NCBI GenBank assembly: GCA_951406725.2
Contig: OX597820.1
Location: 120,590,001-120,654,000, forward strand
Reading direction: 5' to 3'
DNA from: Octopus vulgaris
Lineage: Eukaryota
Length of the DNA: 64,000 bases
The position numbers and the translations under genes were made by a program. Shown here in pieces: positions 1-64,000 of this stretch. How positions within the stretch are numbered: the first letter of the stretch is position 1; each line of letters starts with the position of its first letter. Below the pieces are notes generated by a model. The model had not been told where the DNA came from. It worked only from the letters and a program-made list of their open reading frames with translations, and searched no databases.

Positions 1-446
1 TTAATTAAATTTATTTTAAGACACTATTGTATTTCGTATTAGAAATTCAAATCCAAAACCATTCGGAAACAAATAAAACCATTACTATTAATACACTTAA
101 ATATGCTTCAGTAGAGTATATAATTCACAAACAACTGCTTGTCGAGTGCCTCTTCAGAAACAGTATACAGATTTTCTAACGGGGAAAATACAAATGGATA
201 AGATAGACACGGAATATTTTCGATGGTATCTTTTCTGTAAGTTTGCCATTCTGATTTGAATTCTAAACAAGGCTAGCGTTGTCAGTTTTAGCTTTCCAAA
301 TCAGATCAAAATCCACCGAAAAAAAGCTCAGAGGTGATACCTTTAAACAATTTAATGAAGTTTTGCTCATTAAGTAAAATGTTTTAAAATGATATTGTTT
401 TTACACAACGAACTAGTTATGATATAACCGATTTGGAGTAAGGTTT

Positions 447-857
447 GGATCTTTTCCGTTTGAACGGCAGTTTTTATAAATAATTTCAAGGGAACTAAAC
501 TTCGTATATTGGTAGATGTGTTTATAAAACATCTTTTTCTCTTGACTTTATTGAGAAAATTCTATATTTTGTAAGATATTTGTTGATTTTTTTCTTCAAT
601 TTCTGCAATTTCAACCAATCAATGACCGTCTATTGAGGTGAAAACATTCTGTGCGGTATGAATATGTCCCTCATTTAAGAAACAGATTGGATTTATTTAC
701 ATTTGTGAAGAAAAAAAGATACCCTTCCCCCTAATCCTAACTAACCCTAACCCTAAAAGAGATTGAAATGCAATAGATCGATTCTAGGGTCATAATTATG
801 GGTGACACTTTCATATGACACCGCTAGAAAAAACTGCCGTTCAAACCGGAAAGATCC
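447..857 (+). mobile_element. MITE family A (Merlin-like non-autonomous DNA transposon), full copy
   Basis: ~28-bp TIRs GGATCTTTTCCGTTTGAACGGCAGTTTTT / AAAAACTGCCGTTCAAACCGGAAAGATCC; internal CCCTAA repeats; many paralogues in window; no clean TSD here. Confidence 0.85.
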
Positions 858-1312
858 GGTTTTGGAAATTCAACAAATATTACCACGGCAATTTACTAAT
901 AAGTTATTTTAATATGTAACTGAAACAGGAAATATCATGAATACTTATTCACTATAATTGTATTTTATAAATTACATTTTATAAATTACATATCAATGAT
1001 AAAAATTATTTTATTTTATACAACGTACCGCCTGCCGTTATCGAAAATAATAGATTGTCTGCTTATAATAATGGTATTACAATTATACTATTCAACACAA
1101 TGAAAGAACAGAGATTTTTAGTTTTTCTATCAATCGAATACAAATGAATTTAGGTTCACATCAACGACTATGTTTCAGAATATTTATTTACTTGTGTGCT
1201 TAATATCCTATAGAGTCAAACATAAAATATTGTTTACAGGTTCCCAACAAGCTCAACTCTTGTGGTGTATATTTATGCTGGGAAGGGTGTCATACTATTG
1301 CAATGAACAGTC

Positions 1313-1455
1313 GTGCAACTTTGCCTTTCGTACATTTGGGGTCGATAACTTACGTACCAGTTATGCACTGGGGTCGATGTAATCGACTTAATCCATTTGT
1401 CTGTCCTTGTTTGTCCCCTCTATGCTTAGCCCCTTGTGGGCAATAAAGAAATAAG
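1313..1455 (+). mobile_element. SINE family B, 5'-truncated copy
   Basis: Matches the 3' half of the copy at 38201-38432 (CTTTGCCTTTC...GGGGTCGAT...GCCCCTTGTGGG...AAAGAAATA). Confidence 0.75.
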
Positions 1456-1655
1456 AAACATTAGCATGCCGGGCAAAATGCTTAGCGGTATTTCGTCTGC
1501 CTTTATGGTCTGAGTTCAAATTCTGCCGTAGTCGACTTTACCTTTCATCCTTTCGTGGTCGATAAATTAAGTACCAGTTGCGTGCTGGGATCCATCTAAT
1601 CGACTGCCCACTTCCCCCCAAATTTCGGGCCTTGTGCCTAGTCTAGAAAAGAATA
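1456..1655 (+). mobile_element. SINE family B, alternative-tail variant
   Basis: Same head and core as family B (B-box GAGTTCAAATT) but tail CCCCCAAATTTCGGGCCTTGTGCCTAG, shared with 8380-8580. Confidence 0.75.
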
Positions 1656-4600
1656 TATTTGTCTCACTTAAAGTTACCAAGCTTGAAATGCCCTGTGATT
1701 TTTTGGGTTAGGTGGGAATGGAAAAGTACTGGCAGTGAGAGAAAATGTAGTTGGAGGGATGATACAATGCGGTGGTTTTGCAGAAGATTATAAGCTCAGA
1801 TGTAAACAGAGGCAGTATAAAAGAATAGATTCTAAATGAACAAAAACATCGAAATTACGCAAAATAAATTCTAAACTGAAAAATTGATAGCGATATTATA
1901 ATACGAGAAAAACTACATGAAGAAAACAACATCAATAATGATGAGGACGATAGATAGGATATTCATGTTAATGATGGTAATAATGATTCTGTTGATGTGA
2001 AAGTTTAAAATAAGACACAAGGAAAGGAAGTTTCTAATGGCTGTATGTTTACGCTTCTATTCCAACCACATTTATAAGAACCTTTATACACACAAATGTC
2101 CTTACTGAATAAAAATAGACGAATGAATTATATAAAACATGAAATAAAGTAACTAGTACTGTCTAATAGAGGTAAATGAACAGAAATATTCATCTCTTCT
2201 AAATAACGTTTCTCGTTTATGACAATAAAGTATCTAATTGCAAAAGAACAATAAAACCAGCAACAAAGATGTTTACAATTGCAGCAACAACAACATGAAA
2301 AGAAAAGAAAGACACAGCAATAGCGAAGATGTATTTCTTTTAAGCAATCCGAAAGCCAATTATGTTGTGTTGTATTATGTAACGATTGGAATGGGTTCCA
2401 CTCAACTTGGAACCAACCTTTCTCTTCTTTTTTATTGATATAAACATGGCGTCAATTTCAACATATTCTGTATCGTCTTACATAACATCATTATGGTTGT
2501 CATCATCTTCTGTCGGCGTCGTCGTCGTCGTCATCAAAATCAAAAATTGTTCCGTCGTCTTTGCCAAAATCCTCCTTATTGCTAAATATAGCCATTATGA
2601 CATCATGATCTCTCATGTCAAAATACTTTATGATTACGGATATATTTGAAATTATGCCGTGACACACAGACATGCATGAAGATAGACATCCACATCCATC
2701 CATACATGATATGATGTCATAAATCGCCTTTTATGAACTGTAGCAGTAACTACGACATATATTACAAAACAACTCAGTCAATGGCATCACTGTAATGACC
2801 AACATTATCAAAATATCAGATCCCGCTGCACTACAAATAATCGTTCTTAACATAACTACACTATTCACCAAAAACGATATCAATAACTGCGTCGCTTCTT
2901 CTACAGATGTGAACACGGAAAACACCACCATCATCATCGTCGTCATTAATTAACGTCTGCTAAATCAGTCAATAAACTCAATGTTTATCTGTAATGAAGG
3001 ATTTCAATTGAAGCAAATCACACAATGATGCAGACATGTATGCATGTATGCGCTTCGTTGCGCAGAAAACTCAAACACATATAACTACATAGACAAATAC
3101 ACAGAGACGCAATGCAGAAAACGTACACACACGTAAACAGAGATGGACACTGGCAGAGCAACGAGGACGCATAGTCTTAACACATATTTGAATAACAGTT
3201 AAAGTTAGGTTTTTGTGTTCATTTTCTTTAGGAAATACAAAGTGACATACATAACAACAGGTTTCAACATCTTGTCCAACTTAATTACAGGGTTGAATTA
3301 CGAACTAATAGAGACGTGATGTATAGAAAAATATTAAAAGGTATCTTGTAGTTCTTTTCTTTCTGTTTTATTTTATTTTTTTCTTTAATAAATTATATTT
3401 CTCTAGTTGTTGCCTGAAATTAAACCTTAATTATTCGACTTCTTAATTCAACAAATAAAAATGACAAAACTGAAAACGAGAAAAAGAAACAATGTAATGA
3501 ACGCCTCCATACATGTTTTTGCTGTTCTATCAGCTGATCATTCCAATGATGATGATGATGATGATAATGATGATGATGATGATGATGATGAGGATGAAGG
3601 TGACGGTGTCGGTGGTGGTTTTGGAACTGATGCTGGATGATGATAATATAGATGTTTCTGTTGTTTATCTGAAGCAGATTTGGTGATGGAATTAATGATG
3701 ATTGCTCAAAAGACCTGGGGTCCATTTTGATTAACAGAATTTTTAAAAACGTGTTTTACGATTTCGATTTAATTGATAGTATAAAAGATATTAATTATTT
3801 CAATATTATCTTTATTACAGTTGTATGCAGTGCGGTTGGTGTACTTTTAAGAAATGTTGTTCAGGAATGTTATAAATATATAGAGAGGTGATGGCTAAGG
3901 ATTTTTTTCTTCTTGTTGCCATTGTTGTTGTTGTTGTTGTCGCGATTTTTTTCTGCTGAGTTTTAATTAGCTTCTTTGTTTTTCACATTGATGCTCTTAA
4001 ATATTTAATAAATATCTAAAACTATGAAATAAAGAATAAGAAACAGTAGAAATAAATTGCTATTTTTGTATTTATTTTGTAGTGGTTTGATTTTCTTCGA
4101 AAGCCAGCTACATGCTAATCAGTTCCTGTTTTACCACTTTGGTTGAACTTCTGCTGACAAGACATTAGTGATCTCTACCATCTTATATATCAATCTCATT
4201 CTCGCCAAACTATTCGGGAGATTTGTTACTATCCAATTTTCATTAGTCAAGTAAATGATTGTGTTTGCCGAAGTATAATTCACCTTTATTTATCATGTGT
4301 TAGACCAGTTACAGAAGAATAAATTATTTGAATTGTATTTTACAATCAGTTTCTCAAATCTTTTGCCCTGTCAGGCAATTAGAAACATTGCATTTTAGAT
4401 GATGTTATTTGCTCTCCATTAATTAACAAAAAATGGTATTATGACTGATTTTCTCTCCAGTTCAGCCTTCTTTCCGATATGATCTTTTGTTTATTTATTT
4501 TGAAACTCTTTCCAGGAATGATTGCAAGATGAAAAGCATTTCTCAAGCGACTGTCCTAATTTATACTCAACTCTGTCTATATGTATCCACGGTTACTTCA

Positions 4601-4689
4601 CTTTCTAATGAGCCTGTGTTCAAGTAGTTATGGCTACCTTCACTAGCTCCTCGAATAGACCCGTAGATGTCTCCCACCCTGCTTTCAAT

Positions 4690-4990
4690 AAAATGTCAGG
4701 CGTATTCTCATCTATCTTTCTGTCAGTGTGAACAGTGAAGTTCCAGACGAGTGAGATGTGATCATTTTCAAGCACTAGATATGGTTTGTGTTCCCATCAG
4801 TTTTTATCATGGGGTAGGTCCAGATTTTTGCACATTATCCAGTGAATATATCGTGCAGCTCTATCATACCTGTTGAGATACTCTGTAGGGGCAAGAAGAG
4901 TGCACGTGGAGACAACATGATCAATGGTTTCATTTTGTTTTTGACATACATATGTTGGGCCACTGTCGTTCTCACATATGTAGGCCTTGG
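4690..4990 (-). pseudogene. R4/Dong-like non-LTR retrotransposon fragment: zinc knuckle and restriction-like endonuclease region
   Basis: My minus-strand translation gives CQKQNETIDHVVSTCTLLAPTEYLNRYDRAARYIHW...*WEHKP..VLENDHISLVWNFTVHTDRKIDENTPDILLK, matching the CCHC-RHD-PD pattern of REL-endonuclease LINEs; contains a stop. Confidence 0.8.
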
Positions 4991-5029
4991 ACTGTTGGGA
5001 AAATTGTATCCAAATATCGGGCTAGAACA

Positions 5030-6130
5030 AGTTGCCTTTGAGACCAAGAGCCCTCCTCAGTATCCTAGCTGTCCCTAATAACACCATTTTGTGTAGCTGT
5101 ACTAAACTGGGCTTTATGCTTATTTCCTCTATCCATCTATTCAGGTCTTTAAGGATAGTTCCAAATTGCAGTCTCTAAGTACAGCTTTGTCTATCAGTTG
5201 ATCCTTGGTACCTCTTCACTTACACGCGCAACCCTTCTGCTCATGTGGCAGGACTCCATTTTTTTATCAACTTTTCATCTGTACACTCTCCATTTATTTC
5301 TTTACATAGTCTCTTCTTATCTACTCTGAATAAGCTATTCTGGCGGTAACCCTTCATTATTTGGTCGTACCTTACCATCCTTTCTTTCTTTGCCACGAGG
5401 TGCTGTTTCAGTTCTACCACTACTACTTTCAAGCCCTTTCTTTCAATATTATTCTTCCTTTTCAGTATCTGAATTTTTGTTCACTTTTAAGCTCTACTTT
5501 CTCTTATCGGTCTAACACGTAGATTTTCTTCGAGAGCATGTCTAACCCTGCCTGGATTCTTCTTTTCCACCATGGATCATTTCTTTTGTCACTCCCATTT
5601 ATATTTCTTTTTCTTGACATCAACACCTACATTTTCTGTTACAACAATACTTGCTGCCTTGATCAAATTATTTGTTTCTGTGATGTTTTTTGTTCTATGT
5701 ATTTCAGAATTGCATTGACATTTTTCGTTTCTTGGTTCGATTTCCATCGGAATAATGTTGCTATCGTTCTCCTGTAGTCTTACCTTTATTCTGTCGTAGA
5801 TTGCCTTCTGTTTATCTGTCATGTCGCTATTAGTTTTATCGTCTTCTTTTAGATCATCGATATTCCTCTCATCAAGTAATCTACTACTGCCCCTTTCCTG
5901 TACTATTGGACTACTCTTATTAGTAAGAACTGTATTTTCATTGTTATCTCTGCTGCGATTGTTCAAGACCCGTCTTTTCAAAGTTTCGAGTTCTACTTCT
6001 GTGAACCAATATTTTTTCTTATTGCTCTCGCTTGATAACATAGTCTCTGTTCCGTGAGTTGAAGCAATCCATTTTCTTTCCAATGGTTATACATACGTTG
6101 ATGGTAACCCCTAATTTGAGCACCATTTTC
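5030..6130 (-). pseudogene. R4/Dong-like non-LTR retrotransposon, internally deleted and decayed ORF
   Basis: N-terminal WFTEVELETLKRRV and RYDQ..GYRQNSLFRVDKKRL; RT motif EQKGC..*RGTKDQLIDKAVLRDC joined directly to C-terminal LHKMVLLGTARILRRAL; frameshifts and stops. Confidence 0.78.
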
Positions 6131-6689
6131 ATCTACCGGGATGCTCAGGTAATAACACTCCATGACCACAACATTAGTCTGCTTGTTCCATCTACGCCGT
6201 GTGTGGTGGTCCTTTCTGGAGCCTGACCAGGATCTCTGAGCCTACCGAGTGTAATACTGCCATCATCGGCTTCAGTTGCATTACCACCGTTAGTCACAAT
6301 ATTTTGTTTTTTTCATTGTCACTCATATGAGGTAGCAATCATCAGGTTGCGCAATTACCAGTGTTTTTATTGTGACACCCTTACTACATGTATCATTAAT
6401 CAGCTCATAAGGAGGAGGAGGCTCCACCCGTTTCCTTTCGTTATTATTATTATTATTATTATCATAATCACTGATATTATTGTTTTTATGTGTAGTAGCA
6501 GCAGTGGTTGCAGCACCAGCAACAGTAGCGTGGGTGGGGGTAGTGTTAAGGATGGTAGTTTTGTCTCAGATACTTGTGCTACCATAATAGTTGCTACCAT
6601 AATAGTTGTAGTATTATCACCACCACTAGCACCACCACCATTGTTTTAGGGAAAAGATGGGTAGCAGTTTGGTGACTAAATCCCATGCT

Positions 6690-6895
6690 ACAGGTCTATA
6701 AATAGATTCGACAGATGGTGGGGAGGTCAGCCATAAAGACAAAGGATTCTTCGCACTCTTTAGGTCAGCAGAGGTCCAATGTGTTTACTACTACCAGTGG
6801 ATATTGGGAGCGCTGCCTTGAAAGGAAGCAGTTCAACCGTTTCTATTTGTAATTACTAGTAGAAAAAAAATATATATATACATACATATACAGAA

Positions 6896-6926
<31 letters not shown>

Positions 6927-8218
6927 CTGATATTCATGTCATTGAAATTTTGAATTTCTGAATTCAATTGTGCTGTTGCAATAAAAGTTGTTTTTAAGTA
7001 TTTGGGTGATGTCCAGTTGGAGAATACAGTATGACTTTTGTAATTAAAAGAATGTTTACATTTTCGAATGCTCAGGGAGAGTCAAAAGGAAAAGAAAACA
7101 AGTTGTAGATAATAAAGTTTTAAGTTACTAAATATGGTCTTTTGTATGACCGCACAGAGAGAAATGGTCGTGTTCTTAGAATAAAAAGGAGGATGATGTT
7201 TACATTTTCGAATACTCAGGGAGAAAGGAAAGTCGTCACGCATTAGTTGTAGATATGAAATTATTAAAAAAATTTTGTTTAAAGCTGATCGTTTGTGTGT
7301 TCGAAAGCTGTAGGTATGTAAGTTTCCTAATTTATTTTATTTTGAGGGAGATTTAAAATATTCACAGGAAATTGTAGATATTCCAGTCTTTGGGAATAGT
7401 AGGAGGAAGAGATGTTCACCTTGATGAATTTTTGAATTTCTGAAGTTATTTTTCTTATTTTTTAAAGTTTTGCTGTGGTTTATAGTTTTTGTAGTTGGGC
7501 AGTATGTATATATATTTTTATCGTGCATTGAATTGTGTTACAATAAAAGACATGTTGACATATTCTGTAAGTCAGGGAAGAATGGAAGACAAAATGTTCA
7601 CACTAAATAAGAGATATTCAAGTTTTTATATTTTTTTTAGGTGTTCGTGTGTATGTCCAAAGCCGTAGATATATAAGTTCCTTAAATTATTTTGAGGCAA
7701 ATTCAAAATACTCACAGAAAACTGTAGATATTCCAGTGTTTTACAGTTGCTTTTTCAGTTGTCCAGCTGGGTTGTATTAGTGTTTCTGTGGCTTCAGCTG
7801 TTGACAGGCCAGAGCAGCGAAGAACAGGTCCAGCCTCTGTCACGTCCAGCCGCTATTATTATCATTATTATTATTATTAATATCACTATTATTACCATAT
7901 TTATTATAATTTCCATTCATTATTGAAAGGTATTATTAAATATTGTTTAGTTTCCAATTTTGTCTTGGATGTGAATGTTTAAGGGAGTAAGTAGGAACAA
8001 GAGACACAGCTTGGGGAAGAGATTATATTCCACAGGTCTGTAAATAGATTCGGCTGATGGTGAAGAGATCAACTATGGGAATTCCTGTGCGATAAAGAGA
8101 CAAAAAGGGTTTCACACCATTGGGGTCAGCAGAGGGCAAATGTGTTTACGACTACTAGCGATCAATGAGAGCGCTGAACTTCGCCTTGAAAGGAACCTAT
8201 TCATCTTGTTCTATTTTT
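6690..8218 (+). repeat. Diverged direct repeat pair (6690-6848 / 8034-8218) enclosing degenerate tandem subrepeats
   Basis: Shared blocks AGGTCT.TAAATAGATTCG...GGTCAGCAGAGG..AATGTGTTTAC...GAGCGCTG...GCCTTGAAAGGAA; internal recurring TTTACATTTTCGAAT.CTCAGGGAG and TGTAGATATTCCAGT. Confidence 0.55.
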
Positions 8219-8379
8219 AATTACTGATAGAAAAAGATATACATACATATATGTACATACCTACATATATATGTATATATACATGCATATATGGGTACAG
8301 GACATAAAAAAAACGCTGAACACAATGAGAAACGAAAACATAAAAAGAAAAACATAGAAATGAACTTTTTTTCAAACAA

Positions 8380-8580
8380 CTGGCAAAATCGTTAGCACGC
8401 CGGGCGAAATACTTAGCAGTATTTCGTCTGTCTTTACGTTCAGAGTTCAAATTCCGCCGAGGTCAACTTTGCCTTTCATCATTTCGTGGAGGGGGCGATA
8501 AATTAAGAACCAGTTTCGTACTGGGGTCGATGTAATTGACAGCCCCCTCCCCCAAAATTTCGGGCCTTGTGCCTAGAATA
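8380..8580 (+). mobile_element. SINE family B, alternative-tail variant
   Basis: CTGGCAAAATCGTTAGCACGCCGGGCGAAAT...GAGTTCAAATTCCGCCGAGG head; tail as at 1456-1655. Confidence 0.8.
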
Positions 8581-8638
8581 CAAAACAAAATAGTATGTCA
8601 TTATATTGTATTGAATTATATTGTTATATATACATTTA

Positions 8639-9052
8639 GGATCTTTTCGGTTTGAACGGCAGTTTTTAACATAATTTCTAGGTAACTAAAAAAATTTAAA
8701 CTTCGTATACTGGTAGAATGTGTTTATAAAACATCTTTTTCTCTTGGCTTTATTGAGAAAATTCTATAGTTTGTAAGATATTTGTTGTTTTTTTTTCTTC
8801 AATTTCTGCAATTTCAACCAATCAAATACGTCTATTGAGGTAAAAAAAAAACATTACGTGCCATATGAATATGTCCCTCGTTTAAGAAACAGATTGGGTT
8901 TATTTACATTTGTGAAGAAAAAAAGATACCCTTCACCCTACCCCTAACCCTAAAACATTGAAATGCAGTAGATCGATACTAGGTTCATAATTATGTGTGA
9001 AAATTTCATATGACACTGCTACAAAAAACTGCCGTTCAAACCGAAAGGATCC
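8639..9052 (+). mobile_element. MITE family A, full copy
   Basis: TIRs GGATCTTTTCGG.../...CCGAAAGGATCC with perfect 8-bp TSD TACATTTA. Confidence 0.92.
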
Positions 9053-9299
9053 TACATTTATAATGCCATCATATTATATTATTATATTATATAATCTAAT
9101 TGAGCCTCGCTATATACGAATATGTCATTCTCTTTTTACAATTCATAAGAGCATCTTAATCATCCATTCGTCTATTTTCCCCCTCCCTTTTCCAAACGCC
9201 ATAACATCTTTCTCTTAGAGAGGTTAGTTTATTACTTCAGTGATTGTATCTGAAGGGAATTTCCACATGAATCTCCCCAGAAGAGAAGAGATCTTTTGA

Positions 9300-9890
9300 A
9301 AGACATCTGAAATTGAAAGCACCAAAAATGCTTCTGGAATTCATAAAAAAAGCTTGAATTGTAATAGAATAATTCACTGGGATTTTGATGCAATGCTCTC
9401 ATTGACAGGAACAGAAAAGTGCCATAAGAGTTTTGTGGTGTAAAAAGTGAACATTATTGGAAAGGGATTGAGATTGTTGAGAATTTCCTATAAAATCCGA
9501 CAAGTCCACTAAGGTCATCAATGACTGGCAAATGTGCCTCGTAAAATCGTGGCGCGGTAGATTGTAAACAGTATAAGAAAGTAATGAAACATGAAATATA
9601 CGAAGGACATAAACTTGTCGGTTTTCCTTGGGGATTTGAGAATTCTGATGAAGAATTTGAGTGTAAAACTCGGAATGTAACATAATAGAAAGAAGTGCAG
9701 AATTCAGCTTTACGGTGATAAAAAAAAATCTAGAATGTTCTACATAGAAAGTAAGGATAAGTATAAAAGGACTGGAGGCATGGTAAAAGGACGAAAAACA
9801 GAATGCGATGTATTCTTGATATCGGCGTTTTCATGGTACGGAGAAGAAGAAGTTAGAAGAAGACAGAAGAAGAAAAAGAAGGAAAACAAC
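9300..9890 (+). pseudogene. Possible highly decayed LINE RT C-terminal fragment
   Basis: GIEIVENFL* resembles the IEVVxxFxYLG RT motif; GAA-rich tail; many stops. Confidence 0.3.
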
Positions 9891-10688
9891 ATTTAATAAA
9901 AGCAATCATATCAGCAGTTACATCTGGGCACAGAATCCACGGGCTCCAATGTTTGGAAGGGATTTACAATCTCGAGAACAGAATGGCTTCTCTTCGAGTG
10001 ACGCTGCGATTTCATTAACACACACACAAAACAATTCATACTTTTCTTTTTCAAATCCCATTTTCAAACAACCGGTTTTTCTCATAGTATATTTTTAAAT
10101 GTATATATTTTTTTCTCCCAACGTATTTTTATATTTTCATTTTATCCGAATACCTATTAAATCGCCACCAAATAGATTTAATAATCGCCCAAACGAAATT
10201 TCAAACCATATTAATGAAAAACATATCGCTAAAGAAAACTTCAAATGAGGAGTATTTACTTCGAATTTTATAAACAACTACCGCGTGCATGAACTACAAT
10301 TGTAATGGTCAGAGTTCCTTCTTTGAAGATATATTACAGTCTTGGTTCATCGAGTGACTATGCTCCCGTTTTGGCATACATATCAAAAGTGAAAATGTGC
10401 CGTAAAATACTGTGTCATTGCATCAGCCTTGGAAACGTTGCGTAGCATTCCTAGGCTTGACAAATGTTCTTTTGTGAAAAATGACCATCATCAAAGGCGT
10501 TTTAACCATGAATATCGCTAATTACACTCAAATATAATCTGTCAGTGACTCCATCAGACAGCTCTTTTATTATTTTTTTTATATGTATGTATAATGGCAA
10601 CATTAAAAGGAGTTTGAGCCATATGAAACGGTCTCATTCGTTGACTCGTCAAAAGCTTTCTTGTCGCATAATGTTACTCTCTATAAGT

Positions 10689-10951
10689 CCTGTGTCATCT
10701 CTTGTGAAAGGTAAGAGAGTCCAGTTTGCTGGACATTGTTGTAGAGCTGAAAAAGAGGTAATTTCTACTCTTCTCCTCTGGAAGCCATCTACTCGCAATA
10801 CCAGAGGGCGCACACTCTCCTACCCTGATGTAATCTCCAGGGATACAGGCATCCAGCAACAGGACCTCCGTAATGCCATGATGGACCGTGAAGTCTGGCG
10901 TAGCATGGTAAATTCCATTGTCTGGACCACGGTCGAACAATGATAATGATG
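10689..10951 (+). mobile_element. 5'-truncated RTE-clade LINE 3' end
   Basis: Encodes RVQFAGHCCRAEKEVISTLLLWKP...RGRTLSYPDVISRDTG...AMMDREVWR (RTE C-terminal pattern); TGA-type tail; flanked by ATAAGT duplication. Confidence 0.8.
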
Positions 10952-11869
10952 ATAAGTGAATATGTCTTCAAATGAAATTTAGAAATAATCTAGGAATAGA
11001 TATATTGATTGTTCGGACTGTATAATGATTTAATGGAGGTTAAAACTAGCAATACAACACTTTCCAATGGATAAGTCTGAGATCAAAATAGAACAGAAAA
11101 ATCTCTAAACAACAGATAATTCAAATATGAGGGAAAAGAACAACCCATAACCTAGGGAAGAGGATCAGGTGAAGGTAATCAACTGTTTGAAGGGATACCA
11201 ACTAAAAGACACAGGGACCGTAACTAATAACATCAACACCACCAACAGACGTTCAAGAATTTGGACCTGCAGATCTCCATTTCCAGCGACTTCGAGGGAC
11301 ACCTCTCAGTGGTGTCGGGCGTCAACGAAGAGCCCTCGACTACAACAAGACGACCAAAGTTTTTTTTTTTTCAAGGTCTGGGGTCTCTTCCGCCGTTAAG
11401 CCTTAGATCATCAACTAATCACCCTCACCCGTCTTGTTGCGTAACAACAACAATAACAACAACACCAGCAACAAAATATGTATGACAAATAACAATCTAA
11501 AAACATCTTCATCAAGAGCGGAAGTTGTCCATGAGAATGACAACAAACCCGTAATGAAGAAGAACTGCAATTAAGAATGTACAAATTACAACAATGCTAC
11601 GATGGAATGGTTGCACTTGCTGCTGTTCTAAGGAGCTTATTTCATCAAAACTGCATAAAACTGCATAAAACTGCACTCATTTCACATTACATGCAAGAAA
11701 AAAACATAATGAAAGATAAACGGAAAATTATAAAAAACAAAAGAAATATGAAAATAAAAACATAAGCAGCAAGAATAACTATTACACACATGACGATGAT
11801 GATGATGGTGGTGGTGATGGAAGGGTTGGCGCGGTGTTGGGGTGGATCAGCTGGTAGTTATGATGGTAT

Positions 11870-11904
<35 letters not shown>

Positions 11905-12054
11905 GTGATTATCTACGTTGTCTTCATCATCATCATCATCGTCGTCATTGTTAATCACGGTAATACTAAAAATATAGGAATAAATCAGTGTGAATTAATT
12001 AACAGAAATTTTAATGGGTATTCATAAACCAGGAAGAATGATAAGGATAATCAT

Positions 12055-12062
12055 AGTCATTA

Positions 12063-12145
<83 letters not shown>

Positions 12146-12182
12146 TTTAATATTATTATTATTATTATTATTTATTATTATT

Positions 12183-12213
<31 letters not shown>

Positions 12214-12256
12214 CTATTATTATTATTATTATTATTATTATTATCATTATTATTAC

Positions 12257-12289
<33 letters not shown>

Positions 12290-12303
12290 CAATATTATTA
12301 TTA

Positions 12304-12357
<54 letters not shown>

Positions 12358-12394
12358 TTATTATCATTATTATTACTATTATTATTATTATTAA

Positions 12395-12430
<36 letters not shown>

Positions 12431-12511
12431 TATTATTATTATTATTATTATTATCATTATTATTACTATTATTATTATTATTATCATTATTATTACTATT
12501 ATTATTATTAC

Positions 12512-12568
<57 letters not shown>

Positions 12569-12664
12569 CATTATTATTACTATTATTATTATTATTATTA
12601 CTTATTATTATTATTATTATTATTACCATTATTATTACTATTATTATCATTACTATTACTATTA

Positions 12665-12701
<37 letters not shown>

Positions 12702-12881
12702 TATTATTATTATTATTATCATTATTATTACTATTATTATTATTATTATTATGATTATTAATATTATTATTATTATTATTATTAATATTATTATTATTAT
12801 TATTATTATTATTATCATTATTATTACTGTTATTATTATTACTATTATTATTATTATCATTATTATTACTATTATTATTAC

Positions 12882-12917
<36 letters not shown>

Positions 12918-13007
12918 TATTATTATTATTATTATCATTATTATTACTATTATTATTATTATTATTATCATTATTATTACTATCATTATTATTATTATTA
13001 TTATTAA

Positions 13008-13053
<46 letters not shown>

Positions 13054-13212
13054 ATTATTATTATTATTATTATTATTATCATTATTATTACTATTATTAT
13101 TATTACTATTATCATTATTATTATTACTATTATTATTATTATTATTATCATTATTATCATTATCATTATTATTATTATCATTATTATTATTATCATTATC
13201 ATTATCAGTATT

Positions 13213-13310
<98 letters not shown>

Positions 13311-13320
13311 CATCATTATT
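12055..13320. repeat. Long interrupted (ATT)n microsatellite
   Basis: ~1.26 kb of ATT with ATC/ACT/AAT variant units. Confidence 0.97.
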
Positions 13321-13364
13321 AGCATTGTGACAATATTATTATTAATCACTGTTATCATTAATAT

Positions 13365-13411
13365 GGATATGATGATAGTGATGACAATGATGATGATGAT
13401 AATGCTGCTAC

Positions 13412-13466
<55 letters not shown>

Positions 13467-13799
13467 AATGATGAAGCTAGTGGTGTTGGTAGCAGTGAGG
13501 ATACTGAGGCTGATTTGGAGTAAGTGTAGTGATAACGAGAGTAATGACGATGTCTGTGAATGTCGTTCAGTTTCATGCAGGCGTTGTTGATCTCCCTTCA
13601 TTACTTCCTCGTGCACACTCAGATGACGACGACGGGGCCCGATGGCGACGAAACAACGATTGCTGCTGCTGTTGTTTGTTGCCGAAAGAAATTGACGGTA
13701 AGTAGCGATGAACGTCGCTTGGTTGTTGTCGTTGTGATGGTGATGGTGATGATGACGATGATGATGATGATAATAATAATAATAACAATAATGATGATG

Positions 13800-13831
<32 letters not shown>

Positions 13832-14353
13832 GAGGATGATGATGATGATGATGACGATGATGATGGTGATGGTGATGATGGTGCTGATGATGGTGATGAT
13901 AATGATGGCGATGATGATGATGATGATGATGATGATGACGATGACCATGACGATGATGATGATGGTGACGATGATGATGATGATGATGACGATGACCATG
14001 ACGATGATTAGGATTATGATGATGTTGATGATGATGATGATGGTGGCCCTGCTTTTCGAGATGTTGAAAATTCCGGTAGTGATAATTATAAGTATACCTG
14101 TGATAGAACTAACGACGTTAACGAGAATGATGATGATGACAATGATGACGATGAGGAGGGGGAGGAGGTAGAGGGGGTAGATTAGTAGCGCAGTCGAGGA
14201 CGAGGACGGCGATGATTATGTCGATTGAGTGTGGCGAGGATGGTGACCGGGAGAACGAGGGGGCTAATGATGATGATAATGATGATGTCACTAATTATGC
14301 AAAAATTTTGACGGTGGTGAGAATGGTTGCGGCGATGCAGATTGTGGTAAAGA

Positions 14354-14387
<34 letters not shown>

Positions 14388-14425
14388 GGTGGTGATGATG
14401 AAAATGATGATAATGATGATGATGC

Positions 14426-14471
<46 letters not shown>

Positions 14472-14484
14472 GGTGATGATGATA

Positions 14485-14542
<58 letters not shown>

Positions 14543-14811
14543 CGACGGTGATGTCGGTGATGTCCTACGCGATGCTGACAGTGCTGACTGAGAATCGATC
14601 TGCTGCGGGAGAAGCAACAAACCATTCCATCATCAAGTGTCAATCAGTGAGAATAGAGATTTCAGTAATGAAGATAATGAGGCTGGTTGTTTACGGCCTG
14701 CTTCATTGAAGATGGCGATAATTGCAGCGATTTAGGCTGATGAAGCAGTCATCACAACCACGACAACGGCGGCGGCGGCGGCGGCGAGAGGCAATAACGA
14801 AGAGACGCAGG

Positions 14812-14846
<35 letters not shown>

Positions 14847-15020
14847 CCATTGCCAGAGCTGTGCTGGTGATAATGCTGTTTGCGATGGCGTCAAAGACGA
14901 GAATGATCACAAAGAGGCAAGGAAGGGAATGATGGTGGAAGTGATGAAGGAAGTGTTTTCTTGGCTAGGGTGGCGGTTATAATTGTGTAGATACACGTAT
15001 TGATGATGATGATGATGATG
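13365..15020. repeat. Interrupted (GAT)n / (GGT)n / (GCT)n low-complexity block
   Basis: Trinucleotide runs separated by short unique GC-richer segments. Confidence 0.9.
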
Positions 15021-15097
15021 ATTAACAACAACAACAACAATAATAATAATAATAATACTAATAATCATTATTATCATTATAATTATTATCATCATCA

Positions 15098-15189
15098 TTA
15101 GTAGTAGTAGTAGTAGCAGTAGTAGTGGTGGTGGTAGTAGTAGCAGCAGTAATAACAGTGGTTGTAGTAGTAGCAGTAGTAGTAGTAGT

Positions 15190-15242
<53 letters not shown>

Positions 15243-15293
15243 CAGAAGCAACAACAGTAGTAGTAGTAGTAGTAGTGGTATTAGTAGTAGTAA

Positions 15294-15338
<45 letters not shown>

Positions 15339-15377
15339 CAGCGGCAGTAGCAGTAGCAGTAGTAGTAGTATTAGTAA

Positions 15378-15410
<33 letters not shown>

Positions 15411-15468
15411 CAGCAGCAGCAGCTGTAGTAGTAGTAGTAGTAGTATTGTGATGATGATGATGATGATA
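15098..15468. repeat. (GTA)n/(GCA)n microsatellite
   Basis: Seen directly in sequence. Confidence 0.95.
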
Positions 15469-16684
15469 ACATAAATGACGATTGCATTGATGGGAAAATC
15501 ATGAATAAGTCAGATTGGCGATATCGAATATATTTTTACTGTTATTGCTGCTGCTGCTGCTGCAGATGAAGATGATCACGATGCTATTGATAATGATGGT
15601 AATGATAATCATTATCATCATATTCATCATCATTATCGACATAATCTTCATCGTCAGCAGGCGCAGTTCCGTATATGGTGCAGGGTGCTTTACGCGGCAG
15701 TCAAAATATTTTCCCATTCTATAGACAATAGGAACCAAAGACATTACTACGTACATACAATGAGGGGAAACAGGACTCTTTTGTGAGGAACGACAACAAA
15801 CTCGAACATATTGAATAGCATGAATCCCATTTAGAACATGAATCGGAGGGAAAAAATCATTGATTCTGCACAATCAGATAATATTGATAGGATGCGGTGA
15901 CATAGCAAGAAAATTTAAATTATTTAAACAAATAAGTAAATAAAAAAGATATGGGATAAAATCAATGATTCCAGCTTTATTTGTATTTTTTGGATATTTA
16001 TTCCAATACTCAACAACATGGAAGGCATTCGAGTTGAAATATATTGGATCGAGAATCTGTAAGACCTGTTGTCTCAATGCAAATGTTGCTGTATTACGAA
16101 AATGTTACCAAAGAAAGTAACAAAAGTTACAATATATGGTAATAAATTTGTTAGAGAATAAACGTGTATTTCTCATAAAGATTATTTTAAATAAATTTTG
16201 GAGGAAATATTGCGTTTAATTATAGTTTCACGTCAACAAATATTAACAGATAAATTCCCAAATCAGCATGATATATGCTACTGCACGGTAGAAAATTATA
16301 TTTGTAAATTAAAATTATTGCATCTGAAAGAATATAAGTACAGTGTCGTTGCGATAATCATATTCCATCCCTGATACATACAGGAAGGCATGAGCAAAAA
16401 TGTTTCAACGACATGAATGTAGAATTAATAAAAACCGAAAAGCGAATGATTAGAGTATCTAATGCCGCGTAATAATGGTCTGTTTTGTTTAAGGAACTAC
16501 AGCTTCAGTTTGAGTATAATCATTATAGTAGCTTTATTAACCTGGTCAGTCAAGTCTACAATAAATAGATTTACCATGGACTTTCTGACAAACGTGACAG
16601 TCCCGTAAGGGAATTACACCACCGCCATTTAGCCCTAGGAAACATCGACGTTTCCTGTCGGCTTTAACACATTTCCTGTGTCCT

Positions 16685-16827
16685 TATATTTGCAAAGGGG
16701 AGGCAATCATCCCCGCCAGCTGGGACTAAGCAACTGAAGACGTATGTTTCTCAGTGTATTGCTCGTCATCAGTCCAGGGTATCAAGTCTCGCTCGCTGAA
16801 GATGACTGCAACCTCTCTGCAAATATA
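16685..16827 (-). ncRNA. Putative type I minimal hammerhead ribozyme at the apex of a long hairpin
   Basis: Minus strand reads CUGGA-CUGAUGA-cgagcaauacacuga-GAAAC-auac-GUC-UUCAG; stem I CUGGA/UUCAG extends into ~55-nt imperfect arms; stem II weak. Confidence 0.6.
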
Positions 16828-16967
16828 TTCTATTTTCAGTAAACTTTATTTACTGATCACCAAAATTAGAAATTTCTAATTTCTGACAAAGTTTTGTTAT
16901 ATTTTTTCTCTGTAGTTTCAGTTCAGAGCTGCAGTCATGCGGATGCACCATCGTTAAATATATTGAA

Positions 16968-17066
16968 CAGTCTATATATTGAATTAGTCTATATATTAAT
17001 TAGTCTTTATATGAATCTATATATAGTCTATATATGAATATAATGAATTAGTCTATATATGTCTAC
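16968..17066. repeat. Degenerate AT-rich minisatellite (AGTCTATATATGAATT-like)
   Basis: Several AGTCTATATAT units. Confidence 0.6.
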
Positions 17067-17206
17067 ATCATGCGATATATTCAAGTCCGGAGTTTATGCC
17101 TCATGCATCCTTCAAGGCGAATGACCGTTCACACGCCTCTCCTGCTGGTCACGTTTAGCTAATATATATAGCGCTGGACATTATACAGAAGTAGTTATAT
17201 TTACAA

Positions 17207-18113
17207 CTAGCAGTATCGCCCGGCGTTGCTCGGGTTTGTAAGGGAAATAACTATAAACCATTTTTAGAGAGTTATAGCCAAAAAATAGCAAAACATTGCA
17301 TTAAAAATGGAAGAAAAATTATGGTAAATTATTTTTTAAATCGTTGACTCATCGTAGACATTTTTAGAGAGTTACTTCCCTTTATTTGAAAAAATATGCC
17401 TTAAAATGGAAAAAGATTATGGTAAATTATTTTTAAAATCGTAGACTCATCGTAGACGCGCGCTAATACCCAGAAGGGCTCGATATGAATCACGACTATA
17501 CGATACCCGGATTTGGTTAAACTACACCGAAAAATGTGGGAGTAGTTAGGAATCTAAATCGTAGGAGACAGACACTCACACAACTTCATTTTTACATATA
17601 ACTATCAGTATCGCCCGGCGTTGCTCGGGTTTGTAAGGGAAATAACTATATAAGCATTTTTAGAGAGTTACTTCCTTTATAGATGCCAATTCGGGCTTTC
17701 TTAGCCATTTCTGTTTTAGTGTCTTCAAGCCATGAAGTCGTTCTAAAAGAACGCTGGTCTCCTTGACAACGCATTACGACGTTGATTTCCTTACACTCCC
17801 TTCCCCACAGCTTCACGAGGGAGGGAAAAAGGGGAGAAGCAAACAGGTGCAGGTGTGACCATGGACGCCAACTCCGCCGCCATCGACACACGAAAAATTA
17901 TGCATTAAAATGGAATAAAAAATGATGTTAAATTATTTTTAAAATCGTAGACTCATCGTAGACGCGAGCTAATAGCCAGACAGGCTCGATATTAATCACG
18001 ACTATAAGATACCCGAATTTGGTTAAACTGCACCGCAAAATGTGGGAGGAGTTAGGAATCTAAATCGTAGGAGACAGACACTCACACAACTACAGTTTTA
18101 TATATATAGAAGA
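17207..18113 (-). mobile_element. Tandem pair of non-autonomous Helitrons
   Basis: Minus strand begins A|TCTTCTATATATATAAAAC and ends CCCGAGCAACGCCGGG hairpin + CTAG|T; internal second terminus at ~17602. Confidence 0.85.
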
Positions 18114-18773
18114 TTAATAGAGTCGGTTCAATGTTCATGGGTCAAACTGAGTGTGATAGTGGACTTAATACTGCTGCTTCTATTGGTTATGGTAGAATTC
18201 AACATGGTATAACGCAAGAATATTCAAAAATAGCCGTAGTGGTAGTTACAATGTTGTATGTTAAAGATCGAGGATAGAAGAAAAGAAAAAAATCTTAGTC
18301 GCAAAGAGATCATGGGAGAGAAATTCCAATTAAGTCATTCCTATCAGCTGTTTTCGTTCTAAACTTCTGAGAAAGAATACACAATTATTTTAAGAAAAAT
18401 CCGTCGCGTCTAAACGTACCGCTAGAATTATGATTGCACGGAAGGTTATTTCCTTTTTTTTTTTATTTTATATATAATGTCTACTAATGATTGGTGTATC
18501 GATTTACGTCTATATCTTTAAATTACCTCTTTCTTTCCGATATGTATACATGTAGCATGTACGTACTCACACCTGCCCGCCCGCGCGCGAGCAACACACA
18601 CACACACATACGTAAAGACACATATACGTACACACAGACACGTACACACCACGCACGCAAGTACCATACATGACAGCATGCAGCCACGCACGCATGCAGA
18701 TCCATTCATCCCTTCATAACCATGCGTACATCTATTTCTCTATTTCTCTCTTTCTCTCTCTATATGTATGCAA

Positions 18774-19020
<247 letters not shown>

Positions 19021-19443
19021 ATCACACGTGTGTGCTTGTATGTGTTTATGTATCTATTTAAAGATTACGTGCAGAGGGCTGCTGCGAGTAGATGCACAAA
19101 TCTACGTATGTTTGTATACACGAAACACACTTTTAAATTCCACTTATTTCGATTACACCAGGTCATCATAGCTTGATTTCCATGAATAATGTCAACTTGC
19201 CCTTTTCAAATATAGCCGAATATTATTGCTCCTAGCAACCGGCTCATTAGTCATCCGCCAAACACTAAACCCACAACAATTAAACTACATAAAAATGTAA
19301 CCAGATTATACCAACCTCACCGTAACACCCACAGCTTCACCTTCACTATTGCAAAACCCCTTCGTAGTTTTACCTCCAAAATATTCACACACTTGAAGCA
19401 ATTATATTCGAAGGAATTTTTAATCCTTTACCTGCACTTCGGA

Positions 19444-19540
<97 letters not shown>

Positions 19541-19685
19541 GCAGAAGAACAAGAAGGAAGAAGAAGAAGAAGAAGAAGAGAAGGGAGAGGAGGAGGAAAA
19601 TGAGAAGTAGTAGTAGTAGTAGTAGTAGCAGCAGCAGCAGCAGCAGTAGCAGCAGCTAAAGAAGACGAAGAAGAAGAAGACAAGG

Positions 19686-19717
<32 letters not shown>

Positions 19718-19890
19718 GAAGAAGAAGAAGAAGAAGAAGAAGAAGAAGAAGAAGAAGAAGGAGGAGAAGGAGGAGGAGGAGAAGAAAGAAGAAGAAGAAG
19801 AAGAAGAAGAAGAAGAAGAAGAAGAAGAAGAAGAAGAAGAAGAAGAAGAAGAAGAAGAAGAAGAAGAAGAAGAAGAAGAAGAAGAAGGAA
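19444..19890. repeat. Compound (ATG)n-(ATA)n-(AGT/AGC)n-(GAA)n microsatellite
   Basis: Seen directly in sequence. Confidence 0.97.
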
Positions 19891-20518
19891 GTGGAAGTAA
19901 AACAAGGAGTAAAGAAGAACAACAAGAAGAAATAAGAAAGATAAGAGAGAATAAAAAGTAGATGAAGAGAGAAAATGAATTTGAGAGATTTACCTGTTAT
20001 TGTTAAAAGTTTAGATGCTATAAATAGCAAACTCAGAAACCAGATTAAATTGAGAATAAGATATGAAGGCAATATTACCTCGAACTGTACGAATCCATCA
20101 CAGACTCCTCGAAATTAGAGTGGAGAGGGTTAGCGTTGTCCACTGATTGTCAACAGCTAAACTCTGATACGTTCTCCGGCGAATTTCTTTTAAGAAGACG
20201 ACGATGATTATGCTGATGCCTGAAACAGAGTATATGACCCTGAACAAGACGCAACCATCTGGGATATCTCTGTTATAACAAAAAAAGAAATCCAGAAAAT
20301 GCGCCCCTGATAGACATCGGAAGATAACTTCAATAATATCATTTCACAGAGCTGCTACAACTGCACTAGAAAAACAATTTGCCAAAATAAATGCAAACCA
20401 GGAAGCGACGCAAGTATAGCACAGTCTGAAGAAGTCTGGCATAACGAAATTTCAAAGCCACCTTCGCCCTTATTATAAACGTTATATGTGTGTGACTGAG
20501 TATGTTCATATGCATGCA

Positions 20519-20579
<61 letters not shown>

Positions 20580-21120
20580 GTGCTTAATGTCCGGGCATTG
20601 CTGACTTTAGGGTTATGCTCAATAGTTGCTACAATGTGTAGGAGGGACCTGTCGGTCGACCGAGTCTGTCGTAATGATTTCATCGCCAGCCTCTTTCAAT
20701 CAGGCCGGCAAGGCAGTTTTATTTTGCCCTGTGGCTGTGCCGAAAGAGGTTGTTTGGTGGACAAAGCTGAACGGGAACAGGACAAATACATTTCTCTTTG
20801 GTTGAGCTCTTATTGACTTCTTCAAGTTTCACTTGAAAAGAAAAATGAGAGTAAACAGTGAAGTGCTGTCCTGGAGTGAGTTTATTGGAAGTCGGGTGAA
20901 AGTTGCGAAAATGGCAAGAGTAGATGGTACCACTAAATATTGGCCTGTGAGTCGGGGAGAAGGAATTTCAGGGGGCACTTGCTCCTGGGGTTTCAGGGAA
21001 ACCTCGGACAGTGAGGTCCCTCGATTATCCCTAAAGGCTTTCCTGTATTAAGAGGGCCACAACTCTATCATCTTCCCCACTCTTTTTGTTTTAAACTTCT
21101 GTATGTTACGCCTATGTCCT
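20580..21120 (+). pseudogene. Probable L1/Tx1-type LINE ORF2 3' end, decayed
   Basis: GC-richer island; translation KEVVWWT...NTFLFG*ALIDFFKFHLKRKMRVNSEVLSWSEF..RVKVAKMARVDG resembles Tx1-like ORF2 C-termini (family call from memory). Confidence 0.45.
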
Positions 21121-21277
21121 TTCGCTTTCAGTGTATAGAAGTGCTTACTTCCTTTCTTTGTTTTTTTTTTCTATTTTCTATCATTTCATTATATGTACAC
21201 TCCTACACTTTACGTCTGTCATTGTATTGTCCCCTCATATTTTGCTCTTTTGGAAGATAATTGAAATCCTCCCCCTC

Positions 21278-21291
21278 CTCATCATCATCAA

Positions 21292-21323
<32 letters not shown>

Positions 21324-21324
21324 A

Positions 21325-21357
<33 letters not shown>

Positions 21358-21374
21358 CATCATCACCATCGTCG

Positions 21375-21408
<34 letters not shown>

Positions 21409-21461
21409 TATTATTATTACCATTATCATTATTATTATTATTGTTATTGTTGTAGTTGTTA

Positions 21462-21525
<64 letters not shown>

Positions 21526-21576
21526 TTATTGTTATCATCATCATCATCATCATCATTATTATAATTATTATTATTA
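21278..21576. repeat. (CAT)n/(ATT)n microsatellite
   Basis: Seen directly in sequence. Confidence 0.95.
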
Positions 21577-21621
21577 TGCTGTTTAACTGAGTAGTGGACC
21601 GGTTAAATTGCTCCAGATGTG

Positions 21622-21812
21622 AGTGTGTGCGTTTGTCTCACTAACTCTTGCAAACCGGTGTTGTAGTGTTTATGTCCTGGTAAATTAGCGGTTCAACAAG
21701 AGAACTCCAATAGAATACCTACCAAGATTAAACACTAAACACTGTTTCACTAATGTTATTTAAGGCGGTGACCCAGCATGGCCGCATTGTAATGACTAAT
21801 ACAAGTTAAAGG
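21622..21812 (+). mobile_element. SINE family C, degenerate 3' half
   Basis: TTAGCGGTTC...AAGGCGGTGACCCAGCATGGCCGCA..AATGACT matches the family C tail. Confidence 0.6.
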
Positions 21813-22344
21813 TAGAAAATTATGCGAGAATCTTACTTGATGGCACTTGGTTTTTTTTCCATTTCACAGACGATTTAGACCAGCAAATTGAACATAAGCC
21901 GTAATTTTCATGTTGTTACCTTATAGATGTTATCTGGTCTGTACTTCGTGGGGTATGGTTCTTGTTACTGTAGATTTGGACCTCGTCTTCATACATACAC
22001 ATGCACAAACACACGCACACTCACTCACGCACACACACATACACACAAACGCATATATATACATGTATATTTATGAGATTTGTATACCATGTATGCCTGG
22101 CTTCGTGTGCGTGTCAGCGTGCGCAATTTATAACAGTCTAAATAAGTAAATATATCAGTTGAAGGCATTGCAACATATAAATAGATATGAAGAATGCATT
22201 TAAAACATTAAAGTGACACCCATGTTTCTATTAAACTGATACATATATGCGCGTCTGCGTATGTGTCTGTAAGTACATGTATATATATATATATATGCAT
22301 TTACAGATACACGTATACATGCAGATATATAAATATACTTGCAT

Positions 22345-22521
<177 letters not shown>

Positions 22522-22846
22522 GACAATTTCTATATATATATATATTCACCTCTGATCCGACCGAGTAATTATTTTGAATGAAACAAAATTATATAATTAT
22601 CTTTGATGTAATTACCTCCATTTAATTATCTGAAAGCTTCACGAAATTGACATTATTTTCAGATTATAACTTCAACAATCCCAGATATGTAGGTACAATG
22701 AGTCATTTCCATTCCGCTATTCTTGTTTTTGTCCTGACCAGTTAATAATTTAAGTCCATCTCTCTCTTACTCATTGTGCACCATCGACTTACTTTCAAAA
22801 TCTCATTTATTTCATCCTTTCAGTGCCCAGGCAACTTTAACTGAAT

Positions 22847-22978
22847 ATCTATTATATAAAATCCGTTCTGTCTGTCTGCGTGTGTGTCTTCTAGGATCGC
22901 GGGCATTCTCCATCCGATTGCGCTCAAATTTGATATGTAGATACCGACGGTATGAGGGCGTGTATAAGTCTTGAAAAA
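22847..22978 (+). mobile_element. Helitron-like 5' end fragment
   Basis: A|TCTATTATATAAAA...CTGTCTGTCTGCGTGTGTG...CCGATT..CTCAAATTTG parallels the 5' end at 39219. Confidence 0.45.
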
Positions 22979-23599
22979 GTCTATCTTTATTTCTTCTTTT
23001 GCTGCTGTCTCAAAGTTAGGTTAAATCAGTGTTTTTCAAAGGGGAGGCCTATGGGACGGTCGGGCAAGTTGTTTTGAGAAAATTTGGTTTAAATGTTTGA
23101 CAACTCAGCACCATCCATTGGACAGGGGGCGTTTTGCTCGTCGTTATATATCTTTGTTTTTTTGTCTTCAAAGTATTTGTACATTGCTTCATGCATAACT
23201 ATTTTCAATACAAAGAAAAAAGCCACTTATATTTCTATCATTGTCAGCTGTGACTCGTTAAAAAAATTGGCCATATTTTAAGTCCCCGCATGTCATCTTG
23301 CTGGATATTAAATTGCTGAAATTATTCTCCCAATCTATTCTGATTATAGAATGTATGAGTTAGTGAGATATATTTTAGGATTTTACAAGTCGATAGTTAA
23401 CCCGTGCATCGTAATCTAATCAGGGGTATATGTGAACATAATAATTAGTAAAAATATATATGTACAATTCCATAAATGGCATTGTTAATTTAATATATGA
23501 TAAGCATACGCACGTATAATTATATATTGCATGCATATACATACATACATACATGCGTGTTTCAGCATATCAGTTATGTAACTATATATATGATTGACC

Positions 23600-23790
23600 G
23601 TTACCTATTAAAGCTTTCTTTTTTATTCTCTCTGTTTATTTTCACGTGTACCTTTCTGTTGAAGAGCGTAGGCTCGAAACATAAAATACTTTCTCACCTT
23701 CCCGAGCGTTAAATTAATACATCTGTTTGTTGTTTACACACTTGCCTTCGTCTCCTTTTTTTTTTTTTTTGTAAATTCCGACTCTATATA
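23600..23790 (+). mobile_element. Penelope-like pLTR fragment with degenerate hammerhead motif (23656-23683)
   Basis: CTGTTGA-A-GAGC-gtag-GCTC-GAAAC-ATA; downstream TTCCCGAGCG..AATAC is similar to the 41875-42070 copy. Confidence 0.5.
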
Positions 23791-23995
23791 AATATACACA
23801 CAAGCACCGCGCGCGTATATATTAGCTTCACTAGTCATAAATCCTGTCACTGTTTGGTATCTTTTGTCTCAGAACTCTCTGAGATAACGGTATTTTGGTT
23901 CAACGACGCCCTTCGACGTGTTGTTCCATTCAAAAGGATTGGAACTCTCTTTCAGTGTATGTATGTAAGTGAAAATGTTTGTGTGCACGAGTGTC

Positions 23996-24428
23996 GGATC
24001 TTTTCGGTTCGAACGGCAATTTTTTCTAGCGTTGTCAAATGAAATTGTCACCCATAATTATGACCCTAGTATCGATCTATTGCATTTCAATCTGTTTTAG
24101 GGTTAGGGTTATTTAGGGTTAGGGTTAGGGGTGGGGGAAGGGTATATTTTTTGTTCTCAAATGTAAATAAAGCAAATCTGTTTCTTAAACGAGGGACATA
24201 TTCATACGGCACAGAATGTTTTTTTTACCTCAATAGACGGCAGTGATTGGTTGAAATTGCAGAAATTGAAGAAAAAAACATCAAATATCTCACAAACTAT
24301 AGAAATTTCTCAATAAAGCCAAAAGAAAAATATGTTTCATAAACACATTCTACCAGTATACGAAGTTAAAAAATTTTTTAGTTACCTAGAAATTATGTTA
24401 AAAACTGCCGTTCAAACCGAAAAGATCC
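23996..24428 (-). mobile_element. MITE family A, full copy
   Basis: Both TIRs; TSD CGAGTGTC/CGTGTGTC (7/8); internal TTAGGG repeats. Confidence 0.92.
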
Positions 24429-24810
24429 CGTGTGTCTCTATGAACGTATTTCAAAGACGTTATACCTGTATTCATACTAATATCTCCGTACATACTGATT
24501 ATTTGATAATCGTCCATTTGTTCACCGCTTGTATTTAAAATACATCGCTGTGTAATTTATCACAGCTCAGTCATTTTCTTTCTTGTTGTTCGCCTCCGGT
24601 TCGGTGCCTGTCAAGTGGAACTTAAAAATAAAAAAAAAAAAACGTTCATTATTTTGACCATCGTAACGTATCAAGACATTTACAAATAGTGCAGAAGAAC
24701 ACTAAATTGAATAATTTCGTTATAATTCTTTTAAATACCTAATTCCTGATCAGATAGAATTATGTGTCTAAATCCTTTTTTTCAAGATTATCTCATTTTT
24801 ACTTTGTGAT

Positions 24811-25195
24811 CTGAAAGCACTCCGTCGGTTACGACGACGAGGGTTCCGGTTGATCCGAATCAACGGAACAGCCTGCCCGTGAAATTAACGTGTAAGTAGC
24901 TGAGCACTCCACAGACACGTGTACCCTTAACGTAGTTCTCGGGGATATTCAGCGTGACACAGAGAGTGACAAGGCCGGCCCTTTGAAATACAGGTACAAC
25001 AGAAACAGGAAGTAAGAGTGAGAGAAAGTTGTGGTGAAAGAGTACAGCAGGGATCACCACCATCCCCTGCCGGAGCCTCGTGGAGCTTTAGGTGTTTTGC
25101 TCAATAAACACTCACAACGCCCGGTCTGGGAATCGAAACCACGATCCTATGACCGCCAGTCCGCTGCCCTAACCACTGGGCCATTGCGCCTCCAC
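24811..25195 (-). mobile_element. tRNA-derived SINE family D, full copy
   Basis: tRNA-like head with A/B boxes (TGGCCCAGTGG, GGTTTCGATTCC); 11-bp TSD TACTTTGTGAT. Confidence 0.9.
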
Positions 25196-25799
25196 TACTT
25201 TGTGATACATATTCTGCATTTACAGATTCAGTGTCAAATTCTCTAGAATGAATTCTTTTGGACTTCATGATGAAATTTTTTGTGCGCTTTTCTGGAAAAT
25301 AAATTATTAAAAAATTGTATGGTGAGCTTTTTTTATAGCTATCTTTATAAACAGCTGCTTTAAAAAAATTGCAAAAATAAAGAAAGATATGATATATTAT
25401 GCGTCGTTCGTCTCTTCATATTTATATTTAAAAATCTATGAATATTATATGAATATGAGGTCGAAGAGTATCCGTTTTCTATATTTTAAATCCCTACGTT
25501 GTTATATATTTAACATTCCACAGTAAGCTTCTGACGCTGCTTTCAGAAACTACTTTTCTAATAAGCTTATTTTATTTTCTTTCAATTGGAAGAGTGTGCT
25601 GTTCCTCACAGCCCTATTAACATATAAACTACAATACATATACTGAAAGCAAAACTATAGCCTTCAATATCAAGCATAATTTTCAGTGCTTAACATCGAA
25701 TGAATTAAAGTTCAAAATTCAGGATGACAAACCACAAAGAAAAATTAAAAACAAGGAAATTCTTTGAAGATTTGGTTTGTTATATTTTTGAGAATTTTG

Positions 25800-26217
25800 C
25801 GACCTTTTCGGTTTGAACGACAGTTTTTAACATAATTTCTGGGTAACTTTACTGGTAGAATGTGTTTATAAAACATATTTTTCTCTTGGGTTTATTGAGA
25901 AAATTCCATAGTTTGTAAGATATTTGTCGTTTTTTTTTCTTTTAATTTCTGCAATTTCAACCAATCAGTGACGTCTATTGAGTTAAAAACCATTCTGTGC
26001 CGTATGAATATGTCCCTCGTTTAAGAAACAGTTTGGGTTTATTTACATATGTGAAGAAAAAAAGATACCCTCCCCCACACCTAACCCTAACTAATCCTAA
26101 TTAACCCTAACCCTAAAAGAGATTGAAATGCAATAGGTCGATTCTAGGGTCATAATTATGGGTGACAATTTCATATGATAATGCTAGAAACAACTGCCGT
26201 TCAAACCGAGAAGATCC
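25800..26217 (+). mobile_element. MITE family A, full copy
   Basis: TIRs; TSD GAATTTTG/GAAGTTTG (7/8). Confidence 0.88.
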
Positions 26218-26690
26218 GAAGTTTGAAAAGTAGAAATATGTACCAACAAAATCTCATATTTTGCTCAAGAACTTGCCGCACTTGAAAAATTAGCCGGTTC
26301 CTCCTGTTCAAAACGATTAATACCACTTTCCAGACGTTCAAGTTTTTCTATGTAGCTGTCTAATGCTAAATAACTATAAGCAGGAATTGCACATTGATCC
26401 AGAAAATTTCCATGTACGTTAATGATATGTGTGAGCATCTGAAGACACTTATAAAATAAATAATGACAAATGACCTGTGTTTATGCAAAAGTAATGTGAT
26501 GTGATTTAGACATATAAACCTTTGTGCTGTGGCTGGAGATGCGGTCTGTGAATGCTTGTGCTGCTTATTAGAGATGGCGTGATAAATGAGAAACTGCTGC
26601 TGTATATGTGACAGAACCTGCGAGATATCTACCAAGATTATCACATGCACATATATGACATTGTTGTTGTTGATGTTATTGTGGTTGTTG

Positions 26691-26746
<56 letters not shown>

Positions 26747-27489
26747 GAGTGAGAGAACAGTGCATGCCATCAAAGTGAAACTGGGGTAAAATATACGAAG
26801 CCCAGTATAGCCATCATGACTACCCGGATAGTAAGAATTCAAAAGAAGTAACCATGAAATGGTCTGTAATGAGTTCCCAGATTATATAGAACATAAGAGG
26901 AAATACTAAGGTGTGTATATTAAAATTGTGAAGCAAGTGTACGTAATAACAGGTTAATCAGATATGAGGTACTAACAATTCAATGCAAATAATACTGAAA
27001 ATGGTTTCTGTGCGTTCCCAGTGAATATTACCCTCAGGCGCGCTAGTGTTGGTATATTCGTGAATAATTCACTAACCGAAATAAGAGGTTCTATTGTTTA
27101 AGAAAATACTACTCACAAGATAAATTGTACCTGATAAATTGCGAAAAGAACTCCAACAGTTTAAATACTAAGAAATAAGCATCTTCAATTCCATTTTTAC
27201 CAAATAATTTAGGAAAATGAATGGGTTATTTCCCTTGGATATATAAAGATCCCTTCCATGGGCAAATGGCTTTGAAAATAAAATATATTAGATATATATA
27301 AAGTTCCCTTGCAGAGGCCCTATTATCGATTTTTTCAACATTCTGTGTATGCCATGTGGTTTCCTGACATGCGTCTCATGTTTCATCAAAATCGATAAAA
27401 GGATGTAGGAGGAGTTAGATAACAACTCCACAAACACACCCACAGAGAATTTCCCAAATATGTAGAATATATAATTATATATATATATA

Positions 27490-27900
27490 CTCTTTTATTC
27501 TTTTACTCTTTTACTTGCTTCAGTCATCTGACTGCGGCCATGCTCGAGCACCACCTTTAATCGAGCAACTCGACCCCGGGACTTATTCTTTTGTAAGTCC
27601 AGTACTTATTCTATCGGTCTCTTTTGCCGAACCGCTAAGTAACGGAGACATAAACACACCAGCATCGGTTGTCAAGCAATGCTAGGGGGACAAACACAGA
27701 CACACAAACACACACACGCATATATATACATATATACATATATACGACGGGCTTCTTTCAGGTTCCGTCTACCAAATCCACTCACAAGGCTTTGGTCGGC
27801 CCGAGGCTATAGTAGAAGACACTTGCCCAAGGTGCCACGCAGTGGGATCTGAACCCGGGACCATGTGGCTGGTAAACAAGCTACTTACCACACAGCCACT

Positions 27901-27904
<4 letters not shown>
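27490..27904 (-). mobile_element. tRNA-derived SINE family C (CORE-like, internal dinucleotide repeat)
   Basis: Head TGGCTGTGTGG...GGTTCAGATCC; CORE-like ACCTTGGGCAAGT; (GTAAAAGA)n tail. Confidence 0.88.
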
Positions 27905-27967
<63 letters not shown>

Positions 27968-28667
27968 AGTAGATGAACAGAAAATCTATATAGCAGTGCA
28001 TAGCGCACAATCAACAAATCCAATATTCTCATTGCCATTCATTTGTACGTCAATGTATTTGTTATTTTATCATTTTTGTTTTCTTAAATGTCGGTATAAG
28101 ATTAAAATATACCCACACTTCATCGACAACTTCTACTTATCCCCCTGAGGTGACATACTGTGTGGCGCTTACGGTGATTTCTCTTTTTATCACGTGATCC
28201 TGCTTCTCATTCCTGTTTTTCGATTGCGTATCCATTTCCGTTTTTGTCCGTGTAGGTTTCCGAATCGTAAAGAATTAAGAAAATGTTTGTTCTGCGTCTT
28301 TTCTGCGAAATGAATATCTTATCGGTATTCTTATGCCAACAAAACGTAATGAATTACCATTTCTCAAAGTTCCATTGTAAGCCTCTGCTATCTTACACCT
28401 AACTGTCCGACCGATTCTGAAAAAAAAAAAACCCAGAAAACAAAAACACCGATGGATGAAGACTGACACTTTTGCTCTCCGTCGATTGCAGACTTCCGCG
28501 TTTCCCCCTTATTTTCCTGTACATATTTCTTTCTTCATGAAAACAGAAATGACTACAATGCAATGGAATGTGGGAAAACGGAACATTTTGCATCTGTTGT
28601 CAAATCTTCTGTCAACTTAAGCGTTAATTCTTTCTCTTTCTGCTTTTATTTTCTCTCCTTGTAGTCA

Positions 28668-28699
<32 letters not shown>

Positions 28700-28812
28700 C
28701 TTCTTCTTCTTCTTCTTCTTCTTCTTCTTCTTCTTCTCCTACTACATGTTTTTCTTCTTCTTGTTCTTCTCCTCCTTCTTCTGGTTCTCTTCCTCCTCCT
28801 CTTTCTTCTTCT
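28668..28812. repeat. (CTT)n microsatellite
   Basis: Seen directly in sequence. Confidence 0.95.
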
Positions 28813-28944
28813 GCTTGATTACGACAAGGACTTGTTAATCACATTCTGATGATGGAAAAATGTGCAGAAACCCGTTTTCTCTCTCTCGTTCTGATGCTGT
28901 ATATATATACCCCACAATATGTGTACCCCACAACTCCACTTTGT

Positions 28945-28980
<36 letters not shown>

Positions 28981-29007
28981 ATATATATATGATATACTTT
29001 AATTATT

Positions 29008-29325
29008 TATTCTTTTATGTGTTTCAGTCATTTGACTTCGGCCATGCAGGAACAGCGCCTTTAGTCGAGCAAATCCGTTCCAGAGCTTATTCTTTGTAAG
29101 AATAGTAGTTATTCTATTGGTCTTTTTTGCCGAACCACTAAGTTACGGGGACGTAAACGTACCTACATCGGTTGTCAAGTGATCTGTGGGTAACAAACAC
29201 AGACACACAGACACACATACACACATGAATATAAGTAATCTTTCAGATTACTTCCACCAAATCCACTCAGAAGGCTTTGGTCGGCCCGCGGTTAAAGTAG
29301 AAGCCACTTGCCCAAGGTGCCACGC
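29008..29325 (-). mobile_element. SINE family C, 5'-truncated, abutting (TCTA)n
   Basis: Homology to 27490-27904. Confidence 0.8.
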
Positions 29326-29337
29326 ATCTATCCATCC

Positions 29338-29439
<102 letters not shown>

Positions 29440-31347
29440 ATATCTATCTAGATTGATAGATTGATAGATAGATGGAGAGACAGGACAGGAATATATATAG
29501 ATGTATATTTATGTGTGTGTTCGTGCGCTCGCGTGTGTATGTGCGTATATATATATATATACATGCATATATATACACATATGCATACATGGAAACATAC
29601 ATATGTATGTACATATATACACACACATATGTATATATATAGAGAGAGGGATATAGTTACACACACATATATATCTATACACATGCAGAAAAGTGAGCGG
29701 GAACGAGAGAAAGAGAACAGAGAAAGAGATCAGATATTGTGTGAGATGCATATGATTGTAAATATCACCCTGTATTTGACATAAACATTTCCATATTAAA
29801 ACTAGAATAAGGAAACTTAAAATAGACAATGAAATTACAGGAATCAAGAATGATCAGGACGAGAACTACACAAATCCAGTTACGTCTCCATCTTTACTGC
29901 TTCTGCCAATCTGATGCCCATTATTTGAGAAAACGTTTATTAAATGTTATAATACAGAACGTACCCTCAAGCTAAACACGTTAAGTGTGCAAACCGGAAA
30001 AAGATTTAATCGAATGAATGTTGGAAATATTTTCGTAAATCTTGACTGAAACGCAACTTCAAGGATGAGAAAGTAATGATTTTGCCTTCTATATGTAAGC
30101 TTCAGATACACGCATAAATATGTTATAATAATACATATATGCACACACAGACACACACACACACACTTATATATATATATATATGTATGTATATACACTT
30201 ACACATATATACACATGTATATATGTGGTGTAGTTGTGATGTAATGCAAATGAGTCAGTTTTAATAAAATGATTATTAGAAATATAATTGCCGAAACGGA
30301 AGCATCTCCACATCACGTATACACTACTGTTAATTTGGGATGATGTGCCATTCCACAACCACATGTCTTTTTTTTTGTATTCCTTATATATAATCTTAAT
30401 AATTTCCTGAGGCTCGAACCCGCATCATTAATATTTAAGACAGATGTTTTCGAATCACTGAGCTTCAGACTAATTCTTTATCGAATTGTGGGATATTAAT
30501 TTTCATAGAAGCATTAACAGACATACTGTGCTGATATCTCGTCTGCCTCTTTTATTTGCCCAAGTTTCCACTGAAGTTCAAGAACAACATATAATTAGAA
30601 ATCAACTGTAACTATATGCGAGGAAATCGACCATTTCATTGGTTGTGTTGGATAGAATGGTAATTAAATGATAAAACAACGGATATCAGTCACTCATAAA
30701 TTCAGCTGCCGTGTGCTTAAGATGAAAGAACGAAAAAATAACGGCTATGACAACAAAAACAAAGGCAATAACAACAACAAAATCGGCAATAGAAAAAAAC
30801 AAAACAAAATAAAACGAAGAACAATGGCTACTGAACAACAAAATGCTATATCTGTAATCTGATTTCTGCGAGTTATTGATTACGTATTTTGTTTATTAAG
30901 AATTATCCCAAACATCATGTGATTAATTTACACAAATCAAATGATAATGTTCTTTCTAATTCATCAAAGAAAATATATAACTATGTTTATTTGTGTTTTT
31001 GTTTGCTTCCTTCCACATTTCTCTATGTTCATGTGTGTGTTTCGGTATGTGTGTCCGCATACGTATGTGTGTGTGTGTGTGTGTGTGTAGATGTTTTACT
31101 ATGTGTGTATGAGAGCAATAGACGGATGCAGATAACATATTCAAGTTGTGTATTAAATCTCCTGTTTCTTGTGAAATTTAAACGTCTCATATGCATGAGA
31201 AGTGATTATAGCCTCAACGAATCGTCTGAAGAGCTATCACCGCGCTAATTCATACAGTATGTTTTATAAAGTTGCCTCTGAAATAGTCAAAGGATGCTGT
31301 ACAAAAAGTACACACATATTGCTCAAATCATTTATTAATATCCTTAA

Positions 31348-31445
31348 AATCGATAAATTAAGTACCAGTTTCGTACTTTGGTCGATCTAATTGACTGGCT
31401 CTTTCCACACAAATTTTGGGTCTTGTGTCTGAAGTAAAAAGAATA
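31348..31445 (+). mobile_element. SINE family B alternative-tail fragment
   Basis: TCGATAAATTAAGTACCAGTT...AAATTTTGGGTCTTGTGTCT. Confidence 0.6.
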
Positions 31446-31671
31446 CCCTTAAAATCACATTATATTCACTACCCATGGTCAGCCATGACCGAAAGTGGCC
31501 AAAGAAGATTCAATATCTAATTTCAGAGATCAAATATTCAAACGTGTAAGGTATAAGCATGCTCAGAATCGATTTGAACATGTGTACTTTCTATCACACC
31601 CTCAAAATGAATTAGACGTGTATGTATATGTGGTATATATACACATAGTCGTCGTGTATACTCACATATAT

Positions 31672-32074
31672 ATTCTTTTATTCTTTTACTTGTTTCAGTC
31701 ATTTGACTGCGGCCATGCTGGAGCACCGCCTTTAATCGAGCAACTCGTCCCCGGGACTTATTCTTTTGTAAGCCCAGTACTTATTCTATCGGTCTCTTAT
31801 GCCGAACCGCTAAGTAGCGGGGACATAAACACACCAGCATCGGTTGTCAAGCAATGCTAGGAGGACAAACACAGACACACAAACACACACTCATATATAG
31901 ACATATATACGACGGGCTTCTTCCAGTTTCCGTCTACCAAATCCACTCACAAGGCTTTGGTTGACCTGAGGCTATAGTAGAAGACACTTGCCCAAGGTGC
32001 CACGCATTGGGACTGAACCCGGAACCATGTGGTTGGTAAACAAGCTACTTACCACACAGCCACTTCTGCGCCTA
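31672..32074 (-). mobile_element. SINE family C, full copy
   Basis: Homology to other family C copies. Confidence 0.9.
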
Positions 32075-32344
32075 TGGTGTGGATTGTAAGGAGGTAATGC
32101 ACTATTGTCACTACACAGCACTACTGCCGTCGTACTGTGAGCAATTCTTGGTAAGTTTGTTGGAACCAGACTTTGATATTTTGGATTTTGTTATAAATAT
32201 TTTGTTATCAGTATCACTTATTATGTTTAAGTGACTTATGCTCTGCCTGCTTCCATTCTCAATACCACCGCGTTAGACTAAAGGCAGTTTCTCAAGGATT
32301 TATAAATAATGCTTTCAACTGGAAGAACAAGGCCACGGATTTGG

Positions 32345-32515
32345 GGGAAGGGATTAAGTCAATTACACCAACCCTAGTGCGTAACTGGTACTTATTTAAT
32401 CGACCCCGAAATGGCGAAAGGCAAAATTGTCCTCGGCCGAATTTGAACCCAGAAAGCGAAGACAGACCCACTAAGCATTTCCACTGTCATGCTAACGATT
32501 CTGCCAGTTCTCTGC
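32345..32515 (-). mobile_element. SINE family B, diverged copy
   Basis: CTGGTACTTATTTAATCGACCCCGAAA...AATTTGAAC...GCTAACGATTCTGCCAG. Confidence 0.7.
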
Positions 32516-33280
32516 ATTAAGCTTTTATAAATAATTACATCTAGTCTTATACGTCAGCAAATGCATAATTTCATTAATCCTGCCAGGGTGTTTAGGGCAA
32601 ACCTGCCCATGTGGTTTTGAGAGTTGAATTGTGTACTTCTACAAAGATTATCGGGTTTTCTTTTAAGTCACCCCATCATATAGACATAGGGTCTCTCCTT
32701 TTAAGTGTTCAGTCATATGCTTTCTAGACATTTCTTTTCTCCCAACATTAATAAAATCTTAACAATGTTCTGTCAAATAGTAACAAACACTAAAATGAAG
32801 CATATATACGTATGTTTATCTGCCTTCACTTCTGTGTGTGTATTGCTTGGTATATTTCTTACGTATATATATTGAAAGAATTTAGGTAAATGAAAGTGAA
32901 AATATCAATGCCCTCAAGTGAATCACATGTGTATCTACCCAATACTTAGATGTCTTATACCAAAAATGCAAAGAGGTCTCTCAGATTACACTGCAACATC
33001 CGTTTACATCAATTGAGGTTTACAGACAACATATGACAAGCATAAGGAGATCATAGTAACGCATTCCAAGCTACTCGTCATATATTGTGTTTCTTGTACG
33101 TATAAAATACCAGGATGAGAATTTCGTTATCACTTCTCAGGTGAGGGGTTAAGGTTTTTTAAATATGCATACCACAAAATATTCACACGCACGGCGAAAT
33201 CCATTTAAAAGAAAACAGGTCACGCCATGTTCAGTCGAAGAAATGAATACATGAGTAGAAGTGTCTGTGTGCGCATGCGT

Positions 33281-33310
<30 letters not shown>

Positions 33311-33314
<4 letters not shown>

Positions 33315-33498
33315 TGTTATATTTCTGAATGGTCATATTGCCAGTTTAGCCAATAAAAACACACGCACTATATATTTGGTGTTATTTTGCTTCAGTGATA
33401 TTTATTTTTTACATTAATCTTAATCTTATTTCGGCCAAAGTTCTTTCGTCACACTCCTGTGACCGCATCAATATGACCATTCCGAAATATAACAATAT
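33311..33498. repeat. 30-bp inverted repeat enclosing a hammerhead-like remnant (Penelope-like inverted terminus?)
   Basis: 33311-33340 and 33469-33498 are reverse complements with 1 mismatch. Confidence 0.7.
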
Positions 33499-33532
33499 CT
33501 GTTTCAACAACGACTTCACATAAAAATCTTAA

Positions 33533-33601
<69 letters not shown>

Positions 33602-33857
33602 GAATGCATGCACTAATGTATACATATATACATATATGAATACAAGGGGTGTAGTTTGGCCCCCAGTTTTATTCAGCCTTCTCTGATCTACATCGATGAC
33701 AAATCATTGGATACATTCAATGATGATAATGATAATACGGCTGGATACTTCCTTTTTTCCGTCCTTCTCTCCCTCTACTCTCTCTCTCTCTCTCTGTATA
33801 TATATATGTGTGTGTGTATGTGTGTTTATGTGTTTGTATATATATATATATATACTT

Positions 33858-33898
<41 letters not shown>

Positions 33899-34082
33899 CT
33901 AGCAGTATCGCCCGGCGTTGCTCAGGTTTGTAAGGGAAATAACTATAAAGCATCTTTAGAGAGTTATAGCCAAAAAATAGCAAAAAAATGGAAAAAAAAT
34001 GATGGTAAATTTTTTTTTTGAGAGTAAAAAACGAGAAAACAGAAACACAGAAACACGCACAGACAAACTGCCGTTTATATAT

Positions 34083-34087
<5 letters not shown>
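33899..34087 (-). mobile_element. Non-autonomous Helitron, internally deleted
   Basis: 5' TCTCTATATATAAACGGCAG and 3' hairpin+CTAG near-identical to 39219-39592; sits within (TA)n. Confidence 0.85.
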
Positions 34088-34125
<38 letters not shown>

Positions 34126-34211
34126 TATATATATACATATACATAAATATTTATTGATATGCAAATATATGTATATCTACATATATTTACACATATTTTA
34201 TATGTATATAT

Positions 34212-34243
<32 letters not shown>

Positions 34244-34280
34244 TCATACACACAAATATATATATACATATATGTATATA

Positions 34281-34318
<38 letters not shown>

Positions 34319-35942
34319 CATACATATATTTACATTATATTTGTGTATATGTACTCATAGATCAATAGATCGATACATAGTAAGACATTTCTACGTATAT
34401 GGGAAAAATTTACCATGTGATACCCAAGGCCTATAATGTTCAAAAGATAACAAGGAATGATATTGCTCCTTGTCTTCTACAAGAAACTACAGAGAAAATG
34501 ACATTTAATCAAAGTCTCACCGAGAATCCCCAAGCTGAATTTGTTCTTTGCTTAGTTGAAACGAATCATAAATTTTGATGTGGTTTACGTACCTTTTTTT
34601 TTTTTCTAGAGTATATTTACCTCCAATGCAGAGAGTTTTTTCTTTCGATAAAATCGTTTATGTATACTGCTACAGAGATTTATAGCTGGTGAATACTGCT
34701 TGGTACATTGGCCTTGTTGTTAACGACGTTGCGGTTTCGGCTGATTTTCGTAGATTTCTGCTTCAGAAGCTATTGCGGTGATAATCATCTTTAAAATAAT
34801 TACAATAATAATAGAATTATTGGTTTGGTGTAGAGACTATTTGCATATATCAGAGTGGTGGTTGTGGTGAAATTGGTAGTGCGAGAATGTTAGAGGTATA
34901 AAGTCCTGATCTTAATTGGACAGATTAATTTATTTAATACCAATATTTCCTTCGTGGCTGTCAAGATATATGCGGACAAAGAAAGGGTTTTGCCGAAGAA
35001 ACAATATTTAAAATATTTAAAAAATAGCGAAGAGAGAAAGAAATAGTGAAATGTGTTGTCATTTCCGGAACGATATACATTGAATACAAGCATGTCCGTA
35101 TTTTTATTAGCAATGATGTAAGAAGCTTCACATAGACTTTATTCTTGTGAGGTGTCATGCTAATATGTTTCTGAATGTTTGAAACAAACATCGATGCCAT
35201 CATGCTAACAATGCAGATATATTTGTTTTTTATCGGAACTCAGAGAGTTCTTATAAAGCACCACGTCATTACGTTAAAAGGAAAATAGTTTCGTTATATC
35301 CCTGACAATCACAGCCGCGGGAATTTACTTGCATTCAAAACATATTAGTAATATAATGTAGACAGATGAAATCTATCTCAGTTTATACATACAAATAGCA
35401 GACTGTCAACAAATATTCATCTTCAGTTGTATTCGAATCTCAAAGTGCTAAAAGCGAAGGAATATCTGTCGATTGTGCGTTAACTATAAATATTAATACA
35501 CTAAGGTCAAATGCGTTGCGCTGTCAGGTGGTTAACCGAAGAGACAGCCAAAGAACGAGAGAAGTGTTAATGACGAGGGTTAGAGGTGAAGAAATAATTA
35601 TCACGTGCTTAGAACGTTATCTCAAAGAAGAAATATAGTTAGTAATACGGTGCTTAGCAGAGGGCTGACGTCTTAGTGGTGAGCTTAAATGCATGCACAG
35701 AGAGAGAGAGAGAGAGATTATATTATGAGTAAAAGGTTGATGAAGGGAGTGTAGTGACACTGCACGTGATTAGTGAAAGTGAGAGGTGAAAAGAAAGAGG
35801 AAGCGGTAAATTGTAAAGACACGAGAGGAGGAATCACATGGTTAAAACTTTTGTTGAAGTAAGAGGTGAAGAGAAATATAACGGGTTTAGTAGAGGAGAA
35901 TTTTAACCATTTATATTGCTGTAACTGAAATTTAATCTAGTG

Positions 35943-35977
<35 letters not shown>

Positions 35978-36014
35978 CGGATCGGCCGGGAAAGAAGACC
36001 CTGTTGAGCTTGAC
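35943..36014 (+). rRNA. Dispersed 28S rRNA gene fragment (pseudogenic)
   Basis: TCTAGCGAAACCACAGCCAAGGGAACGGGCTTGG...GGGAAAGAAGACCCTGTTGAGCTTGAC is conserved eukaryotic LSU rRNA sequence. Confidence 0.92.
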
Positions 36015-36115
36015 GTATTTAGTGGAGGAGAATTTTAAACATTTATATTGCATTTTAATTTTTAATTTTTGTATATTCTCTATCTTTTATTTATTTAACT
36101 ATCTATTCACATTGA

Positions 36116-36489
36116 GTGAAGGCACAATGGCGCCACGGACTTACGGTCGTAAGATCGCGGTTTCGATTCCCAGACCGCGCGTTGTGAGTGTTTATTAAGC
36201 GAAATCTCCTAAAGCTCCATGAGACATCAGCAGGGGGTAGTGGCGAACCCTGCTGTAATCTTACACCACAACCGTCTCTCAGACTTTCTACGTGTTTCTC
36301 TTGTTCCTGTATTTCAAAGAGCCAGCGTTGTCACAATCTGTGTCAAGCTGAATCTCCCCGAGAACTACGTTGAGGGTACACGTGTCTGTGGAGTGCTCAG
36401 CCACTTGCACGCTAATTTCACGAGCAGGCTGTTCCGTTGATCGGATCAAATGGAACCCTCGTCGTCGTAACCGACGGAGTGCCACCACG
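36116..36489 (+). mobile_element. SINE family D
   Basis: Homology to 24811-25195; TSD ATTCACATTGA. Confidence 0.88.
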
Positions 36490-38200
36490 ATTCACATTGA
36501 CAAATACACTGAAAGACAAATACATTGAAGACAAATACATTGACAGAGTGAAGAAAGAAAACTTGCATTACATCTCGTAATAATCTTAGCACAGATAGAA
36601 AGAGAGATCTTCCGATGGAAGTGAAATGACAAACGAAAACAGCGCTGGATATTCTTTTGTTTTTCATTTGTTCTTATTTGTTAATTTGTTAGTCAGCGAT
36701 ACATCGACTGCAGGAAAAGTGGATATTAACAAATAACTCAACTGAAATGAAGCACCTTAGATGAGCTTTGTTGCAGAAAACTATAATTATGATGGTGCGG
36801 TTGTCGTTGATGCTGCTGTTGTTGTTGTTGTTGGTGGTGGTGGTGATGGTGGTGTTGTTGATGCTGGTGTTGGTGTTAGTGGTGGTGATGGTGGTAGAGG
36901 TGATGATAGTGGTGAGTGGATAGGGAAAATGTAGTATTATTTTCTTAGTGAAATACATTTTATTATATTGCCTATCACTTAAAGCGTGCGTATAAGTGCA
37001 ATTATGTATCGTGTTCTCGCTAGAAAATTGATATTCATTTATAAAATATGGATGGCTGTCGATGTGAGTTAAGAGGGGAGAGAATGAAATGGTATAGGCA
37101 ACGATGTACAAAGCGGAGGGTCGAATGGCTCAAAGAGAATTCAGTGAATATTTACGACAGATAAAAGAACGTGTCCAAGATAGAAAATGTAAACCGTTGA
37201 GAACGTAAAGAAACAAATAGAATAAAAATAAAACTGTAAACACACGGTTGAAAGTTACAACATTGGTGACATCTATAATCTTAGTAATCGCTGTAGACCT
37301 CTCAAAATCATAAATGAACCCCTGAAGTGCAAAGAGAACGGAAAATGTATGTGTTCTTAATTACTGCTTTATCCAGAAGAAGTACAGGTGTTTTTAAACG
37401 AAAATCCTGTAAAATATGTAATTTCAAAATAAACACTAATTTGTATTGTTCTATATAAACGCCCAACAATCCCCAAAACATCGTATTTAGCGTGGAAATT
37501 CCCTGCATACTGCTAATTGCTTTCTTTTCAGAAACGTTCACATGGATATTTCTGAATCTTCTAACTATAATCAGTCACAGAAACATGGCTGAATGTTTAC
37601 TGAAAGTCAGTTGCTAATCAAATGTTATAAACTTGTATTCAGTTTCCTTTATGAATTTTTCGTAATATTTTATGTGTAGTTTTGTATGTATGCAAATTTC
37701 CGATTAATTTAAGCTGATACTTTACGAAATTTAGGATATATAGGAAACAATTTATCTGACAAGTACTTTGCTTATACGCTTTATTTCTATCTCTTGTCTT
37801 ATTCATCTTATATAGTTATTTACACTACTTGAAATGCATTCATCGGTCCACCGAGTGTCTTCTAAAATCACTGTAAGAACCCTTGGACACACTCAGACTA
37901 TATCTCTTACTAAATTTTTGACAAAGAAACAAGTTCTACATAGATTATTTTCCTCAGATCGTCTTTTTAGTAGCTGGTTCTGATAGTAATAGAAATAATT
38001 TTAATACGGAGTAAGCATTCTGAATCAACCGTTGTTGCTGTAACACATGTTGGCCAAAGTGAAACTTTCCTCCCCAACGAATCGCAGTGAAATCGGCCAA
38101 TTCCCATGTCAAATATATCTCAAACATAGATGAACAGACTCAAAAGTTATTACAAAACATCGCCTCGCATCACAGCTATATACACATTATATACACAAAA

Positions 38201-38432
38201 GGCGGCGGGCTGGCAGACACGTTAGCACACCGGGCGAAATGCGTAACCGTATTTCGTCTGCCGTTACGTTTCTGAGTTCAAATTTCGCCGAGGTCGACTT
38301 TGTCTTTCATCCTTTCGGGGTCGATAAATTAAGTACCAGTTTCGCACTGGGGTCGATGTAATCGACTTAACCCCTTTGTCTGTCCTTGTTTGTCCCCTCT
38401 ATGTTTAGCCCCTTGTGGGTAGTAAAGAAATA
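38201..38432 (+). mobile_element. SINE family B, full copy
   Basis: A-box-like TGGCAGACACG, B-box GAGTTCAAAT, central GGTCGACTTTG.CTTTCATCCTTTCGGGGTCGATAAATTAAGTACC. Confidence 0.88.
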
Positions 38433-38528
38433 TATATACACATTATTATCAATATATAAGTTGGTGACGTAGCAAAATAATTATATCATTGCCAAAAATA
38501 ACTTGCATCATGTTATTCCGTCTTCATA

Positions 38529-38744
38529 TATATATACAAAATTTAGAGAAATGACCACTAATAATGGACAGCCTGTATGCTAGATATAGACGTCAAACTC
38601 ACCATTTACCACGAAGAATGTGTTCTCAAGAACATTTTTTTTTTTCAGAACACATTCTTCGTGGTAAATGGCGAGTTTGACGTCTATATCTAGTATACAG
38701 GCTGTCCACTATTAGTGGTCATTCCTCTAAATTTTGTATGTATA
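38529..38744. repeat. ~97-bp near-perfect inverted repeat with ~20-nt spacer
   Basis: 38529-38626 vs 38647-38744 are reverse-complementary with about five mismatches. Confidence 0.92.
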
Positions 38745-38847
38745 AAACTTTTAATCTTCGGATTTTTTTTAAATATGCAAGGCCACTGGTTTTAATTGAT
38801 TAATATCAATTTCTACCCTTGATTAATTATATATATATTTAAATCGA

Positions 38848-39210
38848 CTCCGACGGTCACGAATGACAATGGCTGAACCTAAGAGGTTCCCCTCCGGAGT
38901 ACAAGTCTGAGCGGAAACACGCCTCACCGGCAAATGCACCACCTAGGAGTGTTTTTATGGATGACCAGCAGACGCCCATGCGCACCAGCCTCCCCTCTCC
39001 ACACCACCGATGTTATCCAAGAGAAAAGCAAAGGGCGATACAGCTTGGCGCCAGTGACGTCGCAAATCATTTCTATAAATGAGTGAAATGGATCAACGTG
39101 AAATAAAGAGTTTTGCTCAAGAACGTAACACACAGCTCGATCCGGGAATCGAACTCACAACCTCACGATCCCAAGCTCGACGCTCTAACCACTAAGCCAC
39201 GCACCTTCAC
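38848..39210 (-). mobile_element. tRNA-derived SINE family E
   Basis: Head GTGAAGGTGCGTGGCTTAGTGGTTAGAGCG...GAGTTCGATTCCCGG; homologous to 46718-47020. Confidence 0.82.
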
Positions 39211-39218
39211 TATATATA

Positions 39219-39592
39219 TCTCTCTATATATAAACGGCAGTTTGTCTGTGCGTGTTTCTGTGTGTCTGTTTGCTTGTACCTTCACCCTGACCACGGCTTT
39301 CAACCGATTCTGATGAAACTTGACACACACATAGCCCAATGTCATAATTCAAAACTAAAGCAGCGAAAATTTTGAAAAGTTCCCCCAGTTCTGAAAAAAA
39401 TCGATAAATTCGACATGGGGTCCAGAATCAGAAACACAAACTGTCTAGGGGACGCAACTCCACCATTTTTAACTAAAAAAAAAATTACCATCATTTTTTT
39501 CCATTTTTTGCTATTTTTTGGCTATAACTCTCTAAAAATGCTTTATAGTTATTTCCCTTACAAACCTGAGCAACGCCGGGCGATACTGCTAG
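39219..39592 (+). mobile_element. Non-autonomous Helitron
   Basis: A|TC 5' end, CCTGAGCAACGCCGGG subterminal hairpin, CTAG|T 3' end, no TSD. Confidence 0.9.
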
Positions 39593-39635
39593 TATATATA
39601 TATATATATATATATAGGTAGCTACCCAGCTGGCT

Positions 39636-39664
39636 TGATAGATAGACAGATTGATGGATAGCTG

Positions 39665-39754
<90 letters not shown>

Positions 39755-39757
39755 GAT
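39636..39757. repeat. (GATA)n microsatellite
   Basis: Seen directly in sequence. Confidence 0.95.
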
Positions 39758-41654
39758 ATCCATTGTATGCCTGTATGTTTATGTATATATATGCACTGCC
39801 TTTATCTCTAAATATTAATGTTTATTGTAATATGAATTCAGAAAATAGTGCGGCTGTGACAGAAGGCTGTTCTTAAGAAATCGGCTATCAGTTCACATAG
39901 TGATCAATTACAAAAAGCGTAATATAAAGTGTCCATTTAACTGAAAATCCCCAAATTCCGAGCGACAAAATTATTTCATTGGACAAAATTATTTCATTAT
40001 GTGAGCATAATGACTGAAAGTACCCGAGATTAATACATATTTTTCGTTATATTTAACCAAATGTCTTTTGTAGGGTCACGACTAATTGGCAAACTTCTTG
40101 TAGCAACAATTTCGAACACACTATGCCTACATGTTTGAACTAATATACATATACATACATACACACATACATACATGTGTGTGTGCGTTTGCGTGTGTTT
40201 ATATGGTACGCAGAGTGTAGCAGTCTATAGTAAATGTTTCTGTTGCTTACCACAATATTTAGTTCAGACCACACGTGACTTCACTATGATTATTCTTCTT
40301 CTCACGAGAACTTTCGCTTGTAACGTAGTCTACAAATGTCGAATGGAATTACAGTAGTTCTGAGAGAATCATAACTTTGAGCTTGACTCTTTGTTCCCCG
40401 AGGTATACTCAGTTACATAATATTTATTACTGTTGATGTTACTGTAGCCTCCAGTGATCACAAAGCGTCCATTTGCTACCGATTGAATGAATATGTGCAT
40501 CCATAATAGTTGCTAATACTCTCGTGCTTCTCTCTGTAAAGTAAATGAAAAAATTGATGAGCTTAAATTCGATTATAATCGTAAGATCGTGTGCTCAAGT
40601 TGGCAGTTATATTCTTTGAAGTTGGTGATTATTCTTGTTTTGGAAAAACAAGTAGAATAGCGATATTCTTGTAAAATGGCCGAGGGTGGCAGACTTATTT
40701 CCTTTACTGTGAATAATTGTTGCTATATTTTGCGAAGAATTTGCGTTTTCATTTTTTTCTTTGGCAGAATCACGTTTTTATTAACGATGCACCCGGATAA
40801 ATGTCTTTGATTAAGTCTTGCTAATTGTTTCCTTTCAACTTATCAAAAGTTAGAAAGCTCCTACTAATAATAAACACTAAATTTAATTGCAAAACTTTAA
40901 TTCGAACTTAACAGAAGCGGGAGAAAATTAAAAGTTGTCAATCCATTAAAATCGTAAAATACAACCATCGATTTAGACAAACGTGATAATAGTGCATTTT
41001 TATAATATTTTCAGAAATGATCTTGTTTCCGAATTTTTAAAAAGTAATAATCAAGATATATTTTCATTCAAACCTATCTTGAAACATCATAAACCAACGA
41101 AGCATCTTCTAAGCAATCCAACAACAATAACAAAATATAAAAGTCGAATTACCTCAAATCACAGGCTACCGCATAGGGAACGCGAAATATGAATAACAGA
41201 GTTCAAATGACTAAAACCTTACCAAATGATTTAATCAATGAAATAAATTTCAACATTTTAACATACGCTTAATCTGTCAGCATTGGCCTGGGGCTAAACA
41301 GCAAATAACATGCGAATTAACCAGAGTTAACAAGTTAAAGCACACGTGTGAATTATTTGCCTTAATTGCAGTTTCATGCTCTCAATTAACACGTATAATA
41401 GGCCCTAAATATCCTTGCCCTAAGCACTTTCTCTTAATCCAAGAGGGAATTACCTGAAGTAAAATTTGAATCGTATAATTAGTGGTGAGAATAAAACAAA
41501 CCTTGCTTGGAAACTCATACTTATATGTTATTAATATTGCCAATTATATAAATACATGCATGTTTGTTAAGACACACACACACACACACACTCACACACA
41601 TATATATATATTAAAATGTATATATGTATATATGCATAAACATACATAGATATG

Positions 41655-41705
<51 letters not shown>

Positions 41706-41835
41706 GTATATATGAATGTATATGTACATATGTGACTAGGTATGTTTATATATATATATATATATATAGCATGGTTGTCTTCCTAACAGTCGATCCAAGT
41801 TCGACTCCCGATTATAACATTTGTTAGTGTGTATA

Positions 41836-41874
<39 letters not shown>

Positions 41875-41876
<2 letters not shown>

Positions 41877-42070
41877 AATCCAAACGGGAAACAAAAAAAC
41901 AACAACAATGGAACAATTACAGTATTATTATTAATAGGCGCTCAGGAAATGGAAGCAGGGAGGTATGACGTTTCGAGCGGAGCTCTTCGTCGGAAACATA
42001 AAGAAGGAAGAGAGAGGAAAGAAAGATCCCGGAGCGGGCAACGGAGATAGAGAAAAAAACGACTGGTGTT
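41875..42070 (-). mobile_element. Penelope-like pLTR fragment with minimal hammerhead-like motif (41966-41993)
   Basis: Minus strand CCGACGA-A-GAGC-tcc-GCTC-GAAAC-GTCA; embedded between (TA)n tracts. Confidence 0.55.
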
Positions 42071-42100
42071 AGGAGTATATATATATATATATATATATAT

Positions 42101-42635
42101 ATAACTCCAAGAAAGTTAGAGGTTCTGAATCCAACCCACTAAGGGATAATATCTATCCAATATACTGCTGGTAGAATACCCAATTATTCATACAGAAGTG
42201 TTTTTTATTGCATTACAATTACATTATCTATTATATTAAATGGGTGAAGGTAAAGAGATATCTTACCATAAATTTATATAGCAATAAGACAATGGAGAGT
42301 ATCAATAGGTGATTCATCAACTTTTAGACATTATATTATGTTAACTTATTTATTTATTTACTAAACAGATAATTACAATAATATACATACAGATAACATA
42401 TGTGTTTTACATATAAAATATAAAATATAGTAATATATAAGGCTACCGGTAATTATTATAAAATAACGAACATGGATATAAATTGGGAAAATCACTTACA
42501 GCTGTTTCAGCCAAGAGATAAATATACCTCATTCTACCTTTATTACTCAAGTGGAGTGAAGTAATAGGTAGATGAAAATGAGGTACTTGGGTATATCTCT
42601 ACGCTTCGTTGGAGATTATAGAGTACATAATGTTA
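42101..42635 (-). mobile_element. Penelope-like repeat with long-stem-II hammerhead-like remnant
   Basis: Minus strand CCAACGA-AGC..AGAGATATA..TACCTCATT..CTACC / GGTAG-AATGAGGTA..TATCTCT..GC-TGAAAC-AGCT-GTA; partial inverted copy at 45285-45376. Confidence 0.45.
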
Positions 42636-42712
42636 AGTTACAAATAAATATAAATATAAAAATAAATAAAATACACAGACATTTGAATACTTATATATAG
42701 ATAAACATACAT

Positions 42713-42823
<111 letters not shown>

Positions 42824-42928
42824 TAAAGATAGATATACATATACATATACATATATATATATATATATATACATACATACATAAATACCAATATATATAC
42901 TGAAATATACATACATATTTACATTTAT

Positions 42929-43820
<892 letters not shown>

Positions 43821-44674
43821 TTGTTTTTTAAATTTTATTTCATCCTTTCCACCTGGCCACAATATCTCCACTGACCTCGTTCCTCAATTTTGCAATTTCC
43901 TGTTGAAAATTCACCTGTAGAAGACTAGTCTGGTTCGACGCCTTCTGCAAATATGAAAATGTCCAAAGTAAGATTAAGACGTAAAATTTGATGACAGAGT
44001 AGTCGTGAATTTGAATTTGAAACACGAAATTTCCAGAAAGAGGAAACCTAACGATTATCTAAAGGAACAATCCAAATCATAAATCTAATTATATTGTGTA
44101 ACAAGTTATAATCACACGGGAATAAAGGAAACAATGTTGGATCGGAAAAGCGATGGGAACGGCGCCAATTAAATAAGCGGACGAGAATCTCTCCCTAAGC
44201 GACAAATATTCACAACTGGAAACAAGCCAAAATCATTTTCAAAAATGACAAATCCGACACCAAATTCCTTTTGTATACCTGCTTGTTTCACCAGCAATTT
44301 AAGGACTTAAACGTAGTCCTATTAAAATTTGAGATAAATCTCTGGTGGCGATAAGATTCCATATAATCGTATATTAAGTGAGAATCGTCTGGGAAGTAAC
44401 ATCCGCAAACTCACCATGTGTGACGGAAAGCAAAGCAGATAATTACAGCTTTGAAAGTGCTATGTAGCAACAAGTATCTAAAAGTAGTAAGGAAATGATG
44501 TACAAGTTTTCAGGTTTCGATCTTTCTCCCAAGTCCCAGTATTATCCTTGATACACTGATACCAATTTCAGAAGATTTTCTAGAATAGGCGATATAAGCT
44601 GAAACCTACGATGAGACGAAGTGGTTTTGCATTGCGGGTGATGCGAGTTTGCTTCGATCAAATGTGTACACTAA

Positions 44675-44773
44675 CCCACTGCATGGCATCTTGGGCAAGT
44701 GTCTTCTGCTATAGCCCCGGGTCGACCAATGCCTTGTGAGTGGATTTGGTAGACGGAAACTGAAAGAAGCCTG

Positions 44774-44823
<50 letters not shown>

Positions 44824-45035
44824 GTGTGTGTGTTTGTGTGTCTGTGTTTGTCTCCCTAGCATTGCTTGACAACCGATGCTGGTGTGTTTATGTCCCCGTC
44901 ACTTAACGGTTCGGCAAAAGAGATCGATAGATGGGCTTACAAAGAATAAGTTCCGGGGTCGATTTACTCGACTAAAGGCGGTGCTCCAGCATGGCCGCAG
45001 TCAAATGACTGAAACGAGTAAAAGAGTAAAAGAGT
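44675..45035 (+). mobile_element. SINE family C, 5'-truncated
   Basis: Starts at CCCACTGCATGGCATCTTGGGCAAG; (GTAAAAGA)n tail. Confidence 0.87.
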
Positions 45036-45284
45036 ATAGAATTTTAGTAAACGTTTTCCACTCAATATCAGGTTAAATGTTGAATACTCTTAAGCGCTTC
45101 GGAAGCCCCATACCTCAAATACGGTAAATATTGTTTAAGTCTCTTCGGGAAACATGACACGACTTTCTCTATCGTTCTGTGTTCAGGTGGAAGGTAATCG
45201 CTGCCTATTCTTTATTTCGAATACGGATTCTTGTAATTCTGTAAGAAACCCATAAATACAAACTAAAATTCCTCCTGTAAAATT

Positions 45285-45376
45285 CCACTTGAGTAATAAA
45301 GGTAGAATGAGGTATTTTTACCTCTTGGCTGAAACAGCTGTAATTGATTTTCCCAATTTATATCCATGTTTGTTAT
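45285..45376 (+). repeat. Partial inverted copy of the 42462-42555 repeat
   Basis: CCACTTGAGTAATAAAGGTAGAATGAGGTAT...CTCTTGGCTGAAACAGCTGTAA.TGATTTTCCCAATTTATATCCATGTT. Confidence 0.8.
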
Positions 45377-46658
45377 TAAAGATTAAAATATTATGAAAGT
45401 ATTTCAATATTAAGAGCCAAAATCTATAGCGTAGAAACAGCAATGACAATATAATATAGTAAGGGGCTTCCAACTTCTGACCCTAACAGCATAAGTGAGA
45501 GGACCCCTGAACATATACGTGTAAATGTACCTTGAATCTCATCAATTATTGTAAAACTCAGTAAAATATGATGAGATTTTCTTCCGTATTCATCAGGAAT
45601 TGAACTTGTCCAGCTCTCTTGTATATGTACAGACGTATGTCCTCATACATATATTTGTGGGCATATTTATATATTCATATATATGTGGATGTCTTTCACT
45701 GTGTTTATATATGTGTATACATACATATATATCGATGTATTTACGTTTATGTGTTCTTGTGTATTTTCGCACGATTGGAGGCATGTGTCTCTGCGTACGC
45801 ATATCAGTGTGTGTGTGTGGTGTGAGTTTGTAGACATGATTACATCTATGTAAAGACTGAAAGTCATTTGAAGCTATCGCATCGATCACATCTTAAATTG
45901 GCATGGAAAAATCATTGGCAAACACAATGGCAACGTTTGTTTGCGTTTACTAAGTTGCGCACACTACCGAATAAACATTTGTAATATAAAGTAACGAATC
46001 TCATAGTTGAAAGGAAAACCAATGATTGTTCGTTTTTCTTTGATTATCCTCCCCAAACATTCCTTCACTCAGAACGCTGGCATTGAACAAAGAAGAATCA
46101 ATGTTAATGGGTGAAGCCAGGTTCCGTCATGGATATGACTCTGCTTGTAGTAAGAGAGTTGTAAATGTAGTCGAGTGGGTGGGACTTGTCTTACATGGAG
46201 ATTATATAGAACGCTTGAAGTTCTTCTCATCCGCGGTAACTTAAATAATATAGATCGTGTTTCTTCGGGTAAAATATTATTTGTTTGAAGTTCAATAAGA
46301 AAATATGAAGAAAGACAGTAAAATGAATTTTGGATCAATGATGTTTCTTGTCTGTTTTTTTTTCCCTTTTGCCTTCTGTATCCTAAAACTATTCACAAAT
46401 AAATGAATAAAATTGTGTGTGTGTGTGTGTGTGTGTGTGTGAGTATTCTGAAAAGGGTAGAGACGTTGAAACGCATATGATTCCTATTCATACATGGCCA
46501 TTCATTTGTGAAGAATTTCTTGTTTGTAACCATCAGATACCAAGTTCGTTTCCACTATCGAACCAACTGGTCAGCTGTTAGCTTCTCTCCCTGAGAATTT
46601 CTGTTATCTTTATCGTGAAATGTAGTAGACACTAATGATTTATGCATATATAACAATG

Positions 46659-46699
<41 letters not shown>

Positions 46700-46717
46700 A
46701 TGTGTGTGTGTGTGTGT

Positions 46718-47020
46718 GTGAAGGCGCATGGCTTTGTGGTTAGAGCATCCAGCTTACGATCGTAACGTTGTGAGCTCGAATCCCGGACCGGGCTGCGTGT
46801 TGGGTTCTTGAGCAAGGCACTTTATTTCGCGTTGCTCCAGTTCACTCAGCAGTAGAAAGGAGCTGCATCGGCCTTTGCCTTTCTCTTGGATAACATTAGT
46901 GGCGGGTATGCATGGGCGACTGCTGGTCTTCCATAAAAGACCTTGCCCGGACTTGTACCTGGGAGGGTAACTGTCTAGGATGCAACCCCATGGTCTGTGT
47001 GGTGACCGAAGGGAGTTTCA
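46718..47020 (+). mobile_element. tRNA-derived SINE family E
   Basis: tRNA-like head, TTCTTGAGCAAGGCACTTTATTTC core, tail shared with 38848-39210. Confidence 0.8.
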
Positions 47021-47243
47021 TATATATATGCTGTGAAGTCTTTTACAGCATTAATAGAATGCTTGTTACTCTACTTTCTGTTCTTAATTTGTTTTGTATT
47101 TATGTGCACAAATACACGTGCGTGCGCACACACACACACATTTATATTCTTTTATTCATTGACTTCTTTCAATGATGGCTGAACCGTGACTTTACGGGAA
47201 TGTAAACACACCAATACCAGTTGTGAAACGCCAATAGTGGGTC

Positions 47244-47284
<41 letters not shown>

Positions 47285-47754
47285 TGTGTGTGTCTGTGCG
47301 TGCGTGTGTATGTGTAGGTATGCATACTTGCGCACACGTGGGTAAGTTGAAAATACACTGGGTTTCAAACAAATATGGAGAACAAAATCTTATGCTTGCG
47401 TACATCGGTACAAACCATAACTCTTCAACCCTGAGTTAAAGAGAAACAGATCCTCTCCACTCTGTCTCTTGAAAGATTAAATTTAAAGAGCTCTGTTTAG
47501 CACTGTCATTAAACATGTTCACTGTCAGTGAACATGTGTCAGCTATAATTTCGGCAGAAAATATAGTCATATTAACACAAGGATGTGGTGGCGAACCTGC
47601 ACAAGTTTCTAAGGCTAATCACGTGATCAGGCTCTCCCACACTCAAACGATTTAATTCGGAGAGTATTTATTGCTTGGGACTGTCACACCAGAAGCAAGG
47701 CAATTCCAGAACAGATCCACGTCTTTCTACTTCAAATTTTTTAATTCAGAGAAA

Positions 47755-48167
47755 GGATCTTTTCGGTTTGAACGGCAGTTTTTAACATAATTTCTAGGTA
47801 ACTAAAAAATTTTAAACTTCTTATACTGGTAGAATGTGTTTATAAAACATCTTTCTGTCTTGGCTTTATTGAGAAAAGTCTATAGTTTGTAAGATATTTG
47901 TTGTTTTTTTTCTTCAATTTCTGCAATTTCAACCAATCAGTGACGTCTATTGAGTGCCGTATAAATATGTCCCTCGTTTAAGAAACAGACTGGGTTTATT
48001 TACATTTGTGAAGAAAAAATATACCCTTACCACACCCCTAACCCTAACCCTAACCCTAACTCTGAAAGAGATTGAAATGCAATAGATCGATACTAGGGTC
48101 ATAATTATGGGTGACAATTTCATATGACACTTCTAGAAAAAAACTGCCGTTCAAACCGAAAAGATCC
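47755..48167 (+). mobile_element. MITE family A, full copy
   Basis: TIRs; perfect 8-bp TSD CAGAGAAA; four CCCTAA units. Confidence 0.93.
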
Positions 48168-48251
48168 CAGAGAAATTTACGAGGCAGGTTGTCTTTAAAT
48201 ATTTAAAAATAGAAAGCCTAAGCAAATCCCAATACATTCTCAACTTCACTA

Positions 48252-48297
<46 letters not shown>

Positions 48298-48418
48298 GAC
48301 GACACATTTTTAATGGCTTATATATTGTAAAGTAATTGCGGCAAATGATTTTTCATGAAGTATTCTTTGTCGTGAAGAATATTCTGAATATTTTTGAAAG
48401 AAAGAAAATGTGAATATA

Positions 48419-48584
48419 TGTGGCTGTGTGGAATGAAATTTGCTTCACGACTGGGGGGTTCCCGGTTCAGTCCCACTGCGTGACACCTTTGCCAGGGGTC
48501 CCCAGCTATATCTTCGGTTCAACGAATGTCTTGTGAGTAGATTTTGTAGACATGTGTTTTGCGTGTGTGTGCGTGTATGTGTGA

Positions 48585-48615
<31 letters not shown>

Positions 48616-48795
48616 CGTGCGCGCGTCTACGTATTTTTGTTACAGCTTGTCGCCCTCCACCGCTTGAAAACCGGTGTTTGCTTGGTTACGTCACCATAGC
48701 GTAGTGGTTCGGCATAAGTAACCAACAGAATAATTACCAAGAGTGTAAGAACTGGGCTCGATTCATTCTGATGACCGAAAGTAGTAAAAGAATAA
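48419..48795 (+). mobile_element. SINE family C, old diverged copy
   Basis: TGGCTGTGTGG...GGTTCAGTCCCACTGCGTGACACCTT, internal (TG)n, GGTTCGGCA. Confidence 0.7.
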
Positions 48796-51700
48796 AGTAA
48801 AAATTATAATTAGCATTGGTAAATGAAGAATTTTCTGTAGTAAAAACAAGTAATTTTGTTTCGTCTTGAAATTTTTCCGCCCCCGCATCTTGTATATTTG
48901 TTATATGTAAGCTAAAATCTCGTGTTGACTTCCTATAGCTATAATTTGTTATGCTTCATTGTCACTTATCGCCATAGATATATATATATATATCAACGTA
49001 TTACAGCCGTTTCGCTTCTAAAATCTGCCTATATGTAATCAACTATCTACGCGTACCTTTCTTGTGGATATGTGGTTATATAACAGATACATTTTTTAAG
49101 GTCAAGAACTGTCTACTCGCATGATAGTTTAAGTATTTGGTCTACTTTAGATGGTATTCTTTGATTTTTGTTGTTTAGTGTGCAGAGACAAAAGAATTGG
49201 AATTTTTGTTCTTTAAAGTATCTAACCTTGAAAAGCATTCTTTGAATTACATGGTTCACAATATACTTTGAATTCTTTATTGCGAGCGCAATTTAGTTTT
49301 GTGAAGGAATTTCTTATGGTAAGACTTAGTTTTTTGTTTTTTAATCAGAATTGACATTTCGCATTTTGTTCACAGTTTACAACTGAATTATTATAAATAT
49401 TATAACGTTTCGAAGTTTATAATTTATTGTAATAATGGATGTATTGATAAGTTAAACATGAAACAGCTAAAGATCTTTTCTTCTTCAGTGCGCATGTCGT
49501 GTAGAGCTCCAGATATATTTGAGAGTGATTTGTACTAATTTTCTGATTATGGAAGGATAAGATTAAAACGAAATTGCAAAGGGAAGATTGCTAGTTTTTC
49601 CAGCGTCTCGCTAAGTAATAAGTCCCTGGACCATGAATGGATAGAAGTGGTGTTTGTGTAATGTATGTTCTTTTCACAGCAGAATCCAGTCCATTCTGAC
49701 AAATATGGACAAAGACTGATCGACAAGAGATGTAGCGCCCCATGAATTTTCCGTGTACTTTATTGTATAGATTCCTCAGTTAAATGAATGTTGATTACCT
49801 TGAGATTGTGGGTAGATTCTACCCCAACACCACCTTCGTGTTTGATGAATGCATTCGTGAAACGGATATTCGAATAATATATATTTGATTTTCCTTTTTA
49901 CTTTGCTATGTTCAATTACTAGGCAGTTATTGCAATTAATTATTCTGCTAACTATAATTAATAAAGTAATCCTAACGTTTTGAGGGCATATATATATATG
50001 TATCATGTTTCCGCTTAATATACTGAACCGGTTACAAACAAAAGGGGCGCTGTGCACTGGTTCAACTGTTCCTTTATATCACAGTCAGCCATATTAAAAA
50101 GTGCAATACTGGGTAATGTAATATTGAATATCCTTTTAACGGCAAATGATCAAGATAATCACAGACAGACTGTAATGACACTTCAACAGAAGAGAAGGTA
50201 CATCGGTAATTTGGTCTCACCTATTTGTTCAAGCAATTTCTTAGGTTCTAAGAGTCTCCACAGTGAAAGTCGATTTTGGGTTAGTCAAAGACAACAACAC
50301 TACTTTTATGTCTATATACATTTTCATTAAGTTACATTTTTATCAAAGAGGAGGATGGAATCAAATCTTTAATATAAGACGAGGCTGAACACGCTTACCG
50401 TATGTTTAGACATTTATCTCTACCAAAGAATCATATGTAAGATATTTGTACAATAAAATACATTTCTCTTAGAAGGCAATCGTATACAGACTGTAGTAGC
50501 TAAAACAATTATAAAGCAAAAAAAAATATAAATAAATAAAGAGCGAAGTGGACAGCCAATTAAGAAACCGTTTTAGTAGTAGAATCTCAAGACTATAGTT
50601 TTCGTTCTGATCATTTCGTTTGCTTCTTTTGATTTCTAATGAGAAACATTTTTAAAGCTATATATTACATTCTATCGGCCAATTTATAATAAATAATCAA
50701 TCTCGCATATGTTGCTGTAAGAGACTGTTTTGGGCGGAGGCGTGGATTAATTAGATTTATACTTTTTTAGCAAAAGATAACAGGAAATCTTTCAAATACA
50801 CTATAAATGACTAATGGTTGAAATTAGAAAACTAAAGAGATAGTCGTATAAAAGAAAATGGAAAAGGAAAAAGAAGAAAAATGTAAAATAAAAATATATG
50901 AAAGCATTTGAGATAAAAATTAACGGAATGATGTCAAGAGAATTGGTAAATGATGTCTGAGTGAGAACAAAGGAAGATAAAATCAAAGAAATGGTAGCGG
51001 GGTATATTAAATTTGGAAATAGTCAGAGGGAGACAAAGAATGATGGATAGCAGACACATATAAAGAAAGTGAAAGAAATCAAAAGAACAATGGAAATTCC
51101 CGCTCCAACGAGATTAATGCGAAGAATAACAAAAAGAAGGAACAAGCATAATTAAACTATATTCTTGCCTATTCCACAGAAAAGAAGCTAAATATTTATA
51201 AAGCGATATGTAGTTTTACAATTTCTATCTCCTTCATTTTGGTAATTCGGTTGAAGCAATTGGAACTCGTTTGGATCTGTTTTCAGTGATTTCTGCTGCC
51301 ATGCCTTCTCAACTTGTAGATAAGATAGTAACAGATCTTGCCAAAGGTAAATATTCCGCGTGTATTACGGGATATTTTTCATTGTGTTAAAAATAATATT
51401 AATCCCAAAATTTATTCGGTTATTGGTCTAAATAAACAGGTCATATAAAATATAAAGCAGAATCAGTTCTTTGAATTGCATGATTTAAGTTCTTAGAAAA
51501 CAGATATATACCACAACAACAAAACGGAACTCAACTACTGTTCCAAACATAATGTATCCAACAATTAATTTCTTTGTGATGTTAAACATTTCTAATTTGA
51601 TATAGTAATTATTGTAAGTAATACCAAACAAGTGAACAACAATATGAGGCTGAAGAAACCTCCAGCACTAGAGCCAGTCATAGTGTCAGACAATATTCAA

Positions 51701-51856
51701 ATTAGTCTAGAACAGAGGCTTAATATATTTGGGTAAGTGTGGCAACCTATTAGTTATCCTTTTATAAATCACTCTATAACGACGATTCTTCAATATGGAG
51801 AGAATCGACGTTGTTTTTATAGAAGTTTCTCATACCTGAACTAATTTCATTTGTGT

Positions 51857-52075
51857 TACTCTTTTACTCTTTTACTTGTTTCAGTCATTTGACTGCGGCC
51901 ATGCTGGAGCACCGCCTTTAGTCGAGCAACTCGACCCCGGGACTTATTATTTTGTAAGCCCAGTACTTATTCTATCGGTCTCTTTTGTCGAACCGCTAAT
52001 TGACGGGGACGTAAACACACCAGCATCGGTTGTCAAGCAATGCTAGGGGGACGAACAAAGACACACAAACACACA

Positions 52076-52130
<55 letters not shown>

Positions 52131-52297
52131 TACGACAGGCTTCTTTCAGTTTCCGTCTATCGAATCCATTCACAAGGCTTTGGTCGGCCTGCGGTTATAG
52201 TAGAAGACACTTGCCCAAGATGCCACGCAGTGGGACTGAACCCGGAACCATGTGGTTGGTAAACAAGCTACTTACCACACAGCCACTCCTGCGCCTA
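51857..52297 (-). mobile_element. SINE family C, full copy
   Basis: Homology to other family C copies. Confidence 0.9.
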
Positions 52298-52477
52298 TAT
52301 GAAAACTACATTACTAAATACCAGCAGGAGGACCACCCCCGGGCCGTTTTCCTTTGGTTGCGAAATGATATTTATACATATGGATCGTAATTTGTGTAGT
52401 TTTTCTTATATATTATGTCTGACTTTACTTTGAAGTCGTAATACGGGTAATGGTAATCACTCCCTCATTAAAATTAA

Positions 52478-52532
52478 AGATCTTTTCGGTTTGAACGGCA
52501 GTTTTTAACATAACTTCTAGGTAACTAAAAAT
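52478..52532 (+). mobile_element. MITE family A, solitary left end
   Basis: AGATCTTTTCGGTTTGAACGGCAGTTTTTAACATAACTTCTAGGTAACTAAAA then abrupt loss of homology. Confidence 0.8.
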
Positions 52533-52544
52533 ATCCCAATGAGG

Positions 52545-52990
52545 TTATGGATGGCTGCATGCGCCTCTCATCACATGCAGTACCATTAATATTTTAAACA
52601 GTCCGTTTTATCATGTATTTACATAAAAAAATAATTATCCTGTTACATACCATTGTAAGTATTTGAACCGTTATATACAATATCTACAATTGTTCTCTTT
52701 TTCAATATTTTTTAAAAACATAACATAAAACGCCTGGCTCTTTGTTTTTTTTCTTCCTTTTTTTCTCCTTTTTCTTTTTTTCTTTTTTCGTTTTTCTTTT
52801 CTCTTTTTTTCCTGTCAATTTAACATACTTATTTACTTGTTAGTAATATTTCATTAGTGGTTCGATATCTACTAAATCCACTTCTGGTGGCAATTCTTTG
52901 ACTTCCACCCTTACTCCTGGTGGGTCAATATTATCTCCACACGTTTCATTCAGTCTCTTATAACTTTCCTCTTCAGTCACTATCGCCTTC
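52545..52990 (-). repeat. Unclassified interspersed repeat, paralogue of 58905-59515
   Basis: Reverse complement aligns to GAAGGCGATAG...GTGTGGAGATAATATTGA.CCACCAGGAGTAAGGGTGGAA...GGTACTGCATGTGATGAG.GGCGCATGCAGCCAT. Confidence 0.8.
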
Positions 52991-53400
52991 GGATCTTTTC
53001 GGTTTGAACGGCAGATTTTCTAGCGGTGTCATATGAAATTGTCACCCATAATTATGACCCTAGTATCGATCTATTGCAGTTCAATCTGTTTTAGGGTTAG
53101 GGGTGGGGGGGAAGAGTATCTTTTTTTCTTCACAAATGTAAATAAACGTAATCTGTTTCTTAAACGAGGGACATATTCATACGACACAGAATGATTTTTA
53201 CCTCAATAGACGTATTTGATTGGTTGAAATTGCAGAAATTGAAGAAAGAAACAACAAATATCTTACAAACTATAGAATTTTCTCAATAAAGTCAAGAGAA
53301 AAAGATGTTTTATAAACACATTCTACCGGTATACGAAGTTTAAAATTCTTTAGTTACCTAGAAATTATGTCAAAAACTGCCGTTCAAACCGAAAAGATCC
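52991..53400 (-). mobile_element. MITE family A, full copy
   Basis: Both TIRs present; no matching TSD. Confidence 0.9.
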
Positions 53401-53629
53401 CAGAACTGTACCCATTTGATTTAATTTCCTCACATCTTCCTGAAAAATGTATATTTATTAAGGTGAGTTTCTACAAATACATTTCAGACTGTCTAGATTA
53501 CGATTATATTGCGATTCAGATTACGATTTTATAGGAATTCCATGTGGAAAATGGACCGTGATGGTTAATTTATATGCCTCAATTTTGTTTCCCCATTTTG
53601 TTGAGGTTTTACTGACAGTTATTTTATTA

Positions 53630-53845
53630 TTTCATTTGTTTCAGTCATTTGACTGCAGCCATGCTGGAGTACCGCCTTTCAGTCGAACAAATCGAACCCA
53701 GGACTTATTTCTGTAAGCCTAGAACTTATTCCATCGTTCTATTTTGCCGAACTGCTAGGTTACAGGGGACATAAACACACCAGCATTGGTTGTCAAGCAA
53801 TAGTGGGAGGACAAACACAGACACACACACACACACACACACACA

Positions 53846-53891
<46 letters not shown>

Positions 53892-53996
53892 GGACGGGCT
53901 TCTTTCAGTTTCCATCTACCATATCTACTCACAAGGCTTTGGTCGGAGCGAGGCTATAGAAGAAGCCACCTACTCACCCAAGGTGTCACGCAGGGA
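53630..53996 (-). mobile_element. SINE family C, 5'-truncated
   Basis: Homology to other family C copies. Confidence 0.82.
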
Positions 53997-54677
53997 ACAG
54001 ACCATCCTTGATTCTATTTAAAAAAAACAGTGATTAGGGTTGCGAAAATATAATTCCTGTTAGCTTTGTACTTCCCTTTCCACACATATTTATTTCAGAA
54101 CATTTTCGGCAAAGAGTGCAATATTTCTCAAAAGTAATAATATTTCAACATTCACTTGTAATGATATTATGAAAATGTAGGACGAAAATAAAGTAGAGAT
54201 GCGTAAACTGTCATCCTCTCCATCATTTTTAAACATTAAATTCCGATATAATCGCAATCTACGCCATCTGAAAGATATTCGTAGAAAATTTCTTTAAAAG
54301 TATCCATTTTCTTGAAAGTTATCAGGAAACATAATCAGTGGGTGATGGGGTGTGTGTTTGTAGTCATTCACAGTTGTTGTATGTAAACTAAACCATTTGT
54401 CTTATTCAGATTTCTATTTCTTCAACAACACACAGCAAATATGAAACGACACTGGAATCAACATAATTTTGCAGCTGATGTATTTAAACTTATAGTTAGG
54501 AGAAAGTAACTTTGGAAACAGTTGAGCAACATTTATAGTTTCACAAATGTATACAGACGTTAAATAAAGCCCGCAGTAAATTCAAATGTCATAGTGAATA
54601 AGATTTGTGATGGAAGTATGTCCTTGAAATACGCAACTATAACGAAGCTCCAAAACTGCATTTTGATAACAGACATT

Positions 54678-55098
54678 GCATCTTTTCGGTTTGAACGGCA
54701 GTATTTTCTAGCGGTGTCATATGAAATTGTCACCCAAAATTATGACCCTAGTATCGTTCAATTGCATTTCAATCTGTTTTAGCGTTAGGGTTAGGGGTGG
54801 GGGGAAGGTATCTTTTTTTTCTTTACAAACGTAAACAAACCCAATCTGTTTCTTAAACGAGGGACATATGCATACGGTACAGGATGTTTTTTTTTTACCT
54901 CACTGGACGTCAGTGATTGGTTGAAATTGCAGAAATTGAAGAAAAAAAACAACAAATATCTTACAAACTATAGAATTTTCTCAATAAAGGCAAGAGAAAA
55001 AGATGTTTTATACACACATTCTACCAGTATACGAAGTTTAACATTTTTTAGTTACCTAGAAATTATGTTAAAAACTGCCGTTCAAACCGAAAAGATCC
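54678..55098 (-). mobile_element. MITE family A, full copy
   Basis: Both TIRs; TSD not evident. Confidence 0.9.
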
Positions 55099-55359
55099 AA
55101 ATCTGAAATTTATAAAAAAAGATTCCAGGCAGACTAACCTTTGATAATCTTTTGGCATGATTAGAACTAATCGATAAGTAGATTTCTCCATTAAAGTATA
55201 GATAACAAAACACCAAAATGTATTTTATGTTTGAATATGACAAACATTAAAACAAATTTGCTCGAGTAAATGTGCAAGAATTGTCGCTAAAATGTAGGAA
55301 TCGGAACAAATATCATCTGTAAATTAATAATATTTGTTATAACAAATATTACAGATTGC

Positions 55360-55503
55360 GGATCTTTTCGGTTTGAACGGCAGTTTTTTAACGTAATTTC
55401 TAGGTAACTAAACAAATTTAAACTTCGTATACTTGTAGAATGTGTTTATAAAACATCTTTTTCTCTTGGCTTTATTGAGAAAATTCTATAGTTTGTAGGA
55501 TCC
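55360..55503 (+). mobile_element. MITE family A, deleted copy
   Basis: Left ~138 bp joined to terminal GATCC; flanks CAGATTGC/AAGATTTC (6/8). Confidence 0.8.
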
Positions 55504-56166
55504 AAGATTTCCCTTTCTTCTGCTCTTACTCTCTCTTTTCTTTATAATTATAGTTTCCGTTTTGCATTGAATGCCACTTGTTTGTTTTGCTATTGTTTGT
55601 TTTGCCTATTTCAAACACTTCATATTCTGCCAGTCATCAGTCTAATTGCTCTCTCCCTCCCCCTTTCCCACCCAATTAGTTTTACTTTTTTCCTCAAATA
55701 GTCATTGTATCATTAGACTATATTTGATATTCTATTTTCATCCAACGACAGTCAGTGAATTTCTTCCACCAAATACTCAACATATTACTGCAGCTGTGTC
55801 ATATACCAATGTTACGTGTGAAACTTACGTTACTAGTTTATAAATTGTTCTATTGCATTTCCGAACCAATTTATACATACACAAATATATATTCGTGTGG
55901 ATACATGTATATATAAATATAAACCCACAAATACATACACGCGCGCGCGCGCGTACAGACACACACGTACATATATACTATAAAAAATGTTGCTTCCTTT
56001 TCATTATCCATACCTCTGGAAAATGAATATACCACTGATACTCCCCCAGGTGCCTGAGTATCCACTATACCACTGATACTCACTATAACAGTGATACTGA
56101 CCCAGGTGCCATCGCTAGAAATTATTTCGTGTTTTGGGTGTGTCATACAATGCTTGAACAAGATTC

Positions 56167-56580
56167 GGATCTTTTCGGTTTGAACGGCAGTTTTTAACAT
56201 AATTTCTAGGTAACTAAAAAATTTTAATCTTCGTATACTGGTAGAATGTGTTTATAAAACATCTTTTTCTCTTGGCTTTATTGAGAAAATTCTATAGTTT
56301 GTAAGATATTTGTTGTTTTTATTCTTCAATTTCTGCAATTTCAACCAATCAATAACGTCTATTGAGGTAAAAAACATTCTGTGTCGTATGAGTATGTCCC
56401 TCGTTTAAGAAACAGATTGGGTTTATTTACATTTGTGAAGAAAAAAATACCCTCTCCCCACCACTAACCCTAACCCTAAAACAGATTGAAATGCAATAGA
56501 TCGATAGTAGGGTTATAATTATGGGTGACAATTTCATATGACACTGCTAGAAAAAACTGCCGTTCAAGCCGGAAAGATCC
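56167..56580 (+). mobile_element. MITE family A, full copy
   Basis: TIRs; TSD CAAGATTC/CAATATTC (7/8). Confidence 0.92.
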
Positions 56581-57190
56581 CAATATTCGGGAGTATTCCA
56601 ATTTCTACACGAATCTGTGCACAATTTTCGTCTTGAAGGCAATCCATATATTCCATGATTAGGTTATGATTATTTCGCATTAATATCCTCACTTGTAACA
56701 ATTTTTTTCGATACGTGTGACAATTTCAAGCTCATTCTTATCTGTTTTGTTTTATCTTTATATTTTTCGAAATGGAGGATTAAACTCTACTGGGGAAGCG
56801 TCTAATAGTCTGGCAAATGAAACGTGTGAATCATTTATTTTTCCTACAATTCAATACCAAATACACAAACAAAAACCCAGTTGATGGCACAAAACGTTGA
56901 TGTCCTAAATTATGATTGAAACCATTGTTAAGACTTATGCTCCCTTTCTATATCGCTAATATTAGAGGCTGGGCTGACATCAGTGTTAAGATTTAGTGGC
57001 TGTTGCTATAGATTGTGGTGTGTTTTGCTTCCAGGAGGTAGCTTATGAAGCTTACTCATCTGCAGAAATATTACAGCGTTGCTGCGTTATATCAGAGAAG
57101 AATTTCTCGTCCCTACAGGTGTAGCAAGAAAAGAGATGCATAATCAATTTCTTGTGAATGTGGTCATCCATTTTGTCAACTATAAATTGA

Positions 57191-57577
57191 GTGGAGGCGC
57201 AATGGTCCAGTGGTTAGGGCAGCGGACTCGCGGTCATAGGATCACGGTTTCGATTCCCAGACCGGGCGTTGTGACTGTTTATTGAGCGAAAACACCTAAA
57301 AGCTCCACGAGGCTGCGGCAGGGGATGGTGGTGATCCCTGCTGTACTCTTTCACCACAACTTTCTCTCACTCTTACTTCCTGTTTCTGTTGTACCTGTAT
57401 TTCAAGGGGCCGGCCTTGTCACTCTCTGTGTCACGCTGAATATCCCCGAGAACTACGTTAAGGGTACACGTGTCTGTGGAGTGCTCAGCCACTTACACGT
57501 TAATTTCACGAGCAGGCTGTTCCGTTGATTCGGATCAACCGGAACCCTCATCGTCGTAACCGACGGAGTGCTTCCAA
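57191..57577 (+). mobile_element. SINE family D, full copy
   Basis: Near-identical to the reverse complement of 24811-25195. Confidence 0.9.
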
Positions 57578-57714
57578 CTATACGATCTAGAGTTGAAGAC
57601 ACACGAAAGAGATTTTATTGAACTTAAAATAGTGCTGGTTTCTCTTGATGCCGGCTACTCTGAGATTTGTCACTGCAGTTCACTCGGTTGCCCAAAATGA
57701 GTCGCACGTAAATT

Positions 57715-57880
57715 TACAGAGGCCAGTCTTGTCACATTCTATGTGACGCTGAGTCTCCCTGAGAACTACGTTAAGGATACGCGTGCTTGTGAAAGGCTCG
57801 GCCACTTGCACGTTAATTCCAAGAGTAGGCTGTTCGTTGATCAGATAAACGGGAAGCCTCGTCGTCGTAAGCGAGGAAGT
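57715..57880 (+). mobile_element. SINE family D-related 3' fragment
   Basis: CTTGTCAC...GAGAACTACGTTAAGG...CACGTTAATT...CCTCGTCGTCGTAA. Confidence 0.7.
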
Positions 57881-57962
57881 AAAGATGTTGAATAAAGTAA
57901 TTATTTCTCCTTTGTGCCCCAGTTTGGGCTGCCATTAGGGGCATCGGTATTTAGAGCAAAAT

Positions 57963-58195
57963 AAGGCAGCGAACAGGCAGAAACGTAAGCACGCCCGGCG
58001 AAATGAGTAGCCGTTTTTCGTCTACCGTTACGTTCTGAGTTCAAATTCCGCCGATGTCGACTTTGCCTTTCATCCTTTCGGGGTCGATTAAATAAGTACC
58101 AGTTACGCACTGGGGTCGATATAATCGACTTAATCCGTTTGTCTGTCCTTGTTTGTCCCCTCTGTGTGTAGCCCCTTGTGGGCAGTAAATAAATA
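57963..58195 (+). mobile_element. SINE family B, full copy
   Basis: 17-bp TSD GGTATTTAGA(G/C)CAAAAT. Confidence 0.9.
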
Positions 58196-58539
58196 GGTAT
58201 TTAGACCAAAATTTTAATTTATGTTTATGAAATTGTAACTATACTCTCGTTGAAGAATGATATATAATCACAATATTTTTCGACATATCTTCATTGTAAT
58301 TGTCTAATGGTTCATAATTCACCATTAACACACTGCATTTCATTCTTCTAGAATCCTTGCTGATTATATAGAATTCACGTCACTTTCCGACAGGAGCGGA
58401 AATAGACTCCAAATTGCGTCTCGTCGTAATCTCAAACAACTGCGCAGAGGTAACTCTATTAGTAATACTTTCATTTCCCCACACAAGAGGGATGAGAAAC
58501 GAAGCTGAATTCGGCAAGATTTAAATTTGGAACACAGAG

Positions 58540-59515
58540 AAACAGAAAAAGAAGAGAGAAGATATGAGGAAAGAAACCGCGAAGGAGGTCAGCAGGAAGG
58601 AGGACAAAAGGGTGACAGAGAAAGAAAGTAAAAAGAAGGTGGTGTTACAAGTAATAAATACCAGTTGCTCCGGTTGAAAATGATTCGGAAATTCAGCTGG
58701 CCGAAGAAGAGTTAGAGAGACTGTTTAGAGTGGAGGAGGAAAAGAGAGAACAAGAAAGTCAAAATAACGGAAAGAAAATAAAAGGAGGAAATGGTGTATG
58801 GTATTACGTAACCTTCCCGAAGAATATTGAAAAAGAGAAGGAAATACTCAAGTTCAATCAAATAGAAAGAGTAAAGGTACCAGCATATATATATGCAGAG
58901 GAAATGAAGGCGATAGGGATTGAAGAAGAAAGTTATAGGAGACTACAAGAAATGTGTGGAGATAATATTGAACCACCAGGAGTAAGGGTGGAATTCAAAG
59001 AATTGCCTCCAGCAATAGGATTTAGTAGAAGATTTCGAACCACTAATTGAAATATTACTAAAAAGTAAATTAGTATGTTAAATTGACAGAAAAAAAAGAG
59101 AAAAGAAAAAAGAAAAAGGGAAAAGTAAAAAGGAGAAAAAAAGGAATAAAAAAAGAAAGAGCCAGGCGTTTTATGTTATGTTTTAAAAAAATATTGAAAA
59201 ATAGAAGAAGAATTGTAGATAATGTATATAACGTTTCAAAGGTATGTAACAGGATAATTATTTATGTAAATACATGATAAAAACGGACTGTTTAAAAGAT
59301 TAATGGTACTGCATGTGATGAGGGATTCCGCCGAGGTCGACTTTGCCTTTAATCCTTTTGGGGTCGATAAATTAAGTACCAGTTACGCACTGGGGTCGAT
59401 GTAATCGACTTAATACCTATGTCTGTCCTTGTTTGTCCGCTCTGTGTTTAGCCCCTTGTGGGTAATAAAGAAATAGAAATAGGTACTGCATGTGATGAGG
59501 GGCGCATGCAGCCAT
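58540..59515 (+). repeat. Unclassified purine-rich interspersed element with 106-codon ORF (58730-59050)
   Basis: 3' part duplicated at 52545-52990; left boundary approximate; protein not recognised. Confidence 0.55.
59325..59481 (+). mobile_element. SINE family B, 5'-truncated, nested insertion
   Basis: Perfect 20-bp TSD GGTACTGCATGTGATGAGGG. Confidence 0.92.
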
Positions 59516-59557
59516 TCATATTCTCCTGTTTATTCTCCTTTTCTATCTATCTATCTT

Positions 59558-59596
<39 letters not shown>

Positions 59597-59599
59597 GTA

Positions 59600-60818
59600 T
59601 ATAGAAACAACGAGTGACAGTCTAATTTGTGACTTAAGCGAAGATTCGGGTTCACCAGAAATGTTGTGCCAATACCGACTTATCTTTTGGGATGAATGCA
59701 CCATGTCACACAGGAGTGCAACGGAAGCTCTTGGCAATACCTTACAGGACATCAGAGGCAACAATAAATCTATGGGAGGAGTTACATTAGTTTTATCAGG
59801 AGACTTGAGACAGACATTACCAATCATTTTGGTATATAAATGTATGCATTAAGGTTTCACACCCATGGAATAAAGTACTGAAATTCTCCTTCAATACTAA
59901 CGTGCTAGGTTCATTACATGGGGACCAATGTACAAAACAGTTTTCAACCTGCCTCCTCCAATTAGGAAATGGTAAAGTACCACTTGATGGGAGTGACGAT
60001 ACCACTTTGGCTCATATTCCTATCATGATTAATTACCCAGCTCAATTAAAGAACAGTGTATTGCGAGAGTTAAGGAATAATTATAATTCACATAAATGGT
60101 TCTGTGGAAGGGCAATTCTTAATCCAAAAAATGAAACAGTAGCAAGAATTAACAATGAATTAATGAATAAGGTTCCAACAGTCATTAAGAACTACAAATC
60201 AGCTGATTCAGTCCATGATGCAAATCAAGCTGTCCATTACCCAGCGTAGTTCCTTAATTCTCTTGAGCCACCTGGAATTCCTCCACATCAACTTTTTCTG
60301 AAGGTGGGTGTCCCAATAATGGTTCTAAGAAATTTAGATCCTCCTAAATCATGCAATGGGAGAAGGTTGATTGTGAACACATTATCACCTAATGTGACAC
60401 AAGCCACTATCATCACTGGATGTACTTCTGGAGAAGAGGTTTTCCTTTCAAGAATTCCACTCAAACCAACAGACATGCCATTTCAGTTCAAACGAACACA
60501 ATTCCCAGTACTACTTTCCTTTGCAATGTCTATCAATACAGCTCAAGATCAGTCTTTGAAATATACATGCTCGATTTTCTCATGGTCAACTTTGTTGGTT
60601 ACTCCAGCGAAGGTAATTTGCAAGACTTATTTGTCTATGCTCCAAACCAGAAAACAAGCTCTAAGATAACCTCCTTCAATATATGTGGTAAAATTTATCT
60701 CCTTTCATAAAAGTGGTAAATTTTGTATTTTCGTATATTACTATTGTTATTTTTATTATTATTCTTCCAATACATAAGGAAAAATTAATTCCCGGGCAAC
60801 GTCGGGTGTCTCTGCTAG
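59600..60818 (+). pseudogene. Helitron Rep/Hel 3' remnant: PIF1-family helicase pseudogene plus Helitron 3' terminus
   Basis: Motifs [83 protein letters not shown] with stops/frameshifts; ends CCCGGGCAACGTCGGG...CTAG|T. Confidence 0.93.
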
Positions 60819-60837
60819 TATATATATATATATATGT

Positions 60838-60883
<46 letters not shown>

Positions 60884-63637
60884 ACATATAATAGGTATCA
60901 TCCTCTCATTATTTCCCTAATCTGTTTCGCTCATGATTTGCTTTCTATTTCTCATACGTCTTTCATTTCTTGTTTTGTCCACCTCCTGCAATTTCTCTGT
61001 CTCTGTCTGTATGTCTGTCTGTCTCTGTCGCTCTCTCTCTCCCTCTCTTTCTCTCTCATTATTGTCAGATATATACACATACGTGCTCAAGTAGGCGTAC
61101 ATATGCACGATCATATAGTCACGCCTACACACGAACACAGACGCGCACGTACACAATGAAACAAACCAGCAGAATACAACTGCTATACCCACCAGGTTTA
61201 ACTCATTGAATGCAATTCAGTTTGCACAAACTGCAGTAATTAGCTACCAGCGAGGCTTCACATTATTGCATTATGAATAATCACTGCTCTTGTCAGTTAA
61301 ATTGCTAATAAGTATCTTTCTCCAACGGCACTTCATGCCAACTGCCTCACACGTTTTCTGCACCACCTTCAGGACTGGCGATTACTTGTCAAGTTCCCGC
61401 AATTTTCACACTACCACGCAAAGCCACCACCATAACTACCACCCCCGTTACACTTACAGCATCAATATTCCTATCCACGCTAATATAGCATGGATATGGA
61501 AGCGTTCGATATTTCCATTCGTATATTAAAAACATTCTATTCGACTTCTCTACTGATATTTCATTCTAGAATCCCAGTTACCTATTCTTCTCTCATGATT
61601 CAAAATTCCCAATAGACCATGCATATCAACACCTTACAATACTTTCTACTATTGCTACTTCTGCCGTACATATGCTAATTTTCACCTGCCTCTTTTGTAG
61701 ATGTCCTCAGCATCACAGTCGTACAGCGATCTATTATATATCTTTTCGACGTATAACAACCGCGTTATATTTTGCCACTCTCCGTACAAGGGACCGTGTA
61801 CCGATCAGAGCCAACAACACCAAAAAGATAAAACCAAATACTTAACACTAAAACTCAATGCTTCTACCGACTGCAAATAATTTATTCAACAGTTGTTCAA
61901 TAATAATATGAAATGGAATCAATCATATGCATTTACACGCGTTGACGACATCGTCGAAGAGATGCAGAAATTTTTAAATAGCTGCCTTGTGACATCTGTC
62001 ACCAATTCGCACGTAACAAGGGAGACAACTTTTAAAGATAGGTGAAAAATCACAGCTAATTATTAATTTAGAAAATTTAAACCTCGTGCTTAAGAGAATA
62101 TCTGATATTTGTTAGAGAAGATGGTGGTACTATAATATTTCAATATTGTGGTAGCTGTAATAGCAAGAATATAACAAGAACGTATTTGATCAAGAAACCT
62201 TTTTTTACATTTCTTGCACGTTCTATTATCATTTTAACCACGCAGATTAAGCACGATAAACACTTGTAGCGAAATGATTTAACGGCAATAATCCAATCCT
62301 GATAAAATGACATTTGAATACAATAAATGACATACTCTAAAACTTATTGATATAACAACTTCCTTTGACCAATAACAAATGTGAAAAGAAAATCCTAGCT
62401 GCATTCGTACAATTTTCGTAGGAAACCCGGGAGAAGCCTTCTGTAGATTTACTTCTCTTTCACAAAACAAATTCTGAAGCTTTGCTGGTAACGTAAACTG
62501 CGTTAGCGGGACGGACTTCTTTCTATCTTGTCAGACTCCATTTCATATGTTATAAGCTGTTGACATTACAACTCACAAGAAAACTAACTGATATTCATAG
62601 AAACAAAATCAGTAGCATTCGCAAAATAATTATTAAGATATAAAAGAAAACAGTGGCATACTTGCCGTGATAGAATATCAAATATCATGCTTCGATATAA
62701 AAGAGAATGCAGTCAGCTATCTACCAGAGGCAAAAATGATTCGAATGAAGAATCATTTCTCCTTTGTTGTTTATTTCTTTGAAAACTAATGTCAATATGG
62801 CTACATGACCTTTAAGGTATATTCAGGTATTTGGAATCTCAAGCAAATTTCTTATGGAAGAAGAGTATTAGACGTTTGAAGTAGAAATCCATCATTTAAC
62901 AGTAAACAAGAGTTTTTAATCTATAGAATCATTAATCATTAATCAATAGAATCATTCGAATCTTCAATGATTTCTTGTAACCGACGCTAAATGACGTCAT
63001 ATTTTGTAGTTTGTATTTTGAAGGGAGCTCCCAGTGGCGCGAACTAGCCATATCCTTATGGTGTGGACATTGAGGAGTTCTTTCCAGTTGTGTGCCATTA
63101 AAATAACATCCGGTCGTTTGATATTTCTTTTCACAAAAGTAAGTTTCATGTTTTGAGAGGGTCGTTACGGCAAAAGTAATAAGCAAACTAGCGTAACGAC
63201 CCACCGGAGAAATAAAAAAAAAATTGTTTCATCACTCGAATGCACATCAAGGACCTTTCAAACGAAATACAAAATATTAGACAGGATTTTATCTCCTTGA
63301 AATGTTCACACAGTCTTGATGGGTTTATTTGCTCTACAGACGTGTCTCAGCTTTTTTCTGTGCGGTGTAGAAGTGTATGCATGTCTTATATGTTGTATGT
63401 GTTACTCTGTTGCGCGCTGGTGTGCAGGAGTGTGTCAATGCATATATATGTGTGTTATGTCACTCACTAATACCACTGTGTCATTACATCAAGAAGACTA
63501 TGTGATTCGTGTTATACACCGCTAATCACAATACGTTTCCTAGCAATGTTCTAACCTTTCGTATGAGGTTACACTTCTAGCTAGACGTGCAGTCACACTC
63601 CTCATATGTGTATGTTTGTATGTATATATATATATGT

Positions 63638-63697
<60 letters not shown>

Positions 63698-63732
63698 GTG
63701 TGTATGTGTGTGTGTGTGTGTAAAGATATATA

Positions 63733-63965
63733 TATTTCTTTATTGCTCACAAGGGGCTAAACATTCGGGGGACAAACAAGGATATACAAAGGGATTAAGT
63801 CGATTACTTCGACCCCAGTGCGAAACTGGTACTTTATTTATCGACCCCGAAAGGATGAAAGGCAAAATCGACCTTCGCGGAATTTGAACTCAGAACGTAA
63901 CGTCAGACGAAATACCGCTAAGCATTTCGCCCGGCGCGCTTACATGTCTGCCAGCTAACCGCCTT
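63733..63965 (-). mobile_element. SINE family B, full copy
   Basis: Reverse-complement homology to 38201-38432. Confidence 0.88.
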
Positions 63966-64000
63966 ATGTATAAATGTATATGTATACACATATACATCCA

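Follow-up and report, generated by a model that had tools for sequence, protein, structure and literature searches.

The repeat copy and its limits

The window, a stretch of 64,000 nucleotides of Octopus vulgaris DNA, holds a copy of a repeat family, read on the minus strand and composed of a 5′ domain, a long rod with a hammerhead at its tip and a 3′ domain (Table 1). Contigs of four of the 24 listed public runs (X1, X7, X12 and X18, X7 being of a different organism from X1) were mapped to positions 16266-16955 at 80% likeness. Words of the stretch are present in 20 of the 24 listed runs, and the runs span four organisms and ten studies. In X1, the contig depth over the left flank is 49-70 (with one bin at 116). 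It reaches 170,000-589,000 over 16588-16702, 4,400-12,300 in the hammerhead bins and 10,000-23,000 over 16818-16886. The same profile is found in X7, over a flank depth of 8.4, and the contigs of X12 and X18 cover the repeated parts alone. Relative to the unique flank, the 3′ domain is 8,758-12,004 times deeper in X1 and 9,080 times in X7, the 5′ domain 341-467 and 324 times, and the hammerhead bins 66-251 and 22-87 times; only the orders of magnitude of these figures hold, as summed contig depth, which is raised where short contigs overlap and does not include diverged copies, cannot be read as copy number.

Table 1. Positions of the repeat copy, its parts and a further interspersed repeat in the window.
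Feature	Position	Strand	Basis
One repeat-family copy, 294 nt, 43% G+C, no long reading frame	16591-16884	-	Depth jump from 49-70 to >10,000 (X1); loose ends at 16591 and 16884
Left copy of exact 11-bp direct repeat, likely target-site duplication; 2-nt overlap with the element	16582-16592	.	Repeat search
Right copy of 11-bp direct repeat; 5-nt overlap with the element 5′ end	16880-16890	.	Repeat search, depth limits
A+T-rich 5′ domain: 20-nt palindrome (16863-16882), hairpin (16837-16855) with two-sided change 16851/16841	16828-16884	-	Fold, contig differences
Long imperfect rod, hammerhead at tip; diverged rods in its place in sister subfamilies	16685-16827	-	Folds, joints, loose ends
Type I hammerhead: proximal stem I, internal loop, distal stem I; predicted cut 16739/16738	16724-16788	-	Pattern, family letters at 16733, 16742, 16752, 16782
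First conserved box CUGAUGA; N7 at 16768 variable in relatives (27-71%, three runs)	16766-16772	-	
Stem II and 7-nt loop II (CAAUACA); 2 bp here, 3 bp in most relatives, C-A closing mismatch	16751-16765	-	
GAAA box, 2-bp stem III with 4-nt loop, GUC; self-complementary in most relatives	16739-16750	-	
3′ domain with several hairpins, also present in sister subfamilies of much greater abundance; two-sided change 16651/16642	16591-16705	-	
~420-bp interspersed repeat, eight copies	440-857, 8636-9052, 23994-24429, 25795-26221, 47755-48169, 52988-53400, 54680-55104, 56160-56583		

The original prediction had placed the element at 16578-16827, which missed its 5′ part, and was to fall if the sequence proved single-copy; by the depth over unique flank in the runs, the stretch is multi-copy. 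The two ends of the copy lie in an 11-bp direct repeat, likely a target-site duplication, whose short overlaps with the element are as would be expected of junction microhomology. Of 9029 window positions, 17 have a shared 11-mer at comparable spacing, and 92 do if low-complexity words are included. At the 5′ end, the 20-bp palindrome is perfect and lies at multi-copy depth. At the other end, relatives run beyond 16591 by a median of 17-29 letters in all four runs (with a consensus up to 30), many of them reaching at least 17-30 nt further 3′; the window copy therefore lacks a 3′ tail. An insertion common to organisms A and C is not established, as contigs cross the left junction for only 17-28 letters, 31 being required.

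The depth at 16887-16955 was considered as part of the element and rejected, being that of a decayed piece of another window repeat. This piece (16891-16957) directly abuts the hammerhead element and belongs to a ~400-bp SINE-like family, with copies near 27496, 28962, 31671, 43028, 44675, 51856 and 53619. In X1, a joint at 16659-16744 is seen in one contig at the single-copy depth of 29.1, in which most of the 3′ arm of the rod is replaced by a shorter, similar piece. This contig has the window copy's letter at 16733 and may be a deleted allele of the locus.

The non-coding retroelement of the original prediction stands in so far as the stretch is multi-copy, with many related copies in the runs, and has no long frame. 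However, no second copy was found in the window by blastn, none of the four joints listed for the four runs goes back to form a tandem joint (a repeat of so many copies yields short contigs), and the contigs of these runs show no circular junction. In X18, three contigs continue for 74-274 letters beyond the 3′ end, and none of them re-enters the 5′ domain. Downstream, the likeness of 16581-16280 to a second monomer was equalled by 0 of 300 and 0 of 500 shuffles under lax scoring, and by 1 of 1255 real tiles (lax) or 1224 of 3166 (strict). The sequence concerned, whose likeness is faint and in tandem register, has single-copy depth in the runs; it could be a very old relative, or the likeness could be due to chance. 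An upstream monomer was rejected: there is no signal, and 229 of 300 shuffles are equally good.

The hammerhead in the window copy and in its relatives

On the minus strand, CUGAUGA (16772-16766) is followed by 15 nt and by GAAA (16750-16747). Stem III has 2 bp and a 4-nt loop, the GUC triplet has its C17 at 16739, and stem I of the window copy has 5 bp. The boxes, the 2-bp stem III and the GUC triplet of the original prediction are thereby confirmed at 16772-16739, and the core positions lead to the same predicted cut. All numbered core positions match CUGANGA, GAAA and NUH in type I order. In pattern scans, this core is the single instance in the whole 64-kb window and is present on one strand only. 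Shuffling gave a core with a stem I of at least 5 bp in 8 of 200 locally shuffled windows, and of at least 4 bp in 18 of 200; a stricter hammerhead pattern was met in 1 of 100 shuffles. Because shuffled windows also yield cores, the core taken alone is only moderately unusual.

The Rfam hammerhead models, which had been proposed as a check, gave no match for the window copy either at the gathering score or up to E 10. More generally, Rfam returned no credible family: 46 weak matches in 14000-19500, three in 16500-16900, and none at the gathering score. Look-alikes of box C/D, SECIS, pistol, twister, RNase MRP and 7SL RNAs were considered, and Rfam has no match for any of them.

The rod, with its arms of ~55 nt, folds as predicted. 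For 16560-16850, z is -5.85 on the minus and -4.10 on the plus strand, and 0 of 200 shuffles equal either strand; for the whole unit, it is -6.37 and -6.05. Aligned with each other, the arms have 38 Watson-Crick columns, five columns that are G-U on the minus and two on the plus strand, eight transversions and three gaps, and the minimum free energy folds contain five (minus) and six (plus) G-U pairs. The earlier claim that the G-U pairs of the minus strand reflect selection is thus weak within the copy; it is the family variation described below that speaks for it. Among the further hairpins that had been pointed out, UCCC/GGGA and AGGAAAC/GUUUCCU exist. GGACU/AGUCC, on the contrary, is not a family feature, because it uses 16578-16582, which is single-copy flank and direct repeat outside the repeated unit.

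The window letters at 16733, 16742, 16752 and 16782 are in the minority in X1, X7 and X12, where another letter has 87-100% of the depth. In four cases of four, the majority letter completes a pairing: stem I gains its sixth base pair, loop III becomes palindromic, stem II gains its third base pair and one more pair forms in distal stem I. Helix I has 6 bp with a letter carried by 99-100% of the depth in three runs, and loop III is fully self-complementary in 99-100% of the depth in three runs, where the stem-loop III of the window copy has two mismatches in eight dimer pairs. The poorly paired stem II, read before as a possible sign of inactivity, does have one pair less than in most relatives. 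By a rough hand count, only ~7% of the possible single changes in the core stretch would complete a pair, so that four of four by chance is very unlikely. The catalytic core itself varies, among the differences listed, only at N7, the free position; the constancy of the other core positions is not significant alone, few positions being variable among these differences.

Outside the rod tip, 17 differences were counted, without 16703-16725 (where the sister subfamilies dominate) and without two rare rows (16624, 16625). Eight lie in loops, four make up two double-sided changes, three retain a pair, as G-U, on the minus strand only, one turns a G-U into a G-C pair and one breaks a marginal pair. 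The double-sided changes were read from per-site shares in contigs, not from aligned full copies: the shares at 16651 and 16642 vary together in the four runs (0.58/0.65, 0.91/0.92, 0.97/0.96 and 0.80/0.85), and the two changes of pair 16851/16841 come at an identical depth in three X12 contigs (68.5) and three X18 contigs (35.2). There are also changes of the opposite kind. A difference at 16783, in 13-34% of the depth, breaks a pair of distal stem I, and in the single X18 contig over the core, stem III is broken. The majority letters that complete pairs, the variation at N7 and the two double-sided changes so indicate that the RNA structure of the family, on the minus strand, is under selection, the window copy having decayed. 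As for a family lacking the core or covariation, against which the original prediction was to be held, the relatives keep the core, and two base pairs change on both sides.

These data also bear on a reading in which the stretch is a single-copy inverted repeat, an exon or a host regulatory structure (for editing or splicing) with a hammerhead-like core by chance. The cores found in shuffled windows, the good folding of both strands and the splice-like sites that flank the stretch would suit it. However, the stretch is a high-copy repeat whose majority letters complete the hammerhead, stops interrupt all six frames of the region, and A>G and T>C differences are equally common in the DNA-type run and in the RNA-type runs. 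This reading is largely refuted by the contig mapping and can hardly be credited; the exon suggested by the splice-like sites was rejected for its stops and repeat nature.

The C-A mismatch at the base of stem II (10.1-11.1) is without change among the differences listed and seems to be family-wide. According to the accessible part of PMC3088659, 10.1-11.1 is the most conserved helical pair after 15.1-16.1; as it is highly conserved in natural hammerheads and yet C-A here, the family may cut poorly. A U-U at this place occurs in natural hammerheads (PMC7229834 and PMC3088659, in the portions available), and for C-A no precedent was found in the hammerhead literature searched, part of it accessible as excerpts. 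Rather than a "minimal" hammerhead, as first proposed, the family motif fits better the canonical metazoan type I, which is described in the available text of PMC4209133 with a 6-bp helix I, an internal loop, a helix II of ~4 bp and a short palindromic helix III.

Most of the depth over the 3′ domain comes from relatives with a different rod, whose loose ends at 16702-16714 lie in register with the window rod. One such loose end of a sister subfamily (nine contigs, agreement 0.67) has the cleavage triplet and the UGC after it in matching register, beside a stem I that differs. At two X18 joints, the two outer domains are retained and the part between them is unlike that of the window copy. A hammerhead is thus probably present in the larger family as well.

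Origin and movement of the family

A multi-copy retroelement with a selected hammerhead is, on this evidence, very probable. The fuller interpretation, which we favor as fairly likely, is that non-coding, retrozyme-like elements, moved by Penelope-like elements, form an abundant family in octopus, of which the stretch is a lone insertion in partial decay. Retrozyme transcripts are described, in the part of PMC7229834 available, as self-cleaving, closed by tRNA ligase and thought to be moved by Penelope-like elements. In O. vulgaris, 31 recently active Penelope-like families have been reported (PMC13282606).

In this family, intact source transcripts would be cut after GUC, probably best as dimers held by the self-complementary loop III, and a contact between loop I and loop II would aid cutting. 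From tandem units, cutting would release unit-length RNA, to be closed into a circle by a host ligase, as for the retrozymes of mussel, coral and axolotl. A Penelope-like reverse transcriptase-endonuclease would recognize the structured 3′ domain, and copying, started inside this domain at a nicked target, would leave dispersed and often 5′-truncated copies. For the window copy, target-primed reverse transcription would have begun inside the 3′ domain, and pairings would have been lost since; its last few dozen bases are missing, and four changes around the core break pairings. As a lone unit with a best fold 10.5 kcal/mol more stable than the hammerhead fold, this copy probably cuts little. 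It is probably an inactive or slow, dead insertion without host function.

The copies are 3′-anchored. Depth decreases in the 5′ direction, and at 16674, 16687, 16714 and 16725, contigs of X18 pass from the family to dissimilar sequence; several relatives seem to be dispersed and 5′-truncated, within a mapped stretch that stops at the window copy's own 5′ end, beyond which the family may reach. Such anchoring would also suit a 5′-truncated end (pseudo-LTR) of an autonomous Penelope-like element whose hammerhead trims its own transcript, an origin that is the main alternative, though an unlikely one. The 3′ tail absent here fits the Penelope pattern in the same way: the Penelope enzyme starts inside the RNA 3′ end at two sites, which gives an optional tail of 30-40 bp (PMC11167929, in the part available). 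The accessible portion of 10.64898/2026.07.22.740005 also states that Penelope insertions are mostly 5′-truncated and have a single terminal repeat, and that pseudo-LTRs and retrozymes are related; some Penelope elements have a small palindromic helix III or canonical hammerheads. On the other hand, most metazoan Penelope hammerheads in the excerpts of PMC4209133 are of the minimal form, lacking helix III and having 7-8 bp in helix II and 4-5 bp in helix I, which is not the case here, the whole unit is strongly self-paired as in retrozymes, and there is no coding remnant within or beside the copy. Four short motifs were also absent from one supplement of PMC8557442, a metadata sheet and, hence, a weak test. 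The main difference between a retrozyme-like element and a truncated Penelope end would be a reading frame in the longer copies.

Across the four runs, depth over the 3′ domain exceeds that of the core bin by a factor of 125-421. The peak-to-core ratio is 191 in X12 and 176 in X18, runs whose RNA nature is only guessed, and 125 and 421 in the other two, which speaks neither for nor against expression. The imbalance between 3′ domain and core could be that of a tail of a SINE or LINE (RTE, Dong-R4 or similar) that mobilizes the domain, the hammerhead rod being a module of some subfamilies. The 11-bp duplication and the 5′ truncation are, in general, compatible with insertion driven by LINEs. 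Many unclassified SINE families exist in octopus (PMC13282606). However, the major sister subfamily has loose ends that match the register of the rod to within a few bases of the cut, one set reaching the triplet, the window copy has no poly(A) or simple-repeat tail, and no tRNA-like or other Rfam head was found for the element. A SINE or LINE tail is, therefore, an improbable origin.

Less probable still is an RNA circle copied from RNA to RNA in the manner of viroids, as source or product of the family, with genomic copies as reverse-transcribed relics. The rod-rich fold, the size near 300 nt and the strong variation between subfamilies with pairing kept recall such agents, and for mussel retrozymes, RNA-level replication was raised as one possible cause of heterogeneity (PMC7229834, in the portion available). 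The label "viroid-like" of the original prediction is nevertheless not retained: the ribozyme core is present on one strand only, the family is massively present in DNA, the contigs of the four runs contain no circular junction and no match was found in viral contigs. A first motif of the hammerhead element gave no matches in viral, prokaryote and metagenome collections, and a second gave none in viral contigs. A match of the second motif in one contig present twice (L001, L002) was rejected as a chance 26-bp match in a bacterial kinase-like frame. It is exact, between L002 699-724 and window 16668-16693.

A bolder form of the favored interpretation, which is rather doubtful, would be that of an undescribed, still-active family of thousands of copies, with a fixed 3′ recognition domain, exchangeable ribozyme-tipped rods, a natural C-A variant at the base of stem II that standard searches miss, abundant circular RNA and rods that serve as substrates of A-to-I editing. 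Octopuses are known for heavy A-to-I editing.

Known hammerhead elements and further features of the window

The metazoan non-LTR retrozymes, of which the nearest studied host is Mytilus galloprovincialis, share with the octopus element, as far as the available part of PMC7229834 goes, a type I hammerhead, a non-coding and multi-copy nature and strong self-pairing. Their size of 150-450 bp, G+C content below 50% and target duplication of more than 4 bp are shared as well, the octopus copy with its missing tail staying within these ranges, and no LTR, PBS or PPT is seen in either. In the axolotl HHR_Amex2 of the same source, the base of stem II is also mismatched, with U-U instead of the octopus C-A. 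In contrast to these retrozymes, the octopus copy is solo, no tandem array was found and several relatives are apparently 5′-truncated; its hammerhead tips a rod with ~55-nt arms that is exchanged between subfamilies. Octopus does not appear in the main text of PMC7229834, as available.

Penelope pseudo-LTRs (excerpts of PMC4209133, PMC8557442 and PMC11167929) likewise have a structured 3′ region with a type I hammerhead on its upstream side, 3′-anchored truncated copies, an optional 3′ extension and a palindromic helix III. The octopus motif differs in being canonical-like, in its G10.1-C11.1 pair, absent or shifted by one base, and in the lack of a linked RT or GIY-YIG frame at the locus. 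An Octopus Naiad is tagged "HHR_half_core" in the accessible part of the PMC8557442 supplement.

Solo monomers are not foreign to retrozymes. In the part of 10.64898/2026.07.22.740005 available, the share of dispersed monomers in a family is anywhere from 0-100%, such monomers, which the solo octopus copy resembles, are interpreted as dead offspring, and eight of nine natural copies tested were without cleavage. The families of that study were, however, defined from tandem copies, of which none was found in octopus, and no mollusc was sampled. The hammerhead of Schistosoma mansoni, in the available text of PMC2632901, likewise has a stem I internal loop with U first and C last, facing a loop II that runs from C to A. 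Its loop II has 6 nt (CAAAUA), one fewer than in octopus, where the loop contact is inferred. In giant squid, 235 Hammerhead_1 matches of Rfam were counted without assignment to elements (PMC6962438, as excerpted), whereas the octopus copy is missed by Rfam. Further related papers, accessible in part, are PMC11662667, PMC7761336, PMC4758252 and PMC5680766.

Comparison with these systems indicates that the octopus element seems to work like a metazoan non-LTR retrozyme or a Penelope pseudo-LTR, of a kind already known, in a family apparently undescribed in octopus. Neither "ribozyme" nor "hammerhead" occurs in the text or supplement of the 2026 O. vulgaris repeat paper (PMC13282606). In agreement with the earlier suggestion of an undescribed family, no description of an octopus hammerhead element was found in the literature searched, mostly open-access and without Repbase and Dfam; the family may be catalogued under another name. 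With it, cephalopods join the animals with a traceable hammerhead retroelement, and a concrete family is at hand to be mined in octopus assemblies. The shared 3′ domain, the subfamilies and the active Penelope-like elements could together serve to test which RNA structure is recognized by a Penelope protein, and whether retrozymes come from pseudo-LTRs in animals other than vertebrates could be examined in the family as well. Should the C-A variant cleave, animal ribozymes are undercounted in hammerhead censuses that rely on Rfam or require a strict stem II.

Several other repeats are present in the window. The ~420-bp interspersed repeat has copies of 80-93% identity. A repeat of ~385 bp lies at 24812-25196, 36136-36482 and 57190-57576, with two copies 97% identical. 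At 17196-18106, and again at 33862-34018 and 39474-39615, a repeat with internal duplications ends in a short G+C hairpin followed by CTAG, an end that we take to be like that of a non-autonomous Helitron. Broken PIF1 helicase frames at 59499-60669 on the plus strand (Pfam PF05970, PF21530) are probably a decayed Helitron. Several broken frames at 4797-6241 (minus strand), with no Pfam match, presumably recall a non-LTR retrotransposon of the R4/Dong type. On the plus strand, an open frame of 130 amino acids (58658-59050) has 65% identity to a CCHC-domain protein of Octopus bimaculoides, its only homologue among 501 candidates, and is possibly a gag-like or ORF1-like transposon remnant.
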